Shown here: in pieces, positions 1 through 64,000 of the stretch
Layout of the letters: every line of letters begins with the position of its first letter
How positions within the stretch are numbered: position 1 is the stretch's first letter
Program-made: the position numbers and the translations under genes
Assembly (NCBI RefSeq): GCF_003991155.1
Contig: NZ_CP031294.1
Source of the DNA: Escherichia coli
Lineage (GTDB): Bacteria; Pseudomonadota; Gammaproteobacteria; Enterobacterales; Enterobacteriaceae
Length of the DNA: 64,000 bases
Reading direction: 5' to 3' (one strand)
The notes under the pieces: model-generated
The model's input: only the letters and a program-made list of their open reading frames with translations
Database searches by the model: none
What the model was told of the DNA's origin: nothing

Positions 1-1198
1 AAAGATTGTCGTTAATTACACATTTTATCTTAGAAATAAACTCAGATTCATTGTCCTTGAATGAGTCACTAAAAATATCCCAAACATTGTTAACCTCACA
101 TAAAGCCTTGTGTTCTTTATATTGTTTATTTTTTTCTTCTATTATACCTCGAATATTGCTTTCAGTAGAAAGATAACCATTCTTGAGATAAAAATCTATG
201 TCATCATCGAAAGCAATTTCCGCTCGTTCATAAATAATATCAAGACTATTAATAAATGAATATACAGAATCATCCTTTTTATCATCTAACATGTAATCAA
301 ATACATGTATGTTTTTAATTGATTCTTTAAACAAGGCATAATCAACACCTGGAACACCAGAATAGTAAACCACTGAAAACAGAACCAATCTATTGATAAA
401 ACTTTCTCTAACCTTATCCTCTGCCAAGCTTAGCTCATTCCTAAGATTAACCAGAGATGTTTTTATTTTATTTAATATACGGATATTTTTAATGCCTAAG
501 TCATTTGCTAAGACTTTTAACAAAAGAAAATCAGAATCAGTTTCATAAAAAACTTTACGTAAGTTCTTCTCAGGCGTAGGATCGTATTTTATTTCGACAT
601 CAATTACTTTTTCTCTGTACTCTAAAAACTGTTTTTTTGCAGTTTCATCATGTAAATTATCTTCATTTAAAATTAGAACAACTTTGCAACCTTTTCTTCT
701 TGCTAATTCATCAATTACCCCCATAATTTCTTTAACTTCTAGCGAATTACCTTTTCTTTCAACATCATCAATACAAACCAAATAATTATTAACAAATTTA
801 TACTCAAGAGATGACAGCAGGTTATCTGTTTTGAACCCAAAAAAATCGTTCTTTCCGAAATGTATTAAAAATTTTGACAAGGAGTTGTATTTCAACCATC
901 CCCAAAACCCATTTCTATAACGAATCATAGTTCGATCCGTTTCAGATAAAATTAGTTCTTTATATTTCTTTTCATTAATTGGTGTGGCACAATGATAAAG
1001 AGTTTTTTTAATATCACCAATAGAGTTAACCCCAAACAAAGAAACATACGAATATGCATTAAAATCTAATCCTTCAGAATGCTTAGTATAAAAACTATTC
1101 CAATAATGAGTTTTACCAACGCCCCAATCTCCTTTTATGACGGCAACCCGATGATCTGAAACTAGAAAATTTTTTAGAAATGATTCTATCGATTCCAT
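1..1198 (-). CDS. KAP-family-like P-loop NTPase, partial (3' end runs off the window start)
   Basis: Manual minus-strand translation from ATG at 1198: MESIESFLKNFLVSDHRVAVIKGDWGVGKTHYWNSFYTKHSEG...; GxWGxGKT Walker A as in KAP NTPases; no complete ORF in the track for 1-1200, consistent with a frame open to the edge; very AT-rich. Confidence 0.55.
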   Translation of the reverse strand, partial: MESIESFLKNFLVSDHRVAVIKGDWGVGKTHYWNSFYTKHSEGLDFNAYSYVSLFGVNSIGDIKKTLYHCATPINEKKYKELILSETDRTMIRYRNGFWGWLKYNSLSKFLIHFGKNDFFGFKTDNLLSSLEYKFVNNYLVCIDDVERKGNSLEVKEIMGVIDELARRKGCKVVLILNEDNLHDETAKKQFLEYREKVIDVEIKYDPTPEKNLRKVFYETDSDFLLLKVLANDLGIKNIRILNKIKTSLVNLRNELSLAEDKVRESFINRLVLFSVVYYSGVPGVDYALFKESIKNIHVFDYMLDDKKDDSVYSFINSLDIIYERAEIAFDDDIDFYLKNGYLSTESNIRGIIEEKNKQYKEHKALCEVNNVWDIFSDSFKDNESEFISKIKCVINDNL

Positions 1199-1220
1199 TA
1201 GTATCAATCCTTTAATTCAT

Positions 1221-1247
1221 ATATTGGGCGTAACAAACGCCCAATAT
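1221..1247. promoter_or_regulatory. 10-bp-stem inverted repeat (atattgggcg-N7-cgcccaatat) between the KAP-like gene start and the downstream end of the partition operon
   Basis: Perfect inverted repeat read directly; no U-tract on the minus strand, so terminator versus operator is unresolved. Confidence 0.35.
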
Positions 1248-1249
1248 AA

Positions 1250-1609
1250 TCAACCTTTCTTCATCAACTCTCGTTTAATTTCATCGGTACGCATCGTAAC
1301 GTCGGCAGCTGTGATCGCCTCGTTAAGCTTCACGATGTCCTCGATTTCCTGCGGTGACTTCTCTGCCAGATGGAAAATGGCTGCTCGAATCACGTCAGAA
1401 CGAGTGAACTTCTCGAAGCGAGGGATGAACTTCATCATCTCCAGCAGTTCGAAGTATTCGTCTTCCAGTGACATTGTGCGGCTTTTAATTTTCTCTTTGC
1501 CACGAGTCGGGCGTCCCTGTGGTCTGACTGGTTGGCGCAAAGGAGTTGTGTTCTTAGCCGGTGCATCAGGCTCTTTGCGCTTTGCTAGGTCACCCATTTT
1601 CATGGACAT
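1250..1609 (-). CDS. small basic protein downstream of parA; candidate centromere-binding partner (ParG/ParB-like), function not verified
   Basis: 119 aa ORF immediately after and translationally coupled to the ParA-type ATPase; basic N-terminus; position typical of type Ib partition operons. Confidence 0.4.
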   Translation of the reverse strand: MSMKMGDLAKRKEPDAPAKNTTPLRQPVRPQGRPTRGKEKIKSRTMSLEDEYFELLEMMKFIPRFEKFTRSDVIRAAIFHLAEKSPQEIEDIVKLNEAITAADVTMRTDEIKRELMKKG

Positions 1610-2277
1610 TATTCTTCTTCCTCCAGACTCAACAGATAATCTACAAATTCTTCAAACTCGGCTTCCGCCTTTTTGTCGCGCTCGTTACCGGTCATTTCAA
1701 AGATAGAACGACCAGACTCTTCCGCATCATCATAGACGTTGCGGTTATATAGATTGACTGGCGCAGACTCGATGCCAAACGTCTCAACAATCTCTTTAGC
1801 CGCCAGAATGCGAGACACTTGTGATGGCAAAGCCGGGCACTGGTTCATGACCGCGCGGACCTTCACTTTATCGTTTACATTACGAACATTGTCGATAATA
1901 GGATCAATGTCACGTAAAGATTTCAAATCACGACGCTTAGGACGCAGCGGGATAATGATAACGTCAGCCATCAGCATCGCTTGTCGCTGAATTTCGGAGT
2001 CGAAGCCACCAGCATCTACCACTACAAACTCAGCTCTACCCTGAAGCGATTTTAGGTGCTTAATGATGTCATCCTGAACGTATGCAAAAGGAATCAGCTC
2101 AAGGTCTTCGTTCTGTCGACGGTCTTCACACCAGCTCGTTGTCGTGCGCTGAATATCTATATCGGTAATATAAACCTTCTTCTTCTTTTTGACTTTCAGG
2201 CAAACGGCAATTTGCTGGGCAACGGTGGATTTGCCAGGCCCGCCCTTTGTGCCGCCAACCACAAAGATCTTGGTCAT
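1609..2277 (-). CDS. parA: ParA/Soj-family partition ATPase
   Basis: Deviant Walker A GGTKGGPGKST near N-terminus, ~220 aa, typical small ParA architecture. Confidence 0.8.
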   Translation of the reverse strand: MTKIFVVGGTKGGPGKSTVAQQIAVCLKVKKKKKVYITDIDIQRTTTSWCEDRRQNEDLELIPFAYVQDDIIKHLKSLQGRAEFVVVDAGGFDSEIQRQAMLMADVIIIPLRPKRRDLKSLRDIDPIIDNVRNVNDKVKVRAVMNQCPALPSQVSRILAAKEIVETFGIESAPVNLYNRNVYDDAEESGRSIFEMTGNERDKKAEAEFEEFVDYLLSLEEEE

Positions 2278-2453
2278 TGGAGAGTTCCCTTTGCGTATAT
2301 AATTATCGTCTGAAACAACTTGTTTTCTTATATGTGATATAGCCTAAATGCCTACGGCTGTGGTGTAAAGGTTAAATGGTAGGTGCTGCCTTAGAATTTT
2401 TAGGCGAGAATTAATGGCTGTTAACAAAAAAGGCGACCAAAGTCGCCTGATTT

Positions 2454-3206
2454 TTAATCTTTTAGGTATAAACCTACTGGAGTTCTTGTTTTGCGGGAGA
2501 TGATAAGTACGATAAATTTCTGAACGTTAACTTGCACTTTGTTTGGGAGCCAAGAGCTTAACTCTGCATCAAGCAACAATCCTCTGTTCCACGGCAAAAA
2601 TCCGGTTTCTTTCCCCATCCCGTACTCACCTAACACATCTTCGAACGTTTCTGTTTTGGCATTGTATATACGCACATCGCCGGTTCGCATGAGAGGCCCT
2701 GCCCAGATCTTAGCACCAGGAATGGTTTGTGTATCGTCGCAGACTAAATGCTCATACCAATGAAGAAGAAAGAGATAGGTACGGTGACACAATCCTCGCT
2801 GACGACGCTCTCTGACAGTTTCGACACCAGCTACCTGGTAACATTCGATCTCATTACCGTCTTCAACAAAACTATATTCACGCAGAGCTATCCTACCAGC
2901 GATCGTATTTTTGTTTTCGTCCAGAAGCCCGGACTGGAGCACCTCTTTGATAATCTCTTCTTCAGGGGCATCTTCATCCGCTCGATCTAAGATGAATTCG
3001 CTCAGGTCGCCTTGGTCGCGCGCACCTACACGTTCCATAGAGACATACAGGCAAATGTCATCTTCTGGTTCAATGATTTCAATTTCTGAGATTTTATAGA
3101 GGTAGGCTTCATTGATAAGAAAGCCAAAACGAACAACACGAGTCTCCCCTTTATGAGGAAACTCGCTTAGATCTTTTGAATATGCGCTATCTAGTGTAGG
3201 AGCCAT
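2454..3206 (-). CDS. hypothetical protein
   Basis: 250 aa ORF, no recognised motif. Confidence 0.45.
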   Translation of the reverse strand: MAPTLDSAYSKDLSEFPHKGETRVVRFGFLINEAYLYKISEIEIIEPEDDICLYVSMERVGARDQGDLSEFILDRADEDAPEEEIIKEVLQSGLLDENKNTIAGRIALREYSFVEDGNEIECYQVAGVETVRERRQRGLCHRTYLFLLHWYEHLVCDDTQTIPGAKIWAGPLMRTGDVRIYNAKTETFEDVLGEYGMGKETGFLPWNRGLLLDAELSSWLPNKVQVNVQKFIVLIISRKTRTPVGLYLKD

Positions 3207-3574
3207 TTTGTAGCAGAATCATCAGCCTTAACCGTGCTGACAATGCTACCATGATTGCGTAAGAAGCGGCGAATAGAATGTTCAATAACCTCCGAAAAAG
3301 CCTCGATAAAACGAGACAGCTCAGGGTACTGTTTAGCTGGCTTGACTACAAAACGAACACGACCATTCAGGTAAATTGCTTCAGCTAATGGCTTCACGCT
3401 TGCACCAGCGCGCTCAACATCGTCTTTGAAGGTAACGATGAAGCGTGAGTCTTCCGGTTCAATAGCGTCATTATTGAGCTTACGTACTTCAAGCTTGTGC
3501 TGATTCAGCACATGAGTCTCGATAATACTCGTGCAATCGCGAATAGTTTGTATAGAACGTTTCTCGTTCAGCAT
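3191..3574 (-). CDS. hypothetical protein
   Basis: 127 aa ORF overlapping the downstream gene by 16 nt. Confidence 0.45.
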   Translation of the reverse strand: MLNEKRSIQTIRDCTSIIETHVLNQHKLEVRKLNNDAIEPEDSRFIVTFKDDVERAGASVKPLAEAIYLNGRVRFVVKPAKQYPELSRFIEAFSEVIEHSIRRFLRNHGSIVSTVKADDSATKWLLH

Positions 3575-3798
3575 GTGTCCACCTTAGCCGTTAACACAAG
3601 TGTCATTGCGGCACCCCTCTCGGGGTTGAAGGCTACGAGGATGCGTAGCCTGTATGTGCCCACTTACGTGGATGCCTAATAAATCTACATCAAATTACTA
3701 AATGATTCAACATGAGCTTGAGTGAACAGGCGTGTATATGAGTGAAGATGCCATCTTTAGGATAAAAGGTAAACTGAGACCACTCATCAATCATCGCC

Positions 3799-4131
3799 TC
3801 AGTTCAGGTGCCCCCACTCACACAGCCTTTCACCTATCGTATTGTGGATAAGCAACTGTCGCTCCGTTTCCTCAGTCATAAAATCCTCTCTACTCACATA
3901 GATAGGATTTGCAGCATCGCAGAATAGCACGCCTGGAGCCTGCGTCTTAATCACGCACCCATTTATCAAGCAGCTCGCGATGAACACCAGAGGCATCTTT
4001 TTGCCGCACTTCATTAACCGTTTCATTTTTGACATCCACTGTGCTTTGAAGTCGTTTTCTGTCTTCCTGTTTTGCCTTCTCTTCCATTGCTCGTCGCGCC
4101 GCATTTCCGCCCATCGTGTAAGCGCCGACAA
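3799..4131 (-). CDS. candidate o-spanin-like lipoprotein (true start probably internal, near 4026)
   Basis: ORF in alternate frame overlapping the 3' end of the preceding TM protein gene; internal MKRLMKCGKKMPLVFIASC resembles a lipoprotein signal with lipobox. Confidence 0.3.
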   Translation of the reverse strand: MSALTRWAEMRRDEQWKRRQNRKTENDFKAQWMSKMKRLMKCGKKMPLVFIASCLINGCVIKTQAPGVLFCDAANPIYVSREDFMTEETERQLLIHNTIGERLCEWGHLN

Positions 4132-4198
4132 GAACGAAAAGAACGGCAGCCAGCGTAATCAAAGCAACTTTTAGCTTTGTCATCAGGCTGCCTAGCAT
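3947..4198 (-). CDS. candidate i-spanin-like protein (N-terminal TM helix, charged C-terminal part)
   Basis: 83 aa; hydrophobic N-terminus LKVALITLAAVLFVLVGAY followed by charged region; directly downstream of putative endolysin. Confidence 0.35.
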   Translation of the reverse strand: MLGSLMTKLKVALITLAAVLFVLVGAYTMGGNAARRAMEEKAKQEDRKRLQSTVDVKNETVNEVRQKDASGVHRELLDKWVRD

Positions 4199-4199
4199 A

Positions 4200-4919
4200 T
4201 TAGACCATCCCTTTCTGGTGTCTTCTTACCTGCGACCAGGCGATAAATCCAGCCACAACAATAGTGGCAATACCGAAGATGATGCGTACTGTATCCCCGC
4301 TAGAGATATGACCTTGTGCTTTATCCATAGCAGCGGAAACCTGCGGCATAACATCGGCCAGCTGCGCCAGACCAATACCTGCTGTAACAGTTGCGCCAGC
4401 GGTTTCTTTAGTTACAGGAACAGCCTTCACGGTTTTCACCGGCTTAACGACGCCAGCTCGACGCAGACCTTCCTCAATAACTTCTGCCGCATACCAGGTG
4501 TTCAGCGTTTTTAGTGGACCTCGACCATTCTCGTGGCGAATGATTGCCTCAACCAAAGGTCGAAGGATGTCGTAATCATGCAGATCGATGATCATGTCTG
4601 CGGTTACACCAACGGCTTTAGACACCTCATTAATGTAGGCGTCAGTGTTGTTTTCATTCGGCGGTGCCCAACGTTCAATAACTTCACGAATGGTATCGAT
4701 ACTTGAGCCGTCTTTTGCGCGACGTTTGTCGTGGTAGGTAATTAGAGTCACCGCCAGCGCACGAATCCCCCAAACAGGGTCTTTAAACGTGCAAAAGCGC
4801 GGTTCGTCTGGATTCGCAACCAGACCTTGCCACGGTGATCCTTTATCAAGATTACCGGGGTTATTATTACGAATGCCTCTCGGAGTCTTCATCCTTGATC
4901 TCCTGTTATTGCAGTCCAC
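4200..4919 (-). CDS. putative phage peptidoglycan hydrolase / lysis protein with C-terminal hydrophobic anchor
   Basis: 239 aa; GIRNNNPGNL N-terminal motif; C-terminal TM-like IIFGIATIVVAGFIAW; position between holin-like and spanin-like genes. Confidence 0.4.
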   Translation of the reverse strand: MDCNNRRSRMKTPRGIRNNNPGNLDKGSPWQGLVANPDEPRFCTFKDPVWGIRALAVTLITYHDKRRAKDGSSIDTIREVIERWAPPNENNTDAYINEVSKAVGVTADMIIDLHDYDILRPLVEAIIRHENGRGPLKTLNTWYAAEVIEEGLRRAGVVKPVKTVKAVPVTKETAGATVTAGIGLAQLADVMPQVSAAMDKAQGHISSGDTVRIIFGIATIVVAGFIAWSQVRRHQKGMV

Positions 4920-5241
4920 TTTTTACGCCATACGCGGCTAACCCCAAAAGCAGTGCGGTAATAATGAACGACGTTATTTTAGAAACAATGCCGCCAAAGA
5001 ACCCACTTGAGATGGAATCTAACCGGTTAAGGAGTTTGTCCAGATTGGAGTGTTGAATACTATGTTGCGCCGGGGTCATATCACCAAAGTAGGTTTTCAG
5101 CTGATCATTGACCTCCTGGCCAATTTCTTCACGTAGCTCTTTACCTAATTTGCCAACAACCTCCCGAGCAACGATCGCGGCAATACGCTCAACTTGCTCT
5201 GTTGTAACGCCCGCCATCTCGTTCGACATGTTTTCCTCCAT
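4906..5241 (-). CDS. small membrane-anchored protein, holin-like position
   Basis: 111 aa with C-terminal TM segment ITSFIITALLLGLAAYG; first gene of lysis cluster. Confidence 0.3.
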   Translation of the reverse strand: MEENMSNEMAGVTTEQVERIAAIVAREVVGKLGKELREEIGQEVNDQLKTYFGDMTPAQHSIQHSNLDKLLNRLDSISSGFFGGIVSKITSFIITALLLGLAAYGVKSGLQ

Positions 5242-5431
5242 GAAAAGTCAAATCGGGATGGCGGATTTATATCACACTTCTCCTTTCAATTATAGGTATA
5301 TACTTACCTACCTATGCATATACCGTTTAACGGCTGTTCAAATTCGTATCTAGTAACTCACTAATATATCCCTATGATTGCGGCTGTGAGATCGCATTTT
5401 AAACCTCACAGCCATATAAATAATGTCTAAA

Positions 5432-8400
5432 TCAGTTACTTGTTGCCCCAACAGTACCTGCAAATTTCAGCCATTGACCTGACGGACTTCTATTACTACG
5501 GTAATGATAAACGAGGATTGCGTTTGTAACTCCACCGTAGTCAGCTTTATGTGACGTTGTTAAACGAATTGTATAATCACCGTTAGGTAGATTAAAAACT
5601 TCGATTATAGATTCTGCTAATTCTACAGCACCAAATCCCGTTATATTGTTGATACTGCCAGCATTGAATCCCATAGCATCGCCAAAGCCAATCCAATAAC
5701 TTTTGCTAAACGCCCCATTTGATTTTAGGTGGCTAATGAATGTGGACAAACTCATGCCCATATCCCCACCTGAAACAGAGGAAGTTCGCACAGTCATACT
5801 TGGAAGAGCACTGCTCTTCACATAGGAACTTAGAAGGTTTGTTACCTCTGTTTTCGTATAGGCATTAAGGTTAGCCGCAGTCAAAGTAATATCGGCAGAG
5901 CCATCAAACGCCACACCAGCAATTTTCCTTGCTGTCTGCAATTTTGTGGCAGTGGCAGCATTACCAGTAGTGTTCTGATTACCGGTTGTATTCACACCAG
6001 GTATTGAATCCTTAGCGGTATATACCTGCGCCCACGCAGACCATGCCGCATCAGTGGTATCTCTTCGGGAGCGAATGAAAACCGGCGCATGTGCACCGCT
6101 CGTACCACTCCAGCCAATAAGCAACTCGCCCTCACCAGCAGCACTCGCACCTTTCATGTGCAATACGTTGCCATACGTGGTCGGGTAGCTATTGCTGTAC
6201 GCCTCGTACATTTGAATGCCAGCAGTACCTTGAGCAGAACCGCTTAACGCCGTAACTCGGCCACGAGATACCAATGTATTAATGTTGATATCGCCTGAGC
6301 CATCAAACTTAACACCATTGATGTTTCTCGCTGTTTGCAACTTCGTAGCTGTTGAAGCATTACCGTTCAAACTACCATTTACGCCACCAGTCACATTTAG
6401 TCCATTACCAATTGATACAGCACCGCTGGTATTATTAATTGTAATAGGTCGCAAACCGTTCCATGAACCTAATGTGTCTCCTGATGCTGTTAGCATGAAA
6501 TATGTGTTCGATCCATCATTACGGATAAAGAACCCAAAGCTACCGTAAGCAATGCGGAAACCATTTGCATATTTTGAAATGATCTCGCCAGAAGATGTCA
6601 AACCTCCAGATAATGTACCACCGGTAAGAGGTAATGCACCGACATCAGAGGCTGTTGGTTTGTTTTTCGTGTTATATACTCTTCGCCATCCTGGAGAATA
6701 ATCTGTGCCATTAAATACATAGATAAACTCCGCATTAGTGAGAGCACCAGAGACACTCGTCGTTGTGGCCGTTGTTATACGGATCGTATAATTGTTTGAG
6801 CTACTACCGTTATTAAATACCTCTATAACAGCTCCTGCCAATGGAATAACGCCACAACCAGTTTCACTATTTGGTATGGTTGCACTATTGGCATAGGCCC
6901 ACGCACATCGAGCAATCCATGACTTTGTGTTAAATGCTCCATTATTTTGCAATAACGTCACTAACTGTGCTGTTGTTATTGCTCCGCCATTACTTCCTGT
7001 AGTTAACCAACCAGTAGGAGATGCCGGGCAACCTATATTTGCTGGCGACAAGGAAATATTTGCCGAGCCGTCAAACGACACCCCATTAATAGTACGCGCA
7101 GTCTGCAACTTCGTAGCAGTAGCCGCGTTGCCCGTTGTATTCTGATTACCAGTCGTATTAACACCTGGCAAATTAATATTCGCAGTACCATCAAAGCTCA
7201 CGCCGCCGATAGTTCTTGCCGTCTGAAGTTTTGTAGCAGTTGCAGCATTACCAGTGGTGTTCTGATTACCCGTAGTATTTACACCTGGAAGGTTGATATT
7301 TGCAGAACCGTCGAAACCAACTCCACCGATAGATCTTGCCGTCTGCAATTTCGTGGCTGTACTTGCATTACCATTCAATGAACCAGTTAATCCACCTGTA
7401 ACAGACAACGGACCTGAAACTGTTCCTCCGGTTGTTGGCAGTGCTCCAATATCTGATGGTGTAGGTTTCTGATGTGAGCTATACATCGTATAAACAACAC
7501 CATCGGTAACGCTGGAAGGCTTACTCGCTGAATATGTTGGCGAGGTATAAATAGAAACTGTCGCATTTGCAGTACAATCCCAATGGATATTTACACGAGT
7601 CGCATAATTGCCAATCTCAACGTAAATATCATATGTATCGCCGGATGTGTTGATCCAGGCGAAATTCGTTAATCCGACAGCTGTACGCTTCCACAAAGCA
7701 CCTGTAATCCCTTTGGGGTTTCCATTGCCTGCTCGTAGAACCAGTTCTGAAATGCCTGCCTGATGTGGGGAGCCGACGTTGTAACCAGCGCCACCAATCA
7801 ATGCGATGTAAACGATGGAACTCGCTTGTGGCATGGTAACCGTAGCCAGTTTGAACCACCCTGCCCCGCCAGAGAAAGACATCGTTACTGAATTTAAAGT
7901 ACCAATATCTTTCGGCGTTAATGTGATATCCGCAGTCAGTGCTTTACCGTTAACTTTTCGGTTAGATGGCACCCTGCTATTCGCATTGTCATTGGCTGCT
8001 TTAACTGCTTTTGGCGTTGCGGCCAGCGATTCACTGGTGCTGTCGACAGCACTGCTAAGTTTCACAACACCTTTAGTTGTAAGGCTTGCGTCTTCCATCG
8101 CAACTGCACCGGCAATCTCTTCAGCACGATCAGCAGCAGCTTCCGCACGGGTCGCAGCGGATTCAGCAGCAGTTTTGCTCTGAGATGCTGCCGTCGCACT
8201 GCCTGCCGCCTCTGTTGCTTTCGTGGATGCCGTCGTGGCACTGCCCTTCGCTGCTGACGCCTGTCTGGTCGCCTCATCTTTTGAAGCAGACGCAGATGAT
8301 GCCGATGACGCCGCCGAACTGGCGGACGATGCGGCAGCCGTTTTTGAGGATTCTGCGCTGGTTTCCGACGCTTTCGCGTTCGTTTCGGATGTCTTCGCTG

Positions 8401-9460
8401 CGGAAGCAGACCTCGCTGCTGCGCTGGCCTGTTCAGTGGCTTCGCCAGCCTTCGTTGTGGCTGTTGAAGCAGACGATGCGGCACTTTCTGCCGATTTTCC
8501 GGCGGCGGTGGCACTGGCTGAGGCCTGCCCGGCACTTGTTGACGCGGCACTGGCAGACGACGCAGCCGCTGTTTTTGAGCCTGCCGCAGCTGAGGCACTC
8601 TGTGCTGCTGCCGTCTCAGAAGACTTAGCGTTCGTCTCGGACGTTTTTGCCGCCTTCGCGGAATTGCCTGCCGCTGTTGCCGAGGAGGCTGCACTACTGG
8701 CGCTCAAGGATGCGTTCGTTTCTGATGATTTCGCTGCCTCTTTTGAGGCCGCCGCATCCCGGACTGAGGTGGCAGCTTCTGACGCTTTCGTGGTCGCGGT
8801 GGATGCAGAAGTGGCTGCTGATTGTTGTGACGCTGCGGCATTCGTTTCAGATTTTTTCGCAGCAGTTGCACTCGCACTTGCGGCACTTTGTGAGGATGCC
8901 GCAGCGGATGCACTTTGAGACGCTTGAGAGGCTTTTTCTCCAGCGGTATTGGCGCTTTCTGCTGCTGCGGCAGCACTGGCCGCCGCCTCACGAGCTTTGT
9001 CGCCAGCAGCATCAATCGCGTCAGTGTTATTTTTATACCACTCAACGTTTTCGTTGTGCTCGTTGACGATCTGCATTAGCGGCTTAACGGTTACTTCTGT
9101 ACCGTCTTCACGCTCGATTGTCACCTCATCCAGAGCAGTCAACCAACTGCGCATAGACTTGGAATCAGCCGACATACGCGACATTAGTGCTGTAAAGCGC
9201 GCGCTAAACTGTGTTAAGTCGCCTTCATAGGTCGTAATGATTCGGCACGGAACCTCAGACTGAGTTTCGCCGGTATAAGGTTCTGAGAGAACAATATTCG
9301 TATCGCTTATTACGCGCTTGATCTCATACAGCTTATTGTCGGGGCCAATGACGATCATCCCCGGCAACACACCATTAGCTGTTACGTTCCAGGCTGTCCC
9401 TGCCCCAACCAGAGTATTGCTACCCTGTGTAAATGTGATAGTACCTTCCCTGTACCACAT
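5432..9460 (-). CDS. phage tail fibre protein (long, Ser/Ala-rich linker, repeated GNAATATKLQTAR fibre repeats)
   Basis: 1342 aa; low-complexity A/S/T region; three or more tandem ~50-aa repeats containing GNAATATKLQTAR typical of phage fibre proteins; located downstream of J-like gene. Confidence 0.85.
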   Translation of the reverse strand: MWYREGTITFTQGSNTLVGAGTAWNVTANGVLPGMIVIGPDNKLYEIKRVISDTNIVLSEPYTGETQSEVPCRIITTYEGDLTQFSARFTALMSRMSADSKSMRSWLTALDEVTIEREDGTEVTVKPLMQIVNEHNENVEWYKNNTDAIDAAGDKAREAAASAAAAAESANTAGEKASQASQSASAAASSQSAASASATAAKKSETNAAASQQSAATSASTATTKASEAATSVRDAAASKEAAKSSETNASLSASSAASSATAAGNSAKAAKTSETNAKSSETAAAQSASAAAGSKTAAASSASAASTSAGQASASATAAGKSAESAASSASTATTKAGEATEQASAAARSASAAKTSETNAKASETSAESSKTAAASSASSAASSASSASASKDEATRQASAAKGSATTASTKATEAAGSATAASQSKTAAESAATRAEAAADRAEEIAGAVAMEDASLTTKGVVKLSSAVDSTSESLAATPKAVKAANDNANSRVPSNRKVNGKALTADITLTPKDIGTLNSVTMSFSGGAGWFKLATVTMPQASSIVYIALIGGAGYNVGSPHQAGISELVLRAGNGNPKGITGALWKRTAVGLTNFAWINTSGDTYDIYVEIGNYATRVNIHWDCTANATVSIYTSPTYSASKPSSVTDGVVYTMYSSHQKPTPSDIGALPTTGGTVSGPLSVTGGLTGSLNGNASTATKLQTARSIGGVGFDGSANINLPGVNTTGNQNTTGNAATATKLQTARTIGGVSFDGTANINLPGVNTTGNQNTTGNAATATKLQTARTINGVSFDGSANISLSPANIGCPASPTGWLTTGSNGGAITTAQLVTLLQNNGAFNTKSWIARCAWAYANSATIPNSETGCGVIPLAGAVIEVFNNGSSSNNYTIRITTATTTSVSGALTNAEFIYVFNGTDYSPGWRRVYNTKNKPTASDVGALPLTGGTLSGGLTSSGEIISKYANGFRIAYGSFGFFIRNDGSNTYFMLTASGDTLGSWNGLRPITINNTSGAVSIGNGLNVTGGVNGSLNGNASTATKLQTARNINGVKFDGSGDININTLVSRGRVTALSGSAQGTAGIQMYEAYSNSYPTTYGNVLHMKGASAAGEGELLIGWSGTSGAHAPVFIRSRRDTTDAAWSAWAQVYTAKDSIPGVNTTGNQNTTGNAATATKLQTARKIAGVAFDGSADITLTAANLNAYTKTEVTNLLSSYVKSSALPSMTVRTSSVSGGDMGMSLSTFISHLKSNGAFSKSYWIGFGDAMGFNAGSINNITGFGAVELAESIIEVFNLPNGDYTIRLTTSHKADYGGVTNAILVYHYRSNRSPSGQWLKFAGTVGATSN

Positions 9461-9505
9461 GTTGAATATGCTCCTTGATTTGGCGGGTTATCCTTGCCCG
9501 CCATT

Positions 9506-9523
9506 AAGTAAATACTTACCTAT
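9506..9523. promoter_or_regulatory. family-1 motif TAAGTAAATACTTACCTA upstream of tail fibre gene, followed by a GC hairpin and SD
   Basis: Read directly. Confidence 0.5.
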
Positions 9524-9553
9524 TTTTACCGATATAAAATTTTTTTTCCACCA

Positions 9554-12500
9554 TCACAGACGGCCAATTCTTACTCGTAGGACGTTGTTATCGTCATAAA
9601 CGTCAATCCGCTGACCATTTATAACCAATCTCCCATTGCCGCCGCTATTACCGTTGATCTCAAGCGTTCCATTTTTGCCGAACCGCCATCCAGATCTACC
9701 GCTAACAAAATTGGTAGATTGCAGATCGCCTACTTTTGCATTGGTGATTGTGCCATCCTTGATATACGCTCCATTCATATAGGCGATACTGTTTTCGATA
9801 ACAAATGGCGTTGTGATCTTCCCGTTAACAGAGTTGACCAAACCAAACCTGTCCGCCTGAACCAAAAACTGAGATAGCCCAGTGGTGTCAATACCAAGCG
9901 CAATACCGGCAACATACTTCTGCCCTCCGCTCGTTGAAGTCTCCATTTTCAACGTCCACGCGGTTGATACTTTTTTGTTGGTATCAGCAATAGCTGTTGC
10001 CTGCTGTTGAATTGTCGCGGTATTTCCATCCACCTCTGCTTTCAGAGTATCGATTCGCCCACTCAGAGCATTATCTGCCTGCGTTCTCGCTGTCGTTTCA
10101 GTTGTGACCGCCGCAGAAATGTTGGCTGCTGTTTGAGACTCTAAGTTTGTGATTTGAGTCGCCAATGCAGCATCTTGCTCTGTACGCGTTTTCGTTTCGG
10201 TTGCTACAGCCGCTTTAATATCCTCTTTGTATTGAGAGGTCAGCTTGGTGATCTGAGACGACAACGCCGAGTCAGCATCAGTTCGAGCCTGCGTTTCAAC
10301 TGCAACGGCCGCACTAATATCTTTCGCTGTCTGTGCTTTTAAACTTGAAACCTCTTTTGTTAAAGCGGTATCACCATCTGCACGAGCCGTTGTTTCTCTG
10401 GCAAGAGACGCCTCGAGATCATTAGCTTTTGCTGTAAGAGACGTAATCTGGGTAGACAATGCACTATCGGCATCAGTCCTTGCTTTTGTCTCTACAGCAA
10501 CCGCTGCGGCAATATCAGTTCCGGTTTGTGCTCGCAGGCTGTTAATTTCTCGTGAGAGCGCCTGGTCAGCACTTGCTCTGGCCTCCTGCTCCTGAGTGAT
10601 GGCCGCGGATATATCACCGTCAACCTTTGACTGAAGCTGGTTTATTTGTTTGGCTAACGCAGAGTCCCCGCTTGCTCGGGCCTCCTGCTCACTACGTATT
10701 GCAGCAGAAATATCATCATCAACCTTTGCCTGAAGTTGGGTGATCTGGCTTGCCAGAGCCGAATCTTCCGTTGCTCGGGCTTCTTGCTCTTCCTTAATAG
10801 CTGCGACGATATCGTTGCTTACTTTCGACTCAAGCTGAGTGATCTGTGTCGTCAGAGCTTCATCGGCAGATGTACGAGCCTCCTGCTCTGTACTAATCGC
10901 CGCGCTGATATCTCCTTCAAACTTAGATTGCAGCTGAGTGACACGCTTTGCCAACGCTTCATCGCCATCGGCACGAGCGGTGGACTCTTCCAGAATACTG
11001 GCCTTAATGTCTTCGCCAATTTCTACGCGAATTTCCTCAACCTTCGTGGCCATTGCAGACATATCATCAGCAAAGGTTTTCTGTGTTGTTGCGATCTTCG
11101 CGTTATTGACCATCTGCTTGTGCTGGTCTTCATCTTGACGAAGAGCCAGGTCAATATTTGTTTTGGCTAACGCCTCAATGTTCGTAGTCAGTTCTGCACT
11201 GGCACGATCGACCTCTGCAACCGTCTTTTTCATTTCTTCAACGGCAGCGGAGCTTTCCTCTACCGTTGACTGCAACACTTCCAGTTGTTTAGCGTTTGCA
11301 GCATCGCCTTCAACACGAGCCTCGCTTTCCTTAGCAATAAGAGCCGCCGCTTCATCTCTTGCAGCCTTTATTGCCTCGACTGTATTAGCGAGAGCTTTAT
11401 CGTGTTCAGATACGGTGTTTTCGATTTCAACAATTGCAGCATCAGTAGCATCAATTTTTTCAAACGCTTCATTGACCTTGTCGATCGTTGCCGAAACCTC
11501 ACCTTTAAGCTCGGTTTGTGCGTTCTCCAAAGCATCGCTACGCTCGTTGAATTTTATTTCAAAATCCGCGAGGTTATCGCTGAACTGCTTATCTAATTCA
11601 GCTATATCTTCCTTAACGTCGTTTACCGCCCCCTCCAAAGATTCGACGCTCTGGTTGATATGCTCATTTAACTCGTCAACTGCTTCTTGAGAGGCTTTGC
11701 TGTTGATGTCCTCAAGCAGAGCCTGACCAAGCTCGGAAGATGTAATTTTGCCAGTCAGGAACGACAGTACATCGCGAGTTGTCGCCTCTGTACCCAAGTT
11801 TGAGTTCGGAGGACTTAACATACCTCGCTTGTTCGATGCTCGAACCCAGTAATACCACGTTTCGCTATCCCCAAGACCAGCATGTGTAAAGGTGGTGCTT
11901 GCAGACTCTGCGATCAGTTTCGCCGTATCCAGATTGTTGGTCTGGGATGCGTAAACATTAATGTGATCAAGGTCTACCGAATCTGGATTAACCCAATTCA
12001 GTATCACATTACGATAGTCTCCAACGGCCGTTAATGACGTTGGGGCATCCGGCGGTGTCATTGTGCCCAACACCTGATAAACGGTACTGATAATCTCTGT
12101 TTTTTTACCGTTGAATGAAACCGCATACAGCTGGAAGTCGTAGCGTCCATTCTCCGCGACATTAACGATTTCGTATTGCTCTTCGGTTACACGCGCCGAT
12201 TGCCAGTTCGATACATTGTTTTCATCAGAACGTCGCCAACTGATCCAATACTCTGGAGATTTCCCTTCCCATGTTGCAGTCAGTTTTACTGACAGGTTGC
12301 CCGGGCTTGAGAGATAAGTCCCTTCAGTGATTTGCAGATTAGATGGCTTGGAGTAAGTTGGGTCCAATACCGTCGTATTCTGCGGGATCAGCGTTGCACC
12401 ATTGTCGATTGCCTCATATTTAGACGGATTGTTCTCAACAGCGGTGATGTCAAAGCTACCCGGCGTTTCCCCTTGCGCGATGTTAACGATGCGAACGCGC

Positions 12501-14287
12501 ATAGGTTCGAGGTCTGGTTCTGTAATAGTCCAGACGCCGTTCAAAACAGGCGTTTCAGCCGAAGACAGGGCTTTTGAAAACGTAACTTTTGTTATATTTT
12601 CGCCAGTTTCAAGAACATCGCGTTCAACGATTTTGCCTTCCTGATTCAGTATTCGAATAAAGCAGCCGCCTTTGGCTAACGACACAGGCGCATCGAGTGT
12701 GACGCTGTTTTTGGTAAACGCCACAATTCGACCTGAGTTACGTTTGCCTGCGCGATATTTGTTCTGAATCAGAACGGTTTCACCAGGCATCAGAAATGAC
12801 GCGTCTAAGCCGGCAGTAAATGTAATTACATCCGACTCCATTCTGGCGGTATATAAAAGCCACAAACCAACTCGGTGAGCCTGCCCTCGGCTTGTACAGC
12901 CAAATGCTACGACTTCTGTTTTACGCTCACCATAACGGCGCATTGCGTCCTGATCTTCGACGTACTCGATGTTTTGCTTATAACCGTCCTCCTTGTTGTT
13001 GTAGGTTACGAGCGCAACGGATGGGCGATCTTTACGCGCAGAACCTTTATAGGTAAACAATCCATCTTTGACGTTAGAGTTGGTAAACATCATTACCGGA
13101 TCTGATGGGCTATCCTGCATGATGTTAACCATCCCACCAGCCCAAAACACCATGCCGCGGAATGCTCCGGCAATATCCTGAATTAGCCGGTATGCGTCCT
13201 GTCGACTGGTGATCTGCGTATTGATTGCAAAGCGTTTCTCTTTGCCACCAAAGCCATCATCGACCTCTTCGTCACAATATCGACCAATCTGGTACAACTG
13301 GCCAAGGTCAATCATAGATTCCGACACATACTGACCAAGGCCATATCGAGCATTGGTCAGCAAATCAAAGAGAATCCACGCGGGGTTCGAAGAAGACAAC
13401 AGCTTAAAAGTGCCATCCCATACCCCAGCGTAAGTGTTACTGGACTCGTTATAGTTTGAAGGTACTCGAATTTTTAGGCCACGCACCAGATAAGAGCGAG
13501 ATGGCATGGTGCTGCCGAATTGCTCAGAGTTTACCTTCAATCCAACCAAAACAGAGTTTGGATAGTTCATCGGTGTATCGACAATTTCCCCGATTGAATC
13601 CACCCATGTATCGTTATAGAGATACTGGCTACTGTTATCATCGGTAATACGGACCACACGAACCTTGTATGCTCGTCCAGGCTTAGGCAGCTTCAGCTCA
13701 TAGCTACGGTAATAAACGCCGGTCTTCTTTGCTGTTAGCTTAATGCCAACGCTTTTTTCACCTTCAGCGACCACATCTACAAATGTTGAGTCGCCATTTG
13801 CTATCTGGAACTTGTACTCAACAGTCGTACCGTTCGTGTCACCAGTTTTTTTATCTATGCTTCGCAAAGAAGGAAACTTCATGATGACACGAACCCGATC
13901 AGCTTCATCGTTATCGATTGAAACCGTTACATAATGTGTTTTTTTTAACTGGATATTGACGGATTTAGGCGTTTCAACGAAATCAAAGCCAGACATTGGA
14001 GTCTGGTCTTGTGAACCGTCGCGAAAATCCCATGTGATTCCGCTGAAGTTGGAGGAACCGTCTTCATTTACAATCGGCAGATCGTCGATAAAAATAGATC
14101 TTGCGCCATTTACTAAGCCGCCAATTACCCCTTCCCCAAGAAGATCGAGGATAGCGGCCATTGCACGAGAATTTACGGTATCGTCGGCTTCAACCGGTGT
14201 ACGGCTGGAGCTTTTGCTGCTTTTTTTACCACCCGCACCGGCAATAAACAGCGGTAGCTTTTTCTTCTTGAACTGTTCCATGTTCAA
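9554..14287 (-). CDS. lambda J-like central tail fibre / host specificity protein with internal coiled-coil repeat array
   Basis: 1577 aa; conserved J motifs NYPNSVLVGLKVNSEQFGS, GVWDGTFK, AFGCTSRGQAHRVGLWLLYT; C-terminal domain resembles lambda J C-terminus. Confidence 0.9.
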   Translation of the reverse strand: MNMEQFKKKKLPLFIAGAGGKKSSKSSSRTPVEADDTVNSRAMAAILDLLGEGVIGGLVNGARSIFIDDLPIVNEDGSSNFSGITWDFRDGSQDQTPMSGFDFVETPKSVNIQLKKTHYVTVSIDNDEADRVRVIMKFPSLRSIDKKTGDTNGTTVEYKFQIANGDSTFVDVVAEGEKSVGIKLTAKKTGVYYRSYELKLPKPGRAYKVRVVRITDDNSSQYLYNDTWVDSIGEIVDTPMNYPNSVLVGLKVNSEQFGSTMPSRSYLVRGLKIRVPSNYNESSNTYAGVWDGTFKLLSSSNPAWILFDLLTNARYGLGQYVSESMIDLGQLYQIGRYCDEEVDDGFGGKEKRFAINTQITSRQDAYRLIQDIAGAFRGMVFWAGGMVNIMQDSPSDPVMMFTNSNVKDGLFTYKGSARKDRPSVALVTYNNKEDGYKQNIEYVEDQDAMRRYGERKTEVVAFGCTSRGQAHRVGLWLLYTARMESDVITFTAGLDASFLMPGETVLIQNKYRAGKRNSGRIVAFTKNSVTLDAPVSLAKGGCFIRILNQEGKIVERDVLETGENITKVTFSKALSSAETPVLNGVWTITEPDLEPMRVRIVNIAQGETPGSFDITAVENNPSKYEAIDNGATLIPQNTTVLDPTYSKPSNLQITEGTYLSSPGNLSVKLTATWEGKSPEYWISWRRSDENNVSNWQSARVTEEQYEIVNVAENGRYDFQLYAVSFNGKKTEIISTVYQVLGTMTPPDAPTSLTAVGDYRNVILNWVNPDSVDLDHINVYASQTNNLDTAKLIAESASTTFTHAGLGDSETWYYWVRASNKRGMLSPPNSNLGTEATTRDVLSFLTGKITSSELGQALLEDINSKASQEAVDELNEHINQSVESLEGAVNDVKEDIAELDKQFSDNLADFEIKFNERSDALENAQTELKGEVSATIDKVNEAFEKIDATDAAIVEIENTVSEHDKALANTVEAIKAARDEAAALIAKESEARVEGDAANAKQLEVLQSTVEESSAAVEEMKKTVAEVDRASAELTTNIEALAKTNIDLALRQDEDQHKQMVNNAKIATTQKTFADDMSAMATKVEEIRVEIGEDIKASILEESTARADGDEALAKRVTQLQSKFEGDISAAISTEQEARTSADEALTTQITQLESKVSNDIVAAIKEEQEARATEDSALASQITQLQAKVDDDISAAIRSEQEARASGDSALAKQINQLQSKVDGDISAAITQEQEARASADQALSREINSLRAQTGTDIAAAVAVETKARTDADSALSTQITSLTAKANDLEASLARETTARADGDTALTKEVSSLKAQTAKDISAAVAVETQARTDADSALSSQITKLTSQYKEDIKAAVATETKTRTEQDAALATQITNLESQTAANISAAVTTETTARTQADNALSGRIDTLKAEVDGNTATIQQQATAIADTNKKVSTAWTLKMETSTSGGQKYVAGIALGIDTTGLSQFLVQADRFGLVNSVNGKITTPFVIENSIAYMNGAYIKDGTITNAKVGDLQSTNFVSGRSGWRFGKNGTLEINGNSGGNGRLVINGQRIDVYDDNNVLRVRIGRL

Positions 14288-14298
14288 AAAATCCTTGT

Positions 14299-14892
14299 TT
14301 ACATTAGCTGGTCAATCGTGATTGAAGAACTCACAACCTGTGAGCCAACCAGAATTTCCTCGCCATAGATAAGTTGTACTGGGTTGCCCTGGTTTTCTGT
14401 ATTTTGAGGGCCGTCGAAATAATAAGAGTTCGAGTTATCTGCCTGTCTCACACTTTCGTTAGTGGCTTGCGGCGATATGATTTGTGATATGCCGCCCATC
14501 ATCAGTGACAAACCGAGAGGTGCTAAAGCAGGCATCACTACCGCCGATACAACCAACAAAGCGGCCCCTACTACCGTCTGAAACCACCCAAAAGCAGATC
14601 CACCGCTTCCTCGCGGAACAGGTGTAATGCGGATTTTGGCAATGTTGTCAGACTGCCCCATCATCTGATATTCACTTTCGTCAACAGACCACTTGTGGCC
14701 CTGTTTATTGGTGATCTGGATGTGGTAACGGTCATAGGTTTTGATATTGCGCTTCATCCATGCTTTAAACCCAGGCTTGTTGGCCTCAATTAAATCCAGA
14801 GCCTGTTTTGTATTGCGCACCTTTAGATGCCAGTGGCGGCCAAAATGTTTGGCCATAGGGCCGCCAAGCTGCACATGAACTAACTCAGACAC
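14299..14892 (-). CDS. lambda I-like tail assembly protein
   Basis: 197 aa; hydrophobic central segment and C-terminal YGEEILVGSQVVS resembling lambda gpI; synteny. Confidence 0.75.
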   Translation of the reverse strand: MSELVHVQLGGPMAKHFGRHWHLKVRNTKQALDLIEANKPGFKAWMKRNIKTYDRYHIQITNKQGHKWSVDESEYQMMGQSDNIAKIRITPVPRGSGGSAFGWFQTVVGAALLVVSAVVMPALAPLGLSLMMGGISQIISPQATNESVRQADNSNSYYFDGPQNTENQGNPVQLIYGEEILVGSQVVSSSITIDQLM

Positions 14893-15704
14893 GTCTCATC
14901 TCCCTTGAGCAAGTCTCTGTGACGCAAGTGATGCGTCGTATGTTTCTGATACATTCCGCCGTAATAAGCACGACAACTAAGACGGTCGATCTGGTGATGA
15001 AGAATCATTCCATCGCCGATATAAACCGCGCAGTGATCTGGCATTTTCCCGTATTGAATAAAGAAGACGTCCCCACGTTGAGGCTCTGTTCCAGGTGCAA
15101 GCCGTACCAATCCCTCGTTTCGGTAGTTCTGGTCGAGAATGTCGTTATCGCCGGTGTACCACGATGGAATATGCAGGTGTGCGTTCGGGTTAAGCTCGAC
15201 GTTAAACTCACGCTTCAAATAGTCCCGACACAACATCCAGCAATCGAATACGCCAAATACATACGGTCTACCCAGGTATGGCATTTCGAAACCATCAGGT
15301 GTGATCACATTCATCTCGCTAAAATGGAAAGGGGCATCTCCCTCAACATTCTTGCGAATAGCCAGAATCATCCACGGAACTTCCGTCGCTTCACAGCCTG
15401 CACGATCGGCATCAGATGCTTCTGCTGATTCATCAGTATGTGAATGCCAGATTGCGATTACGTCACCTGCATCCTCTGCCGCCATAATGTCGTCAACGTG
15501 CATTACAAAAGTGTTCTGCGGGTTCTCCGAAACATTTCGCGCTTCCATAAAGCGATATTTGTCGCCATTAGTTCTCACCAGAAAGCCACACGCTTCATTA
15601 GGGTAGCGATTTATGGCGCAGAGATAGATTTGCTGCATAACATCAGAGCCAAGCTCAGGGATTGCTTTATTACCCATATCGCGTAGCTCCAATAAACCCG
15701 CCAA
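14880..15704 (-). CDS. lambda K-like tail tip assembly protein (JAB/MPN + NlpC/P60-like)
   Basis: 274 aa; EACGFL...HSH motif pattern and C-terminal CAVYIGDGMILHH as in gpK; synteny. Confidence 0.75.
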   Translation of the reverse strand: MAGLLELRDMGNKAIPELGSDVMQQIYLCAINRYPNEACGFLVRTNGDKYRFMEARNVSENPQNTFVMHVDDIMAAEDAGDVIAIWHSHTDESAEASDADRAGCEATEVPWMILAIRKNVEGDAPFHFSEMNVITPDGFEMPYLGRPYVFGVFDCWMLCRDYLKREFNVELNPNAHLHIPSWYTGDNDILDQNYRNEGLVRLAPGTEPQRGDVFFIQYGKMPDHCAVYIGDGMILHHQIDRLSCRAYYGGMYQKHTTHHLRHRDLLKGDETCLS

Positions 15705-16401
15705 AATGGATCACTCCGTTGGCAAAATAATTCCGACGCGCATTACAGGCGTCATAACGTTTTGTGCAGTAATCAGCACCAGACATAGACGTCTGCTGGT
15801 TATTTTTGTCGAAATATGGACCGGTATAGCCGCATTCTGGCCCTCGGTATTTCCACGGGCAGGTGTTTTTAATGATCTGACGATACGGCAGTTGCACCCC
15901 CATCAAATCGAACACACTGGACAATTCAAACTCGACAACCTGATGAGTTTCGAGAGTTTTCTGTTCGATAAACCACATTTCATCCGGGAAATGTTGGTTT
16001 GGATCTGCTGTTGGGTTGCCGTCTTTAAAATTAACGGCATCGAGGAAGCGAGCCAGCGTCATCTTGCGAATAATGCGGCAGCCAACAAGATCGTCGTTCG
16101 CCTGAACTTCCGCAGAGACGGTTCCGGCAAAGTTCGATACCTGAATTTTTGGACGTGGCAACGTTCCCTGGCCAGTTTTGTCAAAGCCTGATGCTTTGAT
16201 TGGCCACGGCTCGTATGTCACTCCTTGCCAGACGACCGGTTGCATCAGTTCGTTTGTTCCGGCGTGGAAGAATAACTTCCCCCCTGAAGTTGTGTTCGAC
16301 ATATCCAGTACGAACAACTCAATGAGTGCAGAGGGAGATAAGCTCTGAATATCAGCTTTAATTCCCATTGTTTCATCCTTGAAATAAGTAGGCGCTAACA
16401 T
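15670..16401 (-). CDS. lambda L-like minor tail protein (true start possibly at 16368)
   Basis: 243 aa; ARFLDAVNF, CPWKYRGPECGY, FGGF motifs shared with lambda gpL. Confidence 0.85.
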   Translation of the reverse strand: MLAPTYFKDETMGIKADIQSLSPSALIELFVLDMSNTTSGGKLFFHAGTNELMQPVVWQGVTYEPWPIKASGFDKTGQGTLPRPKIQVSNFAGTVSAEVQANDDLVGCRIIRKMTLARFLDAVNFKDGNPTADPNQHFPDEMWFIEQKTLETHQVVEFELSSVFDLMGVQLPYRQIIKNTCPWKYRGPECGYTGPYFDKNNQQTSMSGADYCTKRYDACNARRNYFANGVIHFGGFIGATRYG

Positions 16402-16450
16402 CCTGTCAGCGCCACAATGATAGTAAATTAGTACTTACTTATCCAGATAC

Positions 16451-16786
16451 TTAAGCCTCAAATACTTGTCTGAATGTAGCAGTTAAGACACAGTACCCCT
16501 GATATCGCTTGACCGTATGACTGTCACATACAACTACAATCCGTTTTCCTCTTGGATTAACCCAATAGAACGACTCAACGCCTGCTCGCTCAGTCAGGAA
16601 GTCATCGATTGCATTAATTTCGTTGTATGATCTGGTAAAGGTTAACGACCATTCTTCTTTAATACGATTAAGACCTTGAGCCTGTCGCTGCTCGTAGTCA
16701 TCACCAAAATTAAGTACCGTTACATTCGGTTTTACGCTTTTTTCAGATTCGTAATCTGGATACCAATTAAACGTTTGTCTTTCCAT
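16451..16786 (-). CDS. lambda M-like minor tail protein
   Basis: 111 aa; size, position and FGDDY...GLN pattern as in gpM. Confidence 0.75.
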   Translation of the reverse strand: MERQTFNWYPDYESEKSVKPNVTVLNFGDDYEQRQAQGLNRIKEEWSLTFTRSYNEINAIDDFLTERAGVESFYWVNPRGKRIVVVCDSHTVKRYQGYCVLTATFRQVFEA

Positions 16787-16828
16787 CTCACATCCTTGTG
16801 AGACTGCCCCGGTCGGGGCAGTCGATAG

Positions 16829-19800
16829 TTAGTTACGTTGAGTGTTTGGGTTGAGTGATCCGCCAGGGCGTTTCTCTTGAGCGATAGTCTCAAGCGCGAT
16901 TGCTTTCATCCGTTGAGCGGCATTGTTCCATATGCTTTCTGTATCGCCGGATTCAGTTGTGCTACCGTCACTATGGACGTTGATCTCAATTGATACAGGA
17001 GAAAGAACATTTCCTCCTCCACTCATACCATCGGTACTGAGCGTTACAGGGATTGTTCGACCATCAGGCAATGGAACATACGCCTCATTCATATCGCCTT
17101 CCCCAAACAACGCCAATTGAGGTGAGTTGGCGATACCGCCTTTCTGGTATGCCCGGAGCGGGATCACGCCGTCTTTTCCGAATATGCCACCATTTGCAAA
17201 CTTCGGAATTGCAGGAATACCATTCGTGCCATCGGCAGCAGAACTGGTCAGATTGTTGAACCCGGAAGTTGAGCCAGAAGAACCGGACATCAATCCATCG
17301 AATCCACCACCAGCCCATACTGAAACCAAACCAGATGCAACTGTCGCGCCGAAATTCAACCACTTATTACCAGAGCCGGAAGCATTAGCTCCAAGCATTG
17401 CAAACGCGGCAGACAGAGCGCCGGTAACAGAGCTGAGGTTCTGCATCGAGAAGATGGAGTCCTTCACTGCTTTTGTCTCAGCATCTTTGGCTTCGGTGCT
17501 ATTAAATAGCCCTGATACCCAGCTACCAATCGCATTTGTTGCTGTGCCAATTGCGCTGGTGGTCTGCTGTGTCGTTTGCCCCAATCCAGTTACCGAACTG
17601 GACGTCTCCTTCGTGGCTTCTCCTACCGACTTGTCGCCATTAACAGTGTTGCTTATGCGCACACCTTGATTGGCAACTGCGGAAGCAACCCCGGTGAGCA
17701 AATTACCACTCTGTGAACTACCAGCTGCGGTGGTTCCCATCCCCAACATGTTCATTAGAGGCAGCGTGATCTGCGACTTCACGACCATATTGGTGATATC
17801 TTTCAAAATGGACTGAGATAGGCTGGAGAAGCTCATCTTCCCGTTAATAACGAAATCAGTCAGGACATCAGTTAAGCCACTAAACAAATCAGTCCAGGTG
17901 CTTTCGATCTGCTCTGCCAGATTTTCGTATTCCAGTGCCAACTTCTGCGTCGCAGTCCCCGTCTCTTTAATAAGCGCGGTATTGCCAGCAGCAATCAGTT
18001 GATTGATTTTCTTTGTATAAAGCGCCACAACTTTAGGATCAGACGCCTTATCACGAAGTTCTATCAACGCTTTGAGATTGCGGTTGTAGGTGTCTTCGAA
18101 ATCAGCAACTTTCTCTTCGCGAGACGGCGTATAGCCAGCACTAATAATGGAATCCGCCTCCGGTGCCCAAGTGGAGATCATCTGCTCAACATTGCGGCGA
18201 TTAAACATCTCACGATATTCAGGTGTCGCATTTTTGAGGTCTTCAAGACGTTTTTTCGCCTTGTCGATCATCTCTTGAGTGATGAACTCGTTAGGAACCG
18301 CATTAGCCAAATCTGTCAGCGATTTCGTTGTATCGCGAAGAGACTGATCAAACGATACCGTAGCCTTAGAGCTTTCACCCATTTGCCCCATAAGCTGATC
18401 GGCTTTGTCCAGAGCCTTCTGGTATCCGGCTGCCAGTTTCTGTTGCGCTGCCTGTTCCTTCTTGGCCGCACGCTGCGAGGCGTTAGCTGATCGTTGGGCT
18501 GCTTTCTCGGCAGCTGCTGCATCCTGTTCACGAGCTTTAGTAAGTGCGGCAATGGCTGCGGCACGCTCTTCATCGCTCATTTTCTCCAGAGAGCTGGCAC
18601 TGGATGCTTTCTGCAAATTAAGCTGCGTCTTGAGTTGTTTAGGCCCAATAATCGGCTTACCTTCGAAGTCCATCATCGGAGTGCCGTCAGGCAAAGTACG
18701 CTGATAAGTCGCAGAATCCATCTGGTTTCGCATATATTGCGCCAACGCCTTCTGAGCAGCTTTATCAGTTGTACCTAACCCAAGAACAGTCCCCTGGTTT
18801 GACATTACGCCCTTACCAGTTTTGGCCGCGTTATCTCTCTCGAACTCTGCCTGAGTAAGTTCCTGAGCAACGGCTTCCAAATGCTCCTGATAACCACGAA
18901 TACTGCCTTGCAGTTTCTGGATTTGCTCGGTATTGCCATCCTTTTTGGCTTTTTCAAGCTGATCATTAAGAGTCGCGATTTGCTTCTCGGTCGCATTCTT
19001 ACGAGAAGAAAGTGAATCAACCAGTTTTTGCGCAGGCTCCAGATAGCTTTTGTTTACCGTTTCACGTAACGGTGCCAATAGCTTGTTCTTTTCGTCATCT
19101 GAAAGTGAACCGTCATCATTGATTTTCTGGATCTTATCCAGAGCCTCCTGCCGGGCTTTCACGAATGTTGCCGCGAAAATCTGGTTTTCCGCTCGAATTT
19201 TCTCAATCTGAGATTCGGCAGCCTCTTTAGCCAAACGCTTTGCTACAGCGCCGTCACCAAGAGCTATCGTGCCGGTTATCTTTTGATACTCTTCCTGATT
19301 TTTTTTCAGGCGTGCTTCGATGTCAGCCTTCGACTCTTTGTGAGTAATAACACCGGCAGAGTTAGATACGTAATTAACACCCTCACCAGTTTTTAATGCT
19401 CGTTGATCAGCAAGAATCTGCTTTTCGAGCTTTTCTGCGCGGTCGGCCATTTGTGCACGTTTGGCCGCCGTCATCGCCTCTGGTATTTTCCTAATCTCGT
19501 CAACGACCTTTGAAGTTTCGCTGCGGAGCATGGTCATGTACGTGATTAGGCCAGCAACAGCTACAGTGGCAACTGTAAATGCTGCCCCTATAGGGTTTGC
19601 TGCAATGAACGCCGTTAATCCAGCAAAAGCGCCTTTAAGCCCCGTAATCGCCCCACGGATGGCGAAAATAAGAGAGGGGATCGGAGCCAGCCCCATACGT
19701 GCCGCACGATTGAATCGGGTTACTGCTGTAGCGCCGAGGTTAAATGGAGTCTGTATGGCGGTCGCCATCGTGGCAAAGGTGCTAACCATCTGGCTGCCTG

Positions 19801-21421
19801 CGCCAACTACCCCCATGATCCCTGCTCGCATCAGTTTGAACGCAACCATCGCGGCCACGACCTTACCGAGATTAATTACCAGCTCTTGGTTCTTTGCTAA
19901 CCATTGAGCAAGCTGACGCAACCCATCGATTGCCGTCGTTAACCCCGAGCCTAAAGAATTGGCAAACGAAATCCCTTCGGCGCTATTCATGATTGAAGCC
20001 AGTTCTTTCATCCCCTTCGATAGAGAATCCAGATATCCGGCCTGACCAACCCGATCAGCAAATAACGTGAATGACGTCTGAAGTTGCGCCAGCGCACCTG
20101 TGTAGGTTTGCATCATGTCTTTCGCTGCGTTCTCATTCTCCGCACGCAGACCAACAAACATCAGAGACAACGCCTGTTTTGCCTCAACCGTACCGCTGGC
20201 AACGGCTTTAGTCAGTTCCCCCATAGTGATGCCTGCGGCGTCTGCCATTGCCTGCATCGCGTTAGGAACGGCTTCACCTAATTGCTGACGTAGCTCTTCC
20301 ATTGACACAACGCCCTTACCGGACATCTGCTGAACGGCCACAGCCGCACGTTTCAACAGCTCACTATCACCACCAAAACGAGCAACGGAGTCCACCAGCG
20401 CCTTCAGAGAACCATCGGTTGGATCTAAGCCAGCAGAACGAAACTTCACGAAGGAATCTGTTAACGCCTGCATCGCGAACGGCGCATTTTGCGCCATGTC
20501 TACGATGTACTTCATATCATCAGCGGCAGCCTGGCCCGGGTTGGACTTCTCCTTATTCAACCCTCGAAGCATCACCCGCATACGTTCCATTTCGGCCGCA
20601 GCTTCAACAATAGGCTTCTGCCACCCAAACATGATGTCAGTAACCGTTCTGGCTGCATCTCCGATCTCGCCAAGCAGGAAAATGTTGCCACGAAGGCCAG
20701 AGAACATACCTCCTTCGTTACTTTTACCGCTATGGCCAGAAGCGCCGCTACGCCGCCCGCTACCACCATCGCCACTTCCAGATGTACGAACGCGTACCGG
20801 CTTGCTAATCAGTTGCTGACGTCCGATAACTTCGTCCATCTGCTCACGAACCTTTTTCAGTCCCTCGGCAGCCTGACTCGTTGTGACACCCCAATTACTG
20901 AGTCGCTTCGTCGTGGTATTAAGGCGCGTATTCATGCCACTCACGGACGCAGAGGCTTCTTTGGCCTCCGTACCAAAGCGGCTTGCGCTTTTGCTTGCAT
21001 AGGTCGCCCAATCAGAGAAATCATTTAGCTCTGATTGCACTTTACGTAATGACGCGGTGAGTTTATCTACTGAAGAAGTTGTCGTATCGACGCGCTCAAT
21101 CAGGGCTTTAAGACCAGAATTGAGGCTGGTGATGTTGCCACGCATTTTACGCGTAGCATCTGAAGCAAGCTCAAAACCGGCAGCTACATCCTGTAGTTTA
21201 TCTGCCGTAGAATCGAGCTTGCTTTCCAGAACGCCAATGATACGGGCGACCGAACCCAAAGAGCGTTCAAAGGTTTGGATTTTTTGAGCAGGCTTTGTTA
21301 CCTGCTCACCAAATCGAGTAAGCAGTTTCCCCGCACGATCGATTGACGCTGTAAACTGTTTGTCTTCCAGCGACAGGATAAACTCTACGTTTTGTGACAT
21401 TCCCTTGTCATCCTCTGCCAA
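16829..21421 (-). CDS. tail tape measure protein
   Basis: 1530 aa, coiled-coil rich, hydrophobic segments, between G/T-like chaperone genes and M-like gene. Confidence 0.85.
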   Translation of the reverse strand: MAEDDKGMSQNVEFILSLEDKQFTASIDRAGKLLTRFGEQVTKPAQKIQTFERSLGSVARIIGVLESKLDSTADKLQDVAAGFELASDATRKMRGNITSLNSGLKALIERVDTTTSSVDKLTASLRKVQSELNDFSDWATYASKSASRFGTEAKEASASVSGMNTRLNTTTKRLSNWGVTTSQAAEGLKKVREQMDEVIGRQQLISKPVRVRTSGSGDGGSGRRSGASGHSGKSNEGGMFSGLRGNIFLLGEIGDAARTVTDIMFGWQKPIVEAAAEMERMRVMLRGLNKEKSNPGQAAADDMKYIVDMAQNAPFAMQALTDSFVKFRSAGLDPTDGSLKALVDSVARFGGDSELLKRAAVAVQQMSGKGVVSMEELRQQLGEAVPNAMQAMADAAGITMGELTKAVASGTVEAKQALSLMFVGLRAENENAAKDMMQTYTGALAQLQTSFTLFADRVGQAGYLDSLSKGMKELASIMNSAEGISFANSLGSGLTTAIDGLRQLAQWLAKNQELVINLGKVVAAMVAFKLMRAGIMGVVGAGSQMVSTFATMATAIQTPFNLGATAVTRFNRAARMGLAPIPSLIFAIRGAITGLKGAFAGLTAFIAANPIGAAFTVATVAVAGLITYMTMLRSETSKVVDEIRKIPEAMTAAKRAQMADRAEKLEKQILADQRALKTGEGVNYVSNSAGVITHKESKADIEARLKKNQEEYQKITGTIALGDGAVAKRLAKEAAESQIEKIRAENQIFAATFVKARQEALDKIQKINDDGSLSDDEKNKLLAPLRETVNKSYLEPAQKLVDSLSSRKNATEKQIATLNDQLEKAKKDGNTEQIQKLQGSIRGYQEHLEAVAQELTQAEFERDNAAKTGKGVMSNQGTVLGLGTTDKAAQKALAQYMRNQMDSATYQRTLPDGTPMMDFEGKPIIGPKQLKTQLNLQKASSASSLEKMSDEERAAAIAALTKAREQDAAAAEKAAQRSANASQRAAKKEQAAQQKLAAGYQKALDKADQLMGQMGESSKATVSFDQSLRDTTKSLTDLANAVPNEFITQEMIDKAKKRLEDLKNATPEYREMFNRRNVEQMISTWAPEADSIISAGYTPSREEKVADFEDTYNRNLKALIELRDKASDPKVVALYTKKINQLIAAGNTALIKETGTATQKLALEYENLAEQIESTWTDLFSGLTDVLTDFVINGKMSFSSLSQSILKDITNMVVKSQITLPLMNMLGMGTTAAGSSQSGNLLTGVASAVANQGVRISNTVNGDKSVGEATKETSSSVTGLGQTTQQTTSAIGTATNAIGSWVSGLFNSTEAKDAETKAVKDSIFSMQNLSSVTGALSAAFAMLGANASGSGNKWLNFGATVASGLVSVWAGGGFDGLMSGSSGSTSGFNNLTSSAADGTNGIPAIPKFANGGIFGKDGVIPLRAYQKGGIANSPQLALFGEGDMNEAYVPLPDGRTIPVTLSTDGMSGGGNVLSPVSIEINVHSDGSTTESGDTESIWNNAAQRMKAIALETIAQEKRPGGSLNPNTQRN

Positions 21422-21677
21422 ATATTTGCATCAGTTGCTCTTTGGCGTCAGGGTCTGCCTTATCCTGGCTTGGATCGTAGACTTTATCTGTTACGACTGG
21501 TCTTCCAATCCTGAGTTGCAAACCCTCCATGAACGCCTTCACAGCCTCGCCATCCGCCTGGGACGCACGAGCGACTTGTAAGTTGCGGACATCCTCTTCC
21601 GCACGCAGACGGTCTATATTGCGACTGAGCATCCAGAACATCGTGAGAGGAACGTTCAGTAGCTCTAATGGCGACAC
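21408..21677 (-). CDS. tail assembly chaperone T-like segment (probably expressed as G-T fusion by frameshift)
   Basis: Short ORF in shifted frame immediately downstream of G-like ORF; canonical position. Confidence 0.45.
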   Translation of the reverse strand: MSPLELLNVPLTMFWMLSRNIDRLRAEEDVRNLQVARASQADGEAVKAFMEGLQLRIGRPVVTDKVYDPSQDKADPDAKEQLMQIFGRG

Positions 21678-21757
21678 GGCGTAGTGAGCAACTACACGAC
21701 TGAAATAGAATCCGAGATCTATTGAGACGGTCCTTGTCCCGGATTCATCGCGGGAAA

Positions 21758-22075
21758 TTACTTTGCCCCTTCGCCAGCCGCTTTTTCGTTTTCTTCATCA
21801 ATCACTTCCATAGCGAAGGTGAAGATCTGCTGGAGTTGCGGAACAGTCAGTTTTTCAAGAACTTCGTCAGGTACTGAAGGGATAACCTTACGAACCAGAT
21901 CTGCATAAGCTGTCACTTGCTCAACAGGAGACATGTTCATGAGATCTTTGCCTTCCATCTGCTTGATGGAAACGAACAGACCTACCGTCATTTCAACGAT
22001 GGGATATTCCTGACCGCCAAATTTGATGCTTTTCTTCGGAGGCAGAATGGAATCGAGATCGAGTAATTTGGTCAT
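21758..22075 (-). CDS. tail assembly chaperone G-like
   Basis: 105 aa acidic protein between major tail gene and tape measure gene. Confidence 0.6.
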   Translation of the reverse strand: MTKLLDLDSILPPKKSIKFGGQEYPIVEMTVGLFVSIKQMEGKDLMNMSPVEQVTAYADLVRKVIPSVPDEVLEKLTVPQLQQIFTFAMEVIDEENEKAAGEGAK

Positions 22076-22130
22076 TGGTTAAAATCCTTTTAAAAGAGAG
22101 GCCCATCCTGAGCCTCTGCTTAATTACTGA

Positions 22131-22877
22131 TTAATCTGCGGGGTTAATCGTTACTGACTTAGTTGCCTTCTTACCACCGCTATTGCTGGTGAAGGAGATA
22201 TTTGTAGAACCCTGCGCCACACCACGTACCAGACCCGTTTGATCTACCGTGGCCTTTTCCTGGTCTTCGGATTCCCAAACACCGGTTTTGTCTGCGGCAT
22301 CAGCTGGAGTGATTTCGGCTGTCAGTTGCACAGTTTCTCCAGCTTTTACGGTTGGAGATTCCGGTGAGATCGACACAGTTTTTACCGGTTTAGGACCGCT
22401 CATTTTGCCCAGAACGCCTTCATCATCCGGGTATGCGCTGAACTGAACAGAGAACACACGAACATCATCAGACTGGTAGGTCATAGTGAAGTTGCCCGCG
22501 GTTGCCGCTTTCGGGATGGTCAACACATAGTCGGTGGTGTCCTGCGGAGTCAGAACCAGCTCCTTCGCCACATCAATCAGGTTAACGCCCTGTGCAGATG
22601 TGATCGTGACAGAGTTGTCATCTTCGCTCAGAGTAGAACCAGGCATCAGGTCAACCATGTTTTGGAGTACAGACTCAGCCAGAGGCGCGGTGATGGTAAT
22701 GTTGCGCCCCTGAACTAATTCGGAAATTACGGTCTGCCCCAACTGATCGACGGTGACTTTCAGCGTTTCAGTGGCTACTTCAACCTGAACACCACCTTTG
22801 GTGTAACCCAAATCCACACCACCAAACGACACCTTACAGGCACCAAGTTTGATGTTTTTTACATGGGTATTAGACAT
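22131..22877 (-). CDS. major tail protein with C-terminal Ig-like (Big_2-type) domain
   Basis: Start set at internal ATG 22877 (MSNTHVKN) preceded by AAGGAG; C-terminal Ig-like repeat similar to the decoration protein domains. Confidence 0.7.
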   Translation of the reverse strand: MSNTHVKNIKLGACKVSFGGVDLGYTKGGVQVEVATETLKVTVDQLGQTVISELVQGRNITITAPLAESVLQNMVDLMPGSTLSEDDNSVTITSAQGVNLIDVAKELVLTPQDTTDYVLTIPKAATAGNFTMTYQSDDVRVFSVQFSAYPDDEGVLGKMSGPKPVKTVSISPESPTVKAGETVQLTAEITPADAADKTGVWESEDQEKATVDQTGLVRGVAQGSTNISFTSNSGGKKATKSVTINPAD

Positions 22878-22925
22878 TGATGGAAAACTCCTTTTTCCGT
22901 TAATTCTACGCATTCATTGCGCTAA

Positions 22926-22945
22926 TAGTAAGTATATACTTACTA
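22926..22945. promoter_or_regulatory. family-1 perfect 20-bp palindrome TAGTAAGTATATACTTACTA upstream of major tail gene
   Basis: Read directly. Confidence 0.55.
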
Positions 22946-22951
22946 ATTGAG

Positions 22952-23335
22952 TTAATTCAATAAATAGCCAGCAAATTCAACAGGAATGCCTGCTTCTATT
23001 AATGCCCCATCATTTTTGGGATAAATGATTGGCATCGCCATCGGTCGTACAAGTCGAAAATAAACACCACCAGATTCCGTTTCCTCTACTGGAAACATCT
23101 CAATGATTTTATGGGCTTTCTCAACCGTCGTAGTAATTGACGAACCACGCACAATGATTGTGAATGATTCGTGATAAAAGCCCTGTAGCTCATGATCGAT
23201 GCTGATGCCGGTATTTGGGTTAATAAGCAGGACGCCAGATTTCACATTGGCAGGCAAGTAGTGACAGAAAATGTCAGTCCCGACCGTGCCAATCTTTGCC
23301 TTCTGCATCAAACTTGCAAACGCTTCAATAAACAC
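22952..23335 (-). CDS. tail terminator-like protein (gpU position); start uncertain (GTG at 23335 or ATG at 23308)
   Basis: ORF track 22952..23458 overlaps upstream gene by 120 nt; GTG with GAGAGG SD overlapping upstream stop proposed. Confidence 0.4.
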   Translation of the reverse strand: MFIEAFASLMQKAKIGTVGTDIFCHYLPANVKSGVLLINPNTGISIDHELQGFYHESFTIIVRGSSITTTVEKAHKIIEMFPVEETESGGVYFRLVRPMAMPIIYPKNDGALIEAGIPVEFAGYLLN

Positions 23336-23336
23336 A

Positions 23337-23810
23337 TTAACCTCTCGTAAATCCGGCTTTTCTGGCAGCCTCAAGAATCGCTTCTGAGAACTGCTTCTCG
23401 CTAATTTCCACCGCTCTTTCCAGAAAGTGTGGCCCAACACGGGGTTTAACACCGGCAATTGGTGGGTTTGTCACGTTCTTCATTCGAGAAAGATAACCGA
23501 GTCGGTATTTACCCAGCTCCATGTACTTAGCATAGTCACCTACTTCTACGCCCGGATGCCCCTGACGTGGTTTTGCTCCAGACACAGAAAGCTCAATACG
23601 CAGCCCTGAATAACCTTCTTTAATCACCCTGGCAAAGATGGCTGTCTCCAGAGATCCGGTTTCCAGCGGGGCCATTGCACGGCTGAGACGCTCAACCAAA
23701 CGCGCCAGCTTTTCCATGTCCCGGATAAGATATCGCTTAAATGCTTTCTGGCTGTTGTTGAGTCGATTCCCCGCACGTTTGAACTGATGCGCATCGTATT
23801 TCAGACCCAT
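23337..23810 (-). CDS. tail completion / HK97 gp10-like protein
   Basis: 157 aa, position between head-tail joining genes and tail terminator. Confidence 0.45.
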   Translation of the reverse strand: MGLKYDAHQFKRAGNRLNNSQKAFKRYLIRDMEKLARLVERLSRAMAPLETGSLETAIFARVIKEGYSGLRIELSVSGAKPRQGHPGVEVGDYAKYMELGKYRLGYLSRMKNVTNPPIAGVKPRVGPHFLERAVEISEKQFSEAILEAARKAGFTRG

Positions 23811-24145
23811 ATATTCGCCCCTACTTCAAGATGCCCAGGTCTTCCTCGTAGCCCCCAGCGGCGATGAACACTGGACACCTTTAATTTTTGACCTTCAAGG
23901 ATCAGCACATCATCAAGTTGTACAGCCGCTTCTAAAGGGACAACTAACACAGCATCAAACAGCTCCAGACTCGCCTTACCACGACTACCAGAGCTATCAG
24001 CACGAACTGACGATTTCTCATTACTCTGTTCGAACTTAACCACGCCGACATTCGTCTTCCTGACGAATTGTAATTGCGCCTCGCCGTAAACGTTCTTTGC
24101 GCCAAAGCGGTAGATCGCAATTTCTGTTTGCCACGAAATATTCAT
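23801..24145 (-). CDS. head-tail joining protein (hypothetical)
   Basis: Start set at internal ATG 24145 (MNISWQ) with GAGAGAGAG upstream; position. Confidence 0.4.
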   Translation of the reverse strand: MNISWQTEIAIYRFGAKNVYGEAQLQFVRKTNVGVVKFEQSNEKSSVRADSSGSRGKASLELFDAVLVVPLEAAVQLDDVLILEGQKLKVSSVHRRWGLRGRPGHLEVGANIWV

Positions 24146-24224
24146 GCTCTCTCTCTGTTGTTGTCGGTCGCTCTCATTACTGGCCAAAAACCCTTTCGAC
24201 CAAAAGTAAATAATGCGACTGGCG

Positions 24225-25058
24225 TTACGCACGGCGAACAATCATACGGTTGTTGATGTAACTGACCAGCAAGCGCCAGGTACTGCGAGCCACATGAACG
24301 TTTGCAGCTTTACCGGTACGGTACATGTTGGTTGTTTCACCGATTGACTCTGACAAAATGCCATCCTCTCGTGCTGCGGCAACATCATTGCCATTTGCGA
24401 TCTCACACGCTTCGTTGACAACGGCAAGCATCAACGCTTCTTTGAAGTAGTCAGGGAACTCTTCAAACTTCTCCTGCGTCATCTTTTCCCAATCGACTAA
24501 ATCATGCCGGTACGCTCCATCTGCTCCCCACGGAATGTCATACACATTCAGCATATTTTGAGGGCGATCGTATCGGTCAAAGTCGATACGTAGAATTTTG
24601 CGGATTGAGAACGGTAAAGTTTTAATTCGTCTGGTAGCCTCAATGAGACGCTTGCGCATTAAGCCTTCACCATCCGACAGCAAAGTGTCCCCATTCAGCA
24701 TATCGATCGCCTGCATTTGAGCATCAGCGACAGTTGCAAACGACTGTTCTGGTATCGACAGTTCAAAACTATTCAGCAGAACATACATTTGCCGCTCTTC
24801 ATGCGTCAGACCCGATGCAACAGCCTTCACAATGACGTACCGCAGATCGCGTTCTTTCTCAGAGAGCTGGTTATATTCAGCCGACACGACAACCGGAATC
24901 GACATTTGACCGCTGGTAATTTCTAGCGGCTCGCCATCAACGAGAATAGCCCCGGTGCTGTCCTTTACTGTGTAGGTAGCAGATTCGATATCCAGCACGT
25001 TGAAGGCAAATGAAAGGGAAACAGCTTCACCGCTACGATACGAGTCGATCTGCGCCAT
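24225..25058 (-). CDS. phage structural protein (head completion/connector candidate)
   Basis: 277 aa in head-tail joining region. Confidence 0.45.
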   Translation of the reverse strand: MAQIDSYRSGEAVSLSFAFNVLDIESATYTVKDSTGAILVDGEPLEITSGQMSIPVVVSAEYNQLSEKERDLRYVIVKAVASGLTHEERQMYVLLNSFELSIPEQSFATVADAQMQAIDMLNGDTLLSDGEGLMRKRLIEATRRIKTLPFSIRKILRIDFDRYDRPQNMLNVYDIPWGADGAYRHDLVDWEKMTQEKFEEFPDYFKEALMLAVVNEACEIANGNDVAAAREDGILSESIGETTNMYRTGKAANVHVARSTWRLLVSYINNRMIVRRA

Positions 25059-25492
25059 TACTCACCGCCTTGTGCTTTCAGGATGCCTTCAATCATCTCG
25101 ACAATTCCTTTCGCTTTGACACCAACCTGATTACCAATCACACGTAGACCGGCAATGCCTTCATTGTCTGCAATTGACTCCAACTCTTCTCGTGTGAAAG
25201 TCTGGATCTGTTTGGCCGGTTCATCTGGTGTCCCACGTTTCATTGGCACAATGTCAGGTGCTGCTGGCTCGGTAATCAGGTCTGCGGTCAACTCGCCACG
25301 ATCACTGTATGCGGCAGACGGAGAAACATTTTTGCCCTCGACTGTTGATGCTCGCATTGAGGCACAAATCCTTTGCTGATCGATAAAAGGCAACTCCGCT
25401 ACGGACACCCCGTTCTCGAACTGAACGCCGCACAACATTCCCGAATAACCGGAAAATTGCGGTTCTAATAAAACAATTTTTGCTGGTTTCAT
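25058..25492 (-). CDS. phage hypothetical protein
   Basis: 144 aa, translationally coupled to downstream gene. Confidence 0.45.
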   Translation of the reverse strand: MKPAKIVLLEPQFSGYSGMLCGVQFENGVSVAELPFIDQQRICASMRASTVEGKNVSPSAAYSDRGELTADLITEPAAPDIVPMKRGTPDEPAKQIQTFTREELESIADNEGIAGLRVIGNQVGVKAKGIVEMIEGILKAQGGE

Positions 25493-25536
25493 AACGCATT
25501 CTCTCTACATGGGCGGCTTTCGCCGCCCAATATTGA

Positions 25537-26457
25537 TTATTCCTGTGCAGCAGTGACTTCTACGGTCGCTGTCGCTTTGTGGCTACCATCTTGGGTAGTA
25601 ACCTCGATTGTGGCAGTACCAGCCGCAACGCCAGTTACAACACCGGTTTCGCTATCCACCGTTGCAAACTCGGTATTTTTGGATTCCCAAGTAACGGTTT
25701 TATTTGTTGCTCCTGCCGGCTCGACATTTGCGGTCAGCTGAACAGTTTTGTTTGCCTCAACGGTTGTGCTATTTGGGTCGATTTCGACGCCGGTAACAGC
25801 CACAACAGGCGCAGTTACTTCCACCGTTGCAGTTCCCTTTTTGCTGCCATCTTGGGAAACGATCTCAATCGTCGCAGTGCCAACTTCTACACCAGTAACG
25901 TTCCCGCTCTGGTCTACCGTTGCCTTGTCTTCATTTTTGGAAGACCAAGTAACTGCCTTATTCGTCGCATTTGACGGCTGAACATTCGCTTTCAGACTGA
26001 CTGATTTCCCTTTCTCAACAGAGGTTGAGTCTGGCGTTACCGTTACGGATTGAACGGCTACCGGATTTACGGTGACTTCCACTGACGCGGAAAGCTGGGT
26101 TTCCTGATCAGTTGCGGTAATTTTCACTTTGCCTGGTGCTACGCCAGTTACTAATCCAGTGCCGTTGACGGTTGCAATTTGATCATTGGCTGACTTCCAG
26201 GTGAATGAACTGGCACTCTTACCCATAGTAATACCTGCACTAAGTTGAACAGTTTTCCCAACCAAAACTGACGGTGAAGCCGGGGTTATGTTTACGGATT
26301 GGGAGAAGGGAACCGCCTGCAAACAAGCAGATAGCTGACTTTGTTGTCGCTCGGTTAAAGGTTCATCGGAGATAGAATTGGTAAATCCGGCACGGCACAT
26401 ATGCCCCGTAAAATCCGAAAATGCCTCTTCCGTAATCTTCATCTTTTGTTCTGGCAT
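25537..26457 (-). CDS. capsid decoration-like protein with three Ig-like (Big_2-type) domains
   Basis: 306 aa; three ~80-aa repeats with VTGV...AGTATIEVT pattern; directly downstream of major capsid gene. Confidence 0.65.
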   Translation of the reverse strand: MPEQKMKITEEAFSDFTGHMCRAGFTNSISDEPLTERQQSQLSACLQAVPFSQSVNITPASPSVLVGKTVQLSAGITMGKSASSFTWKSANDQIATVNGTGLVTGVAPGKVKITATDQETQLSASVEVTVNPVAVQSVTVTPDSTSVEKGKSVSLKANVQPSNATNKAVTWSSKNEDKATVDQSGNVTGVEVGTATIEIVSQDGSKKGTATVEVTAPVVAVTGVEIDPNSTTVEANKTVQLTANVEPAGATNKTVTWESKNTEFATVDSETGVVTGVAAGTATIEVTTQDGSHKATATVEVTAAQE

Positions 26458-26467
26458 TTCTCGCTCC

Positions 26468-26499
26468 TACAAAAAGGGTGGGCGTATAGCCCACCCTTT
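26468..26499 (-). terminator. stem-loop with T-run between major capsid and decoration genes (attenuator/terminator)
   Basis: aaagggtgggc-gtata-gcccaccctttt read directly; followed by SD and ATG of next gene. Confidence 0.5.
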
Positions 26500-26530
26500 A
26501 ACATAGATAATTACTTATCTACTTCACTGA

Positions 26531-27406
26531 TTAAATTTTTACATTGGTCAGTGCAGCGATAGCCTTATCGTGCTTATTCGCCAGAGAGCAGTACCACTTC
26601 ACACGGGTACGTACTGCGTCTTTGTTCTGTACAGTACCAATGTTTTCAACAACGATACCTGCGTTGTCGCCGCCATACAGACCAGTAACGCCGTTCTCTT
26701 CTGACAGATGCAGGCAGTAGATGCTTGCTTTGCCAGAATCGGTCGGGATGAAGTCGTTGATGATGAACGGAACGCCGTTATGACACAGCATCGGACGACC
26801 GAAGTTCTCCATCATGATTTCAGACGGACCTACGTTTACTGTACGCAGCAGCGCACGGTAAGCACGCAGGTGCTCTGAACGCATCATGATGCAGTCAGCA
26901 CCAAGATCTTTCACCGCATCGACCAGTTCGTCGAACATAGAGAAAGTCATAGATGCACCGGCGATATCGATCTTCTGATCTGCGTGCATCAGGCGTGGAA
27001 TGCCGTCAAACGCCTTGTTGTTGGAGCTGGAGTCACCCAAAATCAGGTTGCGACGGAACGCACGAGCCAGACCTTTAACTTTCTGACGAACCTGAATAGC
27101 CAACTGGTTGTTGGTGTCGGCCATAGTGGTCGCCAGGAATTTATCAACGTCTACGTCACCAGCCAGAATACGCAGTTTCGCAACGCATTCTTCGAAGGTT
27201 GCTGCACCTTCAGGGATGGTGTCGTTAACGTCGATGAAGGTAGCTTCACTCAGCGTTTTTTCACGGTTGTACAGATATGCCTTTGAATTAATTTTCATAA
27301 AAGGCAGGATGGCAAACAGGTCATCGCGATCGATGATAGTTTCGATCACACCCTGTTCAAGTTCGTTGTTAGACAGCTTTTCAGCTTCTTCACGCAGTAA
27401 TGGCAT
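26531..27406 (-). CDS. major capsid protein (HK97-fold candidate)
   Basis: 291 aa, position between scaffold and decoration genes. Confidence 0.7.
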   Translation of the reverse strand: MPLLREEAEKLSNNELEQGVIETIIDRDDLFAILPFMKINSKAYLYNREKTLSEATFIDVNDTIPEGAATFEECVAKLRILAGDVDVDKFLATTMADTNNQLAIQVRQKVKGLARAFRRNLILGDSSSNNKAFDGIPRLMHADQKIDIAGASMTFSMFDELVDAVKDLGADCIMMRSEHLRAYRALLRTVNVGPSEIMMENFGRPMLCHNGVPFIINDFIPTDSGKASIYCLHLSEENGVTGLYGGDNAGIVVENIGTVQNKDAVRTRVKWYCSLANKHDKAIAALTNVKI

Positions 27407-27431
27407 CTATCAATTCCCTTTGATTTAGATG

Positions 27432-28319
27432 TTACTTAAGTCCAATTTTCCCCAGACCGGAGGCCAACTTATCCATAGTCGACTTGTTCTTCGGTTGGGA
27501 TATTGTGTAGGTCGATTTGGAATGTGAGCCTACACCCTGCTTGGCTTCGCTACGCATCAATGCGTCAGCTTCCGGATCTGCCCGCACAATGCGTTCAATC
27601 GCGGATTCAAACGGCAACGGCTTACCTTCACCGTCAACCAGAACAGCTCGTTCTTTGTGACCTGCCGGTTTGTCATAACCCACTACGCTACCGTCTTCAC
27701 CCACTTCAAAATGAGAACCGTAGATCACGCGGGCTTTTGCCGGGGTCATCAGAACTTTGTCACGTAGGAAGAGAGAGTTACTGAAGGAAGCGCCCACGGT
27801 CATCTCGACTAATTGAGATTTCAGTGATGCGTTTTCACTTTCCAGTGCTGCATAACGTTCGTCACGCTGTGCCAGCTCTGCCTGGTGTGCTTCGATCATC
27901 TGTTTTTTAACAGCATCGAACTCACCACGACGCTCCAGTTCAGCTTGCTCCGCCTCACGACGTGCGTTTTCTGCGGCCTGTTCAGCTTCTAAAAGCTGGC
28001 GAGCACGAGCCGGATCGATATCACCGTACTGAGCAAGCTGATCGGCCAATGTGCGCTCTTTCTCTTTGCGCTTCATGTTCTCCTTCAGCAGTTCAGCACC
28101 AGCTTTCTTGGTTTTACGAAGTTCGGCCAGTAACTCTTCCTGAGTCATGCCAGCGTATTCGTCATCGCCCTTCGGCTGCTCTTTTTGTTCACCCTGTTTG
28201 TCAGGATCTTGTGTACTCTGCTCATTATCAGCAGCTACACCGCCAGCGCCTCCACGCTCATGCGCTTCAGCGACATCCATCAGACCACGACGGGCCAAAA
28301 GCATTTGCCACAGATTCAT
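27432..28319 (-). CDS. scaffolding protein
   Basis: 295 aa, highly charged coiled-coil (EAEQAAENARREAEQAELERR), between portal and capsid. Confidence 0.6.
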   Translation of the reverse strand: MNLWQMLLARRGLMDVAEAHERGGAGGVAADNEQSTQDPDKQGEQKEQPKGDDEYAGMTQEELLAELRKTKKAGAELLKENMKRKEKERTLADQLAQYGDIDPARARQLLEAEQAAENARREAEQAELERRGEFDAVKKQMIEAHQAELAQRDERYAALESENASLKSQLVEMTVGASFSNSLFLRDKVLMTPAKARVIYGSHFEVGEDGSVVGYDKPAGHKERAVLVDGEGKPLPFESAIERIVRADPEADALMRSEAKQGVGSHSKSTYTISQPKNKSTMDKLASGLGKIGLK

Positions 28320-28340
28320 AAAAATTCCTTTTGTTACTTA

Positions 28341-29915
28341 TCACTCGTTCTCTTGAGTAGATGAGTCCCCATTCCCTCGGGGTTGATCTTGCCCGCTTTC
28401 TTGGGCTGCACCACGATCATAAGTAAGTACTGACTTATTTTCAAGGGTATTTAGATCATTTTTTGGAGGAAAATTCAAGAGATCTTTATCAAATTCCTTT
28501 TTCATCGCCTCAGTAATGTTCGGGAAAATCTTCTCAATAAGCATTTCCATCTGGTGACGACGTACAGAGTCCGGTGCCTGAAGTAATGACAGTTTCTCGG
28601 CAACAGAAAATTCATCAGTAAGGCCACGAATATCGAAACTTTCTGGATATGCAATTAAAGAGTGGTCTTCGTCCAGATCTACCCCCATCCATTTCGCAAC
28701 CAGTAGCATGATTTGGCGTTCAGCCCTTTCCAGACGCTCTGCTTTTGTGACAAGCAAGCTATTTACACGCTGGAAGTCATACATTTTTGCGGCACCAGAT
28801 GAATTATCGATTCCCTGTGCGTTGTCCTGCTTCGTTCGCTCACCAGCTACACCAACTGAATGGTAGATTTCGTTAATCACCGTCTTAATCGTAGTGATGA
28901 TCATCTGAGCTTGTTTCGGGTCTGGTGACAGATAAAACGGCTGGTTTCCACCTTCAGAATCGTAGGTGAAGACTCGCTTTGTGCCCATTTCAAGCACTTT
29001 AGTGTGGTTTTCATCACCAGGTAAAAGCGACTGTACCGGTATAGCCAACTGGCTAAATGTCTGATCCTGAATAATGGCATCAAGGTTTGACAGATAGTTT
29101 GCAACCGCACGATCAAGATAAGCGATATCATCGATCAACGATGGGCTGAAATACGGTGATTCACTTTCTCCAATACAATCAACAGGAAACACAGGAACTA
29201 CGCCGAGATTATGCTCACCGCTATCCTCTAAAATAACTTTTGCCTGACGGCGACCTGCTCCACCAGCGCCCTTCTTCACTTCCTCACGGAACAGATACCA
29301 CTCGTTTTGTGTCCACAGACGATAACGTTGGTATTCCTGACCTGTAGAAGTAAAAGGATCTGCGTCATCACGAGCGACTTCCACAATTAACGCCCACAAC
29401 ATATTCCCGTCGTCGTCCCATGCCACATCCAGCATTTGCTGAGGTGAAATCCAGTAGGCGTAGGCGCGAGCATCTTTCTTTTTCTCGTCAGCTACTGACT
29501 CAACATCACCACTCATCGTGCTATCGACAACAACCCATATGCGACCGTAAATAGACGACTGCAAATCAATAGCGGCCATAAATGAGTCAATAGAGGCATT
29601 CTGGCGAGTCGCACGTTTCCAGAAATTGCGGATCTGCTCTGGTGCCTCTTCGATATTTCTATGAATGTCTTCTTTAAAGAGATATTTGTTGATGAGGTTT
29701 ACCACCTCACGAGTGTGGTTGAAGCGATAAGCACGTTCAACTCGCTCCTTAAACTCCTGATCTCCCTCTTTAAAGTAACGAAAGATATTGTCTGTAAACC
29801 AACCACGCCCGCCAGCGTAAGTGCTGGCGAGGAAGTCCCAATGTTCTTTTTTCTTTTCGTATTCCGGGTGGCGTCGCGCCACCAGATCCTTAATTTGTTT
29901 GTCGTTCAATTCCAT
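28341..29915 (-). CDS. portal protein
   Basis: 524 aa, immediately downstream of large terminase. Confidence 0.7.
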   Translation of the reverse strand: MELNDKQIKDLVARRHPEYEKKKEHWDFLASTYAGGRGWFTDNIFRYFKEGDQEFKERVERAYRFNHTREVVNLINKYLFKEDIHRNIEEAPEQIRNFWKRATRQNASIDSFMAAIDLQSSIYGRIWVVVDSTMSGDVESVADEKKKDARAYAYWISPQQMLDVAWDDDGNMLWALIVEVARDDADPFTSTGQEYQRYRLWTQNEWYLFREEVKKGAGGAGRRQAKVILEDSGEHNLGVVPVFPVDCIGESESPYFSPSLIDDIAYLDRAVANYLSNLDAIIQDQTFSQLAIPVQSLLPGDENHTKVLEMGTKRVFTYDSEGGNQPFYLSPDPKQAQMIITTIKTVINEIYHSVGVAGERTKQDNAQGIDNSSGAAKMYDFQRVNSLLVTKAERLERAERQIMLLVAKWMGVDLDEDHSLIAYPESFDIRGLTDEFSVAEKLSLLQAPDSVRRHQMEMLIEKIFPNITEAMKKEFDKDLLNFPPKNDLNTLENKSVLTYDRGAAQESGQDQPRGNGDSSTQENE

Positions 29916-29928
29916 TTGAATAACCTTA

Positions 29929-29946
29929 GATAATTACTTACCTATC
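29929..29946. promoter_or_regulatory. family-1 motif GATAATTACTTACCTATC between terminase stop and portal start
   Basis: Read directly. Confidence 0.5.
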
Positions 29947-31198
29947 GAGAACCACCAAGAATAACACGGTTTTTGACTGGATACCTACGATGTACTGGAT
30001 AGCCCAATGCGTCTGCACTATGCTCAATGCCACCTGTCTTATCCATATCTCGTGTTCCAGGCTTGTAGATGACTTTTTCCAGTGAATCAATCAAATGCTT
30101 GCACTTCGGATCGATATACAGCCGGATATCTCCAGATGCGGTCATCAGCATTCGGTTAACAGCATTAACACGATCCGCAATTGGCGGGTGCTTTTTCGAA
30201 TAATCGACACGTAAGAATCCCTTCTCTTTGAATATGTCGACGTCAGACTCCCCGCGAGCATGTTGGCGATAAGCACCTGCCGGATCTGGAAATACCGTTA
30301 TCTGTGATTTCCAGCGCCAGAAGCGTCTCTCAAGCTCATCACAAACCTCTGCCGTGTTAGAGGAAAAGAGCACCAATTCATCAATTGCCCATAGCTCACC
30401 ATTTGGCTGAGGTTGCAAAATTACTGAAGACATCGGGTCAATGTTGAAGTCCTGCCCTACCCATATAGGCAACCGAGGGTTGAACTGAAGCGGTTTTACA
30501 TGCACGTTACGATCGAACGGGTAGTAAACGCGCCCGGACATGTTCTCAAAGCTCGCCAGGTACTCCTGAGCGAACGATTTCGGGTCCATATCGTTCTTAG
30601 CAGCTTCAATTTCCGCCGTAGGTACAAACGGAGAATCGGCAGTTACAAACTGCCAGCTCTTCCACTGTCCCTTTCTTTGCAGCTCTACGTTCTGGCCTAT
30701 AGTCCACAGTTTGTGAAATTCCGAGAAGCCTTTTGGCGTACCAATGATCAGTGCACCGCCGCGTGTCGATGAAAGAGTAGGTCGTAACACCTTGTACCAG
30801 GTGTCAGCCTTCATATCCTGAAATTCATCAAGCACTACAAAATGCAACGCTACGCCGCGCAGAGTGTCAGGCTTATCAGCACCTTTGAGGGCGATCTCCG
30901 AACCGTTCTTCAACACGATTGTCATCGTGGTGTCGTTCTTTTTCCTAACCCACTTACGAGGCAGAACTTCCTGTAGATCGTCCCACAAAATCTGGCGAGC
31001 CATCTGGTAAGTAGGAGCGACATACCAGACTCTTTGCTTTTTTTCCTTTGCCGCCGCACGAATAATAGTGGAGATCGACAACCGGGATTTTCCCCAGCGT
31101 CGACCAGCACAAACAACTTTAAATCGATGCGGAGACTGGAAGACTTTCATCTGTCCAGAATGCAGTTGCACAAGACTGAGCGAGGACGGGATTGCCAT
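29942..31198 (-). CDS. terminase large subunit
   Basis: Walker A CAGRRWGKS, Walker B-like VVLDEFQ, C-terminal nuclease-like region; upstream of portal. Confidence 0.8.
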   Translation of the reverse strand: MAIPSSLSLVQLHSGQMKVFQSPHRFKVVCAGRRWGKSRLSISTIIRAAAKEKKQRVWYVAPTYQMARQILWDDLQEVLPRKWVRKKNDTTMTIVLKNGSEIALKGADKPDTLRGVALHFVVLDEFQDMKADTWYKVLRPTLSSTRGGALIIGTPKGFSEFHKLWTIGQNVELQRKGQWKSWQFVTADSPFVPTAEIEAAKNDMDPKSFAQEYLASFENMSGRVYYPFDRNVHVKPLQFNPRLPIWVGQDFNIDPMSSVILQPQPNGELWAIDELVLFSSNTAEVCDELERRFWRWKSQITVFPDPAGAYRQHARGESDVDIFKEKGFLRVDYSKKHPPIADRVNAVNRMLMTASGDIRLYIDPKCKHLIDSLEKVIYKPGTRDMDKTGGIEHSADALGYPVHRRYPVKNRVILGGSR

Positions 31199-31830
31199 TA
31201 TTCGTCCTCCCCTTCACTTCCATCATCTGTCGCATCAAATTCGCTTAGAGCTTCTTCTTCCAACGTCTCAAGCAATTCGTCATCGATGATTTCAGGCTCG
31301 TCGTCTTCCTGACGTAATTTCGCCACCTGGGAAGGCGTAAGCTCACCAAATACCAGGTTCGGAATTTCTTCCTCGTCATTTTCCGCATGATCCATGCCCA
31401 ATGCTTTGGACGAAACTTCAAAGCATTTTGCAAGGGTATTACTGGCTCTCTGTAAGCTCTTGAGAGAATCCTCAATCGCCCCTAAAGGCTTACCCTCACG
31501 TTTGGCCGTAGTGACTTCGACCATCACCATCTGCCCCAACGCATACGCCCAGCCGTCATAACGTGTACGACGTTCTTCTATCTTTTCCGCACGGGCTTTA
31601 GCGCGAAGCTCTGCGTCAGATTTAAGAGACTCACGAACCATCTTCCCAACAGAGTCCGCGCCTTTCTCTAATCCTCGCTTTTTGAAATGTCTGGAGAGTG
31701 TTTCACGACGAATGCCGTACTCTTCCTCCAGCTTTGAGAGTGTATATTCGCCTGACGTCCATTTGGCTTCAGCTTCGGCCCACTCCGCTGGTGTCAGGCG
31801 AGTTTTTACCTCGTCTTTTTCGACCGTCAT
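31198..31830 (-). CDS. terminase small subunit candidate (HTH, acidic C-terminus)
   Basis: 210 aa, start of terminase large subunit overlaps its stop; N-terminal HTH-like segment. Confidence 0.5.
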   Translation of the reverse strand: MTVEKDEVKTRLTPAEWAEAEAKWTSGEYTLSKLEEEYGIRRETLSRHFKKRGLEKGADSVGKMVRESLKSDAELRAKARAEKIEERRTRYDGWAYALGQMVMVEVTTAKREGKPLGAIEDSLKSLQRASNTLAKCFEVSSKALGMDHAENDEEEIPNLVFGELTPSQVAKLRQEDDEPEIIDDELLETLEEEALSEFDATDDGSEGEDE

Positions 31831-31925
31831 AGATCCCTCTAAAACACACAGAGCGCGTCCATGCGCTCTAAAACAACTTGTTTACTGCATCTGCTAACCA
31901 ACTTGTTTTCTGGGGTGTTTAATTA

Positions 31926-31993
31926 GGTCTGGCATGTCTTACGAAGCCTGCTTCCGTATATATTTAATAAGTTACTTATTATTTATATATACA
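31926..31993. repeat. long imperfect palindrome (gcctgcttccgtatat-AT-rich core-atatacagatgcagg), copy 1 of 2
   Basis: Read directly; second copy with same arms at 62229-62289. Confidence 0.7.
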
Positions 31994-32025
31994 GATGCAG
32001 GTCTTTAAATAAGCTCCCAGACCGA

Positions 32026-32292
32026 TTACATCACCAGTAACTTCGCTTTGGCTCGACCTAAAGTGGTTAACCCAAGAGTCCGGCGGTGATAGCGATTGTC
32101 ACTGCGTTGGCGCGTATGCCCTTTCTCCACCAGCCCCTTTTTTATCAGAGCGCGAATTGAGAACTGGATACTTTGCTTGGTTGTCTTGTACGGCAAAACT
32201 TCAAGCAATTCGTCCAGGTCAAGTAGATGACCTCGCTCATAACCGAGATTGAGCGTTTTGATGATGTCCTTTTGTTTGTCGGTTAACGTCAT
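32026..32292 (-). CDS. small winged-helix/HTH-like DNA-binding protein
   Basis: 88 aa basic protein, last gene of the ParB/ABC/GNAT operon. Confidence 0.4.
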   Translation of the reverse strand: MTLTDKQKDIIKTLNLGYERGHLLDLDELLEVLPYKTTKQSIQFSIRALIKKGLVEKGHTRQRSDNRYHRRTLGLTTLGRAKAKLLVM

Positions 32293-32301
32293 GGCAAATC
32301 C

Positions 32302-33192
32302 TTATGCCGGTAAAGCAATTTCTAACGGTTTATCCAAAGGTTGTTTGTCGAATGCCAGCAGTGGCAGCGTGTCAGGCAGTCGACGGCCAAAGTCAGGGTT
32401 TCGGTACACACCATACAACGGAGACGTAAAGCTCAGGTTGTGAATGTCCTTGAGCAGCTTCACAATGCTGGCCTCGTCCACCAGACTGTCGGCAATGTCC
32501 TGAATCGTCGTGCCACGATTCCGCCCAGCTTTTGCCAGGGAACTGTTCTTATGGTAGTCCGCCACCAAATCGCGCAGCGCACGGCGACGACGAGACTCGC
32601 TCATAGCGAACAACTCTTTGACGATCGCCTCGTTATCACCCGGGTCGGAGCGGAAATGGCGCTGGAACACACGCAGTGCACTTTCATAGCTCTTCGGTCG
32701 CTCAGGGCGGATGAACTTAAACCCTGCTTTCATGGCGAAGGGATTGTATTTGCTCATCGAGGACTGGATCTCAATGATTGGCCGGTCATGCATCCTGCTA
32801 ACCAGGTTAATCATTCTATAAGAGACGCCTACGCCACGATACTGAGTATCCACAACTGAGCGACTGATCACCGCAAAGTTGTTATTCACGTACCGACCCC
32901 AGTACTGGTTAGCCACGGTGGTATTAGTGGTTGGTTTCAACTTAGGAAACATGCGGTGGCGAGGTGCCAACAGTAGTTTCGGGTAAGCCATAACCACGAC
33001 GCCCACCAGACGGTCATCAAGTTCGCAGCGATAGTAAGTTGGCGCGAAAGGTTTGCCGTCTGTTTTGTAGTGAAGCGACTTAAGAGCGTGCCAGTCCTCT
33101 ACAGTTCCCTTTGTAACAGTCATTCGCTCCAGAAAGTCCAGATGACGCGGAAACTCTTCAGGGCGGTAGCGTTTAATGATGATGTCCGTCAT
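32302..33192 (-). CDS. GNAT-like acyltransferase-domain protein (tentative)
   Basis: 296 aa; central QYRGVGVSYRMINLV resembles GNAT acetyl-CoA motif A, followed by KAGFKFI. Confidence 0.35.
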   Translation of the reverse strand: MTDIIIKRYRPEEFPRHLDFLERMTVTKGTVEDWHALKSLHYKTDGKPFAPTYYRCELDDRLVGVVVMAYPKLLLAPRHRMFPKLKPTTNTTVANQYWGRYVNNNFAVISRSVVDTQYRGVGVSYRMINLVSRMHDRPIIEIQSSMSKYNPFAMKAGFKFIRPERPKSYESALRVFQRHFRSDPGDNEAIVKELFAMSESRRRRALRDLVADYHKNSSLAKAGRNRGTTIQDIADSLVDEASIVKLLKDIHNLSFTSPLYGVYRNPDFGRRLPDTLPLLAFDKQPLDKPLEIALPA

Positions 33193-33854
33193 GAATGGAC
33201 CTCATCATGACTACCATTGTGATATTCCACCTTCACGCGTTCTTTGTAGTGCTTGGTGATCTGCATATCAGGGCGCAGCGCGTTCTTCAGGTCTTCGTGA
33301 GTCGTCGCCACCATTACCGTCGCACCAACCTTTCGAGCGGCACGCTGGAGGTTAGACGCCACAACCTGAGCGGTTACACGGTCGAGAACAGCGCCGAACT
33401 CGTCAGCAGCCCATACTTTAGCGCCTGACTCAATCAGTTTGGCAATCTTGAGACGATATTTCTGGCCGTCTGACATTTCAGAAGGCTTGCGAACAAACAG
33501 ATATGCATCGTTCAGACCAGCCATAGATAACAACCCAAGCGCATCACTGGTCGTTTTGCCCAACTGATCGATGACGTTAACCTCATTATCGAAGGTAAAA
33601 TCATCGATGGAGGCTACAGACAGCCCTTCATCCTTCATCTGTCGTTGCAACTCGCGCAGCACAACGGATTTGCCGGAACCGGATTGGCCGGTGATGTACA
33701 CCACATCGCCCTGCTTCACTTCCAGCTCCAGATTGTCGTAAAGCGTCCACTCTTTTTCGTCCAGGCCAAGCCCGAACGACTCAGCGATTTCCAACGTGCG
33801 CGTGGTTTTATTTACGCGTGTCTGAAACGATACGTTGATGATGTATTTGCTCAT
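33189..33854 (-). CDS. small ABC-type ATPase (nucleotide-binding domain only)
   Basis: Walker A GQSGSGKS, ABC signature LSDGQKYR, Walker B VWAADEFGAVLD, H-loop TTHE. Confidence 0.7.
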   Translation of the reverse strand: MSKYIINVSFQTRVNKTTRTLEIAESFGLGLDEKEWTLYDNLELEVKQGDVVYITGQSGSGKSVVLRELQRQMKDEGLSVASIDDFTFDNEVNVIDQLGKTTSDALGLLSMAGLNDAYLFVRKPSEMSDGQKYRLKIAKLIESGAKVWAADEFGAVLDRVTAQVVASNLQRAARKVGATVMVATTHEDLKNALRPDMQITKHYKERVKVEYHNGSHDEVHS

Positions 33855-34519
33855 GCAGCCATCTCCCCGGAAGAGATCTTCTCCGCATATGCCACAAATG
33901 CGTCTACCCCGCTTTCTCCCGTCATTTCTTCCATATGGGCAAGCAAATCACCAACAACAATGGCAGAGCCAGCAGGGAGCGTTTTAAAGCCCAATACGTC
34001 GACAACACGTACTTCTTCCGCTGCAACTTCACGACTGATCTCGGTGTGTTCATCCTTCTGTCGTTTAGTTTCTTCGCCAAGATCGATAACTAGCGAGTCG
34101 GTGTCCATTTCTTCTGTCATACTGCCAACGAGAACATTCAACTCACGCTCTTCAAAGCCGAAAACCTCGATATCGTCCAGAACAAGCGACTCAAGCTCTT
34201 TCTGTAGCTTAATTGCATCGTAATCAATGCTGGCAAGTCGGTTATCTTCAAGGCGCTTCGCACGAACCTCGTCATCACTGAGATCATCGCGAACAATAAC
34301 CGGTACGCGCTCAAGTCCAGCAAAAATTGCAGCCTCACGGCGGCCGTGGCCAGTAATAATTACGTCGTTCTTATCGACCGTAATTGGCTGGTCAAATCCG
34401 CGCTTTTTAATGGCTGCGGCTAGATCTCGGATCTGCTGTTCATCATGCTTTTTGGCATTCATCTCATAGGGAATAAGATCTGCCGGGTCGCGATATACGA
34501 TTTCAAACTTTTTGGTCAT
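33851..34519 (-). CDS. ParB/Srx-fold domain protein 2
   Basis: Start at ATG overlapping upstream stop (TAATG); ParB N-domain-like QPITVDKNDVIITGHGRREAAIFAGLERVPVIV. Confidence 0.65.
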   Translation of the reverse strand: MTKKFEIVYRDPADLIPYEMNAKKHDEQQIRDLAAAIKKRGFDQPITVDKNDVIITGHGRREAAIFAGLERVPVIVRDDLSDDEVRAKRLEDNRLASIDYDAIKLQKELESLVLDDIEVFGFEERELNVLVGSMTEEMDTDSLVIDLGEETKRQKDEHTEISREVAAEEVRVVDVLGFKTLPAGSAIVVGDLLAHMEEMTGESGVDAFVAYAEKISSGEMAA

Positions 34520-35217
34520 TACATACGCTCCTTGTAGTAGTCGACCAGCCACACCAGAGCCTCACCAGCGTTCTCCATTTCATTACCGGTGTTAATAGCC
34601 TGCTCTTTGATGATGTTTTTTATGGTTTCTGCAACACGATCTGACGCATCGAAAGTTACTTTGAAGCGCATGGTCTGATGTTCCGCACCCACACGTTCGG
34701 TTTTCTCTCGTTTGTCGGTATCGACAGGCTCATCACTACCACGAGACAACGCCTCCAGTGCTTCAAGGTCGATTGCCGCCTCTTTTGCTAAAACCATCGA
34801 GATTTCGTCGTCATACGGAGCGATTTCAGACAGTTGATAGTCAAGTTCTGACTGAATTTCTTCAATGAAGCGTTGCAATGCGATTTGGTCGTCTTCACCG
34901 TATCGCTCGTTGTCCACCAGTGACATCTGTTTAGCTACGACATCGCTAATTTTGCCCACAGAAAGCACCGGAACCGTTGAAATTCCTTGCTCAATAGCAG
35001 CACGCCAGCGATGTTCGCCGCCGAGGATTTCAAAAAATCCATCTTCAAGTTCACGAGCCAAAATTGGCTTAAAAAAGCCCAATTTTTCGATAGAACCTTT
35101 CAGTTTTTCAAAATTCTGCGCACCAACCGAATTGGTGTTCCAGGTATTCGGGCGAAGGTTGGCAACATCAACCTGCAAAATCGTGATTTTTACATCCATT
35201 TTATTGCTACAATCCAC
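34519..35217 (-). CDS. ParB/Srx-fold domain protein 1
   Basis: ParB N-domain-like segment FEILGGEHRWRAAIEQGISTVPV. Confidence 0.65.
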   Translation of the reverse strand: MDCSNKMDVKITILQVDVANLRPNTWNTNSVGAQNFEKLKGSIEKLGFFKPILARELEDGFFEILGGEHRWRAAIEQGISTVPVLSVGKISDVVAKQMSLVDNERYGEDDQIALQRFIEEIQSELDYQLSEIAPYDDEISMVLAKEAAIDLEALEALSRGSDEPVDTDKREKTERVGAEHQTMRFKVTFDASDRVAETIKNIIKEQAINTGNEMENAGEALVWLVDYYKERM

Positions 35218-35281
35218 TAAGTAATCACTTACTTATTATAATAGCCAAATAACATACAAAAGGCACTAAGGAAAGAGGTTT

Positions 35282-36841
35282 ATGACTGTTCGGATTGTAT
35301 CTAACGCAGTAAATGCGCTTATTTCTGGCGCAGATGACAAGGTAAAGCAACTGGTGCAGCAAATGTTGAGCTACGAAGTCGAGACTGGCGACTGGAAGGG
35401 CACAAGCACGATGTTCAACTGGAGTAAAAACTCGTTCCCTGCTGGCTTTGCCAAGCCTGTAGCGGCGAACTTGAACAAGGCGGGCATCAAATGTGTTCAT
35501 ATCCGCAAAGACAAAGCCCCGGCGCTTGGTAAACCAAATCCTGCGGTTAACCCATTCCCATACAATCCTGATTATGCGTATCAGGATCAGACTGTGGAAA
35601 CACTGGTTCGAGAGGGAATGATGATTGCGCAGATCGCTACTGGTGGCGGGAAATCTAACGTTGCCTGCAAAGCAGCTGCACGTATCGGTCGAATGACATT
35701 ATTTTTAACAACCCGCTCTGTTCTGATGTTTCAAATGGCCGAAAACTTCCAGAGATCCATCGACTACCGCGCCGAAAATGGCGAACCGTGGTTAAAAGAC
35801 CAAAAGGTTGGAGTCATTGGCTCGGGTGAGTTCCAGGTATCACGACATATCAACGTCGCTACAGTTCAAACTCTTGCAAGTTTCCTCGAAGAACCACCAC
35901 GCGATGCAACACCAGATAAGAAAAGCTACCACCTCAAACGTCGGGAGTTGGTGAAACGCTTCCTTTCAAGTGTCTCTCTTCTTATTCTGGAAGAGGCGCA
36001 TGAGTCTTCAGGCTCAAATTTCTATGACATCGCCAGATTATGTGTGAACGCAGACTATCGTCTGGCGCTTACAGCCACGCCGTTCATGAAGGATTCGACG
36101 GAAGCCAACATGCGCCTGATGGCGGTGGCCGGGCGAATTGAAATTAAAGTCACAGAAAAGTACCTGATTGATCGAGGCATTCTGGCAAAGCCGTACTTCC
36201 TTTATCATAAAGTTGCCTACAAGCCAGACGAGGCCAGAATCAAGGCCGAACTTGCCAACAAACACCTCAATTTTAGAGTTGGTATGAGCACCGCCTACCA
36301 AAAGGCTTATCAGTTGGGGATCGTGTATAATTTGGGACGTAACGAGGCCATAGTGCGCGAGGCATTGCTTTATAAGCAACATTCACTCAACTGCATGACT
36401 CTGGTTCGTCTTAAACGCCACGGGCAAATCCTGATGGAGATGATGAAGGAGTCAGGTCTTAAAGTTGATTTCATCTATGGGGAATCTAACCAGACGACAA
36501 GGCAAGCAAAGCTGAATAGTTTAGCGTCTGGTGAAATAGATGTTTTAATAGGCTCGACTATTCTGGATGTTGGTGTTGATGTGCCAAGCGTTGGTGCGGT
36601 CATTCTTGCTGGTGGTGGGAAAGCAGAAGTTGAAATGAGACAGCGTGTCGGTCGTGGCTTACGAGCCAAAAAAAATCAGGCAAACGTGTGTTTTATCACC
36701 GATTTCATTGACATTAGCAACAAATACCTGTTGTCTCACTCTTATGAGCGAAAACACATCATCGACACCACACCTGGCTTTGCAGAAGGTGTATTGCCTA
36801 TTGATGGAGCATTCGATTTTGGAGTTCTGAAACGAGATTAG
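35282..36841 (+). CDS. superfamily 2 helicase (DEAD/DEAH-like, ResIII-type)
   Basis: Walker A ATGGGKS, motif II LILEEAH, motif III LTATP, motif VI QRVGRGLR. Confidence 0.85.
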   Translation: MTVRIVSNAVNALISGADDKVKQLVQQMLSYEVETGDWKGTSTMFNWSKNSFPAGFAKPVAANLNKAGIKCVHIRKDKAPALGKPNPAVNPFPYNPDYAYQDQTVETLVREGMMIAQIATGGGKSNVACKAAARIGRMTLFLTTRSVLMFQMAENFQRSIDYRAENGEPWLKDQKVGVIGSGEFQVSRHINVATVQTLASFLEEPPRDATPDKKSYHLKRRELVKRFLSSVSLLILEEAHESSGSNFYDIARLCVNADYRLALTATPFMKDSTEANMRLMAVAGRIEIKVTEKYLIDRGILAKPYFLYHKVAYKPDEARIKAELANKHLNFRVGMSTAYQKAYQLGIVYNLGRNEAIVREALLYKQHSLNCMTLVRLKRHGQILMEMMKESGLKVDFIYGESNQTTRQAKLNSLASGEIDVLIGSTILDVGVDVPSVGAVILAGGGKAEVEMRQRVGRGLRAKKNQANVCFITDFIDISNKYLLSHSYERKHIIDTTPGFAEGVLPIDGAFDFGVLKRD

Positions 36842-36843
36842 TT

Positions 36844-37122
36844 ATGAGTGAAAAGAAAACAACTTACTGTCAGGTAGCATTGTCTGATAAGGCCAATGAC
36901 AAACTTGGAAAGTTTCAAGTGAAACTAAAAGAAAAAAATATCAAAATGTCTAAGGCTGAAGTCATAAATACCATTCTGGAACAATTGACAATGGCCGACT
37001 TTGACAAGGTTATATCTTCTGTCGGGGCTTCCGCTAAGACTCGTGAGAAAATCATGCGTATCTATGAGAACTCTAATATGACAAAGGAAGATCTCAAAAC
37101 GCTATTAAGCAGATTAAAATAA
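36844..37122 (+). CDS. small protein, possible ribbon-helix-helix DNA-binding protein
   Basis: 92 aa, start 3 nt after helicase stop (coupled); RHH assignment tentative. Confidence 0.4.
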   Translation: MSEKKTTYCQVALSDKANDKLGKFQVKLKEKNIKMSKAEVINTILEQLTMADFDKVISSVGASAKTREKIMRIYENSNMTKEDLKTLLSRLK

Positions 37123-37148
37123 TCACGCTATCAATTAGGGAGACAAAG

Positions 37149-37613
37149 ATGAAGTCTCCCATACTGTTCACTTTCTGTTCTAAAACTATCATGAAATACT
37201 CGCTTCTCCCTCTACTAACGTTACCAGTGTTGATGCTTGCCGCGTGCCAATCACACCCAATATCAATCCATGACGCCAAACCAGCACCGCAGGCCAAAGT
37301 GTTCAAGTATCAAAGCGCAGCGCCAGCTACGTTGGTGGTAATGAGAGACACAGGTTTTGTAGGAGCTGGATGTGATGCTTCCATTTTCATCAACGGCGAA
37401 ACTGTCGCAAAACTGGCTACAGGCGAAAAAGCGACTTTCCATTTAAATGCCGGAGAATTAATTGTGGGTGCATCTCTTGAAGGTGCAGGTTTATGTGCTC
37501 TAAACCCCGCTCGTCAAGAGCGAGAAACGACTCTGAAGAATGGAGACACAAAAGCGTTCAGGGTGTTTACCAGCAATTCTGGTGACATCGACATTCTGCC
37601 AACAACTCTGTGA
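37149..37613 (+). CDS. putative lipoprotein
   Basis: Signal peptide with lipobox-like LAAC (MKYSLLPLLTLPVLMLAAC). Confidence 0.55.
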   Translation: MKSPILFTFCSKTIMKYSLLPLLTLPVLMLAACQSHPISIHDAKPAPQAKVFKYQSAAPATLVVMRDTGFVGAGCDASIFINGETVAKLATGEKATFHLNAGELIVGASLEGAGLCALNPARQERETTLKNGDTKAFRVFTSNSGDIDILPTTL

Positions 37614-37617
37614 TGAC

Positions 37618-38142
37618 ATGACAACCAAAGATATTACCTACGGTATCCAAGCTGAACTCTGGCCGCGAGATTACACTAACGTTGAAAAACTACTGATGTT
37701 CTGGCGCAGAGAACAAATTCCTGTAAGGGTCACTCTCGAAGATGGCCAGGCGTTTTGCATGTACGTTTATGGCCTCATGCCATCTCGTAACAAAGTTGAC
37801 CTTTGCCCAGCCCCTTTTGACAAAGAAAATCGTATAAGGCTCCCACTTGAACGCATTAGTACAATTGAATCAGGTGTGGTTGACAGTATCGCTCACGATT
37901 TCAAAGGTCGACTAACAGTTCACCCTGATTATGTCGATAATCGGCCATCACGCCGCGATTTTTTTGCAATTTGCAACCAAGCCTACAAAGCAAACAAATC
38001 TATAAGGGTGTACATGGCGGATGGCCGTGAAATTGAGGGGGTGTCAGCAGGCGCAGATGCTTGTCAGGTTACACTACGTGTCGAGAACGGTAGAAAAATA
38101 GTTGTTTTGTTCGATTGGGTTGAACGAATTTTGCCTTTTTGA
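37618..38142 (+). CDS. hypothetical protein
   Basis: Start set at in-frame ATG just after upstream stop; ORF track 37540..38142. Confidence 0.4.
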   Translation: MTTKDITYGIQAELWPRDYTNVEKLLMFWRREQIPVRVTLEDGQAFCMYVYGLMPSRNKVDLCPAPFDKENRIRLPLERISTIESGVVDSIAHDFKGRLTVHPDYVDNRPSRRDFFAICNQAYKANKSIRVYMADGREIEGVSAGADACQVTLRVENGRKIVVLFDWVERILPF

Positions 38143-38145
38143 GTT

Positions 38146-38454
38146 ATGAAATCGATATTGTTACCACCATTATTTTTACTTTGCTCAGTTGCGGCAAATG
38201 CAATGGACTATAAGCCTGTCATTCAGTCGCTGATGAATGACGTGTGCTCAACGTCTCAGAATGTATCAGTTTGCATGTATCAATTTTCGGCAGCCGTAAA
38301 AGCAGGAAAAGCGATAGGCGAGAATGTGGAACTGTGTAAGAAAGTGGCAAATGAAGAACGGGCAATGTTGGATTGCGAATCTAGCGAGTCATCGGCACAG
38401 TTCGTTGATGCGCTATTTGACACCAATCGTAAGGCTGTAGAGTCTGTTCAATAA
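38146..38454 (+). CDS. small secreted protein (signal peptide)
   Basis: MKSILLPPLFLLCSVAANA signal-peptide-like N-terminus; 102 aa. Confidence 0.5.
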   Translation: MKSILLPPLFLLCSVAANAMDYKPVIQSLMNDVCSTSQNVSVCMYQFSAAVKAGKAIGENVELCKKVANEERAMLDCESSESSAQFVDALFDTNRKAVESVQ

Positions 38455-38645
38455 ATCTATAAGGTTAATAACCGGCTAAGTCCGGTTATTATTTTTCACA
38501 TCACTTCTTTATATCTACAAATCAAATAACCTAAATATATATAAGGTCTAAAGCCGCAATCAATTATTTATTTAGGGAACACCTTCGACGATCTCGCTTT
38601 TATTTCTAGGACTTTCATCCCTGCAAAAAATTTAAAAAAAAACAC

Positions 38646-38673
38646 TTGCAATCTTTTTTCGCATATCGATAAT
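38646..38673 (+). promoter_or_regulatory. sigma70-like promoter candidate (TTGCAA-N16-GATAAT) preceded by A-tracts
   Basis: Hexamers read directly upstream of the 38739 operon; not validated. Confidence 0.4.
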
Positions 38674-38738
38674 TGAACTCGTCGAAAGCGAAGACGCTAA
38701 CGACAATAAATTTTAAATTTACATAAGGAAAAATTATC

Positions 38739-39389
38739 ATGGCTAACATTATCATTTCTAAAAAATCCATCATTGAAGCTGCTTCCATTGTATCCGATGA
38801 ACTGCGCGAAAAAGCAGATCTGGCAACTCAAACATATAACGAACATTATAAAAATGGTACGCACACTAAAGCAGACAAAGCAAATATGCAAGCTGCGACC
38901 ACTAAACTTGCTTACTTCATCAACAACGTCGTAAACGCAGTAGAAGACGAAAAATTATGCTCTGTTTTCTACTATGCGATTAAAGCAAGCAAACAAGCGC
39001 CAGAAGTATTTTTCCGTGATGCAATGACTAATAGTTATTCTCTGGAAAAACTGGTTTATCTGGTTAAATCAATTAAATCTGGTAAATGCGTTTATTCCAT
39101 CGCTGATATGTCTGGATCTCGTGTATTCGCTTTAATCGATATGATTAACGACGAGATCGACACGTTCACTAATGGCGCTGTTTTCGATTTAATGAATGAA
39201 GCTAAAAAAGCGTGTGAAATTAAATTGGACGCTGGTTATACTCAAGCCAACCAGTTGATCAATCTTTGCGAACGTCTTGGACTTGTTGAAAAAGTCAAAG
39301 GAGCTGGGAGCGCGAAAGCTGGTACTCAGCAATATCGCTTCATTAAAAATGATTTCTACAATTATTTAGCTGATGCTTTCAAAGCGTAA
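38739..39389 (+). CDS. hypothetical protein (AT-rich)
   Basis: 216 aa ORF with upstream promoter candidate and downstream hairpin. Confidence 0.55.
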   Translation: MANIIISKKSIIEAASIVSDELREKADLATQTYNEHYKNGTHTKADKANMQAATTKLAYFINNVVNAVEDEKLCSVFYYAIKASKQAPEVFFRDAMTNSYSLEKLVYLVKSIKSGKCVYSIADMSGSRVFALIDMINDEIDTFTNGAVFDLMNEAKKACEIKLDAGYTQANQLINLCERLGLVEKVKGAGSAKAGTQQYRFIKNDFYNYLADAFKA

Positions 39390-39437
39390 TTAATGGAATC
39401 AAGCGCCCACTATGGGCGCTTTAAAGGAGCTTTGAAA

Positions 39438-39641
39438 ATGGTCAGCTATGACAAGATCCGCGCGGAATATCGCGCAAAGTATCGCGCTTATAAACTAGAA
39501 TTAATCGATGATTTAATCGCGCAACGCGACCAATTAAATTTTACGTTTTCTGATTTGCTTAACAGCAAGCGAGATTGCAAGCGCAAACGTGAATACTTAC
39601 GTTTAAGCGCATTAATCGGAAAACTTCAAAATTCTATTTAA
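39438..39641 (+). CDS. small hypothetical protein
   Basis: Start at ATG preceded by AAAGGAG; ORF track version starts inside the upstream hairpin. Confidence 0.35.
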   Translation: MVSYDKIRAEYRAKYRAYKLELIDDLIAQRDQLNFTFSDLLNSKRDCKRKREYLRLSALIGKLQNSI

Positions 39642-39661
39642 TTTTTTTAAGGAGCTTAATC

Positions 39662-39892
39662 ATGTTTGTTCTTATCGCTGGCGTTAACGTCCATAACGAA
39701 TATTATGTTAATCGCATCGCTGGGATCGCTGGTTACGCTGGGCGCGCAGTCGAGTTTATCGATGAAACAACGCGTAAAATTGATTTATTGAGCGACCAGG
39801 AGCGAAAAAAAGCAGACGTGAACGACGCTGATATATTTTTAATGTTAAAAGCGTTTGTAGAAATGGGATTTAAAATCAGTTTACACAAATAA
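39662..39892 (+). CDS. small hypothetical protein
   Basis: 76 aa, SD AAGGAG upstream; followed by two tandem terminators. Confidence 0.4.
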   Translation: MFVLIAGVNVHNEYYVNRIAGIAGYAGRAVEFIDETTRKIDLLSDQERKKADVNDADIFLMLKAFVEMGFKISLHK

Positions 39893-39897
39893 AATCG

Positions 39898-39925
39898 AGC
39901 GCCCACTATGGGCGCTTTTTTCGTT
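39898..39925 (+). terminator. intrinsic terminator (gagcgcccac-tat-gggcgct + T-run); same hairpin also at 39401-39422
   Basis: Stem-loop and T6 run read directly. Confidence 0.7.
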
Positions 39926-39942
39926 TCCAATACTTCCACAAT

Positions 39943-39970
39943 AACGCGCCATTGATGGCGCGTTTTTTAT
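39943..39970 (+). terminator. second tandem intrinsic terminator (aacgcgccat-tga-tggcgcgtt + T-run)
   Basis: Stem-loop and T6 run read directly. Confidence 0.65.
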
Positions 39971-40383
39971 TGTCTTTAACTCACTCCAACAACATAAAAA
40001 TAAGCGCCAAAATAACGCCATAAACGCGCTTTTATATCCTTACCAGTACATACCCATTACTTAACACATTAACGCGCTTAAAACGCGTTATATTGCGCTA
40101 TAGCGTATGGTTAATCATTGGCTTTTAGTCTTGCTATGTGATCCGCGTTTATTTGTCGGCGCGGATCGGCATTTTGTTTTGTTCCGTATCCGCTCGCGTA
40201 TTATGTGCGCGTGATTTTTCACATAATCACACCACTTAATCACGTATGTGATTATGCTACGAAAGAAATCTGGATGTCTCAGGCGACGAAAGTCATCATA
40301 ATTTTCCCCGCTCGCCTGTCCGACAACCGCTGGTTGGATTCCACCAGCTTCCCGATGTTTTTTTCTACATAAAGGCGAATGCA

Positions 40384-40460
40384 GCCGTTTCCCGAAAAAA
40401 TCCTGGCCGTTTCCCGTCGGCTCATGAATACGTTCCTCGCCGTTTCTGAAAATTTCCCTG
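40384..40460. repeat. three iteron-like repeats GCCGTTTC(C/T)(C/G)
   Basis: gccgtttcccgaaaaaa / gccgtttcccgtcgg / gccgtttctgaaaatttccctg read directly. Confidence 0.5.
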
Positions 40461-40509
40461 CGGCAGCTGGTGGCTATAGAGAAAGGGCCGTTTCTGGCCC
40501 TCTTCTCAG

Positions 40510-40992
40510 TTACACGCCATCAAGGATGTGGATGCGGTTGCTTGCGTATACATTCAGCATAAAGTTAGCGCAAAACAGTTTCCATGTATCAACGCCAGCG
40601 GTATACGTAATGTTTTTGCATTTAATCGCATTGTTGGCGATCCGCATCCCCTGCGATACTGCTTCATCGTCGGAAAATTTGAACGACGATTGAGTTTTAA
40701 TCCAGACAGAAATCTGCGTAGCGAACTCAATCAGCTTGGACTGGCAGAATCGCCCGGAGCGCACCGGAAAGACGAACGTTCCGAATCCAGAATTTACCAC
40801 ATATGCTTTCTCAAATACCCGCGAGTAACGACGATTGCCAATGATGTCGCGTGCAATAATGCATTTTTCTTGTGCTGACAGTTCTACCGTCTCATTGTCG
40901 CGCCATGCACCAAGTACTCGTTTTTCAATGTCAGAGAACGTTACAGCGATATTGCCATGTGCGGGTGCGTTTACAGTAGCGATAAAATTCAT
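40510..40992 (-). CDS. hypothetical protein
   Basis: 160 aa; conserved family-2 box immediately upstream of start. Confidence 0.55.
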   Translation of the reverse strand: MNFIATVNAPAHGNIAVTFSDIEKRVLGAWRDNETVELSAQEKCIIARDIIGNRRYSRVFEKAYVVNSGFGTFVFPVRSGRFCQSKLIEFATQISVWIKTQSSFKFSDDEAVSQGMRIANNAIKCKNITYTAGVDTWKLFCANFMLNVYASNRIHILDGV

Positions 40993-41009
40993 GATTAATT
41001 CCTTATCGT

Positions 41010-41045
41010 AAATAACAAATTGTTTTCTTGTTGGTGTTAATTATC
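41010..41045 (-). promoter_or_regulatory. family-2 promoter/operator-like box (AACA-N3-TGTT core + TCTTGTTGG extension)
   Basis: aaataacaaattgttttcttgttggtgttaattatc read directly; about 20 bp upstream of ATG 40992. Confidence 0.6.
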
Positions 41046-41167
41046 GTTGTACGAATAAGGCGTCAAAGTGGAAAGTTGCGGTAGCCGGACGGGAACAGGT
41101 GGGTTTGTCGGTTGCCTGGAGGTAAGAGGTTGGTGTTTTTAGCCTGCGGGAAACAGGATGGTCATTT

Positions 41168-41191
41168 AAGGCCACCAGCATTGGTGGCCTT
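41168..41191. terminator. GC-rich hairpin (aaggccaccagcattggtggcctt); near-identical hairpin at 41651-41674
   Basis: Inverted repeat read directly; the two copies share flanks gtcatttaag / ccttaat. Confidence 0.45.
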
Positions 41192-41196
41192 AATCT

Positions 41197-41478
41197 TTAG
41201 TGGAGCAGACCGATGTCGATGGTATCCCCTGAATCATCCACACGGATCATCAGCATGGCAAAGGCGTTTAGTGGATAGCTTGCGTGCCATTCAGGGAAGC
41301 GGTCATCTCGCATGAAGTCGGCAATGTCGTAAACGCATCCCTCAAAGTGGAAGAATCGCGTGCTTACCTGCTCGTCATAATCCACATGATCCATTTCTTG
41401 CTGTTCTGTTTCCGGCAAGTCCAGCCATGATTCAAGAAATACATTTTGTGCTTTAGGGGTAATGGTGAAATCAGTCAT
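41197..41478 (-). CDS. small acidic hypothetical protein
   Basis: Start set at ATG 41478 with GAGGA SD; family-2 box upstream. Confidence 0.5.
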   Translation of the reverse strand: MTDFTITPKAQNVFLESWLDLPETEQQEMDHVDYDEQVSTRFFHFEGCVYDIADFMRDDRFPEWHASYPLNAFAMLMIRVDDSGDTIDIGLLH

Positions 41479-41495
41479 GAGCATATCCTCACTGC

Positions 41496-41529
41496 GTAAA
41501 CATGTTGTTTTCTTGTTGGTGTAATTATC
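41496..41529 (-). promoter_or_regulatory. family-2 promoter/operator-like box
   Basis: gtaaacatgttgttttcttgttggtgtaattatc. Confidence 0.6.
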
Positions 41530-41813
41530 GCAGTGTAGATAAGGCATAAAAGAAGTTAATACAGGCTGAATACACAAGAAAGGTTCTGGAAGTTGATAGC
41601 CAGGTTTCAAACTAACCTTCGGTTATTAAAAGTCATTTAAGACCACCAATGCTGGTGGCCTTAATAATTATCGCCCGATTACGCTAAGGATCTTTTCCTC
41701 AACTGATTTGTTGTTGCGACTAAACTGCCTTGCGTATCTGATGACAGAAGAGGCGTTTTGCTTTCTGACCATCTCGGCTCTTTCCTTCAGGCGTTTCTTG
41801 AAATCGCCCATAT

Positions 41814-42188
41814 TTACCACCAGGCGCAGAAGGTCAGTCTGTTATTGTGAAAGTCGTGGTTCTTAATCAGATCTTCCACAAGCTCTTTCAACTCCCCCAC
41901 ATCATGCCAGTAACCTTCATCGTACTCCTGACTGCCGAAGAAAAAACCTTCCCGGGTAGGCAAGTACTCTTCGCAATTACTTTCGTTTATGTGCATCAAA
42001 TGAGCCTTCAGAAAACAAATGTCATTCATCGTTAATTCTAAAAGCTCACAATTTTCGACTTCACCTACGTTGCGCTCCATCCACCCAACGAGCGCATTGA
42101 ACTTACGGAAGTAAGCAACCTGCTTTCTGGATGCCTCGTTATTCAGATCGTTTTTAGGCTGTGTCTCGATATAGATATCAAGTCCCAT
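41814..42188 (-). CDS. hypothetical protein
   Basis: Start set at ATG 42188 (MGLDIYIE) with AAGGAAA SD. Confidence 0.45.
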   Translation of the reverse strand: MGLDIYIETQPKNDLNNEASRKQVAYFRKFNALVGWMERNVGEVENCELLELTMNDICFLKAHLMHINESNCEEYLPTREGFFFGSQEYDEGYWHDVGELKELVEDLIKNHDFHNNRLTFCAWW

Positions 42189-42242
42189 GATGGTTTCCTT
42201 ATTAAGTTGCTTCAGTGAAATCATTTTCACAAATCAGATAAG

Positions 42243-42266
42243 GCAGAAAACAAATTGTTATCGGGC
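42243..42266. promoter_or_regulatory. family-2 palindrome core (agaaaacaaattgtt), inverted orientation relative to the other copies
   Basis: Read directly. Confidence 0.5.
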
Positions 42267-42305
42267 ATAAGAAAATGGCGCGGTTTACGCGCCATTCAAA
42301 GAGGA

Positions 42306-42701
42306 TTAAGCGAATACGCTTTCAGGGATTAAGGTGTCAGCAGGAATGCCGGAGGTAATGCGCAGGCCGTACTGACCAATCCAGGTAGTGTTGGTATTCA
42401 GGCTGGAGGCGAATACGGTGTTAACCATATTCATCATGGTTTCAAACACCTCTTCATCAACCTGGCGGAAGTAGTTCTCGATTTTCAGCAGCAGCGGGTC
42501 AGTTGCATCGAAAATAGACTGGTATTGAGTCGCGTACTCGCCGCCGGAGGCATCACCTTTACGCACGATCGTACTGGCCTGGACTTCGGCACCAGTTTCG
42601 GTGTTGTACGTAACAACGGTGATTTTTGCCACATTCTTACCTTCGGCGGTTTCAGAGGCATAGTAAACATCAACTGTCAGTTTTTCGCGTTTAACGGTCA
42701 T
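42306..42701 (-). CDS. hypothetical protein
   Basis: Start set at ATG 42701 (MTVKREK) with GGAGAG SD; family-1 palindrome and terminator upstream. Confidence 0.5.
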   Translation of the reverse strand: MTVKREKLTVDVYYASETAEGKNVAKITVVTYNTETGAEVQASTIVRKGDASGGEYATQYQSIFDATDPLLLKIENYFRQVDEEVFETMMNMVNTVFASSLNTNTTWIGQYGLRITSGIPADTLIPESVFA

Positions 42702-42764
42702 TTCACTCTCCGTAGTGTTTTGGTTATTTTTATATTCTATGATCGTAAGTATGTACTTACAATA

Positions 42765-42792
42765 CAAAAAAGCCCCGTAAGGATGGCGGGGC
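42765..42792 (-). terminator. intrinsic terminator (agccccg-taaggatggc-ggggct with T-run on minus strand)
   Basis: Read directly; downstream of gene 42828..43139. Confidence 0.65.
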
Positions 42793-42827
42793 TGTCGTAC
42801 TGTCGACTAATTACCACTTGCACATTA

Positions 42828-43139
42828 TCAGGCTATTGCCATCACTGATGCTCTCTGAATCTCTTGCTGGGCCACGCGGTTAACTTCCATCAAAGCCAGT
42901 TCGAGCTGATGTTCCGGCCACATTCTTTGAAATGCCACCCAGCCTTTTCCACGCTGGCGACGAACATTCATTACATAACGAGTAAAGGTGTATTTATCGA
43001 AAGACACCGCTGTTTCACGGAACAGACGAATAGAGGTTCCATTGGCAACGATGTCCAGCAAAGTTAATTGAGCAACCAGCGCAGGCTTCTCTTTTCTCTT
43101 CTGGTCTTTGTCCAGACCAAGAACCAATGATTTTTTCAT
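42828..43139 (-). CDS. hypothetical protein
   Basis: Start set at ATG 43139 (MKKSLVLG); family-2 box upstream. Confidence 0.5.
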   Translation of the reverse strand: MKKSLVLGLDKDQKRKEKPALVAQLTLLDIVANGTSIRLFRETAVSFDKYTFTRYVMNVRRQRGKGWVAFQRMWPEHQLELALMEVNRVAQQEIQRASVMAIA

Positions 43140-43147
43140 CACAACTC

Positions 43148-43186
43148 CGTAAACAACTTGTTTTCTCAATGGCGTAAATAATACCA
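43148..43186 (-). promoter_or_regulatory. family-2 promoter/operator-like box
   Basis: ccgtaaacaacttgttttctcaatggcgtaaataatacc. Confidence 0.6.
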
Positions 43187-43292
43187 GTAAGAAAACGGCT
43201 ACAAAGCATATTGATCAGGTGCATGAGCGATATGCAGGTTCTTCCCTGCGGCTATAGAGAAATTAAGCCAGCATTGCTGGCTTTGGTTAGGT

Positions 43293-43622
43293 TTACTCGA
43301 ATACTTCAAGAAACTCCTGAACGTCCCAATGCTGGACAAGGTGAAGATAGACCTTAGAAATAACATCATTCTCGCTATCGCATGTGAAGTAGTACTTCTG
43401 GCTGCGGTTGTATGTGTCCACACAAAATTCGCTCATATCCATAAAGTCAGCATCTTCACCCATGTCGCAAATCATCAAAGCAGGTGCGTCATCACGAGTC
43501 ATCAGCTCAAGCACCCACCGCGAATTGATCAGAGTGGAAGACCAACCTTCTAACTCATAAAACTGATCAAACTCTTTTTGAGTTAATTTCTTGATTTGGT
43601 TGATGTCGATATTTGCAAACAT
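43293..43622 (-). CDS. small acidic hypothetical protein
   Basis: Start set at ATG 43622 (MFANIDIN) with AAGGA SD; family-2 box upstream. Confidence 0.5.
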   Translation of the reverse strand: MFANIDINQIKKLTQKEFDQFYELEGWSSTLINSRWVLELMTRDDAPALMICDMGEDADFMDMSEFCVDTYNRSQKYYFTCDSENDVISKVYLHLVQHWDVQEFLEVFE

Positions 43623-43630
43623 AAAGCAAT

Positions 43631-43666
43631 CCTTAAACAACATGTTTTCTTGATGGTGTTATTATC
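43631..43666 (-). promoter_or_regulatory. family-2 promoter/operator-like box
   Basis: ccttaaacaacatgttttcttgatggtgttattatc. Confidence 0.6.
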
Positions 43667-43792
43667 GCAATAACGCACAGGTGAAAAAGGATTTTATTCC
43701 GGTGAATGTGGTTTTGGCAGTGAGTTTTCAGGTTCAGTACCGAGTACACTTTTTACATTATTCTGATTTAGTGGCCGAAGGTGGCTGGTGGG

Positions 43793-44125
43793 CAGAATAA
43801 TCCTCTCCCCGAAAACCTACTGAAATCGATTGTGACCCGTTGGCTGTCTGGCACAATTACGCTGTAACTGGGCATTCAGAGGGAATCCAGCGGTAAGTAA
43901 GTTCGCCTGCACGTGAGCGCCTCTCTTCTTCCCGCACATTACAGGTGGGTAGCCGCAACTCTCCCTCTCGCTATACCGGTACGCCGCCGTTCCTGAACCG
44001 GCATCGAGCCTTCTCCCGAAATCCACACAGGCAACTCGACCGTTTCCCTGAAAACCTCCAGCCGTTCCCCGAAGGCAACCCAGCCGTTTCTGTAGCGGGA
44101 TGCAACCTTTTCCCTGTATGGACCG
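43793..44125. repeat. array of about 7 iteron-like repeats (C(C/T)GTTTCCC(T)GAA-type)
   Basis: ctccccgaaaacc, cttctcccgaaatcc, ccgtttccctgaaaacc, gccgttccccgaagg, gccgtttctgtagc, ccttttccctgtatgg, gccgttcctgaacc read directly. Confidence 0.5.
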
Positions 44126-44229
44126 AAGGCTGACCGTAGGGGTGTTACGGGGGATAAAATCAGGAGTTGAATAAATACGAAAAAGGAGGCGACACCCCTC
44201 CTTCTCTCCCCACTTATACATACCTGGCT

Positions 44230-44830
44230 TCTTCGCTATACATGTTGTGTTTTATTCGTGTTTTATCTGTCTCAACCTCTCTATGGACGTTAATACTCAC
44301 TCCTTCCAGAACGTTCTATACGGCGACTAATTCTGTTGGTGAATTGGGTGTGTTGTTCTCTCTGTCGGTGTATGTGGTTTCGTTCGTTTTGCGGTGGTTC
44401 TTCTATGGGGTGTTCTCGTCGTTTTGGTGATTGTTCTTCTCCGTGTATGGAGTAATGGCAGGTGGGCGATTCCTTTCGTTATTGTGTTTGAGTTGTTTGT
44501 CTGGAGTGCGTGAAGGGCTTTTGTAGTTATTCGTGTGTTGGGTAATGGCGTTTCCCGTGATTGTTCTGTTTCGTGTCTTTTGGGATTGAGAGAAACCTTG
44601 CGGTTACAGGCTTCGTTGGGGTTTCAGTGATTCTGGTGTTTCTTCGCTGTTTGGGTAATGGCGTGTCGTGGGTATCGCGCGTATGGAAGTTTCGAATTGC
44701 CTGTGAAAGTTAGGTTGGTTGTCCGGTAGCCTGAGAAGAAGAGGTGGGTCTTTTCGGTAGCCTGCCATAAAGAGGTTGGTTGTTTTTGGTAATGGCATAT
44801 GTGTTATTTAGTTGTTTTGTTATGCCTGAA
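44230..44830. repeat. strongly strand-skewed (G+T-rich on plus strand) non-coding tract with degenerate ~60-bp repeats (ggtaatggc..., cggtagcctg...)
   Basis: Base composition and repeated words read directly; ORFs in the tract are low-complexity and rejected. Confidence 0.5.
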
Positions 44831-45036
44831 AATAAGTTGTTTATATGGTTATGTAACGCAACGGGAACGATTTTGAGCGTGTGTTTTTGTTGGTAGTGTG
44901 TTGGGTCGTCTGTGGTGAAAATTGGACGCTGTGGCGCTGTCTGCTGCGTAGAATTACGGGTATAAGCAGTGATGTGTGAAAACGTCAATTTTTTAGACCA
45001 AATCGGGTGAAAGCGTTGATGTTTCGTTGATCTGTT

Positions 45037-45074
45037 ATTCAGTTGTTTTCTTATTGGTATAAACAACTGTAACC
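45037..45074. promoter_or_regulatory. family-2-related box with split arms (cagttgttt-N12-aaacaactg)
   Basis: Read directly. Confidence 0.45.
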
Positions 45075-45176
45075 TATTGATATTTAAGGATGTGATTCCA
45101 GGCATGGAAGGGGAGTAGTGGCGATCAACGGATTCTTATAGAAAAGAATCAAATTGTGACCGCCATTATCAATGTT

Positions 45177-45911
45177 TTACTTAGTTTTGTTTAGCAGAGA
45201 GAGAATTTCATCACTAATTTCACTCGCCTGTTTGATAGCCAATGCAGTTACCTCTTCTATGGTTGGTGACTGTTGATGCTCATATTTGGTTTCGGTTATG
45301 ACAATGTGTTCTTCACCAGAATTTGCGCATAGTGCCGCATTGACGATAAGGTTTGAGTAAGAATTTAGCAGAGCACTGTTGATGAACGCTTTCACGGTAT
45401 TACTGTCTGCACCAAATACATCTTTTCTGACCGCTTCAGCCTCACAGCGAACCCCTGCAGCAACATCGTGAAGAACATGTATGGCCTTGGAGCTTGTTTG
45501 TTCACAGTACTCAATCATTATTGTCGAATTGTTCTGTTCAACAAACGATCTGATGCCTGACGATTTACCCATAGCATCGAAGGCAGCGTGACCCGCACTA
45601 GTAGAGATATCTTCATAGAGTTCTTCATCGCTATCTTTTTCTTCAGGTGTCGAGGTGTCTTCATCGTCGTAATAGATATTGCCTTTAATCAGTGTCTTGG
45701 ACACTTGATATAAACAATAAGAAACGAGATTTAAGCATTGGATTTTAGCTGTATTGTCCTTTGTCGCCTCGCTATTCAGTTCTTTCGCTTCTTCAGTAAG
45801 GCTGTTGATAAGACTTTGTATTTTTTCCAACGCGTTAGGTGCACACTCCGCGTTGTCCATAAAGAATTTATAACCAGTCCCAGGGATTTCTAAACTTTTC
45901 AACTTTTTCAT
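45177..45911 (-). CDS. hypothetical protein
   Basis: 244 aa ORF. Confidence 0.5.
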   Translation of the reverse strand: MKKLKSLEIPGTGYKFFMDNAECAPNALEKIQSLINSLTEEAKELNSEATKDNTAKIQCLNLVSYCLYQVSKTLIKGNIYYDDEDTSTPEEKDSDEELYEDISTSAGHAAFDAMGKSSGIRSFVEQNNSTIMIEYCEQTSSKAIHVLHDVAAGVRCEAEAVRKDVFGADSNTVKAFINSALLNSYSNLIVNAALCANSGEEHIVITETKYEHQQSPTIEEVTALAIKQASEISDEILSLLNKTK

Positions 45912-45956
45912 TTCTTTGATAATCCTAAAAACAAACTACCAATGCTTTAATATCTG

Positions 45957-46256
45957 TTACCAGTTCCAGCACTCAAGCCCTTCAACGACCGGCGCACCAC
46001 AATCAAAATGTACAGAGTCAAAGCCTACATCAAGTACTTTCTGAATGTTAGCAATCGCGCCTTCGGATATACCATATCGACGCAAGTCCTCTTTCCAGAC
46101 ATCATCCTGTAACCCAGCGTGGACAATACAACCGCCGTCAATTTGTGAAACCCAATCCAGCTCATTGCTTGCGATCATGAATCGGCGAGCATCTTCCTCT
46201 GATGTATGAGATGAGCTGATCAATGCCACCTGGTAGGCTTGGGTAATGTTCAACAT
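45957..46256 (-). CDS. hypothetical protein
   Basis: 99 aa; two family-2 boxes upstream. Confidence 0.5.
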   Translation of the reverse strand: MLNITQAYQVALISSSHTSEEDARRFMIASNELDWVSQIDGGCIVHAGLQDDVWKEDLRRYGISEGAIANIQKVLDVGFDSVHFDCGAPVVEGLECWNW

Positions 46257-46266
46257 TTCAACAACT

Positions 46267-46340
46267 CCGAAACAATTTGTTTTCTTATGTGGCTTATTAT
46301 CTCAATCAACAAAAGGTAGAAAACAAATTGTTTTAGGGTT
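46267..46340. promoter_or_regulatory. two facing family-2 boxes (46267-46301 and 46315-46340)
   Basis: ccgaaacaatttgttttcttatgtggcttattatc and ggtagaaaacaaattgttttagggtt. Confidence 0.55.
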
Positions 46341-46417
46341 TGTTAAAGTCAGAAGGGGTTGTGTCTATATGAAAATGCCCAGCGTGTTGCCGGGCATTGC
46401 GAACAGAGGTTGTTTAA

Positions 46418-48451
46418 TTACTTAACCTGGTGGCCTGGTTTAGCACCAGCATCCGGGCTTAACAGGAAGATATCTTTCCCGCCGGGGCCAGCAGCCATCA
46501 CCATGCCTTCGGAGATACCGAAGCGCATTTTACGCGGAGCCAGGTTAGCCACCATAATGGTGTGACGACCAATCAGTGCCTGTGGGTCTGGATAAGCAGA
46601 ACGGATGCCTGAGAAGACATTACGCTTTTCACCACCGAGATCCAGTGTCAGACGCAGCAGTTTGTCAGAACCTTCGACAAACTCCGCGTTTTCAATCAGC
46701 GCCACACGCAGGTCAACTTTGGCGAAGTCGTCAAAGGTGATGGTTTCCTGAATCGGGTCGTCAGCCAGTGGGCCAGTTACCGGTGCAGCTGTGGCTTTCA
46801 CTTCTTCTTTGGATGCTTCCACCAGTGCTTCCACCTGTTTCATATCGATACGGTTATACAATGCCTTGAACGGATTCACTTTATGGCCCAGCAGCGGTTG
46901 CTGGATACCATCCCAGGTCAGTTCTGTATTCAGGAATGCTTCTGCACGTTCAGTCAGTTTCGGCAGTACCGGTTTCAAGTACGTCATCAGCACGCGGAAC
47001 AGGTTAATGCCCATAGAGCAAATCGCCTGCAGATCGGCATCGCGTCCTTCCTGCTTCGCCACCACCCACGGAGCCTGTTCATCGACATATCGGTTAGCCA
47101 GGTCAGCCAATGCCATGATTTCACGGATAGCTTTACCAAATTCGCGGCTTTCCCATGCTTCGCCAATCACTTCAGCGGCATCAGTAAAGGTTTTGTACAG
47201 TTGCGGGTCAGCCAGTTCGCTTGCCAGCACGCCGTCAAAACGCTTGTTGATAAAGCCTGCATTACGGGAGGCCAGGTTAACCACTTTGTTCACGATATCG
47301 GCATTCACGCGCTGAACGAAATCCTCCAGGTTGAGATCGATATCATCAATGCGCGAAGAGAGTTTCGCAGTGTAGTAGTAACGCAGGCTGTCGGCGTCAA
47401 AATGATTCAGCCAGGTGCTGGCTTTAATAAAGGTGCCGCGAGACTTGGACATCTTCGCGCCGTTCACCGTCACATAGCCGTGAACAAACAGGTTGGTCGG
47501 CTTGCGGAAGTTGCTGCCTTCCAGCATGGCAGGCCAGAACAGGCTGTGGAAGTAAACAATATCTTTACCGATGAAGTGGTACAGCTCGGCTGTGGAGTCT
47601 TTCTTCCAGTATTCATCGAAGCTGGTGGTATCGCCGCGCTTGTCGCACAGATTCTTGAAGGAACCCATGTAGCCAATCGGCGCGTCCAGCCAGACGTAGA
47701 AATATTTGCCCGGCGCGTTCGGAATTTCAAAACCGAAGTAAGGCGCATCGCGGGAGATATCCCACTGTTGCAGGCCGGATTCAAACCACTCCTGCATTTT
47801 GTTCGCCACCTGCTCCTGCAACGCACCGCTGCGGGTCCATGCCTGCAACATTTCGCTGAAAGAGGGCAGATCAAAGAAGAAGTGTTCGGAATCACGCATT
47901 ACCGGGGTAGCGCCAGAAACCACCGATTTCGGCTCGATCAATTCAGTCGGGCTATATGTTGCGCCGCAGACTTCACAGTTATCGCCGTATTGATCTGGCG
48001 CTTTACATTTCGGGCAGGTGCCTTTCACAAAACGATCCGGCAGGAACATGCCTTTTTCCGGGTCGTACAACTGAGAGATAGTGCGGTTTTTAATAAAACC
48101 GTTCTCTTTCAGGCGAGTATAGATAAGCTCAGACAGCTGGCGGTTCTCTTCGCTGTGCGTCGAGTGATAGTTGTCATAGCTGATGTTAAAGCCTGCGAAA
48201 TCAGTCTGGTGTTCCTGACTCATTTCGCCAATCATCTGCTCCGGTGTGATACCAAGCTGCTGTGCTTTCAGCATGATCGGCGTACCGTGGGCATCGTCGG
48301 CACAGATGAAATTAACCTCGTGGCCGCGCATTCGCTGGTAACGAACCCAGACATCAGCCTGGATGTGCTCCAGCATATGGCCGAGGTGGATTGAGCCGTT
48401 AGCGTACGGCAGCGCGCACGTCACCAGAATTTTCTTCGCGACTTGGGTCAT
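46418..48451 (-). CDS. metG: methionine--tRNA ligase
   Basis: Near-full-length match by recall to enterobacterial MetG: HIGH-type motif [16 protein letters not shown], zinc knuckle CPKC...C..C, C-terminal tRNA-binding domain; start set at MTQVAKK (ATG 48451), the ORF-track start is an upstream artefact. Confidence 0.95.
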
Positions 48452-48608
48452 AGTAGGCATTACTTCTTTGTAGTGAAAAGGGGCTTGATAGTAACAAAAT
48501 GGCCTTATGTCTGCCATGTGATAACAGCATTTCTCATAAATGATTAAATGTCGTAGCTGGAGTACACTACAAGGCGACAATTGCGCAAATTAAAATAAAG
48601 GAGACGGG

Positions 48609-49709
48609 ATGAGCGAGTCCAAATCGCCGGATGCCCTGAGAGCAATGGTAGCCGGTACGCTGGCTAATTTTCAGCACCCAACCCTGAAACACAACCTGAC
48701 TACGCTTAAAGCGTTACACCATGTTGCGTTGATGGATGACACACTGCATGTCGAACTAATCATGCCTTTCGTGTGGAATAAGCCTTTTGAAGACCTGAAA
48801 GAGCAATGTAGTGGTGATCTGCTCCGTATCACTGGCGCAAAGGCTATTGACTGGAAGCTGTCGTACAACATTGCCACGCTTAAGCGCGTCAAAAACCAAC
48901 CAGGCATTAATGGCGTTAAGAACATTATCGCCGTCAGCTCAGGCAAGGGCGGCGTGGGTAAATCCTCCACGGCGGTAAACCTGGCACTGGCGTTGGCTGC
49001 TGAAGGTGCGAAAGTTGGTATTTTGGATGCCGATATCTATGGTCCATCAATTCCAACCATGCTGGGCGCGGAAAACCAACGTCCAACCTCACCTGACGGT
49101 ACTCACATGGCACCTATCATGTCTCATGGCCTGGCAACCAACTCTATTGGTTATCTGGTCACCGACGACAATGCAATGGTGTGGCGTGGACCGATGGCCA
49201 GCAAGGCGCTGATGCAGATGTTGCAGGAAACTCTATGGCCTGATCTGGACTATCTCGTTCTCGATATGCCGCCGGGCACTGGTGATATTCAGTTGACGCT
49301 GGCGCAGAACATTCCTGTAACTGGTGCGGTTGTGGTAACTACGCCGCAAGACATCGCGCTGATCGATGCGAAGAAAGGCATTGTGATGTTCGAAAAAGTC
49401 GAAGTGCCGGTACTGGGTATCGTCGAAAACATGAGTGTGCATATTTGCAGTAACTGCGGTCATCACGAGCCAATTTTTGGCACCGGTGGCGCACAGAAAC
49501 TGGCCGAGAAATACAACACGCAGTTGTTAGGCCAAATGCCACTTCATATCTCTCTTCGTGAAGATCTGGATAACGGAACACCAACCGTTATTAGTCGTCC
49601 AGATAGCGAATTTACGGCTATTTATCGTGACCTCGCAGATCGCGTTGCCGCCCAAATGTATTGGCAAGGTGAAGTAATACCTGGCGAAATCGCATTCCGC
49701 GCAGTGTGA
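48609..49709 (+). CDS. mrp: Fe-S cluster carrier ATPase Mrp/ApbC
   Basis: Walker A SGKGGVGKS, CxxC motif (CSNCGHH), conserved divergent arrangement with metG as in enterobacterial chromosomes. Confidence 0.93.
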   Translation: MSESKSPDALRAMVAGTLANFQHPTLKHNLTTLKALHHVALMDDTLHVELIMPFVWNKPFEDLKEQCSGDLLRITGAKAIDWKLSYNIATLKRVKNQPGINGVKNIIAVSSGKGGVGKSSTAVNLALALAAEGAKVGILDADIYGPSIPTMLGAENQRPTSPDGTHMAPIMSHGLATNSIGYLVTDDNAMVWRGPMASKALMQMLQETLWPDLDYLVLDMPPGTGDIQLTLAQNIPVTGAVVVTTPQDIALIDAKKGIVMFEKVEVPVLGIVENMSVHICSNCGHHEPIFGTGGAQKLAEKYNTQLLGQMPLHISLREDLDNGTPTVISRPDSEFTAIYRDLADRVAAQMYWQGEVIPGEIAFRAV

Positions 49710-49714
49710 TAAAA

Positions 49715-49734
49715 GGCGGTGCATTGCACCGCCT
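49715..49734. terminator. hairpin between convergent mrp and umuD'-like genes (ggcggtgca-ttgcaccgcc)
   Basis: Inverted repeat read directly. Confidence 0.55.
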
Positions 49735-49745
49735 AATCAGTTCTC

Positions 49746-50135
49746 CTACATCACGGGACAATCATCAAACTCGCCACTTCTTGCGTCGTTGATAATGTGA
49801 GTGATCACACCAAACACGGCATTGCTGCCCGTGCATCCATCGTCATCCTTTGGCAATGCTTCCTTCTTACCGGTTCTTAAATCCTCCAGATGCTGACGTG
49901 GGTACTTCCGGTATCTTTTTACGCGATATTCCCCATCCAGAGCGCATACAAGCAGAGAACCATCAACCGGGGTAAGTGAGGAATCGACCACCAGCAATGC
50001 ACCCTGTAATATTCCCTCACGATGATGACTATCAGCTGCCCTCATGAAGTAGGTCGCTGAAGGATGTCTAATTATCTGCTGATCAAGAGAAATACGGCTC
50101 TCAGCATAATCCGCCGCAGGAGAAGGGAAGCCCAT
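49746..50135 (-). CDS. UmuD'-like (pre-cleaved UmuD / HumD-type) S24 peptidase-fold protein
   Basis: Begins M-GFPSPAADY, i.e. at the position of the UmuD self-cleavage product; lacks the N-terminal arm; divergent C-terminal tail. Confidence 0.7.
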   Translation of the reverse strand: MGFPSPAADYAESRISLDQQIIRHPSATYFMRAADSHHREGILQGALLVVDSSLTPVDGSLLVCALDGEYRVKRYRKYPRQHLEDLRTGKKEALPKDDDGCTGSNAVFGVITHIINDARSGEFDDCPVM

Positions 50136-50233
50136 AGCGTTTTCACCTCAGAGTACTGTTTATCCATACAGTATACATTAAAGATGCTTGAAGTGTGCAA
50201 TAGCGCGATGCTTTGCGCTCGTCTGGTGGCGCG

Positions 50234-50485
50234 TTATTTTTTGGCTATATCTTCTTTCTGATATACCGGATCGTTTCCTTTTGGCAGCAGGAGGCTTAAC
50301 TGCCGGTAGTGCCGTAGCCGTTCCATGAAATAGGTGCGCAGGTTCTCAGGTTGCTCACGGGCTACCTGTTCCGCTATGACGGGTATGTTCAATCGCTCTT
50401 TGTAGGCAACCCCCCTGGCAGCCAGGTCAACGTTAACTTTATTCCTTTCTTCCTGGCTTTTGGCTGCTATGTTCCAGTTGCTCAT
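50234..50485 (-). CDS. hypothetical protein
   Basis: 83 aa ORF. Confidence 0.4.
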
Positions 50486-50747
50486 GTTTAAGGCTCACAT
50501 TTCCAGATGGTATTCTGAACACCCGTACCAGGCGCAAGATGAGGGTTAGCGTTCGCGCTATGCAGATATACAGCTTTAGACTTTCCGTATTGCTGACAGG
50601 CTTTATCTGCGTTTTTTGGCAGGCTATCCAAGCCAATACCAGCCATCGAACTGGATGCTAACCTTTTCACCGTCATTGTATTGCACCATCGCACACCCAG
50701 ACATAGCTAAAATCGCACCGACAATACCGCTTTTCCAAAAAGCTCTA

Positions 50748-50769
50748 ATTAGGTCATTCGTTACCTAAT
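50748..50769. promoter_or_regulatory. inverted repeat attaggt-N8-acctaat upstream of hsdM (candidate operator)
   Basis: Read directly. Confidence 0.3.
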
Positions 50770-50837
50770 GTCCGAACTGCTAAAGCATCCAAGTTGCTGT
50801 AGAATCACATCCAATTACTTAAACCTGAAATAAGTGG

Positions 50838-52396
50838 ATGAAAATGACAAGTATTCAACAACGTGCAGAGCTTCATCGCCAGATCTGGCAAATTGCTAAC
50901 GATGTCAGGGGTTCAGTCGATGGATGGGATTTTAAGCAGTACGTTTTGGGCGCGCTTTTTTACCGTTTTATCAGCGAAAATTTTTCCAGTTATATTGAAG
51001 CCGGTGATGACAGTATCTGTTATGCGAAACTGGATGACAGCGTAATTACTGATGACATTAAAGACGATGCCATCAAAACTAAAGGCTACTTCATCTACCC
51101 CAGTCAGCTTTTCTGCAACGTAGCTGCGAAAGCAAATACTAATGACAGACTGAATGCAGATTTAAACAGCATCTTCGTTGCTATCGAAAGTTCTGCTTAC
51201 GGTTATCCTTCAGAAGCTGACATCAAAGGTTTGTTTGCTGATTTCGATACCACCAGTAACCGCCTGGGTAACACCGTTAAAGATAAAAATGCCCGCTTGG
51301 CTGCGGTTCTGAAAGGGGTTGAAGGGCTAAAACTTGGTGACTTCCATGAACATCAGATTGACCTGTTCGGTGACGCCTATGAGTTCCTGATTTCTAACTA
51401 TGCGGCGAATGCCGGTAAGTCCGGCGGCGAGTTCTTTACACCGCAGCACGTCTCTAAGCTGATTGCACAACTGGCTATGCACGGGCAGACCCACGTTAAC
51501 AAAATCTACGACCCGGCAGCAGGCTCCGGTTCGCTGTTGTTGCAGGCGAAAAAACAGTTTGATGACCATATCATCGAAGAAGGTTTTTTTGGTCAGGAAA
51601 TCAACCATACGACCTATAACCTGGCGCGTATGAACATGTTTTTGCACAACATCAACTACGACAAGTTTGATATCAAGCTGGGTAATACACTGACTGAGCC
51701 GCACTTCAGAGATGAAAAACCGTTTGATGCCATCGTTTCTAACCCGCCGTATTCGGTGAAATGGATTGGCAGCGATGACCCGACGCTGATTAACGATGAA
51801 CGTTTTGCCCCGGCTGGCGTTCTGGCCCCCAAATCCAAAGCTGACTTTGCGTTTGTATTACATGCGCTGAACTATCTTTCGGCCAAAGGTCGCGCTGCGA
51901 TTGTCTGCTTCCCAGGCATTTTTTACCGTGGCGGCGCGGAGCAGAAAATCCGTCAGTATCTGGTCGACAATAACTATGTCGAAACCGTGATTTCACTGGC
52001 ACCGAATCTGTTCTTTGGCACCACTATTGCCGTCAATATTCTGGTGCTGTCTAAACATAAAACGGATACCAAAGTTCAGTTTATTGATGCCAGCGAACTG
52101 TTCAAAAAAGAGACTAACAACAACATTCTGACCGATGCTCATATCGAACAGATTATGCAGGTATTTGCCAGCAAGGAAGATGTTGCTCATCTGGCGAAAT
52201 CTGTTGCGTTTGAGACTGTTGTCGCGAATGACTATAACCTGTCGGTGAGCAGCTATGTGGAAGCGAAAGATACTCGCGAAATTATCGATATCGCTGAGCT
52301 GAATGCTGAGCTGAAAACCACGGTCAGCAAAATCGACCAGTTGCGTAAAGATATTGATGCGATTGTTGCTGAGATTGAAGGTAGCGAGGTACAGGC

Positions 52397-52400
<4 letters not shown>
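50838..52400 (+). CDS. hsdM: Type I restriction-modification N6-adenine DNA methyltransferase subunit
   Basis: NPPY motif ([10 protein letters not shown]), AdoMet-binding motif, 520 aa; operon with hsdS and hsdR. Confidence 0.93.
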
Positions 52401-53656
<1,256 letters not shown>

Positions 53657-53777
53657 TTGACCATTGCTACCGACCGGATCACCTTAACATCCGGTCTATA
53701 TAGAGACTATTTTTTACACGCCGGAAGTCGCCCTTAAAGCCCTTCCGGCCCTTGCCAGACGGCACAAAGGATGCGCT

Positions 53778-56700
53778 ATGACTCATCAGACACACACCAT
53801 TGCTGAATCCAATAACTTTATCGTTCTTGATAAGTACATCAAAGCCGAGCAAACAGGCGACAGCTACCAGAGCGAATCGGACCTGGAACGTGAACTGATT
53901 CAGGATCTGCGGAATCAGGGCTATGAATTTATTTCCGTAAAATCTCAGTCGGCGATGCTGGCCAACGTTCGGGAACAGCTTCAGAGCCTCAATGGTGTGA
54001 TGTTTAATGACAGCGAGTGGCGGCGCTTCACGGAGCAGTATCTGGACAACCCCAGCGATGGTATTCTGGATAAAACCCGTAAAATCCATATCGACTATAT
54101 CTGCGACTTTATTTTTGACGACGGGCGACTTGAGAACATCTATTTGATAGATAAAAAGAATCTCATGCGCAATAAGGTGCAGATTATCCAGCAGTTTGAA
54201 CAGACGGGTTCTCATGCTAACCGTTATGACGTCACGATCCTGGTTAATGGTTTACCGCTGGTGCAAATCGAACTAAAAAAACGCGGGGTGGCGATTCGTG
54301 AGGCTTTCAACCAGATACATCGTTACAGTAAAGAGAGTTTTAACAGCGAAAATTCCCTGTTTAAGTATCTGCAACTGTTTGTCATTTCTAACGGCACCGA
54401 TACCCGTTATTTTGCCAACACGACAAAGCGCGATAAAAACAGTTTTGACTTCACCATGAATTGGGCGAAATCAGACAACACGCTGATTAAAGACCTCAAA
54501 GACTTTACCGCTACCTTTTTCCAGAAACATACTCTGCTGAATGTTCTGGTGAACTACAGCGTTTTTGACAGTAGTCAGACGCTACTGGTGATGCGACCGT
54601 ACCAGATTGCCGCCACCGAGCGCATTCTGTGGAAAATTAAGAGTTCCTTTACAGCGAAGAACTGGTCAAAACCGGAAAGCGGTGGGTATATCTGGCATAC
54701 TACCGGTTCTGGTAAAACCCTCACCAGCTTTAAAGCCGCGCGTCTGGCAACAGAGCTGGACTTTATTGATAAAGTCTTCTTTGTGGTCGACAGGAAAGAC
54801 CTCGATTACCAGACCATGAAGGAATATCAGCGTTTTTCGCCAGACAGCGTCAACGGCTCGGAAAATACCGCAGGCCTTAAACGAAATCTGGATAAGGACG
54901 ATAACAAAATTATCGTCACTACTATTCAGAAACTCAATAACCTGATGAAAGCAGAAAGCGACCTGCCTGTATATAATCAGCAAGTGGTGTTTATATTTGA
55001 TGAATGCCACCGCAGCCAGTTTGGAGAAGCGCAGAAAAACCTGAAGAAGAAATTCAAACGCTATTATCAGTTTGGTTTTACCGGCACCCCTATTTTCCCG
55101 GAAAACGCTTTAGGCTCAGAAACGACCGCCAGCGTATTTGGTCGTGAATTGCATTCGTATGTAATTACCGATGCGATTCGTGATGAAAAAGTGCTCAAAT
55201 TCAAGGTGGACTACAACGATGTGCGGCCACAGTTTAAATCTTTAGAGACAGAAACCGACGAGAAAAAACTGAGTGCGGCTGAAAATCAGCAGGCATTTCT
55301 TCATCCCATGCGTATACAGGAAATTACGCAATATATTCTGAATAACTTCCGCCAGAAGACCCACCGTACTTTCCCAGGTTCCAAAGGCTTTAATGCCATG
55401 CTGGCAGTGAGTAGCGTGGATGCCGCGAAAGCCTATTACGCGACGTTTAAACGGTTACAAGAGGAAGCAGCTAATAAATCGGCTACCTATAAACCGCTGC
55501 GTGTTGCAACAATCTTCTCCTTTGCCGCCAATGAAGAACAAAATGCCATTGGTGAAATTTCCGATGAAACTTTTGATACCAGCGCAATGGACAGCAGTGC
55601 TAAAGAGTTTCTTGACGCTGCAATTCGTGAGTATAACAGCTATTTTAAAACTAACTTCAGCACCGACAGTAACGGTTTTCAGAACTACTATCGTGATTTA
55701 GCCCAACGGGTTAAAAATCAGGATATCGATCTGTTAATTGTCGTTGGGATGTTTTTAACCGGCTTCGACGCTCCAACATTGAACACGCTATTCGTCGATA
55801 AAAACTTGCGTTTTCACGGCCTGATGCAGGCATTCTCCCGTACCAACCGCATTTATGACGCTACTAAAACCTTCGGTAACATCGTCACTTTTCGGGATCT
55901 GGAACGCTCAACCATTGATGCCATAACGCTGTTTGGTGATAAAAATACTAAAAATGTGGTGTTAGAAAAGAGTTATGCTGAGTATATGGAAGGCTTTACA
56001 GATGCTGCCACTGGTGAAGCTAAACGCGGCTTTATGGCAGTAGTTTCAGAACTGGAACAACGGTTCCCTGACCCTGCCAGTATTGAAAGTGAAAAACAGA
56101 AGAAAGACTTCGTAAAACTGTTTGGTGAATACCTGCGTGCCGAGAACATCCTGCAAAACTATGATGAATTTGCCACGCTGAAAGCCCTGCAACAAATCGA
56201 TCTTAGCGATCCTGTTGCGGTAGAAAAATTCAAAGCAGAACATTATGTGGATGATGAAAAGTTCGCTGAATTGCAAACAATTCGTCTCCCTGCTGAACGC
56301 AAGATTCAGGATTATCGTTCTGCCTATAACGATATTCGCGACTGGCAGCGCCGTGAGAAAGAAGCTGAGAAAAAAGAGAAATCAACCACTGACTGGGATG
56401 ACGTAGTTTTTGAGGTCGATTTGCTGAAGTCTCAGGAAATAAACCTGGATTATATCCTTGGACTGATTTTCGAACACAACAGACAAAATAAAGGCAAGGG
56501 CGAAATGATCGAAGAGGTCAAACGCTTAATTCGTTCAAGCCTGGGGAACCGGGCGAAAGAGGGCCTGGTGGTCGATTTTATTCAGCAAACGAACCTGGAT
56601 GATTTACCAGACAAAGCCAGTATCATTGAGGCATTCTTTACGTTTGCTCAACGCGAACAGCAACGTGAAGCAGAAGCATTGATAAAAGAAGAAAATCTCA

Positions 56701-56894
56701 ATGAAGAGGCGGCGAAACGCTATATTCGCACGTCTTTAAAACGCGAATACGCCACCGAAAATGGCACAGAATTAAACGAGACATTACCAAAACTTAGTCC
56801 GTTAAACCCGCAATATAAAACGAAAAAACAGACCGTTTTCCAGAAAATCGTCACGTTTATTGAAAAGTTCAAAGGAGTAGGTGGGCAGATATAG
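53778..56894 (+). CDS. hsdR: Type I restriction enzyme endonuclease/translocase subunit (EcoR124I HsdR-like)
   Basis: 1038 aa; SF2 helicase motifs (TGSGKT, DECHR), N-terminal nuclease domain; sequence recalled as very close to EcoR124I HsdR. Confidence 0.93.
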
Positions 56895-56952
56895 TGTATT
56901 AATCTGAACCAGATCTGGCAGACATCTGTGCAAATTGCAGATAGCTGTCAGA

Positions 56953-57363
56953 TCAAACCATCGTAGGGATGTTTGTATCCACTTTGAACTCAGGTACACC
57001 AACGAACTCTTTAACCTTCATCTGGTAGCCGGTTCTGTCAGTTTTGATGACTTCCTGTTTGCCCTCTATAAACTGCTCACGCCACTCGTCGCGACGGGAA
57101 GCTGGCATGATCAGCAAAACGTTAGTCATATCCGTGACCTTCCTCCAGTACTCGGCCCAAATATTCTGTTTCACCCATTCCAGATCGACTTTATCCAGCC
57201 AAGCTCGATTCAAACGTGAGCGTTCTTCATCTGGTCGATGGTTTAGTCTCAGCAGGCGATTAATCATGTTGTGGCGTTCGTCGCCATAAACGAAGTCGTG
57301 TACCTGATACATGAAGGCGATCTCTTTCTCGCACTCGGCCACGATTTCGTGGATGACATTCAT
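56953..57363 (-). CDS. hypothetical protein
   Basis: 136 aa ORF; heptamer repeat directly upstream of start. Confidence 0.45.
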   Translation of the reverse strand: MNVIHEIVAECEKEIAFMYQVHDFVYGDERHNMINRLLRLNHRPDEERSRLNRAWLDKVDLEWVKQNIWAEYWRKVTDMTNVLLIMPASRRDEWREQFIEGKQEVIKTDRTGYQMKVKEFVGVPEFKVDTNIPTMV

Positions 57364-57370
57364 TTCCTGC

Positions 57371-57398
57371 CGATAGTCGATAGTCGATAGTCGATAGC
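57371..57398. repeat. heptanucleotide tandem repeat (CGATAGT)x4, 8 bp upstream of the 57363 start codon
   Basis: Read directly. Confidence 0.85.
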
Positions 57399-57443
57399 AG
57401 CGTTTGAGTTGGGATCGTCGATGATGGAAAGGGCTGTATTCAT

Positions 57444-57484
57444 AATAGCACCATTAAGAAGTGATTTGTTTAATGGTGCTATTA
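57444..57484. terminator. 14-bp-stem hairpin (aatagcaccattaa...ttaatggtgctatt)
   Basis: Read directly; downstream of gene 57547..58218. Confidence 0.5.
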
Positions 57485-57546
57485 TTTCAAAAATGAAAAG
57501 GTACTAAATAGAAATAAACAGGCAATCCTTCAAATAAAGGCATTGG

Positions 57547-58218
57547 CTAATCATACTTGGAGGTATTTATCACCAGAATTTTGTTTGTATAAATCTTCTT
57601 AATATCCCATGTGACATTACCGGAATACCATTGACCGTTATATACTTGGTTTCCAGTTGCACCTGTCATTGTTACATAGACAGGTCTGTCGTAATCGGTT
57701 CGTCTATAGTTATATACTCCAACCATAGCAGGCATTACCGCACATGGATACCCCATATCTATTGTAAATTGAGGGTCAGAAATAGTGATAAGTTTCGCAT
57801 CAAGGGGCATCATCTCACCGTGATACACCATTGCGCCTGCGCTGTTATACATGGCAATGCCATAGCCAGAATGTGGTAACACCATATCAGAAAAAGCATA
57901 AACTGTTATTGTTCCGGGGCTACCATTTACCTGATGCAATCTGAGAGCATTGTATCCGTTACTATGTTCATGAATAAACATCATGTTCGCCTTATTACTG
58001 CTTTTTATGAAAAAAAAACATGATTTGTTTGATGGGATTGATGTTTGAAAAACAGAACCTTTAGATGTAGACATTGTCCCTTTATTAATCAGATTTTGCG
58101 GAGTAAATTCAGGACTCATCCACAAACTTCCATCTGATTGAGTAATTGACATCCCGAACATAATTATCCCCAGTATGTGTATATGTAAGAACCAAGCCCC
58201 GTATATAAATTTGACCAA
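57547..58218 (-). CDS. hypothetical protein (AT-rich; contains T9 homopolymer on coding strand)
   Basis: 223 aa ORF; overlaps upstream ORF by 55 nt in another frame. Confidence 0.4.
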   Translation of the reverse strand: MVKFIYGAWFLHIHILGIIMFGMSITQSDGSLWMSPEFTPQNLINKGTMSTSKGSVFQTSIPSNKSCFFFIKSSNKANMMFIHEHSNGYNALRLHQVNGSPGTITVYAFSDMVLPHSGYGIAMYNSAGAMVYHGEMMPLDAKLITISDPQFTIDMGYPCAVMPAMVGVYNYRRTDYDRPVYVTMTGATGNQVYNGQWYSGNVTWDIKKIYTNKILVINTSKYD

Positions 58219-58445
58219 CTAACCGTATTTCCATTAATAGTAACATTTGGAACAGGTAAATTGATGTAGTTGTCGTTGTTAAGAGGCATTAATGACCACA
58301 CGGCATGTAGTGATTTACCCGGTGGCGGATTAGAGTACGTCTTAGAGCCTGATGACGCCGTAAATCGATCAAGAAAAAAAATAGGTGTAAGGAAGCCAGT
58401 AACGTTAATTCCTTTATTGTTGTAAATCCCTGTACCGTATGCCAT
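58164..58445 (-). CDS. hypothetical protein (possibly N-terminal part of a frameshifted gene with 57547..58218)
   Basis: 93 aa ORF, AT-rich. Confidence 0.3.
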   Translation of the reverse strand: MAYGTGIYNNKGINVTGFLTPIFFLDRFTASSGSKTYSNPPPGKSLHAVWSLMPLNNDNYINLPVPNVTINGNTVSWSNLYTGLGSYIYTYWG

Positions 58446-58499
58446 TTTTCACCCTTGTTTTTATCAACACAATATGGCCGATCATGCGGCCATATCAGA

Positions 58500-59069
58500 T
58501 CAATTAGAGCTTTGAAAGACTTTGTGTGGTTGTGTTGCGAGGTTATGTCGATGGCTTAACTCACGCATCATGTCTTCAAGGCGACTCTTTGTGTCGTCGA
58601 GTTGGTCGGCCATTGCTCCCAAAAGCTGACGAACGGCCATAGGATCATCGCTGTTTAGTGATGGCATTTTATAACCCGCCTGAGAAGACATAAGATTGAA
58701 CGCAGACATCAACATCGTTAGAGAGGATTTAAGCCCAGCAATTTCACGATCTTTGCTGGCAATAATCGTCTCACTCTTGTTAGTGTCATCAGTTCGTTGA
58801 GTCTCGCTCACCATATCCAAAGTCGCCTGCAACTTATCAGCGCGCTCTTTTTCAGCAAGATAATGAACACCGAAATGATGTGCTAAAGCTACAACCTGAG
58901 TTGGCTCTTCAAAGGTGGACTCAAAATTAAGTGCTGTAACCACTCTCTCAAATATGGAAACGTCTTCTATTCCTCGAAGAATGGCTAACATTTTGACCAG
59001 TTCATTAGCATCCATTTCTTCGAATAAGGCGTTTTGTTCATCAGCTATCGCTTTGCATTTCTTGCACAT
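58500..59069 (-). CDS. hypothetical protein
   Basis: 189 aa; family-2 box upstream. Confidence 0.5.
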   Translation of the reverse strand: MCKKCKAIADEQNALFEEMDANELVKMLAILRGIEDVSIFERVVTALNFESTFEEPTQVVALAHHFGVHYLAEKERADKLQATLDMVSETQRTDDTNKSETIIASKDREIAGLKSSLTMLMSAFNLMSSQAGYKMPSLNSDDPMAVRQLLGAMADQLDDTKSRLEDMMRELSHRHNLATQPHKVFQSSN

Positions 59070-59084
59070 GTGTTTTTCCTAATT

Positions 59085-59119
59085 CTTAAACAAGTTGTTT
59101 TCTTATTGGCTTTATTGTG
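59085..59119 (-). promoter_or_regulatory. family-2 promoter/operator-like box
   Basis: cttaaacaagttgttttcttattggctttattgtg. Confidence 0.6.
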
Positions 59120-59366
59120 ATGTGGCATAAAAGGGGAGCAAGCTAAACGTAAAGGTGCAAACTCTCTATTTCGGTCAACGAAACACAAGGGCCATTTGGC
59201 CCTTGTTATTAACACGTTGCTTTACGGACTAGCGGATAAGCGAAGTAGATCGCCAGACCAATGAGGACGCCATCAGAAATGACAGACATCATCTTTCCCG
59301 TAAAATCCACCAACACCGCCATCACCAGAAGAGCAATGACGATCACAAGCCGGAATCTCTCAAGCA

Positions 59367-59792
59367 TTAGAGATAAGCATCCAGTGACAACTGAAGCGCC
59401 TGGGCGATCTTTTTCAGTGCCTGCTCTTCTTGTTCACCAATGCCATCCTGATCGGCAATATCAAGGCACAGACACAGAACATCGACCGCCTCTGGAGTAC
59501 CCGCAATATCAGACAGCTCACGAATAGCCTGTGCATTAGCAGAACGAGGGGACGCTTCGTAACGAGCACGGATATTGGCGCTCATTTGGGCAATTTCACC
59601 AGCAAACGGAGAAAACGCAGGCAGAGCTGCAATTGTCTTCTCAAGAATGGCAATTTCTTTTGCGTCACATGTGCCGTCGGCATAGGAGATCATGTACGCG
59701 CCCCACACGGTGGCCTCAACCGCATCACGGTTCTCCATTTTTTTGACTTCGATAACTGCTTTACGAGTTTTCTTTTTGAAGAAACCTAACAT
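59367..59792 (-). CDS. TerB-like (tellurite-resistance TerB domain) protein, tentative
   Basis: 141 aa; two D-x-DG-x-x-x-x-E segments (SYADGTCDAKE, IADQDGIGEQEEQA) as in TerB. Confidence 0.45.
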   Translation of the reverse strand: MLGFFKKKTRKAVIEVKKMENRDAVEATVWGAYMISYADGTCDAKEIAILEKTIAALPAFSPFAGEIAQMSANIRARYEASPRSANAQAIRELSDIAGTPEAVDVLCLCLDIADQDGIGEQEEQALKKIAQALQLSLDAYL

Positions 59793-59812
59793 GTGTTTTC
59801 CTTTTGTTATTT

Positions 59813-59838
59813 GTCAAAACAAGTTGTTTTATAGTTTC
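59813..59838 (-). promoter_or_regulatory. family-2 palindrome (aaaacaagttgtttt)
   Basis: Read directly, about 20 bp upstream of ATG 59792. Confidence 0.55.
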
Positions 59839-59885
59839 ATAAATTGCTTACGCAAAGATGGTCAATGCATATGCACTAACAGCCG

Positions 59886-60074
59886 TCAGAAATAACCAAG
59901 TACCGAACCGACTGGAAAAACAAAAATCCCAACTACACGAGCCAAGGTCATGCCAGCCTGAAACTGGAGATCGCCAGAGCAAACAAGTTTTATAATGTTC
60001 GATACCCAACCGGCGGCCATGAGGGCAAGAATTGCCAGCCAAATTTTTCCAAAGTGATTTGAAAACCAGTTCAT
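59886..60074 (-). CDS. small membrane protein
   Basis: 62 aa, two hydrophobic segments. Confidence 0.35.
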   Translation of the reverse strand: MNWFSNHFGKIWLAILALMAAGWVSNIIKLVCSGDLQFQAGMTLARVVGIFVFPVGSVLGYF

Positions 60075-60083
60075 ACAACCGCC

Positions 60084-60578
60084 TTAGTCACAGCATGATC
60101 CTGAGTAACCGGATGAACTTGAGGTATCGCATCCACCGTCATCCCATCCAGAGTGACAGGACGCTCTACTGGAGTGGTGGTAATTGTCGTCGACGGAGGT
60201 GTGGTGATGGATGAACCCGGCATCAAAAGGCTCTGGCCGGCTGGAACGGCTACCGTCGCCAGTGAAACTATAATGAGAACGTAGGCCATTGGTTTCAGCC
60301 TCTTTCTTTGAAAATTTTCCATTCGAACTGTCCTTGTTGTTTTTCTCCTTCACTAAAGGCCGTGTACTTTTCGCTTCGCGTGAAGAACCAGAGGCAACAA
60401 TCGCCCCCACGTTCGCAACAACTGACGCTTGATTATCTAAACGTTCATTCAGCAACCGAACGGTAGTCTCTAGTTCATCAAGACGTGACATAACACGACC
60501 GCTAAACAATTCGGCCAAAATTTGACGTAAAGAACGAGGACGTTTAGTTGCAGAAGTGAAATAGGTTTGACGTGCCAT
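60084..60578 (-). CDS. hypothetical protein (C-terminal half may be artefactual; a signal-peptide ORF is embedded in another frame)
   Basis: 164 aa ORF; embedded ORF 60071..60322 begins MAYVLIIVSLATVAVPAG. Confidence 0.3.
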   Translation of the reverse strand: MARQTYFTSATKRPRSLRQILAELFSGRVMSRLDELETTVRLLNERLDNQASVVANVGAIVASGSSREAKSTRPLVKEKNNKDSSNGKFSKKEAETNGLRSHYSFTGDGSRSSRPEPFDAGFIHHHTSVDDNYHHSSRASCHSGWDDGGCDTSSSSGYSGSCCD

Positions 60579-60723
60579 GTGGACTCCATCCAGTGTCAGA
60601 AAGAGTTGCGGCTGGCGATTGCCAGCCGCCTTTCTCGTTCCATCCTGGAACTGTGTCTTACCGACACATTGTCATCCTGACGCTGATAAGATACATGATT
60701 TAAAATGATAGGTAAACACTTAC

Positions 60724-61317
60724 TTACCACTTGTTATAAACAAAACCAATATCTTTCTTGTGAGGCATATCTGCTGCTGAAAAAGCTGCGATCTTCGCGA
60801 GTCGATCACATATTTCATTTTCACGATGCCCGGCGTGACCTTTAACCCACTTCCAGCGAACATTATGTCGACTTGCGGCCTCATCCAGACGTTTCCACAG
60901 ATCAACATTCTTTACCGGTTTTTTATCAGAAGTCATCCATCCATTACGTTTCCACCATTTCATCCACTGTGTCATGCCGTTTTTCAGATACTGGCTATCA
61001 GAGTACAAAATAACGTTGCATGGATATTTCAAACGCTCCAGCCCGATAAGTGCGCCCATCATCTCCATGCGGTTATTGGTGGTGCTATGAAAACCATCTG
61101 AGAACTCGCGTTCCTCACCACGATACTGGAGAACGATACCGTAACCGCCCGGGCCACCCGGATTTTTAAGGCAAGAGCCATCACTAAAGATTTTCACGGT
61201 TTTGAGCTGGGGATTGAACTCTACGACAGGCGTTGTGGGATTGGTGCGGGGAGAATTTTTGTTTTTGGCTTTTTTGCGAGTTTTTGCTTGCGATCGGGCT
61301 GGTGTCTTCGTCGTCAT
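60724..61317 (-). CDS. RNase HI-like ribonuclease with basic N-terminal extension
   Basis: Start set at ATG 61317 (MTTKTPAR) with AGGAG SD; four acidic residues align with the RNase HI catalytic D/E/D/D positions by recalled alignment to E. coli RnhA. Confidence 0.75.
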
Positions 61318-61900
61318 ATAAACTCCTGAATCAAGCGCCGCGCCGATTTTTTCCTCGCGCGTGCGCACACGCGTGCGTGTTAATAATTATTAAAATAAAC
61401 AAATTACTTCCCAGAACAGGTTTTTTATAAACCTGAACTGAACGAACGAAGTGAGTGAAGTTCACCTCGAACGAAGTGAGAGGTTGTCTTTTCAGGTAAT
61501 ACTCTCCCAGGGAGGTGAGTATAAAATTCCTCACCAACCTGGTCGTTTCATAACCTGAAAAGCTATGGTCTAAGTCTACTGCCAGCTTAGACTTGGGAAG
61601 TTATGGATGACAGCACCCCAGAACCGAGATCTTCCCACACTTTATGAAGGGGAGTACTGGATTCAACCTCTCGAAACACCCCAGACTCGACAATCATAAA
61701 GTGACCCTTGTCTCTGCTCACTTTGGTTCCCCCTTCCCCGACACCTAAACGGCACCGGTTCTACGCTGGTAGTGAGCTTTTTTAAACCTGACGCCAGTGA
61801 CGCTTACCCCCACCCATCAGGTCGAGTCTCCAGTCTACGACTGGAAACTATCAGATCTTAGCACTTACAATTCACTTTATGAATAGTTTGTACTTATCTA

Positions 61901-62155
61901 TCATTTCGATTGATTATTTTTTCGACCATGTAGTTGAACATTCAAGGCAAACACCTCGTTGATCAACTCACCTAAAAGCTGTTCAACAAGTTCGCGATGC
62001 TCCCCAAGATGCAAGCACTTAATTGCCCATTCGTACAAGTTGAAAGCCTGCTCACGATCTTTCATCATTTCACGAGCCTGGGCCAGAAAATCGCTCTCTA
62101 CGAGCGCAACGACATTAGTCGGATATGACATGTTGGTTTCCTTAAAGTGGTTCAT
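61901..62155 (-). CDS. small hypothetical protein
   Basis: 84 aa ORF. Confidence 0.35.
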   Translation of the reverse strand: MNHFKETNMSYPTNVVALVESDFLAQAREMMKDREQAFNLYEWAIKCLHLGEHRELVEQLLGELINEVFALNVQLHGRKNNQSK

Positions 62156-62228
62156 AAAATCGATTTTAAAGCGTCTGGGAAGGGGTTCTAGTGGATTCTG
62201 TAGTGGTGTTCAGGTCTGGGAGTCTCTG

Positions 62229-62289
62229 ATATAAAACAGCCTGCTTCCGTATATTAATAATTAATATGTAGTTATTTATATATACAGAA
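62229..62289. repeat. long imperfect palindrome (agcctgcttccgtatat-AT-rich core-atatacagaagcaggct), copy 2 of 2
   Basis: Read directly; same arms and orientation as 31926-31993. Confidence 0.7.
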
Positions 62290-62317
62290 GCAGGCTAATT
62301 ACAGACGCCAGAACAAA

Positions 62318-62911
62318 CTAAGCAGCCTTCTTTGATGGTCTTTTTTTCCTGATCACATTCGCAGGATCATACCCTCCCAGACTTTTCATGACGTCCAAAG
62401 GGATCTTGCTTATAGAGTGCCCAGCGTCCTGACAGAATCCTCGAAAAACAACGAGCATACTGCCACCGGGGTTGATGTTTACTTCTACCTGACCCAAATT
62501 GACGTCAGGCTCGACAAACGCTACGCGGCCACCAGACAGAATAATCGTCTCATTCGCACACTCTGTTGCACGCTCATACCACTTTGTATCGAGGGATTGA
62601 GGAATTAGCATCACTGTTGTAACTCCGCGAGCCTGCTCACGTATAGCCGCATCAATCCAGGGGGAGATTTTGGAGTAGGGTGGATTGAGGAAGGCAATTG
62701 TACCTGGCTGTCCCCATTCAGATTTCAAAGCATCACGCTCAACGCCTATGAAATTAGGCAGCTTCGCATTGTCCTTGTTGCAGGCAACGTCAACATCAAA
62801 TGTCACTCCAAGATAACGTTGAATGGCAGAAAACAGCCAGTCAGGTGTTCTCCAGAGGTCACGAAGAGAGTTGTCGCGCTTTCGCTGTTTGATTTTTTCG
62901 GCTGCAATCAT
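62318..62911 (-). CDS. phage-type DNA N6-adenine methyltransferase (Dam-like)
   Basis: FLNPPYSK catalytic motif, 197 aa. Confidence 0.75.
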   Translation of the reverse strand: MIAAEKIKQRKRDNSLRDLWRTPDWLFSAIQRYLGVTFDVDVACNKDNAKLPNFIGVERDALKSEWGQPGTIAFLNPPYSKISPWIDAAIREQARGVTTVMLIPQSLDTKWYERATECANETIILSGGRVAFVEPDVNLGQVEVNINPGGSMLVVFRGFCQDAGHSISKIPLDVMKSLGGYDPANVIRKKRPSKKAA

Positions 62912-62922
62912 CTTCTTTCTCG

Positions 62923-62942
62923 ATAGGTAAGTGATTACCTAT
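62923..62942. promoter_or_regulatory. family-1 palindrome ATAGGTAA-gtga-TTACCTAT, 12 bp upstream of the methylase start
   Basis: Read directly. Confidence 0.55.
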
Positions 62943-62976
62943 TTTTGCATTTGATTTTATGTCTGACAATCAAATA

Positions 62977-63020
62977 AAACGCGCCAGAAATGCAAACGAG
63001 AAGCTCTCTGGCGCGTTTTT
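62977..63020. terminator. hairpin with flanking A/T runs (aaaacgcgccaga...tctggcgcgtttt), candidate bidirectional terminator
   Basis: Read directly. Confidence 0.55.
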
Positions 63021-63094
63021 GTGGTGCTGGATATGTGATTGGCTTACCCAGCACTATAAAGCTCTCTATGGGCTTTATTTTCAGTAGGGGGACG

Positions 63095-63904
63095 TCATCC
63101 AATAGTGTACTCCGCTACAAACTTCTTAACGATCGGTGATTCTTCGTTCAATGTTAGATTTCCACCGTCTCTAACGGCAATTCCTGTCGCTGGAAATACA
63201 GCCATCATTTGCCCAGCCTGAGTTGACGCAGTGTTAAGCGGATACGGTTTTTCTGGATTGCTCATTAAAGCAATCTTAATACTATTACTTGTAGCCTTCT
63301 TTTCTGTGAGAAGGTGTCTCATGGAAATTACCGTGTAAACACTAATATCTGGACCTCCGCTAAACCAATTAAGAAGGTTTAATATCTTATCCTTTGCTTT
63401 GACAGGCGCGTTTTCGTAAGCGTCTAAGAAAATATCTGTTTCTAAGCCTGCTTTATTGAAAAACGAATCATCTTTATCACTTAAAGTAAAACGAGGACCT
63501 CTTGCAGTACGCGCTTTTTTATTTGTGTTGCTATCATTTGACTGTTGAACTTTTAATTCATCATTAACATCAACACACTCTTCAACCTCAATCAATCCCA
63601 ATTGTTCTGGCTCGTTTTCGGCAGATTCAACACTTTCAGCGTTAATTACGTTTATAGGCTCATGCGCTAACTCCAACTCATTTAAAGCAGAGCTGAAATC
63701 ACCTGCTTTTTCTTCATTGAACAGTTCTTCGGCAACATCATCAGAACTCATGGCTACGCCAGCATCGAGGCCGAGCAGCAGATCGTCAATATCATCAGTA
63801 TTTTCAACCTGTGCGGCTTTTTTTACTGGCTCATCAAGTGATTGCAACATGGCTGTCAGCTCGTCCAGATCATCATTTGCCATTACATTTTCAACCGAAC
63901 TCAT
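63095..63904 (-). CDS. acidic hypothetical protein
   Basis: 269 aa, very acidic N-terminal half. Confidence 0.45.
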   Translation of the reverse strand: MSSVENVMANDDLDELTAMLQSLDEPVKKAAQVENTDDIDDLLLGLDAGVAMSSDDVAEELFNEEKAGDFSSALNELELAHEPINVINAESVESAENEPEQLGLIEVEECVDVNDELKVQQSNDSNTNKKARTARGPRFTLSDKDDSFFNKAGLETDIFLDAYENAPVKAKDKILNLLNWFSGGPDISVYTVISMRHLLTEKKATSNSIKIALMSNPEKPYPLNTASTQAGQMMAVFPATGIAVRDGGNLTLNEESPIVKKFVAEYTIG

Positions 63905-64000
63905 GTAAGTCTCCTTCTGCTTGGTTACATTTGCGTTTCGATAGCTACATTTTGACTAAACCTATCAGGCGGAAAAGTATTAAATACAGGCAGGAAATGA

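Follow-up and report, generated by a model that had tools for sequence, protein, structure and literature searches.

An additional metG gene, encoding methionine-tRNA ligase (MetRS), has been described on a phage-plasmid of the SSU5 supergroup, pWPMR2 of Shigella sonnei (Tam et al. 2024, as cited in PMC12452169, bioRxiv 10.1101/2025.09.12.675607). As PMC12452169 relates this work, expression of the phage-plasmid-borne metG in S. sonnei gives rise to a sub-population that survives antimicrobials (Tam et al. 2024, medRxiv 10.1101/2024.10.27.24316207), and it also mentions "highly variable copies" of the phage-plasmid metG. The link between phage-plasmid-borne metG and antimicrobial survival is already published, and the present case is a rediscovery. 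metG is essential across Enterobacteriaceae (PMC11481867), and several metG changes that lead to high persistence are known: S264F, G263S, ΔETIT 569-572 and a frameshift at 626 (PMC11004401). Another member of this group of elements, Cyrano, is described as a virion-forming phage-plasmid maintained at about 5.5 copies per cell (PMC9928086).

The stretch of DNA that was analysed, called the window, comprises 64,000 nucleotides of an element from a chicken isolate of E. coli. It is colinear with, and 100% identical to, the closed circular 110.7-kb E. coli plasmid pEC17CM6_2 (NZ_CP190020.1; 110,667 bp). Cyrano (pLF82) is 98% identical to the window, and SSU5 about 80% at the DNA level. A complete siphovirus structural and packaging module (terminase, portal, major capsid, tape measure, tail fibre) is annotated at 5432-31198, followed by two ParB-family genes at 33851-35199; repA occupies positions 1-1056 of the plasmid, which also encodes a RecA-like protein, DnaE, primase, helicase, NrdAB, ThyA and DHFR. 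Four tRNA genes are carried by the element (tRNA-Ser, tRNA-Thr, tRNA-Tyr and tRNA-Asn). Rfam and tRNA scans of the window itself returned no matches, so that no tRNA-Met partner is found in it. Relatives typed in PLSDB fall in rep_cluster_488, and PhiR41_1 was deposited with K-12 MG1655 as its host. With a structural module, replication and partition functions and an extrachromosomal circular state of about 100-115 kb all present, the window is evidently part of an extrachromosomal circular E. coli phage-plasmid of about 110 kb belonging to the SSU5 supergroup. An earlier note on this DNA had remarked that neither integrase nor att repeat is visible. This is correct for the window, where no integrase is annotated (the plasmid's lone tyrosine recombinase lies outside it), and it is irrelevant since the element is an extrachromosomal plasmid, in which no att repeats need be expected.

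The region around metG and apbC (mrp) is organized as follows, in window coordinates:

45957..46256, minus strand: backbone gene on the left side of the cargo, matching phrog_5003 and in some relatives labelled as DUF5983 family
46271-46291 and 46312-46332: two copies of a repeated box with the core AACAA-n-TTGTT, found by repeat analysis
46340..49745: metG-apbC cargo module, 3.4 kb, delimited by the points where backbone homology with the metG-less pHNAH968 stops and resumes
46374..46398, minus strand: hairpin followed by UUUUCAU, 3' of metG, terminator-like (-20.1 kcal/mol, z = -5.07)
46418..48451, minus strand: metG, methionine-tRNA ligase, 677 aa, intact, mosaic (NF001100, 1019.8 bits, cut-off 587)
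48452..48497: spacer portion adjoining metG, which in alignment is nearly identical to the chromosomes of E. coli and E. albertii
48498..48608: remainder of the spacer, divergent from E. coli in alignment
48609..49709, plus strand: apbC/mrp, iron-sulfur cluster carrier ATPase, 366 aa (NF008669, 759.3 bits, cut-off 348)
49714..49734: GC-rich hairpin separating the stop codons of apbC and humD (-19.0/-18.9 kcal/mol; z = -4.4/-4.2)
49746..50135, minus strand: humD, pre-cleaved UmuD'-like protein of the S24 family, where the backbone restarts (NF051876, 219.8 bits, cut-off 120)
50234..50485, minus strand: DNA polymerase III theta-like gene (annotation and profile matches)
50844..56882, plus strand: type I restriction-modification genes hsdM-hsdS-hsdR, variable cargo, with other genes in its place in Cyrano

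The junctions of the module are the ends of backbone homology: pHNAH968 matches 45957-46339 and 49746-50175, and the same slot is filled there by three unrelated small genes. Homology to the chromosomal locus covers 46417-49705, from stop codon to stop codon, and the backbone restarts 78 bp past the metG stop and 36 bp past that of apbC. The earlier note had described an intact metG-mrp pair in its conserved divergent arrangement, phage-type DNA within about 100 bp of both 3' ends, a box and a small phage gene left of metG, and a UmuD'-like gene followed by hsdMSR right of mrp. This description holds, with two copies of the box on the left and the theta-like gene between humD and hsdM on the right. 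The box pair lies immediately upstream of the phrog_5003 gene's ribosome-binding site, and the stretch 46271..46332 matches an intergenic region of SSU5 at 87% identity. Motifs common to both flanks, also claimed from the sequence, are borne out by AACAAnTTGTTTTCTTnnTGG, present in 10 copies in the window as against 0.17 expected by chance; right of apbC the nearest copy is at 59089 and does not adjoin the gene. No repeat family brackets 46340-49745, and no transposase is annotated near the module in the plasmid annotation, as a transposon- or IS-borne cargo would have it. The hairpin 3' of metG is not homologous to the K-12 sequence in that position, and the one beyond apbC has a U-run on the minus strand, giving it the look of a two-way terminator. 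The hsdMSR genes are 96-97% identical to those of phages vB_EcoM-673R5 and phi456. Taken together, the module appears to be self-contained cargo in a variable early/accessory region, set between a small backbone gene and humD.

Two origins had been proposed in the earlier note: insertion of two related elements around a chromosomal pair, or capture of metG-mrp by a single phage-plasmid-like replicon. The latter is upheld by the closed plasmid, RepA and ParB, and the structural module. The former, in which a chromosomal metG-mrp would be flanked by two independently integrated, related prophages, has in its favour that phage-like genes appear on both sides of the pair, and nothing more. It is refuted by the colinearity with a closed circular plasmid, by the single box family and SSU5 synteny that run on at both sides, and by the distribution of the flank. 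Indeed, in a survey of 5426 complete E. coli genomes, the left flank was found in 225, on plasmids every time (229 plasmid and 0 chromosomal places), and the chromosomal metG-mrp locus adjoins yehE and yehF. The synteny check against reference chromosomes that had been suggested turned up neither of the outcomes named as fatal to the idea, namely the flanking genes as ordinary chromosomal neighbours or two complete prophages with att sites of their own. The same survey reveals no chromosomal copy of the flank that would betray integration via metG homology.

The metG-apbC block itself occupies 221 plasmid places in these genomes, about 4% of which have the module. The chromosomal matches to the block number 5429 places, with at most 90.2% identity among those listed; the block is matched in all but one of the 5426 genomes and covered over at least 80% of its length in 5422. 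Chromosomal metG-apbC copies thus co-exist with module-bearing plasmids, and across this collection of 5426 genomes the phage-plasmid metG is an additional gene beside an intact chromosomal copy. These figures speak against an addiction mechanism, by which the element would supply an essential gene, the host copy would decay and the plasmid would become indispensable. The essentiality of metG lends itself to such a scheme, but there is no sign that carriers lost their chromosomal copy, and no carrier with an inactivated chromosomal metG is evident, which makes it scarcely credible. Among plasmids, PLSDB gave 210 matches, full length in 201; most are non-mobilizable, and those listed have sizes mainly around 110 kb. 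MetG and ApbC of the S. sonnei plasmid p38 bear the same accessions as those of the window (WP_001755492.1 and WP_000004356.1). In practically all of the Escherichia/Shigella-associated clade, the module is fixed. Two candidates for independent capture elsewhere were discarded: the matches to the Acinetobacter "phage" MD-2021a are ordinary chromosomal contigs, and the record of Pseudomonas phage Y5 is unverified and unannotated.

The recurrence of the module also disposes of an assembly chimera of plasmid and chromosome reads. An assembler might in principle be misled by a metG that matches the host copy at 94% identity, but about 200 closed plasmids, each assembled independently, and four phage genomes in the databases show identical junctions, and the apbC allele, only 82% identical to that of E. 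coli, is on no E. coli chromosome. This explanation, too, is refuted.

The metG product is a full-length class I aminoacyl-tRNA synthetase, with the HIGH and KMSKS motifs (HLGH at residue 22, KMSKS at 333), the zinc knuckle (CPKC at 146, CEVC at 159) and the C-terminal tRNA-binding domain (TIGR00399, 163 bits) intact. The gene is 93.8% identical to metG of K-12, and the protein is identical at 669 of 677 positions (98.8%), the other 8 being conservative substitutions. In the translation, none of S264F, G263S, ΔETIT 569-572 or the frameshift at 626 is found, and the route from a near-wild-type extra metG copy to tolerance is not obvious. ApbC is likewise a full-length member of the ApbC/Mrp iron-sulfur cluster carriers, with a P-loop (GKGGVGKS) and a CxxC motif (CSNC); its 366 residues compare with 369 in the 12 chromosomal copies for which the full coding sequence was recovered, the N-terminus being 3 aa shorter. 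It is 94% identical to the K-12 protein, and its gene 82% (82.4%) at the nucleotide level. The two genes diverge, in the same orientation as on the K-12 chromosome, across a spacer of 157 bp (about 131 bp in K-12), in which a 23-nt segment (48498-48520) is shared with Citrobacter and lacking in Escherichia chromosomes.

Strong purifying selection acts on metG and apbC alike in the phage-plasmid. Among the six phage-plasmid copies compared, metG shows 0-8.5 nonsynonymous versus 28-131.5 synonymous differences and apbC 0-1 versus 2-41, with dN/dS of 0.02 or less for both. A sigma-70 consensus scan of the spacer detected no site at 9/12 or better, and none that was strong; because of this, expression of metG and apbC is inferred from conservation and selection only. 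The same selection would be expected if the module served mainly lytic growth, the extra MetRS aiding translation initiation and elongation during virion production and any benefit to the lysogen being incidental. The tRNA genes, NrdAB, ThyA and DHFR of the element fit such a role, as does the fact that PHROGs already includes a MetRS family, phrog_8598. Nevertheless, SSU5, the pHCM2-type and Klebsiella relatives and pHNAH968 do without the module, which has chromosomal-style divergent promoters and hairpin insulation and is not embedded in a phage operon; moreover, the phenotype reported in PMC12452169 is that of the lysogen. We regard a mainly lytic function as unlikely, though the two roles are not mutually exclusive.

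The two genes differ in their ancestry. In neighbour-joining trees, the apbC copies of phage-plasmids form a clade with 100% bootstrap support outside E. coli and E. albertii, on a long branch that is sister to Escherichia (94% bootstrap), whereas the metG copies are nested with K-12. apbC, together with most of the intergenic region, occupies a deep branch, at 82% identity to E. coli; faster evolution on the element, instead of an older or foreign donor, could partly be its cause. Among the matches listed there is no close donor of apbC, the best being C. werkmanii (82.6%), K-12 (82.4%) and E. albertii (82.1%), in a comparison that left out the chromosomes of E. fergusonii, E. marmotae and E. 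ruysiae. A Citrobacter donor for the apbC half, suggested by raw identities and the common 23-nt spacer segment, was rejected since the tree makes apbC sister to Escherichia; the segment common to the element and Citrobacter is probably ancestral.

For metG, maximum chi-squared analysis yielded values reached in only 0-1 of 300 permutations in four of six triplets, and in 4/300 and 53/300 in the other two. In one phage-plasmid metG allele, a 490-nt tract has 99.4% identity to the best-matching chromosomal metG records but 92.4% to the window allele, and 894 chromosomal metG records match this tract at 99% or more. metG thus presents itself as a mosaic of phage-plasmid-type and E. coli-chromosome-type tracts, apparently overwritten repeatedly by chromosomal metG. 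This bears on the idea that the extra MetRS confers resistance to a MetRS inhibitor, in the manner of plasmid-borne mupA/ileS2 for mupirocin. Inhibitor resistance through mobile synthetase genes is well established, and NCBIfam has exception models for MupA and MupB, which give weak matches only here; but one would expect an allele giving target-site resistance to remain distinct and not to be replaced time and again by host sequence, and 8 conservative substitutions in 677 residues are all that separate the protein from K-12 MetRS. Such a function is very improbable.

A joint reading of the two histories is that the pair was captured in ancient times, with an apbC lineage older than the E. 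coli/E. albertii split, that selection on the element keeps both genes and not metG alone, and that gene conversion continually re-synchronizes metG with the allele of the current host. We put this forward tentatively, at somewhat less than even odds. Were it true, the phage-plasmid would act as a vehicle, sampling metG alleles from chromosomes, and could pass them between Escherichia lineages; an E. coli-type tract that now sits in a phage-plasmid hosted by E. albertii is one example fitting this idea.

The explanation that we favour, with a probability of roughly 85%, is an SSU5-supergroup phage-plasmid with an old metG-apbC cargo kept by selection, likely providing extra dosage, its metG being overwritten in patches. 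The module would have been copied from an enterobacterial chromosome and cut almost exactly at the two stop codons. It comprises two complete genes, the divergent promoter spacer between them, which is native in style, and a strong hairpin on either outer side. The capture is presumably old, with an apbC lineage branching outside E. coli/E. albertii and a module fixed across the Escherichia/Shigella-associated clade. Because the encoded MetRS is nearly identical to the host enzyme, lysogens would likely gain an extra, differently regulated dosage of MetRS (and ApbC) and not a new specificity. Since metG remains similar enough to the host copy, homologous recombination with the chromosomal gene may repeatedly overwrite it in patches, sparing the more divergent apbC.

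The window adds nothing categorically new to the story of phage-plasmid metG. What it contributes is the same module in a chicken E. coli phage-plasmid, beside a type I restriction system, the deep branch of apbC, and a mosaic metG that exchanges with host chromosomes while apbC does not. This last difference is of use in typing these alleles, or where metG copy number or variants serve as a marker in epidemiology. A temperate phage that lives as a multicopy plasmid with a second copy of an essential tRNA synthetase offers antibiotic survival traits a way to spread in the absence of any classical resistance gene, which is what makes the published S. sonnei work important for surveillance.

Compared with pWPMR2, the element comes from a chicken E. 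coli and has hsdMSR and the Pol III theta-like gene in the neighbouring cargo slot. The 98% identity to Cyrano (OV696614), the pLF82 of AIEC strain LF82, extends over 40000-50183 and 56956-64000, with the same order metG-apbC-humD, annotated there as "Methionyl-tRNA synthetase MetRS" and "MinD" for the first two; in Cyrano, Ea22/Eaa-like genes and a DUF4942 methylase take the place of the theta-like gene and hsdMSR between humD and the backbone. In SSU5, pHCM2 and the SSU5-like phage-plasmids of Klebsiella the backbone is syntenic, and the flanking early region, with the repeated box and the unannotated non-coding stretch in it, is 67-85% identical in DNA sequence; their variable region has other small genes instead of metG-apbC. 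The chromosomal metG-mrp (apbC) locus of Enterobacteriaceae is alike in divergent orientation, gene lengths and catalytic motifs; the module differs in being cut at the stop codons, in its flanks, in its ApbC shorter by 3 aa and in the 23-nt extra spacer segment. Like phage morons and auxiliary metabolic genes, it is an autonomous cassette, equipped with a promoter region and terminators of its own, that lies between backbone genes and can be exchanged for other cargo. Unlike them, it carries as cargo an essential housekeeping aminoacyl-tRNA synthetase that duplicates the host gene and recombines with it.

The 1.2 kb immediately left of metG (45177-46400) is present in 225 of 5426 complete E. 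coli genomes, with 229 placements on plasmids and none on chromosomes. The metG-apbC block itself has 221 plasmid and 5429 chromosomal placements in complete E. coli genomes, and, among the matches listed, chromosomal copies are at most 90.2% identical to the window, the identity dropping directly from 97.7% (lowest plasmid) to 90.2% (chromosome). The chromosomal metG-mrp locus lies between ordinary neighbours, yehE and yehF. Since the flank is found only on plasmids and the chromosomal context is ordinary, the capture of the pair by one phage-plasmid, one of two possibilities raised in the earlier note, is supported. Indeed, an 8-kb query around the pair is 100% identical to the circular E. 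coli plasmid pEC17CM6_2 (NZ_CP190020.1, 110,667 bp; subtracting 32000 from a plasmid position gives the window position). The other possibility, two related elements or prophages inserted on either side of a chromosomal pair, is excluded, because the chromosomal locus has yehE and yehF beside it and the window's left flank has no chromosomal placement in the 5426 genomes. An assembly artefact joining plasmid and chromosome is also excluded by the recurrence of the block in 210 PLSDB plasmids (201 at full length), almost all of them non-mobilizable Escherichia or Shigella plasmids and, among the matches listed, mostly of about 110 kb.

The plasmid is annotated with repA, a RecA homologue, dnaE, primase, a DnaB-like helicase, a ligase, two ParB-family genes, four tRNA genes, nrdAB, thyA, DHFR and a complete siphovirus module (terminase, portal, capsid, tape measure and tail fibre). 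Window positions 40-64 kb match Escherichia phage Cyrano at 98% identity across 72% of their length and Salmonella phage SSU5 at about 80%. Strain LF82 carries Cyrano as pLF82, which PMC9928086 describes as an SSU5-like, virion-producing phage-plasmid with about 5.5 copies per cell. This likeness, together with the mixture of plasmid and phage genes, identifies the window as a stretch of an SSU5-supergroup phage-plasmid. The RecA homologue, which may bear on metG recombination, the four tRNA genes (Ser, Thr, Tyr and Asn; Met is not among them) and DHFR, named trimethoprim-resistant DfrA51 in RefSeq, lie outside the window (NZ_CP190020.1, 4284-5357, 21251-21808 and 97735-98211). The RNase HI gene rnhA (60705-61365) is annotated as frameshifted in the window plasmid and likewise in pHNAH968, a related E. 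coli phage-plasmid without metG-apbC; Cyrano, SSU5 and Klebsiella pJN2-26 have an intact copy. Two segments are composition outliers: 1-1000, possibly foreign cargo, where the 3' portion of a gene annotated 'P-loop NTPase fold protein' has a GC of 0.29, and 8001-9000 (GC 0.59, AT skew -0.33), inside a 3.7-kb phage tail protein gene.

Backbone homology to pHNAH968, which shares the left gene and humD but carries three unrelated small plus-strand genes between them, stops at 46339 and restarts at 49746, placing the limits of the cargo module at 46340-49745. Phage-like DNA does adjoin the pair on both sides, as the earlier note had described:

45957-46256, small backbone gene on the left (phrog_5003), with two repeated-box copies also on this side
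46374-46398, hairpin 3' of metG, -20.1 kcal/mol, then UUUUCAU
46418-48451, minus strand, metG, 677 aa, NCBIfam equivalog score 1019.8 (cut-off 587)
157-bp spacer between the divergent metG and apbC
48609-49709, plus strand, apbC (mrp), 366 aa, NCBIfam equivalog score 759.3 (cut-off 348)
49714-49734, second hairpin, on the apbC side, about -19 kcal/mol, with its U-run on the minus strand
right flank, humD (NF051876, 219.8 bits), a Pol III theta-like gene and hsdMSR

A mechanical ORF list extends metG to a TTG (720 aa), but RefSeq and the K-12 alignment favour the 677-aa start. Neither a transposase, in the plasmid annotation, nor a repeat bracketing the module is present, and SSU5 and Klebsiella relatives do not carry metG-apbC.

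The slot right of apbC is, by comparison of relatives, a cargo hotspot. It holds the theta-like gene and hsdMSR in the window, Ea22/Eaa-like genes in Cyrano and PhiR41_1, and deacetylase and GNAT genes in an E. albertii plasmid. In an E. marmotae plasmid (NZ_CP146383.1, 9669-11141), der, encoding a ribosome-biogenesis GTPase, lies directly right of apbC, a second essential housekeeping gene captured in this hotspot. In S. sonnei p38 (NZ_CP099775.1, 12152-14545), the cargo is ISEcp1-blaCTX-M-15, a few kb right of the metG-apbC-humD block. The window's hsdM, hsdS and hsdR (50752-56895) are 96-97% identical to the type I restriction-modification genes of Escherichia phages vB_EcoM-673R5 and phi456 (89-95 kb), and other genes take their place in Cyrano, which suggests transfer of defence cargo between different phage and phage-plasmid lineages. 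The interior of hsdS (52949-52988) contains 3.3 copies of a 12-nt tandem repeat, CTTACCGCTGAG, encoding 13 residues in central HsdS. In the EcoR124 (type IC) family, the length of the spacer in the recognition site depends on how many copies of a TAEL repeat are present; by analogy, CTTACCGCTGAG may be a specificity-switching repeat.

The window has 10 copies of the box AACAAnTTGTTTTCTTnnTGG, whose palindromic core is AACAA-n-TTGTT, where 0.17 would be expected (2314, 41014, 41499, 42239 on the minus strand, 43152, 43636, 45037, 46271, 46312 on the minus strand, and 59089), eight sites falling between 41014 and 46332. The statement that motifs are common to both flanks of the pair is thus correct, the closest copy on the right being 9 kb away, at 59089. 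The box is conserved in SSU5, and most plus-strand copies are found about 15-22 nt upstream of minus-strand early-gene start codons; it is probably a common operator or promoter element of accessory or early genes. Within this cluster, about 1.5 kb (43650-45170) without RefSeq annotation is roughly 67-80% identical in DNA to SSU5 and pJN2-26. The DNA is better conserved than the ORF translations and all six frames contain stops where checked (44230-44700), so that the region looks non-coding. At 44200-44800, T makes up 40% and G 29% of its plus strand, and the region carries GGGTAATGGCG-like units near 44451, 44541, 44654 and 44789 and CGGTAGCCTG at 44727 and 44757. Candidate roles are an origin, a centromere-like site and a long non-coding RNA.

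Between the two stop codons (46417-49705) the module aligns with the K-12 chromosomal locus at 88.2% identity. Its two halves disagree in ancestry. The metG gene is 93.8% identical to K-12, 93.2% to the E. albertii chromosome and 87.3% to Citrobacter werkmanii, whereas apbC is 82.4%, 82.1% and 82.6% identical, respectively; for comparison, K-12 and E. albertii apbC are 89% identical. Correspondingly, dS is 0.24-0.36 for metG against K-12 and about 1.5 for apbC against all three chromosomes. In neighbour-joining trees, the phage-plasmid copies of apbC group together with 100% support, on a long branch that lies outside E. coli and E. albertii, whereas those of metG fall within that pair, nested together with K-12. 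The switch lies near 48497, about 45 nt upstream of the metG start; sequence upstream of these common 45 nt is unlike its chromosomal counterpart, and the spacer there includes a 23-nt segment missing from both Escherichia chromosomes.

Among phage-plasmid copies, metG is the more variable gene (94.1-98.6% identity, against 96.9-99.8% for apbC), the opposite of the chromosomal rates. In the metG of an E. albertii-hosted phage-plasmid, 25 of 27 informative sites at CDS 372-861 are K-12-like, compared to 11 of 97 outside this tract (max-chi2 67.7, matched by 0 of 300 permutations). These 490 nt share 99.4% identity with the best-matching records of chromosomal metG and 92.4% with the window allele; 894 records reach at least 99%, and the matches listed are chromosomes without exception. 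The window allele has its own K-12-like tract at CDS 837-1249 (97.8% identical), and all six phage-plasmid copies retain a phage-plasmid-specific haplotype in the final ~90 nt of metG. From these patterns we infer that the capture is old and that metG was later overwritten patchwise by homologous recombination with host metG; apbC would be too divergent for recombination, and the outer ends of the module would offer no flanking homology.

Both genes appear to be maintained. Across the six phage-plasmid copies, comparisons give 0-8.5 nonsynonymous and 28-131.5 synonymous changes for metG (dN/dS at most 0.018), and 0-1 and 2-41 for apbC (at most 0.009), indicating strong purifying selection during residence on the element. 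Compared with the K-12 enzyme, MetRS has 8 substitutions in 677 residues (S112T, S151A, S275T, V276T, S319T, V442I, R538K and A554T), with HLGH, KMSKS and the CPKC/CEVC knuckle intact. The known high-persistence changes S264F, G263S, ΔETIT 569-572 and the frameshift at 626 (PMC11004401) are all absent from the window allele. The multicopy phage-plasmid carries metG and apbC as a self-contained, insulated cassette encoding conserved, selected proteins, with a MetRS essentially the same as the host's; this cassette would give lysogens an extra, perhaps differently regulated, dosage of MetRS and ApbC.

The suspicion of a phage-plasmid was correct and the finding is real, though not new: annotations of MetRS exist for Cyrano and for hundreds of RefSeq plasmids, PHROGs has a family for it (phrog_8598), and a dedicated study has dealt with phage-plasmid metG. 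To this the present analysis adds, modestly, the discordant ancestry of the two genes and a demonstrable gene conversion with host chromosomes. Two candidates for independent phage captures of metG were set aside: the 'Acinetobacter phage MD-2021a' contig (CAKLQF020000011.1; metG/mrp), whose gene context is ordinary chromosomal, and 'Pseudomonas phage Y5' (OQ572407.1), an unverified record that carries no annotation. In a passage citing Tam et al., PMC12452169 terms the phage-plasmid metG copies 'multi- and highly variable' and states that their expression in S. sonnei yields a sub-population surviving antimicrobials. The phage-plasmid pWPMR2 occurs widely in MSM-associated S. sonnei and is found in E. 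coli too (bioRxiv 10.1101/2025.09.12.675607). The MetG, ApbC and HumD proteins of S. sonnei p38 have accessions identical to those of the window.

What the first reader, a model, noticed from the sequence alone, without database searches (positions are those of the whole stretch)
49746..50135. Pre-cleaved UmuD' (HumD-type) gene without umuC nearby
The protein begins exactly at the position of the UmuD self-cleavage product (M-GFPSPAADY...) and lacks the N-terminal arm, as in the HumD of phage P1 that supplies an already active UmuD'. It has a divergent C-terminal extension and no adjacent umuC. A constitutively active mutagenesis co-factor carried on a mobile element could modulate host SOS mutagenesis.
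Basis: partly seen in the sequence, partly recalled or inferred. Interest (0 to 1): 0.4.

Follow-up and report, generated by a model that had tools for sequence, protein, structure and literature searches.

The report
Known phage HumD (pre-cleaved UmuD') gene
This is an ordinary, intact copy of humD, the well-known phage gene for a ready-made UmuD' mutagenesis subunit, sitting behind an SOS (LexA) operator on an SSU5-like phage-plasmid of E. coli that has no umuC of its own.

Summary
Window 49746..50135 (minus strand) encodes a 129-aa protein starting M-GFPSPAADY. Its Gly2 aligns with Gly25 of E. coli UmuD, the first residue of UmuD'. An in-frame TGA five codons upstream rules out an N-terminal arm.

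The protein matches NCBI's curated "HumD family" equivalog end to end (219.8 bits, cut-off 120). It is 91% identical to phage P1 HumD and 100% identical to the protein of phage-plasmid Cyrano/pLF82. A strong LexA box (50154-50173) overlaps the predicted -10. It is the only such box in 64 kb, and it is kept in P1 and Cyrano.

No umuC exists in the window or in a whole near-identical 109.6-kb plasmid. The element is SSU5-like, not P1-like. dN/dS against P1 humD is 0.05, so this is not a pseudogene.

Two corrections:
- The C-terminal "extension" is not divergent. EFDDCPV(M/I) is as conserved as the N-terminus.
- The Ser/Lys dyad, present here, is relaxed across pre-truncated homologues and is not needed.

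One untested side idea: the disordered acidic tail, seen only in the pre-truncated homologues (the five whose contexts were sampled lack an adjacent umuC), is a partner-docking peptide resembling the SSB C-terminal tip.

The parts
49746..50135 (-). humD coding sequence, 129 aa: UmuD'-like S24-fold protein without an N-terminal arm. S36 and K73 correspond to UmuD S60 and K97. Conserved C-terminal tail at aa 122-129, EFDDCPVM.
   Evidence: ORF. NCBIfam NF051876 HumD equivalog, 219.8 bits against a cut-off of 120, covering 1-129 of 129. 91% identity to P1 HumD and 44% to UmuD. 100% identity to phage Cyrano. dN/dS 0.05 against P1.
50148..50150 (-). In-frame TGA five codons upstream of the humD ATG. 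It excludes any longer, arm-bearing form.
   Evidence: Read directly from the sequence. The ORF listing starts the ORF at the first start codon after a stop.
50144..50149 (-). Shine-Dalgarno-like GAGGTG, 8 nt upstream of the ATG.
   Evidence: Read from the sequence. Identical in P1 (alignment A3).
50154..50173 (.). LexA (SOS) box. Gene-sense strand reads TACTGTATGGATAAACAGTA. It ends 18 nt upstream of the ATG.
   Evidence: Only match in 64 kb to TACTG(TA)5CAGTA at 3 or fewer mismatches, with 0 expected in 100 shuffles. It sits where P1's annotated LexA binding site lies. It is conserved in P1 and in Cyrano, although Cyrano's flank is unrelated.
50170..50199 (-). Sigma-70-like promoter: -35 TGCACA at 50199-50194, 18-nt spacer, -10 TATACT at 50175-50170. 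The -10 overlaps the LexA box.
   Evidence: Consensus scan, 9 of 12 matches. This is a weak prediction on its own, since shuffles give 2.0 such sites per region. Its overlap with the LexA box is the meaningful part.
50234..50485 (-). hot, a homologue of the DNA polymerase III theta subunit, 83 aa. It lies directly upstream of humD on the same strand. P1's lxr gene is absent from between them.
   Evidence: Pfam PF06440 at 107.9 bits. NCBIfam theta at 97.6 bits. PHROG 1105. 89.9% nt identity to P1 hot. P1 gene order is hot-lxr-humD-phd-doc.

Best explanation
The ORF is an intact, selected copy of humD, the phage gene for a 'born-activated' UmuD' analogue. It is carried as cargo on an SSU5-like siphovirus phage-plasmid of E. 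coli.

Shown here:
- The protein has the UmuD' fold and begins at the residue that RecA-mediated self-cleavage would expose in UmuD.
- It has its own ribosome-binding site.
- A near-consensus LexA operator overlaps the -10 of its promoter.
- It has no cognate umuC anywhere on the element.

Inferred from the published work on P1 HumD (McLenigan et al. 1999, PMID 10559166; summarised in PMC7092418):
- In an undamaged lysogen, LexA keeps the gene off.
- When the SOS response is induced, HumD is made and dimerises.
- It joins the host's UmuC and RecA-ATP to form a Pol V-type translesion polymerase.
- This skips the slow RecA*-dependent UmuD-to-UmuD' cleavage step that normally delays mutagenic bypass.

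The likely benefit to the element is faster lesion bypass on its own DNA and the host's during SOS. The catalytic Ser/Lys pair that survives in this copy is most likely vestigial.
For: - Family assignment: HumD equivalog 219.8 bits, full length; PHROG 811 'UmuD-like'; PDB UmuD' E=6.7e-23. The AF2 core model has pLDDT around 80, and its best Foldseek hits are UmuD and UmuD' (8gmt, 1umu, 1ay9; TM normalised by target 0.73-0.74).
- Orthology: 91% aa identity to P1 HumD. Only humD plus its operator and hot are shared with P1 at the DNA level (85.6% and 89.9%).
- Pre-truncation: G2 aligns with UmuD G25, and there is an in-frame stop upstream. In 110 of 121 close family members a single residue (Met) precedes that Gly.
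- SOS control: a unique LexA box overlaps the predicted -10. It is conserved in P1, where it is annotated as a LexA site, and in Cyrano. CTG-N10-CAG boxes lie at -35 to -39 in 5 of 10 sampled distant loci.
- Orphan status: no UmuC homologue in the window or in the full 109.6-kb sister plasmid.
- Functional constraint: dN/dS 0.05 with dS 0.80 against P1.
Against: - Nothing was tested functionally for this copy. Partnership with host UmuC is extrapolated from P1 HumD, and I could not open that paper here.
- By my recollection of that paper, HumD is poorly expressed and complements well only from a high-copy plasmid, so its physiological weight is uncertain.
- The strictly conserved acidic C-terminal tail, absent from all 46 arm-bearing UmuD-like proteins examined, is not explained by a simple 'UmuD' substitute' model.
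- The promoter prediction is weak: 9 of 12 matches, with 2 such sites expected by chance in the region.
Confidence: 0.85

Rival explanations
1. HumD's main activity is carried by its conserved, disordered acidic C-terminal peptide (EFDDCPVM-COOH). The peptide would act as a docking or decoy motif for a host replication or repair protein, for example the pockets that bind the SSB C-terminal tip (...DFDDDIPF-COOH). HumD would then recruit or compete at stalled forks, rather than, or in addition to, simply replacing UmuD'.
For: - The tail is conserved at 0.95 mean identity. That equals the N-terminal motif and is well above the 0.50 of the active-site motif.
- It is present in most of the 60 pre-truncated homologues and in none of the 46 arm-bearing ones.
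- Distant members end in EFDDTPF, EFHDNLPF, EFDERPCI or EWDDLPVI. E. coli SSB ends in MDFDDDIPF.
- AF2 predicts the tail to be disordered, with pLDDT below 50 for residues 124-129.
- The five tail-bearing homologues sampled sit in phage contexts with no adjacent umuC.
Against: - The resemblance is a short acidic-plus-hydrophobic motif and could be coincidental.
- In the main clade the Pro is shifted by one position, and the terminal residue is Met or Ile rather than Phe.
- No binding or docking test was possible.
- The tail could equally serve UmuC binding, dimer contacts or protein stability.
- By my recollection of the P1 work, HumD complements UmuD' and binds UmuC and RecA filaments, which is enough to explain a function.
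Confidence: 0.15
2. It is an active S24 serine peptidase that works in trans. For example it might cleave host UmuD, LexA or a phage repressor during SOS, using the retained Ser36/Lys73 dyad.
For: S36 and K73 align with UmuD S60 and K97. Lys is kept in 118 of 121 close family members. Intermolecular UmuD cleavage is known, from my own knowledge.
Against: - The nucleophile position is Thr in 43 and Ala in 2 of 121 close relatives.
- Among the 25 more distant pre-truncated representatives in alignment A4, only one keeps both Ser and Lys at these two positions. Arm-bearing homologues keep Ser in 41 of 46 and Lys in 42 of 46.
- The GDSM motif is degenerate (ADSH here; mean conservation 0.50). That pattern indicates relaxed selection on catalysis.
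Confidence: 0.04
3. It is a decaying remnant of a umuDC operon, that is, a 5'-truncated pseudogene left after a rearrangement on the plasmid.
For: There is no umuC. The flanks are mosaic, with a captured chromosomal metG-apbC block on one side and hot plus a type I R-M system on the other.
Against: - dN/dS is 0.05 at dS 0.80 against P1.
- Close relatives cluster tightly at 126-130 aa (100 of the 120 listed protein clusters), with the same start in 110 of 121 aligned sequences.
- It has its own RBS and LexA box at a conserved distance.
- The match to the curated equivalog is end to end.
Confidence: 0.01

Closest known systems
Bacteriophage P1 HumD (AAQ14181; McLenigan et al. 1999, PMID 10559166)
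   Same: Both are 129 aa and 91% identical. They share the M-GFPSPAADY start, the S/K positions, the 4-aa insertion and the C-terminal SGEFDDCPV(M/I) tail. The LexA box lies at the same distance from the ATG, hot lies upstream, and neither has a umuC.
   Different: The host element is an SSU5-like siphovirus phage-plasmid, not the P1 myovirus. P1's divergent lxr gene between hot and humD is missing. P1's phd-doc addiction module downstream is replaced by an apbC-metG block.
E. coli UmuD' (processed UmuD, residues 25-139; PDB 1umu, 1ay9, 1i4v)
   Same: They share the fold and are 44% identical over the whole UmuD' span. The N-terminal GFPSPAADY motif is identical, and Ser60 and Lys97 are conserved in this copy.
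   Different: HumD is made directly by translation, not by RecA*-stimulated self-cleavage, and it is not in an operon with umuC. It has a 10-aa acidic C-terminal tail and a 4-aa loop insertion that UmuD lacks. The GDSM motif is degenerate. It scores below the cut-off of the UmuD subfamily model (87 against 110).
HumD-type proteins of other temperate phages (N15 gp26, phiKO2 Gp23, HK140 and HK639 'UmuD-like')
   Same: They are full-length, pre-truncated, orphan homologues at 64-71% identity, and are members of the same NCBIfam family.
   Different: They are more distant in sequence and are carried on linear phage-plasmids or integrated lambdoid prophages, often near the att/integrase end.
Plasmid and ICE UmuD homologues (MucA, RumA, ImpA type)
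   Same: They are mobile-element-borne S24-fold accessory subunits of Pol V-type polymerases under LexA control (own knowledge; PMC7092418).
   Different: Those carry an N-terminal arm, need RecA*-mediated cleavage, and sit in an operon with their own UmuC-type polymerase. Among the diverse arm-bearing homologues in alignment A4, Ser is kept in 41 of 46 and none has the acidic tail. MucA, RumA and ImpA themselves were not individually aligned here.

Membership tests
HumD family (NCBIfam NF051876, equivalog) | Whole-protein score above the curated cut-off, with end-to-end coverage of the model | tested here: met
   219.8 bits against a cut-off of 120; residues 1-129 on profile positions 1-129 of 129.
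HumD family (NCBIfam NF051876, equivalog) | Translation starts at the residue that corresponds to the first residue of UmuD'; no N-terminal arm and no cleavage site | tested here: met
   M1-G2 aligns with UmuD C24-G25. There is an in-frame TGA five codons upstream. The same start occurs in 110 of 121 close relatives.
HumD family (NCBIfam NF051876, equivalog) | Orphan gene: no cognate umuC-type polymerase gene on the element | tested here: met
   tblastn with E. coli UmuC gives a best E of 0.27 in the window and 0.46 in the full 109.6-kb sister plasmid. No such gene is annotated.
HumD family (NCBIfam NF051876, equivalog) | LexA operator in the promoter region | tested here: met
   Box at 50154-50173, unique in the window, with 0 expected. 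It aligns with P1's annotated LexA site.
HumD family (NCBIfam NF051876, equivalog) | Conserved C-terminal EFDDCPV(M/I) tail. This is a feature I derived here from the family alignment, not a published criterion. | tested here: met
   The window protein ends in EFDDCPVM. Of the 120 close relatives, 81 end in EFDDCPVM and 11 in EFDDCPVI. Mean conservation of the tail is 0.95.
HumD family (NCBIfam NF051876, equivalog) | Functionally replaces UmuD' in SOS mutagenesis; dimerises; binds UmuC and RecA filaments | not testable with these tools
   Known for P1 HumD only (PMID 10559166, from my knowledge; cited in PMC7092418). Inferred here from the 91% identity.
UmuD proper (autoproteolytic Pol V subunit, NCBIfam NF007621) | Score above the curated cut-off; an N-terminal arm with a Cys/Ala-Gly cleavage site; operon with umuC | tested here: not met
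   87 bits against a cut-off of 110. No arm. No umuC.
Peptidase S24 (Pfam PF00717) as an active self-cleaving peptidase | Strictly conserved Ser nucleophile and Lys base, with a substrate loop | tested here: inconclusive
   The domain match is above the cut-off (37.9 bits against 23.3) and S36/K73 are present. There is no substrate loop, and the Ser position is Thr or other in a third of close relatives and in most distant pre-truncated ones.
LexA / phage CI-type repressor | N-terminal DNA-binding domain in front of the S24 domain | tested here: not met
   The protein is 129 aa and consists of the S24 core only. The LexA equivalog scores 27.2 bits against a cut-off of 110.95 and matches only the C-terminal domain.
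Anti-phage defence system component (PADLOC) | Match to any defence-system protein model | tested here: not met
   No PADLOC family matches HumD or Hot at E of 0.01 or better.

The most novel reading that the evidence does not exclude
The phage-borne, pre-truncated UmuD' proteins (orphan, without an adjacent umuC, in the five sampled contexts) carry an almost invariant, intrinsically disordered acidic C-terminal peptide: (E)FDD-x-P-x-hydrophobic-COOH, with variants ending in DDTPF or NLPF. No arm-bearing UmuD-type protein examined has it. It may be a short linear docking motif that mimics the SSB C-terminal tip (DFDDDIPF-COOH). HumD could use it to reach SSB-partner pockets at stalled forks, or to bind a non-cognate host UmuC. 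On this reading the tail, not the vestigial protease site, distinguishes phage HumD functionally from UmuD'.
Probability: 0.15. Interest if true: 0.55.

Novelty: already known. Interest (0 to 1): 0.15.

Why it matters
It adds little as a discovery. HumD has been characterised since 1999. NCBI's pipeline already names this exact protein "HumD family translesion DNA polymerase" on many E. coli plasmids.

The modest points of interest are three:
1. The P1-type humD-plus-operator cassette also travels on SSU5-like phage-plasmids. These are common in clinical and animal E. coli, so a pre-activated Pol V cofactor is widely available to SOS-induced cells and could raise stress-induced mutagenesis.
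2. The family shows a clean evolutionary signature: once the self-cleavage step is bypassed genetically, the catalytic motif relaxes.
3. A strongly conserved C-terminal peptide was seen only in the pre-truncated, phage-type proteins. It has no assigned function and would be cheap to test.

Tried and rejected
- **Pseudogene or truncated remnant.** Rejected on dN/dS 0.05, the conserved length and start, and the gene's own RBS and operator.
- **Hidden longer ORF with an arm.** Rejected because of the in-frame TGA at 50148-50150.
- **umuC elsewhere.** I searched the window and the complete sister plasmid by tblastn and by annotation and found none.
- **Trans-acting peptidase.** Judged unlikely from the S/T/other variation at the nucleophile position.
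- **Defence-system component.** No PADLOC match.
- **The element is P1.** Rejected. The structural module is SSU5-like (81.8% nt identity to SSU5), and only humD and hot match P1.
- **Tail-less 'pre-truncated' homologues as a third class.** The two informative cases (P0222, P0219) are followed by umuC. In P0222 the similarity to UmuD continues upstream of the called start, which suggests a mis-called start rather than real truncation.
- **Primary papers.** I tried to read McLenigan 1999 (PMC94175) and Lobocka 2004 (PMC523184). Neither is held, so statements about P1 HumD biochemistry rest on my recollection and on secondary citations.
- **Structure model.** The AF2 model is only moderately confident (mean pLDDT 70). 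I used it only for the fold assignment and for the predicted disorder of the tail.
- **Docking the tail onto an SSB-partner protein.** Not attempted. The tool folds single chains, and only one job remained, so no positive control could be run.

Full report
**1. The observation**

The ORF at 49746..50135 is on the minus strand, starts with ATG and encodes 129 aa beginning MGFPSPAADYAESRISLDQQ. MAFFT against E. coli K-12 UmuD (fetched from NC_000913.3) places M1-G2 opposite C24-G25, which is the RecA-stimulated self-cleavage site. Identity over the UmuD' span is 44%. HMMER against PDB sequences gives the same register (UmuD' 1umu, E=6.7e-23, query 2-118 on chain 1-114).

The ORF cannot extend upstream. 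On the gene strand the sequence reads ...TGA GGT GAA AAC GCT ATG, with an in-frame TGA at 50148-50150.

**2. What it is**

- Pfam gives Peptidase_S24 (37.9 bits).
- NCBIfam gives the curated equivalog NF051876, "HumD family translesion DNA polymerase". The score is 219.8 bits (cut-off 120) over positions 1-129 of 129. The UmuD subfamily model stays below its cut-off (87 against 110), and LexA scores only 27 bits.
- PHROGs gives phrog_811, "UmuD-like protein". PADLOC gives nothing.
- tblastn against phage genomes shows 100% identity to phage Cyrano, 99% to CMS-2020a and 91-93% to P1, RCS47, SJ46 and D6. Identity is 64-71% to N15 gp26, phiKO2 Gp23, HK140 and HK639.
- Against the reference P1 record, the gene is the one annotated "humD; DNA repair; functionally complements E. 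coli UmuD'".
- In complete E. coli genomes the 1.3-kb region recurs on many plasmids of about 110 kb at 100% identity. PGAP already labels the protein "HumD family translesion DNA polymerase" or "S24 family peptidase".
- An AF2 model has a core pLDDT of about 80 and a mean of 70. Its best PDB matches by Foldseek are UmuD and UmuD' (8gmt, 1umu, 1ay9; TM normalised by target 0.73-0.74).

**3. The element**

The window is collinear at about 98% identity with plasmid pMB5646_2 (109.6 kb) and, for the humD-apbC-metG side, with phage-plasmid Cyrano. Cyrano is pLF82 of the adherent-invasive E. coli strain LF82, a productive SSU5-like siphovirus phage-plasmid (PMC9928086).

The 17.6-kb window segment 19443-37094, which holds the structural (head and tail) genes, is 81.8% identical to Salmonella phage SSU5. 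The rest of the sister plasmid carries RepB, ParB-type partition proteins and its own replication genes: dnaE, a 3'-5' exonuclease, primase, a DnaB-like helicase, ligase and a gp32-type SSB. It also carries nrdAB, thyA, dfrA51 and tRNAs.

So this is not P1. Only two short modules match P1 at the DNA level. One is humD with its operator (85.6% over 439 bp). The other is hot (89.9% over 228 bp). P1's order is hot-lxr-humD-phd-doc. Here lxr is absent, with 98 bp between hot and humD, and phd-doc is replaced by apbC and metG.

**4. No umuC**

tblastn with E. coli UmuC finds nothing in the window (best E=0.27). It also finds nothing in the four loci that tile the whole sister plasmid (best E=0.46). 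No Y-family polymerase is annotated there.

**5. Regulation**

A search for TACTG(TA)5CAGTA with up to 3 mismatches finds exactly one site in 64 kb, at 50154-50173, with 0 expected in 100 shuffles. On the gene strand it reads TACTGTATGGATAAACAGTA and ends 18 nt before the ATG. The three mismatches all lie in the central spacer.

The only promoter-like site on that strand is TGCACA, an 18-nt spacer, then TATACT. Its -10 overlaps the box. That prediction alone is weak.

The box aligns with P1's annotated "LexA binding site in the regulatory region of lxr and humD". Cyrano's upstream flank is otherwise unrelated, because similarity to the window stops at 50175. Cyrano still keeps a box (TACTGTATGTGTATACAGTA) at nearly the same distance from the ATG, three bases closer. 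Five of ten distant HumD-like loci that I sampled have CTG-N10-CAG at -35 to -39.

SOS control is therefore well supported by sequence. No terminator lies between hot and humD on the gene strand. Read-through from hot is therefore possible; this is an inference.

**6. Is it under selection?**

Against P1 humD, dS is 0.80, dN is 0.042 and dN/dS is 0.05. Of the 120 closest protein clusters, 100 are 126-130 aa long. In 110 of 121 aligned sequences a single Met precedes the Gly. This is a functional gene, not a remnant.

**7. The catalytic dyad and the C-terminal tail**

The criterion is not informative anyway.

In the close HumD clade the nucleophile position is S in 76, T in 43 and A in 2. Lys is kept in 118 of 121. 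The GDSM-equivalent segment is the least conserved part of the protein, with a mean of 0.50 against 0.80 overall.

I also searched 1.84 billion representative proteins, which gave 3416 hits at E of 1e-3 or better. I aligned 108 diverse sequences (A4) and split them by whether an N-terminal arm is present:

| Class | n | Ser60 position | Lys97 position | Acidic C-terminal tail |
|---|---|---|---|---|
| Arm-bearing | 46 | S 41 | K 42 | none |
| Pre-truncated | 60 | S 22, T 21, other 17 | K 39, R 11, other 10 | present in most |

This is the pattern expected if catalysis stopped being selected once the arm was lost genetically.

The last eight residues behave in the opposite way. EFDDCPVM is 0.95 conserved in the clade, equal to the GFPSPAADY N-terminus. 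More distant pre-truncated proteins end in related peptides: EFDDVPVM, EFDDTPF, EFDERPCI, EFDEIPCI, EWDDLPVI, EFHDNLPF and EFDINPCI. AF2 predicts residues 124-129 to be disordered, with pLDDT below 50.

I sampled five tail-bearing homologues (P0129, P0167, P0141, P0165, P0144). All lie in prophage or phage-plasmid contexts with no adjacent umuC. Two tail-less "pre-truncated" ones (P0222, P0219) are followed by umuC. At least P0222 looks like a mis-called start.

So the "divergent C-terminal extension" is really a conserved hallmark of the pre-truncated, phage-type proteins.

**8. Mechanism**

Shown: an intact S24-fold protein of UmuD' size, with a LexA operator and no umuC on the element.

Inferred: P1 HumD restores mutagenesis in strains that cannot make UmuD', forms dimers, and binds UmuC and RecA filaments. 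I recall this from McLenigan et al. 1999 (PMID 10559166). [quoted passage not shown]

At 91% identity the same activity is the most likely one. On SOS induction the phage-plasmid supplies UmuD'-like dimers that load onto host UmuC without waiting for RecA*-mediated UmuD cleavage. What the conserved tail adds is unknown.

**9. A speculative reading**

E. coli SSB ends in ...MDFDDDIPF (translated). HumD ends in ...GEFDDCPVM, and one relative ends in ...GEFDDTPF. Both tails are acidic, disordered and end in a hydrophobic residue with a free carboxylate.

SSB's tip is a well-known hub for replication and repair proteins (for example PMC5872125, listed). The HumD tail might be a docking or decoy peptide of that kind, or a handle for a non-cognate UmuC. 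I could not test this and rate it at about 15%.

**10. Verdict**

The gene is already known, curated and annotated. It is a routine humD on a different, SSU5-like phage-plasmid backbone. Interest is low.

Noticed in passing
window 46417-49709 (metG on the minus strand, about 46418-48450; apbC/mrp on the plus strand, 48609-49709): The phage-plasmid carries a complete methionyl-tRNA synthetase gene and its divergent neighbour apbC/mrp. Together they form a 3.3-kb block that is 88.2% identical in DNA to the E. coli K-12 chromosomal mrp-metG locus, with the similarity ending at the gene ends. It occupies the place where P1 has phd-doc. The block is shared with phage Cyrano and many plasmids of about 110 kb. 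It looks like a captured chromosomal segment from a related enterobacterium. A second MetRS on a phage-plasmid is unusual cargo.
   Followed up: partly
window 50838-about 57000 (hsdM 50838-52400, hsdS 52397-53656, hsdR beyond): A type I restriction-modification system lies next to hot-humD. P1's own annotation notes that sequences flanking its humD-phd-doc region are 96-98% identical to sequences flanking the EcoDXXI and R124/3 hsd loci. That suggests this neighbourhood is a recurrent insertion or exchange site for type IC hsd cassettes.
   Followed up: no
window 52949-52988 (inside hsdS): A perfect 12-bp tandem repeat in 3.3 copies (CTTACCGCTGAG) encodes (TAEL)3 in the central region of HsdS. 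From memory, the copy number of this TAEL repeat (2 or 3) sets the spacer length of the recognition site in EcoR124I and EcoR124II. The array could therefore be a specificity switch.
   Followed up: partly
window 50175 (junction); locus L003 around position 5963: Identity between the window and phage Cyrano runs from metG through humD and stops just upstream of the LexA box. Cyrano has Ead/Ea22-type genes there instead of hot and hsdMSR, yet it keeps its own variant LexA box. A recombination breakpoint sits right at the operator.
   Followed up: partly
window 50234-50485 (hot); sister plasmid NZ_CP103659.1 11555-15073 (dnaE) and 95376-95933 (3'-5' exonuclease): The element encodes a theta-subunit homologue (Hot) together with its own Pol III alpha (dnaE) and a 3'-5' exonuclease. 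An element-encoded alpha, epsilon-like and theta core is therefore conceivable. In P1, Hot is thought to act on the host epsilon subunit.
   Followed up: no
locus L011 4001-4390 (protein P0167): A distant HumD-like gene (37% identical to UmuD, tail ending EFHDNLPF) sits in another phage-plasmid that shares the window element's TacA/GNAT, MipZ and DnaB-like gene neighbourhood. It occupies a different position, between the MipZ module and the DnaB-like helicase, where the window's element has a GIY-YIG gene. Orphan humD-type genes seem to have been acquired more than once by this kind of element.
   Followed up: no
sister plasmid NZ_CP103659.1 97068-97544: dfrA51, a trimethoprim-resistant DHFR recently described in phage-plasmids (PMC12217456, listed), is annotated in the nucleotide-metabolism module of the near-identical plasmid, outside the window.
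   Followed up: no

Follow-up and report, generated by a model that had tools for sequence, protein, structure and literature searches.

A length-variable heptanucleotide repeat in a truncated phage-plasmid methyltransferase gene of Escherichia coli, probably drifting without a switching function

Introduction

In the Type III mod gene of STEC, a CAGCGAC[n] tract comprises at least 26 units and shows length heterogeneity within populations, and the gene encodes an active enzyme (PMC5909438). Surveys for loci of this type have selected repeats with a unit length not divisible by 3 and with at least three units (PMC5909438/PMC7383803). A different arrangement is described for hmw1A and hmw2A of H. 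influenzae, where 7-bp repeats in the 5′ UTR/promoter region are reported to tune the transcript level (PMC8262952, PMC12721329).

Here we describe a heptanucleotide repeat in a stretch of 64,000 nucleotides of E. coli DNA (the window). As with the STEC mod tract, the repeat falls within the ORF of an E. coli gene for an N6-adenine methyltransferase, and its copy number differs between strains. It also resembles the hmw1A/hmw2A repeats in being a heptamer tandem array near a start codon, and that system was the best fit to the preliminary description of this DNA, which had placed the repeat in a spacer between promoter and ribosome-binding site (RBS).

Results

The window and its relatives

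The 1.6 kb around the heptamer is 100% identical to plasmid pGF66.1-B (E. coli GF66.1). More than 140 E. coli plasmids of ~110 kb each share 95-99% identity with this region, which is also related to Salmonella phage SSU5 and to the Escherichia phages Cyrano and PhiR41_1. From these matches to ~110-kb SSU5-like plasmids and phages, we assign the window to an SSU5-like E. coli phage-plasmid.

According to the PGAP annotation of the identical plasmid, the left part carries hsdS and hsdR (53778-56894, plus strand). After hsdR, the minus strand carries the genes for a 136-aa hypothetical protein (56953-57363), a 204-aa protein (57547-58161) and a 93-aa protein (58164-58445). These are followed, in the same order, by those for a 189-aa protein, a DUF3927 protein, a TerB-like protein, two small proteins and rnhA. 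The GC content was 0.37-0.39 over positions 57500-58500, as compared with 0.46 for the whole window. Thus, the locus, which had been called AT-rich, is indeed below the window in GC content, but only mildly so.

The heptamer lies in coding sequence

TRF reported a tandem repeat of CGATAGT (x3.9, 100% match) at 57371-57397. On the minus strand, this corresponds to 3.9 perfect copies of the sense unit ACTATCG, and we refer to it as the 4-copy allele. It was the sole perfect tandem with a period of 4-10 and at least 3.5 copies in the window. When the sequence was dinucleotide-shuffled, any such tandem appeared in only 9 of 200 shuffles, and the mean was 0.045 per window. Thus, the heptamer is real and not a chance occurrence.

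The ATG at 57363 on the minus strand (ATG2) is separated from the repeat by 7 nt. The repeat therefore does lie close upstream of this start codon, as the preliminary description stated. A further ATG on the same strand (ATG1, 57443-57441) opens an ORF in which the heptamer spans codons 17-25: ATG AAT ACA GCC ... GCT ATC GAC TAT CGA CTA TCG ACT ATC GGC AGG AAA TGA. This frameshifted leader ORF (57360-57443) has 27 codons (MNTALSIIDDPNSNAAIDYRLSTIGRK), and its stop codon TGA (57362-57360) overlaps ATG2 (ATGA). Around the homologous ATG, SSU5 has ...GAT ATC GAC TAT CGG CAG GAA ATG AAC... and is 14 bp shorter than the window. In the SSU5 sequence, ATG1 is in frame with the window's 136-aa ORF. 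The plasmid p88COLEC-2 carries 7 bp more than the window. This restores the frame, and the product annotated by PGAP is a ‘DNA modification methylase, missing C-terminus’ of 165 aa. In the 2-copy and 5-copy alleles alike, ATG1 reads through into the downstream ORF. As judged from these sequence comparisons, the true start of the gene is the ATG at 57443, and the heptamer is coding sequence within the first 30 codons. The tract thus lies inside a DNA methyltransferase ORF, as is the case in phase-variable methyltransferases.

This placement bears on the earlier model, in which the repeat lies between the promoter and the RBS of a gene starting at 57363 and its copy number tunes expression via spacing (cf. 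hmw1A). PGAP starts the gene at ATG 57363, and the repeat ends just upstream of this codon with an AGGAA before the ATG, as the model would have it. However, in SSU5 and more than 95% of the relatives, translation of the region starts at ATG 57443 and continues without a change of frame into the downstream ORF, and the variation among the relatives alters amino acids while preserving the frame. In addition, a consensus scan of the minus strand from 56850 to 58600 detected no sigma-70-like promoter. The AGGAA belongs to the codons CAG GAA and is 1 nt from the ATG, which is a poor SD spacing. The repeat is thus located 3′ of a start codon, in contrast to the non-coding position between promoter and start of the hmw1A type. 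The claim that copy number alters promoter-RBS spacing was not supported, and we regard the model as very improbable. An intragenic repeat can mimic a promoter-spacer element when the annotation starts the gene at an internal ATG.

The methyltransferase gene is truncated in the window

The intact gene of SSU5 (SSU5_095, ‘DNA methyltransferase’) has the homologue of ATG 57443 as its start codon and encodes 561 aa. Along its entire length, the intact protein matched PHROG 6263 (‘DNA methyltransferase’), and its residues 138-295 matched Pfam DUF4942. Its residues ~400-500 contain LEPxAGRGD and MNPPYS, which were aligned to the SAM-binding and NPPY motifs of M.TaqI. This match, from a PDB sequence search, was weak (E=0.1; residues 403-494) and was used for motif placement only.

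In protein alignment, the 136-aa ORF from ATG2 (56953-57363, minus strand) corresponded to residues 23 to ~157 of the 561-aa DUF4942/N6-adenine methyltransferase. It keeps approximately the first 20 of the ~158 residues matched by DUF4942, and the whole SAM-binding/NPPY core is absent. In-frame relatives of the truncated gene are tagged ‘missing C-terminus’ by PGAP. When two intact-gene plasmids (L039 and L031) were compared with the window by BLAST, the match began at 56956. The homology breakpoint is at 56953-56956, and the stop codon of the 136-aa ORF derives from inserted DNA. No match to the window was found for the left 3 kb of L039, which flanks the intact gene. In the window, hsdR of a type IC (EcoR124-like) R-M cassette is found at 53778-56894 on the plus strand (PGAP; Pfam EcoR124_C etc.). 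This type IC hsd cassette stands in place of the 3′ 1.2 kb (~two-thirds) of the methyltransferase gene, together with at least three genes further downstream.

From the alignment end at ~residue 157 and the breakpoint at 56956, the window gene can be described as a non-catalytic N-terminal remnant, cut at ~residue 157. Without the LEPxAGRGD and NPPY motifs, the window copy does not represent a functional methyltransferase switched by the tract. The locus clearly illustrates how a defence cassette (type IC hsd) can take the place of part of a methyltransferase gene on a phage-plasmid.

The hsdMSR cassette extends left from the breakpoint to ~50800. Truncated and intact arrangements are both common among E. 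coli SSU5-like plasmids, which suggests that this position is a hotspot for recombination or for defence islands. Hundreds of contigs carry the truncated fragment, and PHROG 16000 is built from such ~158-aa products. The N-terminal fragment may retain residual function. In one record (L048, CP142569.1; 1554-2015, corresponding to ~57050-57100 of the window), a 51-bp perfect tandem duplication (17 aa, IIEGKQEVIKTDRTGYQ) was found inside the truncated fragment, which is a further sign that the remnant tolerates length changes.

Repeat number varies between isolates

The copy number n was counted with the window set as n=4. SSU5 and 26 of the 27 IMG/VR loci have n=2, and their second unit is often imperfect (ACTACCG). 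The same number was found in ~170 of the 181 E. coli records that matched a 161-bp probe. The ancestral 2-copy sequence, ATCGACTATCGG, is ordinary coding sequence (I-D-Y-R). Expanded tracts were confined to one local haplotype (GATCCCAACTCAAACGCTGCT...). Thirteen distinct records had expanded alleles, namely n=3 (five records), n=4 (five), n=5 (two) and n=7 (one), and further Logan/ENA contigs had n=4 and n=3. When metagenomes were scanned for further alleles of this haplotype, its 2-copy version included, there were 0 matches.

The bases after the repeat divide the expanded haplotype into two. The sub-haplotype with GGCAGG..AAT carries n=3, 4 and 5, and that with GTCAGG..AAC carries n=3, 4 and 7. 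Between L001 (n=4) and L033 (n=3), 0 substitutions were found in 3.4 kb of flank, and the total lengths of the two plasmids are 6 bp apart. Thus, the tract changes faster than point mutations accumulate, and its alleles must have arisen through several independent changes. Since the tracts are 21-49 bp long, well within read lengths, an assembly artefact is unlikely. The number of slippage events (~4 changes) is a minimum because the 3.4-kb flank is mosaic/recombinant; it stands for at least two copy-number changes in each of two tight clades and is not a clean-tree count.

The comparison of repeat counts across isolates, which the preliminary description had proposed as a check, thus yielded 3, 4, 5 and 7 copies among near-identical plasmids. 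The tract has a 7-bp unit, not divisible by 3, in 3.9 copies, which is above the three units of the surveys. Its number varies between strains with the gene, yet the great majority of the E. coli records counted above are fixed for the 2-copy form. Slipped-strand mutability of the heptamer is supported by these allele comparisons.

Frame consequences of the copy number

Because 7 is not a multiple of 3, each copy step shifts the frame between ATG 57443 and the gene body. The alleles n=2, 5 and 8 are in frame. When n=4 or 7, a leader ORF (27 or 34 codons, respectively) ends at the TGA overlapping ATG 57363. When n=3, the ORF has 58 codons and passes ATG 57363 by 31 codons. Since the window carries the 4-copy allele, the only ORF annotated here is the 136-aa one that begins at the internal ATG.

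In principle, such shifts could make the tract a true contingency switch. Slippage would turn the methyltransferase, or its N-terminal domain, ON (n=2, 5, 8) or OFF/short-form (n=3, 4, 7), and the phage-plasmid population would gain epigenetic or anti-restriction heterogeneity, as in phasevarions. The tract matches the survey criteria of PMC5909438/PMC7383803, with a unit that is not a multiple of 3, a position within the 5′ part of an N6-adenine methyltransferase ORF, at least three units and variation between strains. There is a heptanucleotide precedent in the E. coli mod gene. Moreover, four alleles occur among near-identical plasmids, and one plasmid, pPK8276, has an intact gene with n=4. 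The distribution of the alleles, however, speaks against this reading: of the 13 expanded alleles, 12 belong to truncated gene copies that are catalytically dead, and the intact gene is nearly always in the non-repetitive 2-copy form. In-frame alleles (2/13) are not enriched over the neutral expectation of 1/3 (p=0.24). The tracts are also short, with 3-7 units as compared with at least 26 in STEC mod. Thus, we consider a true contingency switch unlikely.

The plasmid pPK8276 is the only one in which an intact gene has an expanded tract, and PGAP calls a 539-aa protein from the internal ATG. In a 15-billion-protein collection, the exact intact 561-aa product was found on at least 1000 contigs and the 539-aa product on pPK8276 only, whereas the window's 136-aa product was found on 97 contigs and the in-frame 165-aa product on 14. 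The intact gene is normally kept in a non-repetitive in-frame state. In pPK8276, the ATGA stop-start overlap of the 4-copy allele could still allow expression. Private variants of the truncated copies had N:S = 4:5, as compared with 2:14 for variants shared with intact copies; this is the direction expected if truncated copies decay, but the difference was not significant (p=0.14).

A broader form of the contingency reading would apply to SSU5-like phage-plasmids in general. They would have a heptanucleotide contingency tract at the 5′ end of an orphan N6-adenine methyltransferase, and the window would be a still-slipping relic; we give this proposal little credence. It would also imply a phage-plasmid phasevarion that toggles between full-length enzyme, enzyme shortened via ATGA re-initiation and no enzyme, which seems equally doubtful to us. 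If the tract did switch in the intact pPK8276, E. coli would have a second methyltransferase under the control of a heptanucleotide repeat, and phage-plasmids their first. If true, this would bear on how phage-plasmids evade or imprint host restriction.

The reading that we prefer is that the heptamer is a slippage hotspot drifting in a dead methyltransferase remnant, and that the T9 tract and the gene pair beside it are ordinary. This is probable, although well short of certain. The 2-copy coding sequence would have expanded to at least three copies in one E. coli sub-lineage. The expanded tract would then have become prone to replication slippage, with 7-bp units gained or lost. Slipped-strand mispairing is the presumed source of the copy changes, which would be selectively neutral in the truncated background. 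The heptamer in the window is most likely without function. Since the gene is truncated and has no methyltransferase domain, a working phase switch in the window is unlikely. Thus, what stands of the proposed slipped-strand phase-variable locus is a heptamer that is slippage-mutable, as its variable counts indicate; a working switch does not follow from this. An SSR may be real and variable between isolates without operating as a switch.

The T9 tract and the neighbouring gene pair

The gene for the 204-aa protein (57547-58161, minus strand) is a moron-type gene of PHROG 425. It contains a T9 tract at 58010-58018 (A9 on the plus strand). The 93-aa gene (58164-58445, minus strand; PHROG 557) is a separate gene, and its T8 tract (58374-58381) encodes I-F-F-L. 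The preliminary description was thus correct that a 9-nt homopolymer is present in the neighbouring gene, and it had counted this run towards phase variation. With nine residues, the run meets the mononucleotide length criterion of surveys, and T9 (and T8) could be phase-variable homopolymers that switch the surface-related 204-aa and 93-aa genes. Two records from a prophage subfamily (61% identical) each lack 1 nt in the equivalent T tracts and have N-terminally shortened gene calls, which would be in line with such switching. However, one of the two records is from an assembly with many fragmented genes, and neither belongs to the T9 lineage. Because at least one of the assemblies is error-prone, these deletions are ambiguous.

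Homopolymer runs of this length or longer arise by chance: the window contains two of at least 9, as compared with a mean of 2.55 in the shuffles. Thus, T9 is unremarkable. It reads TTT TTT TTT and encodes Phe49-51 of the sequence KSCFFF, which is conserved family-wide and kept down to ~50% identity. At the T9 position, PhiR41_1 has T6 and JenP1 has no run of 5 or more T. In both, FFF is kept, and the T tract is interrupted by synonymous TTC. No gaps were detected in the 899-bp two-gene block in 23/23 fetched loci. Likewise, no T9 length change was detected in 60/60 evenly sampled E. coli records, a sample that overlaps the 23 loci. The protein accession WP_000467662.1 recurs in most plasmids. 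In these samples, T9 is neither variable in length nor conserved as a tract, in the manner of a homopolymer contingency locus. These results do not support a phase-variable run, and homopolymer switching of the two genes is most improbable. As a contingency tract, T9 was rejected for its invariance and its codon-level conservation.

In the ORF list, the 204-aa gene is taken back to the farthest TTG (58218), whereas PGAP and the homologues start at ATG 58161. Two nt separate this ATG from the TAA that ends the 93-aa gene (TAATTATG), and PhiR41_1 and JenP1 share the start. Therefore, the upstream ORF at 58164-58445 exists, but its supposed frame overlap is an artefact of the TTG start, and the two genes are adjacent.

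The 93-aa and 204-aa ORFs might instead be fused by programmed -1 frameshifting at TCA_AAT_TTA (~58200). There is a heptamer of the X_XXY_YYZ type, A_AAT_TTA, in the 0 frame of the 93-aa gene, and from it the -1 frame is open into the 204-aa ORF. In JenP1, however, the same amino acids are encoded by TCG_AAC_TTA, which is not slippery. Moreover, it is only in the 93-aa frame that the changes within the overlap are synonymous, and the stop-start spacer differs in PhiR41_1. A programmed -1 pair would have a conserved slippery site and constraint on both frames, and neither was found here. The fusion is extremely unlikely, and -1 frameshifting at A_AAT_TTA was rejected since the slippery site is absent from JenP1.

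No Pfam (E<=0.01) or NCBIfam match was found for the 204-aa and 93-aa proteins. The PHROG names for the pair are ‘membrane associated’ and ‘outer membrane protein’. The name ‘cysteine peptidase family C39 domain-containing’, which PGAP gives inconsistently to the 204-aa protein, has no Pfam match at the same threshold to go with it. The two genes (PHROG 557 and 425) form a mobile two-gene moron pair. Besides the window, L041 and L043-L047 were compared for it. In lambdoid E. coli prophages, the pair is located between the tail-tip gene J and lom, and the commonest protein variant of the prophage pair has 905 member sequences. In Nonagvirus JenP1, the pair is located between tail genes in reverse orientation. 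We see nothing unusual in the T9 tract or the gene pair: the former represents three conserved Phe codons under AT-rich codon usage, and the latter consists of two closely spaced genes.

Other sequence features around the heptamer

A perfect hairpin (57442-57485, minus strand) has a 16-bp stem and a 12-nt loop, with a fold of -21 kcal/mol (z = -6.0). Its 3′ arm includes the A and U of ATG1, the methyltransferase start codon. A double change from A:T to T:A between haplotypes keeps the pairing, and a C-to-T change in PhiR41_1 gives G:U. No significant hairpin was found at the equivalent position of SSU5 (z = +1). Possible roles of the hairpin are those of a translational occluder or an operator palindrome; alternatively, it may mark where the inserted moron block ends.

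A poly-A run just upstream of rnhA (~61340-61352, minus strand) is A6 in the window, A5 in L039, A7 in L035, A8 in L040 and G+A7 in SSU5. It adjoins a conserved alternating purine/pyrimidine stretch, ACGCACGCGTGTGCGCACGCGCGAGG (61353-61378). PGAP annotates rnhA as ‘frameshifted’ in the window-identical plasmid and in most relatives, and as intact in L035, L039 and L040. The rnhA poly-A is more variable than T9, and sequencing error may contribute to this.

In hsdS, a 12-bp repeat, CTTACCGCTGAG, which encodes TAEL, is found at 52949-52988 (plus strand), 4.4 kb from the heptamer. The window has 3 copies, and pGF66.1-B has 2 copies and is otherwise identical over the following ~9.5 kb. Judged by their spans, type IC hsdS genes across E. 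coli have 2, 3 and 4 copies. We take this repeat to be a spacer-length specificity switch of the EcoR124I/EcoR124II type, presumably functional as well as polymorphic.

Discussion

The heptamer can be set beside four described systems. It shares with STEC mod the features given at the outset, but the differences are considerable. The STEC tract has ~26 or more units, whereas the tract here has 3-7 units and belongs to a non-Type-III gene of the DUF4942 family on a phage-plasmid. The STEC gene is intact and active, whereas the gene here is truncated before the catalytic domain in all but one of the 13 expanded alleles.

The hmw1A/hmw2A repeats differ in another respect. They are reported to act from the 5′ UTR/promoter region, whereas the repeat here is translated and lies 3′ of the real start codon, so that it would act, if at all, by frameshift.

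SSU5_095 is the orthologous gene, with the same start codon and N-terminus and the same neighbours (RNase H, TerB-like, DUF3927). SSU5 has the non-expanded 2-copy sequence and an intact gene, whereas the window has an additional 14 bp, a frameshift and the truncation by the hsd cassette. In the ~8.5 kb of SSU5 that were compared (L003), the moron block is missing, and a different gene, SSU5_094, lies upstream. Both an intact gene and the moron block are present in the SSU5-like plasmids pPK8276 and L039 and in phage Cyrano.

The fourth system is found in the same window. The switch between EcoR124I and EcoR124II by the 12-bp (TAEL) repeat of hsdS was reportedly described by Price et al. in 1989. 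Like the heptamer, the EcoR124-type hsdS repeat is a short tandem repeat in an R-M gene, and its copy number differs between otherwise identical plasmids. In contrast to the heptamer, its unit is a multiple of 3 and alters the target spacer length, not the reading frame. The hsdS repeat and the heptamer are separate elements.

Follow-up and report, generated by a model that had tools for sequence, protein, structure and literature searches.

A structured RNA of about 455 nt, with its own promoter and a folded core, is probably encoded as a separate gene in the distal part of a conserved module of SSU5-like phage-plasmids, where it would act in the plasmid-prophage state. The RNA is the novelty of the interval described here; the protein genes for which this DNA had first been singled out add nothing new. 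The gene fills a supposed gap between a gene for a 76-aa protein and rnhA, and was overlooked in the initial annotation.

The interval and its place in the phage-plasmid

The window, that is, the whole 64,000-nt stretch of DNA that was analysed, makes up about 58% of an SSU5-like phage-plasmid of about 110 kb from E. coli, the nearest records being NZ_CP172196 (99.9% identity) and phage Cyrano (98.7%). The initial annotation had flagged genes for a TerB-like protein, an RNase HI-like enzyme and a Dam-like methylase. All three lie on the minus strand at the coordinates that it gave (Table 1). Since they are syntenic in relatives from Salmonella, Klebsiella, Enterobacter and Cronobacter, and already annotated in public records, we consider them to be ordinary genes of a common E. 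coli phage-plasmid. The TciB-like gene, the genes for the 62-, 164- and 76-aa proteins and the non-coding RNA gene were absent from that description.

Table 1. Features of the interval, with coordinates in the window
Feature	Coordinates	Strand	Basis
TciB-like small membrane protein, 52 aa, DUF3927	59209..59367	-	PF13064 E 1e-12; phrog_1470 'TciB-like' E 2.8e-21
TerB-domain protein, 141 aa, P1 TciA-like	59367..59792	-	Pfam TerB 31.5 bits (gathering cut-off 24.4); phrog_632 E 4.8e-63
62-aa hydrophobic protein	59886..60074	-	phrog_6006 E 2.1e-25; annotated in Cyrano, SSU5 and PGAP records
164-aa protein, C-terminus rich in Ser/Gly/Cys/Asp/His	60084..60578	-	phrog_10411 E 9.2e-78, full length
GC-rich 9-bp hairpin after rnhA	60608..60629	.	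Terminator-like on both strands
RNase HI, 197 aa, from conserved ATG	60724..61317	-	NCBIfam equivalog NF001236, 221 bits (cut-off 160)
37-aa basic N-terminal extension of RNase HI (codons)	61207..61317	-	Frame kept in all lineages, indels in-frame
Alternating purine-pyrimidine (CA/CG)n tract, untranslated spacer between RNA and rnhA	61356..61380	-	Sequence
Type A structured non-coding RNA gene (predicted), about 455-457 nt, unannotated	61392..61848	-	Conservation, fold, covariation, expression
44-aa ORF (CYRAN_81 in Cyrano) inside the RNA	61587..61721	-	Not a gene
Sigma-70-type promoter of the RNA (predicted)	61855..61883	-	-35 TTCATA (61883-61878), 17-nt spacer, -10 TAAGAT (61860-61855), TG before -10
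76-aa helical protein	61901..62131	-	phrog_5343 E 9.8e-53
Orphan phage Dam-family N6-adenine DNA methyltransferase, 197 aa	62318..62911	-	PF05869 E 2.5e-38; TIGR01712 113.9 bits

The genes dam, that of the 76-aa protein and rnhA occur in invariable order at the end of a long co-directional module which, in the Cyrano and SSU5 annotation, also comprises a 3'-5' exonuclease, DHFR, ThyX, a MazG-like protein and ribonucleotide reductase; a T4 Pnkp-like kinase is named in the Cyrano record only. Module order is kept in SSU5 and in the Klebsiella, Enterobacter and Cronobacter relatives. This conserved module consists of annotated genes for DNA replication and nucleotide metabolism, and the interval forms its distal end. 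The only truly variable part is the TerB/TciB pair, in place of which SSU5 and lineage L005 carry an antirepressor/Rha gene. The idea that the interval consists of accessory or anti-defence cargo holds only in part: dam, the 76-aa gene and rnhA are fixed in the module, the TerB/TciB pair is variable, and the PADLOC defence models matched nothing but Dam, as an 'orphan methyltransferase'.

Conservation and fold of the RNA

The core of the RNA is 93 to 98% identical among relatives, as compared to 67 to 84% for the flanking genes, and it is under much stronger purifying selection than the surrounding proteins. Its predicted fold is more stable than chance (minimum free energy z-scores of -4.7 and -5.9), and RNAalifold, applied to close relatives, proposed 137 pairs, of which 14 were compensatory; in alignment A3, 99.2% of cells were paired. 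When divergent members were included (alignment A5), 59 of 131 pairs were compensatory, compared to 29.2±3.1 in shuffled alignments, which ignore phylogeny and of which 0/500 reached the observed value, and to 10-31 in slid controls; the central helices being invariant in close relatives, this covariation comes from L170, the L168 group, L172, L169 and L174, aligned with MAFFT, and some columns of L169 and L174 may be misaligned. In the same alignment 93.2% of cells were paired, compared to 85.1% after shuffling and 35-51% in the slid controls. G-U pairs make up 10.6% of cells, so that pairing is lower on the opposite strand (84.7-88.9%) and the predicted fold is strand-specific.

No conserved ORF was found in the region across divergent members. 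The 44-aa ORF CYRAN_81 was rejected as a gene: indels of 1 or 2 nt break its frame in the Klebsiella, L072 and L038 lineages, and it matched nothing in PHROG, Pfam or NCBIfam. With compensatory pairs beyond those of the controls, on one strand, and no conserved ORF, the element qualifies as a structured non-coding RNA in the generic sense, the core of which is predicted to be multi-branched, with support from covariation.

Promoter and ends

The TT of the predicted -35 box and the TAnnAT of the -10 box are invariant in the Escherichia, Salmonella, Klebsiella, Enterobacter and Cronobacter sequences, and by eye a layout of -35 TTTACN, 17 nt and -10 TAnnAT is also present in divergent lineages and in type B (see below). 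With 8/12 matches, the promoter falls under the threshold of a simple scan. On the 5' side, the predicted start site is accompanied by a hairpin at 61827-61847. On the 3' side, a conserved ...UCUGGGAAGUAA precedes a U-rich tract (61391-61405); conservation ends exactly at ...CUGGGAAGUAA, and in most lineages U-rich sequence comes next. This type A 3' end amounts to a weak intrinsic terminator only, below the call of a terminator scan, and is followed by a poorly conserved spacer of 75-230 nt before the next gene. In the window, the (CA/CG)n tract lies in this spacer; its length differs among relatives through frame-breaking indels.

In a sister lineage, the same slot is occupied by a different structured RNA, which we named type B. 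It ends in a canonical terminator, UUCGACC...GGGUCGAAG followed by U7, which leaves about 20-90 nt to the start codon of the gene downstream, and has neither the AT-rich stretch nor the (CA/CG)n tract. Searches with the covariance models of Rfam 15, with a limit of E<=10, gave no match near a gathering score for type A, the sole hits being at chance level (E 1.7-2.9), and the outcome for type B was the same. Long antisense complementarity of the RNA to the rest of the window was not found, a result that says nothing either way on short seeds.

Expression and distribution

In the plasmid-prophage state the RNA is expressed, whereas rnhA and dam are silent. In published RNA-seq data on strain LF82, fpkm values were 117 (CYRAN_81), 9.5 (76-aa gene), 8.4 (rnhA) and 6.0 (dam) (PMC9928086), which places the RNA 12-14 times above both neighbours; the figure is a per-ORF count over the 135 nt of the element that CYRAN_81 covers, in this one strain. 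In macrophages at 6 h, CYRAN_81 reached a log2 value of 10.3, compared to about 4.9 for rnhA, and its level parallels that of the repressor CYRAN_45; the same study lists CYRAN_81 as a 'moron' (PMC9928086).

The RNA, single copy in each element, was found in 686 PLSDB plasmids and in 231 of 5426 complete E. coli genomes; divergent homologues were detected in other Enterobacteriaceae elements using nhmmer and a covariance model. The RNA is retained where a Tad2-like gene replaces rnhA, in L171 and L173, which have no downstream RNase H, and in L087, where the RNase H carries substitutions at catalytic Asp residues and is apparently inactive. Phage-plasmids of this SSU5-like kind are known vehicles for the spread of resistance genes (PMC9600943).

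Protein-coding genes of the interval

Profile searches bore out the three assignments of the initial annotation, TerB and RNase HI with the scores of Table 1, RNase HI also against Pfam RNase_H (PF00075, E 1.3e-45, 155.5 bits for a cut-off of 25.8), and Dam with 131.8 bits against 28.1 for PF05869 and a TIGR01712 cut-off of 97.05 bits.

RNase HI residues 38-180 align with residues 2-143 of the E. coli enzyme (E 1e-62 to 1e-65 against PDB chains), and the equivalents of Asp10, Glu48, Asp70, His124 and Asp134 (E. coli numbering) are all aligned and conserved, in the contexts FSDGSC, NNRMEMM, YSDSQY, GHAGH and ICDRLA. To judge from its sequence, the phage-plasmid protein is a bona fide type 1 RNase H. 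It shares about 61% identity over the catalytic domain with E. coli RNase HI (rnhA; PDB 2RN2/1RNH family), together with the five active-site residues and the basic protrusion, and differs from it in its basic N-terminal tail, which is predicted to be disordered, in its longer C-terminus, and in being encoded by a phage-plasmid. The tail had been put at about 55 extra residues. The basic extension is real, but that length came from the maximal ORF (60724-61368, GTG start), and counting up to the residue aligned to E. coli Leu2 gives 37 aa. We take the protein to start at the ATG at 61317, because frame-shifting indels interrupt the upstream sequence in relatives, GGAG lies 5 nt before this ATG, and both PGAP and the Cyrano annotators chose it.

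The ends of the extension are conserved (N-terminal MTTKTPAR), its middle is variable and either basic or Q/H-rich, and it is found in the type B lineage too. In the AF2 model, residues 1-29 have pLDDT below 50 and no secondary structure; the first 30 residues or so are predicted to form a disordered basic tail whose character is conserved across lineages. RNases H1 of eukaryotes, and some from bacteria, carry a folded hybrid-binding domain of about 40 aa at the N-terminus. No such folded domain was found here, RNase_H being the sole Pfam domain and AF2 residues 1-29 being unstructured. From what is known of the family, the most likely task of the enzyme is to clear RNA primers and R-loops as the phage or plasmid replicates, and its tail may add non-specific affinity for nucleic acids.

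Dam carries catalytic motif IV, (D/N)PP(Y/F/W), as NPPY at residues 76-79. Like the phage methylases of 933W (L0094), HP1 and T1 it is small and orphan, with no cognate nuclease beside it, although it is only 25-39% identical to them; a PDB search found no sequence relative. GATC sites are neither depleted nor enriched (73, compared to 64±7 expected, in the homologous region of Cyrano), which is uninformative on the target. Its family suggests that it most likely methylates phage DNA in lytic growth. The 76-aa gene is always directly upstream of the RNA gene, and its 60 homologous clusters are all from Enterobacteriaceae where the source names an organism. The AF2 model of the protein has three helices (pLDDT 78), with no significant match in a fold search against the PDB.

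The start of the TciB-like gene overlaps the stop of the TerB-domain gene by one base, and the pair is annotated in Cyrano as 'P1 TciA-like' and TciB-like. As in P1 tciA/tciB ('tellurite/colicin resistance, inhibition of cell division'), a TerB-domain protein is directly followed by a small DUF3927/TciB-like protein; here the pair is found in some SSU5-like lineages only, the TerB-domain gene being missing from SSU5 and L005. Profile searches of the neighbouring genes gave no Ter-family match that would correspond to the ter operon partners (terZ, A, C, D, E). The gene of the 164-aa protein differs in length among relatives by multiples of 3, and an 83-aa ORF overlapping it in another frame was discarded, as a profile search gave no family support.

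Possible roles of the RNA

If the RNA is an independent gene, as we favour, it would be released as a discrete, stable transcript with the ends predicted above, and would act in the plasmid-prophage state through its folded structure, free or as a ribonucleoprotein, and not by long antisense pairing. Across conditions its level follows that of the phage repressor, so that its function would most likely fall in the class of lysogeny, maintenance or host interaction.

Alternatively, the RNA could be a cis-acting leader or attenuator, riboswitch- or antiterminator-like, that starts at its own promoter and is usually terminated, some cue (lytic induction or a metabolite, for example) then allowing read-through into rnhA and beyond; the RNA seen in lysogens would be the terminated leader. 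Its position speaks for this, co-directional with rnhA and directly upstream of it in most lineages, as do its abundance in LF82 while rnhA is silent, the nearness of the type B terminator to the downstream start codon, and a promoter scan of the spacer in which no sigma-70 promoter specific to rnhA was seen. We nevertheless hold it to be unlikely. Conservation of the element greatly exceeds that of the gene that it would control, and that gene varies (rnhA, the apparently inactive rnhA of L087, or the Tad2-like gene); in type A a long and poorly conserved spacer intervenes, and no riboswitch or leader family of Rfam matches. Known leaders are, moreover, far smaller than an RNA of about 450 nt with some 130 pairs.

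A more ambitious version of the independent gene strikes us as distinctly improbable. The RNA would then found a new class of large RNAs with complex folds in Enterobacteriaceae phage-plasmids, with type B, unrelated in sequence, as its counterpart and a dedicated role in the plasmid prophage (lysogeny, copy number or host defence), and RNase HI would act on or with it, the basic tail serving as an RNA-binding arm, to form an RNA-enzyme module.

ColE1 RNA II, about 550 nt long and highly folded, offers another model. The RNA would form a persistent R-loop at an origin just downstream, in the AT-rich stretch and the purine-pyrimidine tract, where the phage RNase HI would cut it to leave a 3'-OH primer. 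RNA II is likewise a folded plasmid RNA of several hundred nt, and the RNase HI that ColE1 requires adjoins the RNA here in most lineages; G-rich runs (GGGUGGGGG, GGGGAAGGGGG), the AT-rich segment and (CA/CG)n tract that follow, and expression while the element persists, and has to replicate, as a plasmid also fit. However, the transcript appears to stop before the spacer, LF82 expression falling ahead of rnhA, and type B combines a strong terminator with the absence of both AT-rich stretch and tract. The RNA is kept in L171 and L173 without downstream RNase H and in L087 with catalytic Asp substituted, although host RNase HI could substitute. Unlike ColE1, the element has its own Rep-type replicon, the plasmids carrying it being typed as IncFIB or other rep-cluster replicons, and Cyrano encodes a Pol III alpha-type polymerase; a scan over the 5' part of the RNA showed no promoter for an antisense partner like RNA I. 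Pre-primer function is very improbable.

Least credible of all is that no RNA gene exists and that the conserved block is the 44-aa CDS annotated in Cyrano and called 'moron' in LF82, or a DNA-level site for protein binding or packaging, in an interval of protein-coding accessory cargo as the initial annotation had it: a DNA site would suit the very high conservation of the core as well, but the ORF is broken in several lineages, is not replaced by any ORF conserved in divergent members and lacks a protein-family match, substitutions keep base pairs (59 compensatory), the numerous G-U pairs hold for the transcribed strand alone, and the region has a conserved promoter in front and is transcribed well above its neighbours.

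Comparison with other large RNAs

With the 'ornate' RNAs ROOL and GOLLD (bioRxiv 10.1101/2024.12.08.627333), the candidate RNA shares its length (>400 nt), its multi-branched predicted fold and its strong conservation as a non-coding RNA of a phage-type element; it differs from them in that it matches no family of Rfam, ROOL and GOLLD included, by sequence or by structure, in its Enterobacteriaceae phage-plasmid hosts and in not lying beside tRNA genes.

The RNA has so far been either mistaken for a 44-aa protein, a 'moron', or not annotated at all, a concrete case of ORF calling hiding an RNA gene. Structured RNAs of more than 400 nt are rare, and have repeatedly proved to be ribozymes, ribonucleoprotein scaffolds or self-assembling particles. 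The RNA described here belongs to the best-studied family of bacteria, on phage-plasmids present in about 4% of complete E. coli genomes and in hundreds of Klebsiella, Enterobacter and Salmonella isolates of clinical origin. Its expression is seen in lysogens as well as inside macrophages, and genetic tests of it would be easy.

Protein genes of the region

In the 4-kb region that carries the finding, identity was 98.7% with Escherichia phage Cyrano (pLF82, an SSU5-like phage-plasmid) and 77 to 80% with Salmonella phage SSU5 as well as with Klebsiella phage-plasmids; positions 40000-60000 of the window matched E. coli plasmids of about 110.7 kb at 99.9%. All of its genes lie on the minus strand and form the terminal part of a long co-directional module, annotated in Cyrano and SSU5 with ribonucleotide reductase, a MazG-like protein, ThyX, a T4 Pnkp-like kinase (a label found in the Cyrano record only), DHFR and a 3'-5' exonuclease. 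Also carried by the phage-plasmid are metG (methionyl-tRNA synthetase) and apbC; this pair has about 90% nucleotide identity to its counterpart on the chromosome and occurs in 221 E. coli plasmid records. Directly upstream of the finding is a complete type I restriction-modification system (hsdM, hsdS, hsdR), whereas Cyrano has, at roughly the same place, a 1.7-kb DUF4942 gene, which the SSU5 record names a putative DNA modification methylase.

The initial annotation had proposed a TerB-like protein, an RNase H and a Dam-like methylase, leaving it to profile searches to decide, and all three assignments were borne out. The TerB gene scored 31.5 bits with Pfam (cut-off 24.4) and matched phrog_632 (E 4.8e-63). 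It is followed, with a one-base overlap, by a 52-aa DUF3927/TciB-like gene, an order that corresponds to the tciA/tciB arrangement of phage P1 and agrees with the Cyrano annotation; no ter operon surrounds it. The suggestion that the cluster is phage cargo held for this pair, which is truly variable, since SSU5 and an Enterobacter relative have an antirepressor/Rha gene in its place. A 164-aa gene (phrog_10411) has an odd C-terminus rich in Ser, Gly, Cys, Asp and His; an 83-aa ORF with a hydrophobic segment overlaps it in another frame, and family support was found for the 164-aa frame only.

The methylase matched PF05869 (E 2.5e-38) and TIGR01712 (113.9 bits against 97), with NPPY at residues 76-79. 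It falls in the family of the 933W, HP1 and T1 methylases (25 to 39% identity; 1604 phage records), has no relative among PDB sequences, and among defence models matched only those for 'orphan methyltransferase'. GATC frequency was uninformative as a pointer to its target, with 73 sites in the homologous Cyrano stretch against 64±7 expected. The 76-aa protein encoded next to it was considered as a Rop-like RNA-binding helical hairpin and rejected: its AF2 model has three helices and no significant match in the PDB, Rop being absent among the matches.

For RNase HI, the assignment was firm (Pfam RNase_H, E 1.3e-45; NCBIfam equivalog NF001236, 221 bits against 160). Residues 38-180 align with residues 2-143 of E. 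coli RNase HI (E 1e-62 to 1e-65 with PDB chains), the five active-site residues are all kept, as is the basic protrusion, and no hybrid-binding domain was found by Pfam search. The basic N-terminal extension reported initially does exist; its length of about 55 residues, however, was counted from the GTG of the maximal ORF. Before the ATG, the sequences of relatives differ by indels that break the frame, within an alternating (CA/CG)n tract; GGAG stands 5 nt before this ATG, which is also the start picked by the Cyrano and PGAP annotations. Counted from there, the actual extension has 37 residues and a net charge of about +8. Its ends are conserved (N-terminal end MTTKTPAR...) and its middle is variable, either basic or Q/H/P-rich. 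It is also present in a sister lineage of Klebsiella plasmids (MAKKPTKQKG...FDPRLK), where the enzyme is only 37 to 45% identical, and must therefore be old. AlphaFold pLDDT was below 50 at residues 1-29 and above 90 over most of the catalytic domain. The simplest reading would be a basic, disordered tail that increases the affinity for nucleic acids; such a tail on RNase HI is a modest variant. The (CA/CG)n tract, which could form Z-DNA, is kept in type-A elements with variable length. The protein genes belong to known families, are annotated accordingly in public records, and are ordinary.

A conserved gap with its own promoter

Between the 76-aa gene and rnhA lies a gap of 532 nt, which is the best-conserved DNA of the region and contains the unannotated structured RNA gene named here type A (see the table below). 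Gap identity was 93 to 98% across Escherichia, Salmonella, Klebsiella, Enterobacter and Cronobacter elements, compared to 67 to 84% for their dam and rnhA genes. By blastn, the sequence was present in 686 PLSDB plasmids. Among 5426 complete E. coli genomes, 231 had it, in single copy and at a constant locus, and 231 of the 233 places were on plasmids; on these grounds a mobile repeat or MITE was rejected as the cause of the high conservation.

Features of the region and of related elements (window coordinates unless another sequence is named; L-numbers label the relatives' sequences that were compared)
Feature	Sequence	Coordinates	Remark
metG/apbC pair	window	46418-49709	
hsdM, hsdS, hsdR	window	50838-56894	
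TerB-like gene	window	59367-59792	
164-aa gene	window	60071-60578	phrog_10411
rnhA start codon	window	61317	ATG
(CA/CG)n tract	window	61356-61380	between RNA and rnhA
Type A RNA	window	61392-61848 (-)	
CYRAN_81 ORF	window	61587-61721	inside type A RNA
76-aa gene	window	61901-62131	
Dam-like methylase gene	window	62318-62911	
CYRAN_43	Cyrano	40268-40822	'hypothetical protein'
Type B RNA	L086	3388-3828	about 440 nt, between 76-aa gene and rnhA
Type B RNA	L087, L157-L167		same slot
AGGA site and short upstream ORF	L086	3871-3900	same place in L087
RNase H homologue	L087	3998-4561	K. michiganensis plasmid pRHBSTW-00909_5
Tad2-like gene	L171	2438-2743	PF11195, weak match; downstream of RNA
Tad2-like gene	L173	2439-2744	as above
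Tad2-like gene	L168	4105-4416	as above
Exact 21-mer match	L176 (SLOR01000036.1)	3122-3142	Bacteroidales MAG contig, 3.3 kb

A sigma-70-type promoter (-35 TTCATA, 17 nt, TG-n-TAAGAT) directly follows the stop codon of the 76-aa gene, and its TT and TAnnAT positions are invariant across all lineages. At the predicted start, a hairpin differs wholly in sequence between lineages and keeps its pairing, 6 of 9 pairs being compensatory. Conservation ends abruptly at ...UCUGGGAAGUAA, followed in most lineages by a U-rich tract. A palindrome over the -35 (TAAGTA...TACTTA-like) was considered as a repeated operator and discarded, as it does not recur within the window.

Published RNA-seq data on strain LF82 place CYRAN_81, a 44-aa ORF that is annotated in Cyrano and lies inside the RNA, among the genes at 12-fold over prophage background (PMC9928086). 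According to the S1 table of that study, CYRAN_81 (135 nt) reached 117 fpkm in LB, where the 76-aa gene stood at 9.5, rnhA at 8.4 and dam at 6.0; its log2 value at the 6-h macrophage time point was 10.3, compared to about 4.9 for rnhA (PMC9928086). Over the five conditions, its level parallels that of the putative repressor CYRAN_45. Counts so far above those of the neighbours, in one strain and one short ORF window, indicate that the element is transcribed on its own, with a signal that does not continue into rnhA. In the same RNA-seq data, CYRAN_43 stood at 723-fold over prophage background, a level that nothing else on the element came near; this locus may represent a further RNA annotated wrongly, or a small gene with high expression.

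CYRAN_81 was rejected as a protein gene, having frame-breaking indels in several lineages and no family match, and no ORF is common to the divergent RNA members.

Covariation supports an RNA read in the gene direction

The folding z-score was -4.7 for the 457-nt RNA; for the whole gap it was -5.9 in the gene direction and -4.3 in the opposite one. RNAalifold predicted 137 pairs in 18 helices from 31 close relatives, among which 99.2% of cells were paired, compared to 35 to 48% with partners slid. The central helices are invariant among these relatives, and more distant ones were therefore sought via the 76-aa protein. Homologous RNAs were found by nhmmer in five further lineages (E 5e-115 to 2e-16), with one more through an intermediate, and a central-domain covariance model confirmed the distant RNAs at 65 to 171 bits.

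In the resulting 19-sequence alignment, where MAFFT placed the divergent RNAs by sequence rather than by structure, 59 of 131 pairs changed on both sides. Shuffles gave 29.2±3.1 such pairs, with none of 500 reaching 59, and slid controls gave 10 to 31, neither control taking phylogeny into account. The covariation score was 0.285 compared to 0.158, and 93.2% of cells were paired; helices 3, 11, 14, 17 and 24 had 4 to 9 compensatory pairs apiece once the distant members were added. On the opposite strand, pairing fell to 84.7% and 88.9%, from 93.2% and 99.2% on the gene strand; the structure is clearly worse there because about 10.6% of cells are G-U. Such strand-specific pairing speaks for an RNA, read in the direction of the gene, rather than for a DNA cruciform. 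A pseudoknot between 5' CUCGAC and central GUCGAG was rejected: the two are complementary, but the 5' bases are occupied by a strongly covarying helix.

For both type A and type B, the different RNA described below, Rfam returned only noise at E<=10. No tRNA or tmRNA genes were found, and the repeated CACUUCGUUCG motif has no occurrence elsewhere. A trans-antisense regulator with long complementarity was rejected, the other 63.5 kb of the window giving chance-level matches of 10 to 16 nt only. A full-text search of the literature on pHCM2, pKPHS2 and phage-plasmids for non-coding or structured RNA or sRNA returned only unrelated papers. A 21-mer scan of genome contigs found matches only in Buttiauxella, Kluyvera and one Bacteroidales MAG contig; in the last, the covariance model found no central domain, which makes chance, or mis-binning of the fragment, the probable source of the match. 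The RNA is outside every described RNA family tested.

A different RNA in the same slot

On the 30 plasmids of the Klebsiella sister lineage, dam is likewise followed by the 76-aa gene, a gap of about 570 nt and rnhA, and the gap holds type B. It has the same promoter layout as type A, a 5' hairpin, a z-score of -5.5 and a textbook intrinsic terminator; of its 133 predicted pairs, 11 show compensatory and 20 one-sided changes. No similarity between the two types was detected by nhmmer profiles in both directions or by single-sequence nhmmer from divergent members, and the central-domain covariance model, run with filters off, found nothing in type-B loci. The two RNAs are positional counterparts. 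Past the type-B terminator, an AGGA ribosome-binding site and a short ORF (MSSSPYRED* in L086, longer in L087) precede the annotated rnhA start; this ORF may be a leader peptide.

The gene after the RNA is not constant. The RNase H homologue of L087 has Asn or Ser at the catalytic Asp10 and Asp70 and a shortened glycine loop, and is therefore probably inactive; the upstream RNA is still present. In L171 and L173, a Tad2-like gene takes the place of rnhA, so that RNA and RNase H are not an obligate pair.

Possible roles of the RNA

Three models were weighed. The one that fits best is that of a discrete, structured RNA, which would act as free RNA or as a ribonucleoprotein in the plasmid-prophage state: it has a promoter and a predicted end of its own, lysogens express it with its neighbours silent, purifying selection on it is extreme, and it is retained irrespective of the gene that follows. 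A cis-acting leader of rnhA, suggested by the position and by the type-B terminator, seems unlikely given that the downstream gene can be Tad2-like or an aspartate-substituted RNase H, and that the element is conserved far more than anything downstream. A pre-primer of the ColE1 RNA II kind that the neighbouring RNase HI would cut, attractive on paper, is very improbable: type B has a terminator and type A a terminator-like end, some lineages are without a working phage RNase H, and the plasmids have their own Rep-type replicons.

The closest kind to a discrete RNA of this sort is that of the large phage-associated RNAs without assigned function, such as ROOL and GOLLD (bioRxiv 10.1101/2024.12.08.627333), with which it shares no similarity. 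The weight of the finding rests mainly on this RNA, absent from the initial annotation, which we file as a new family within that loose kind.
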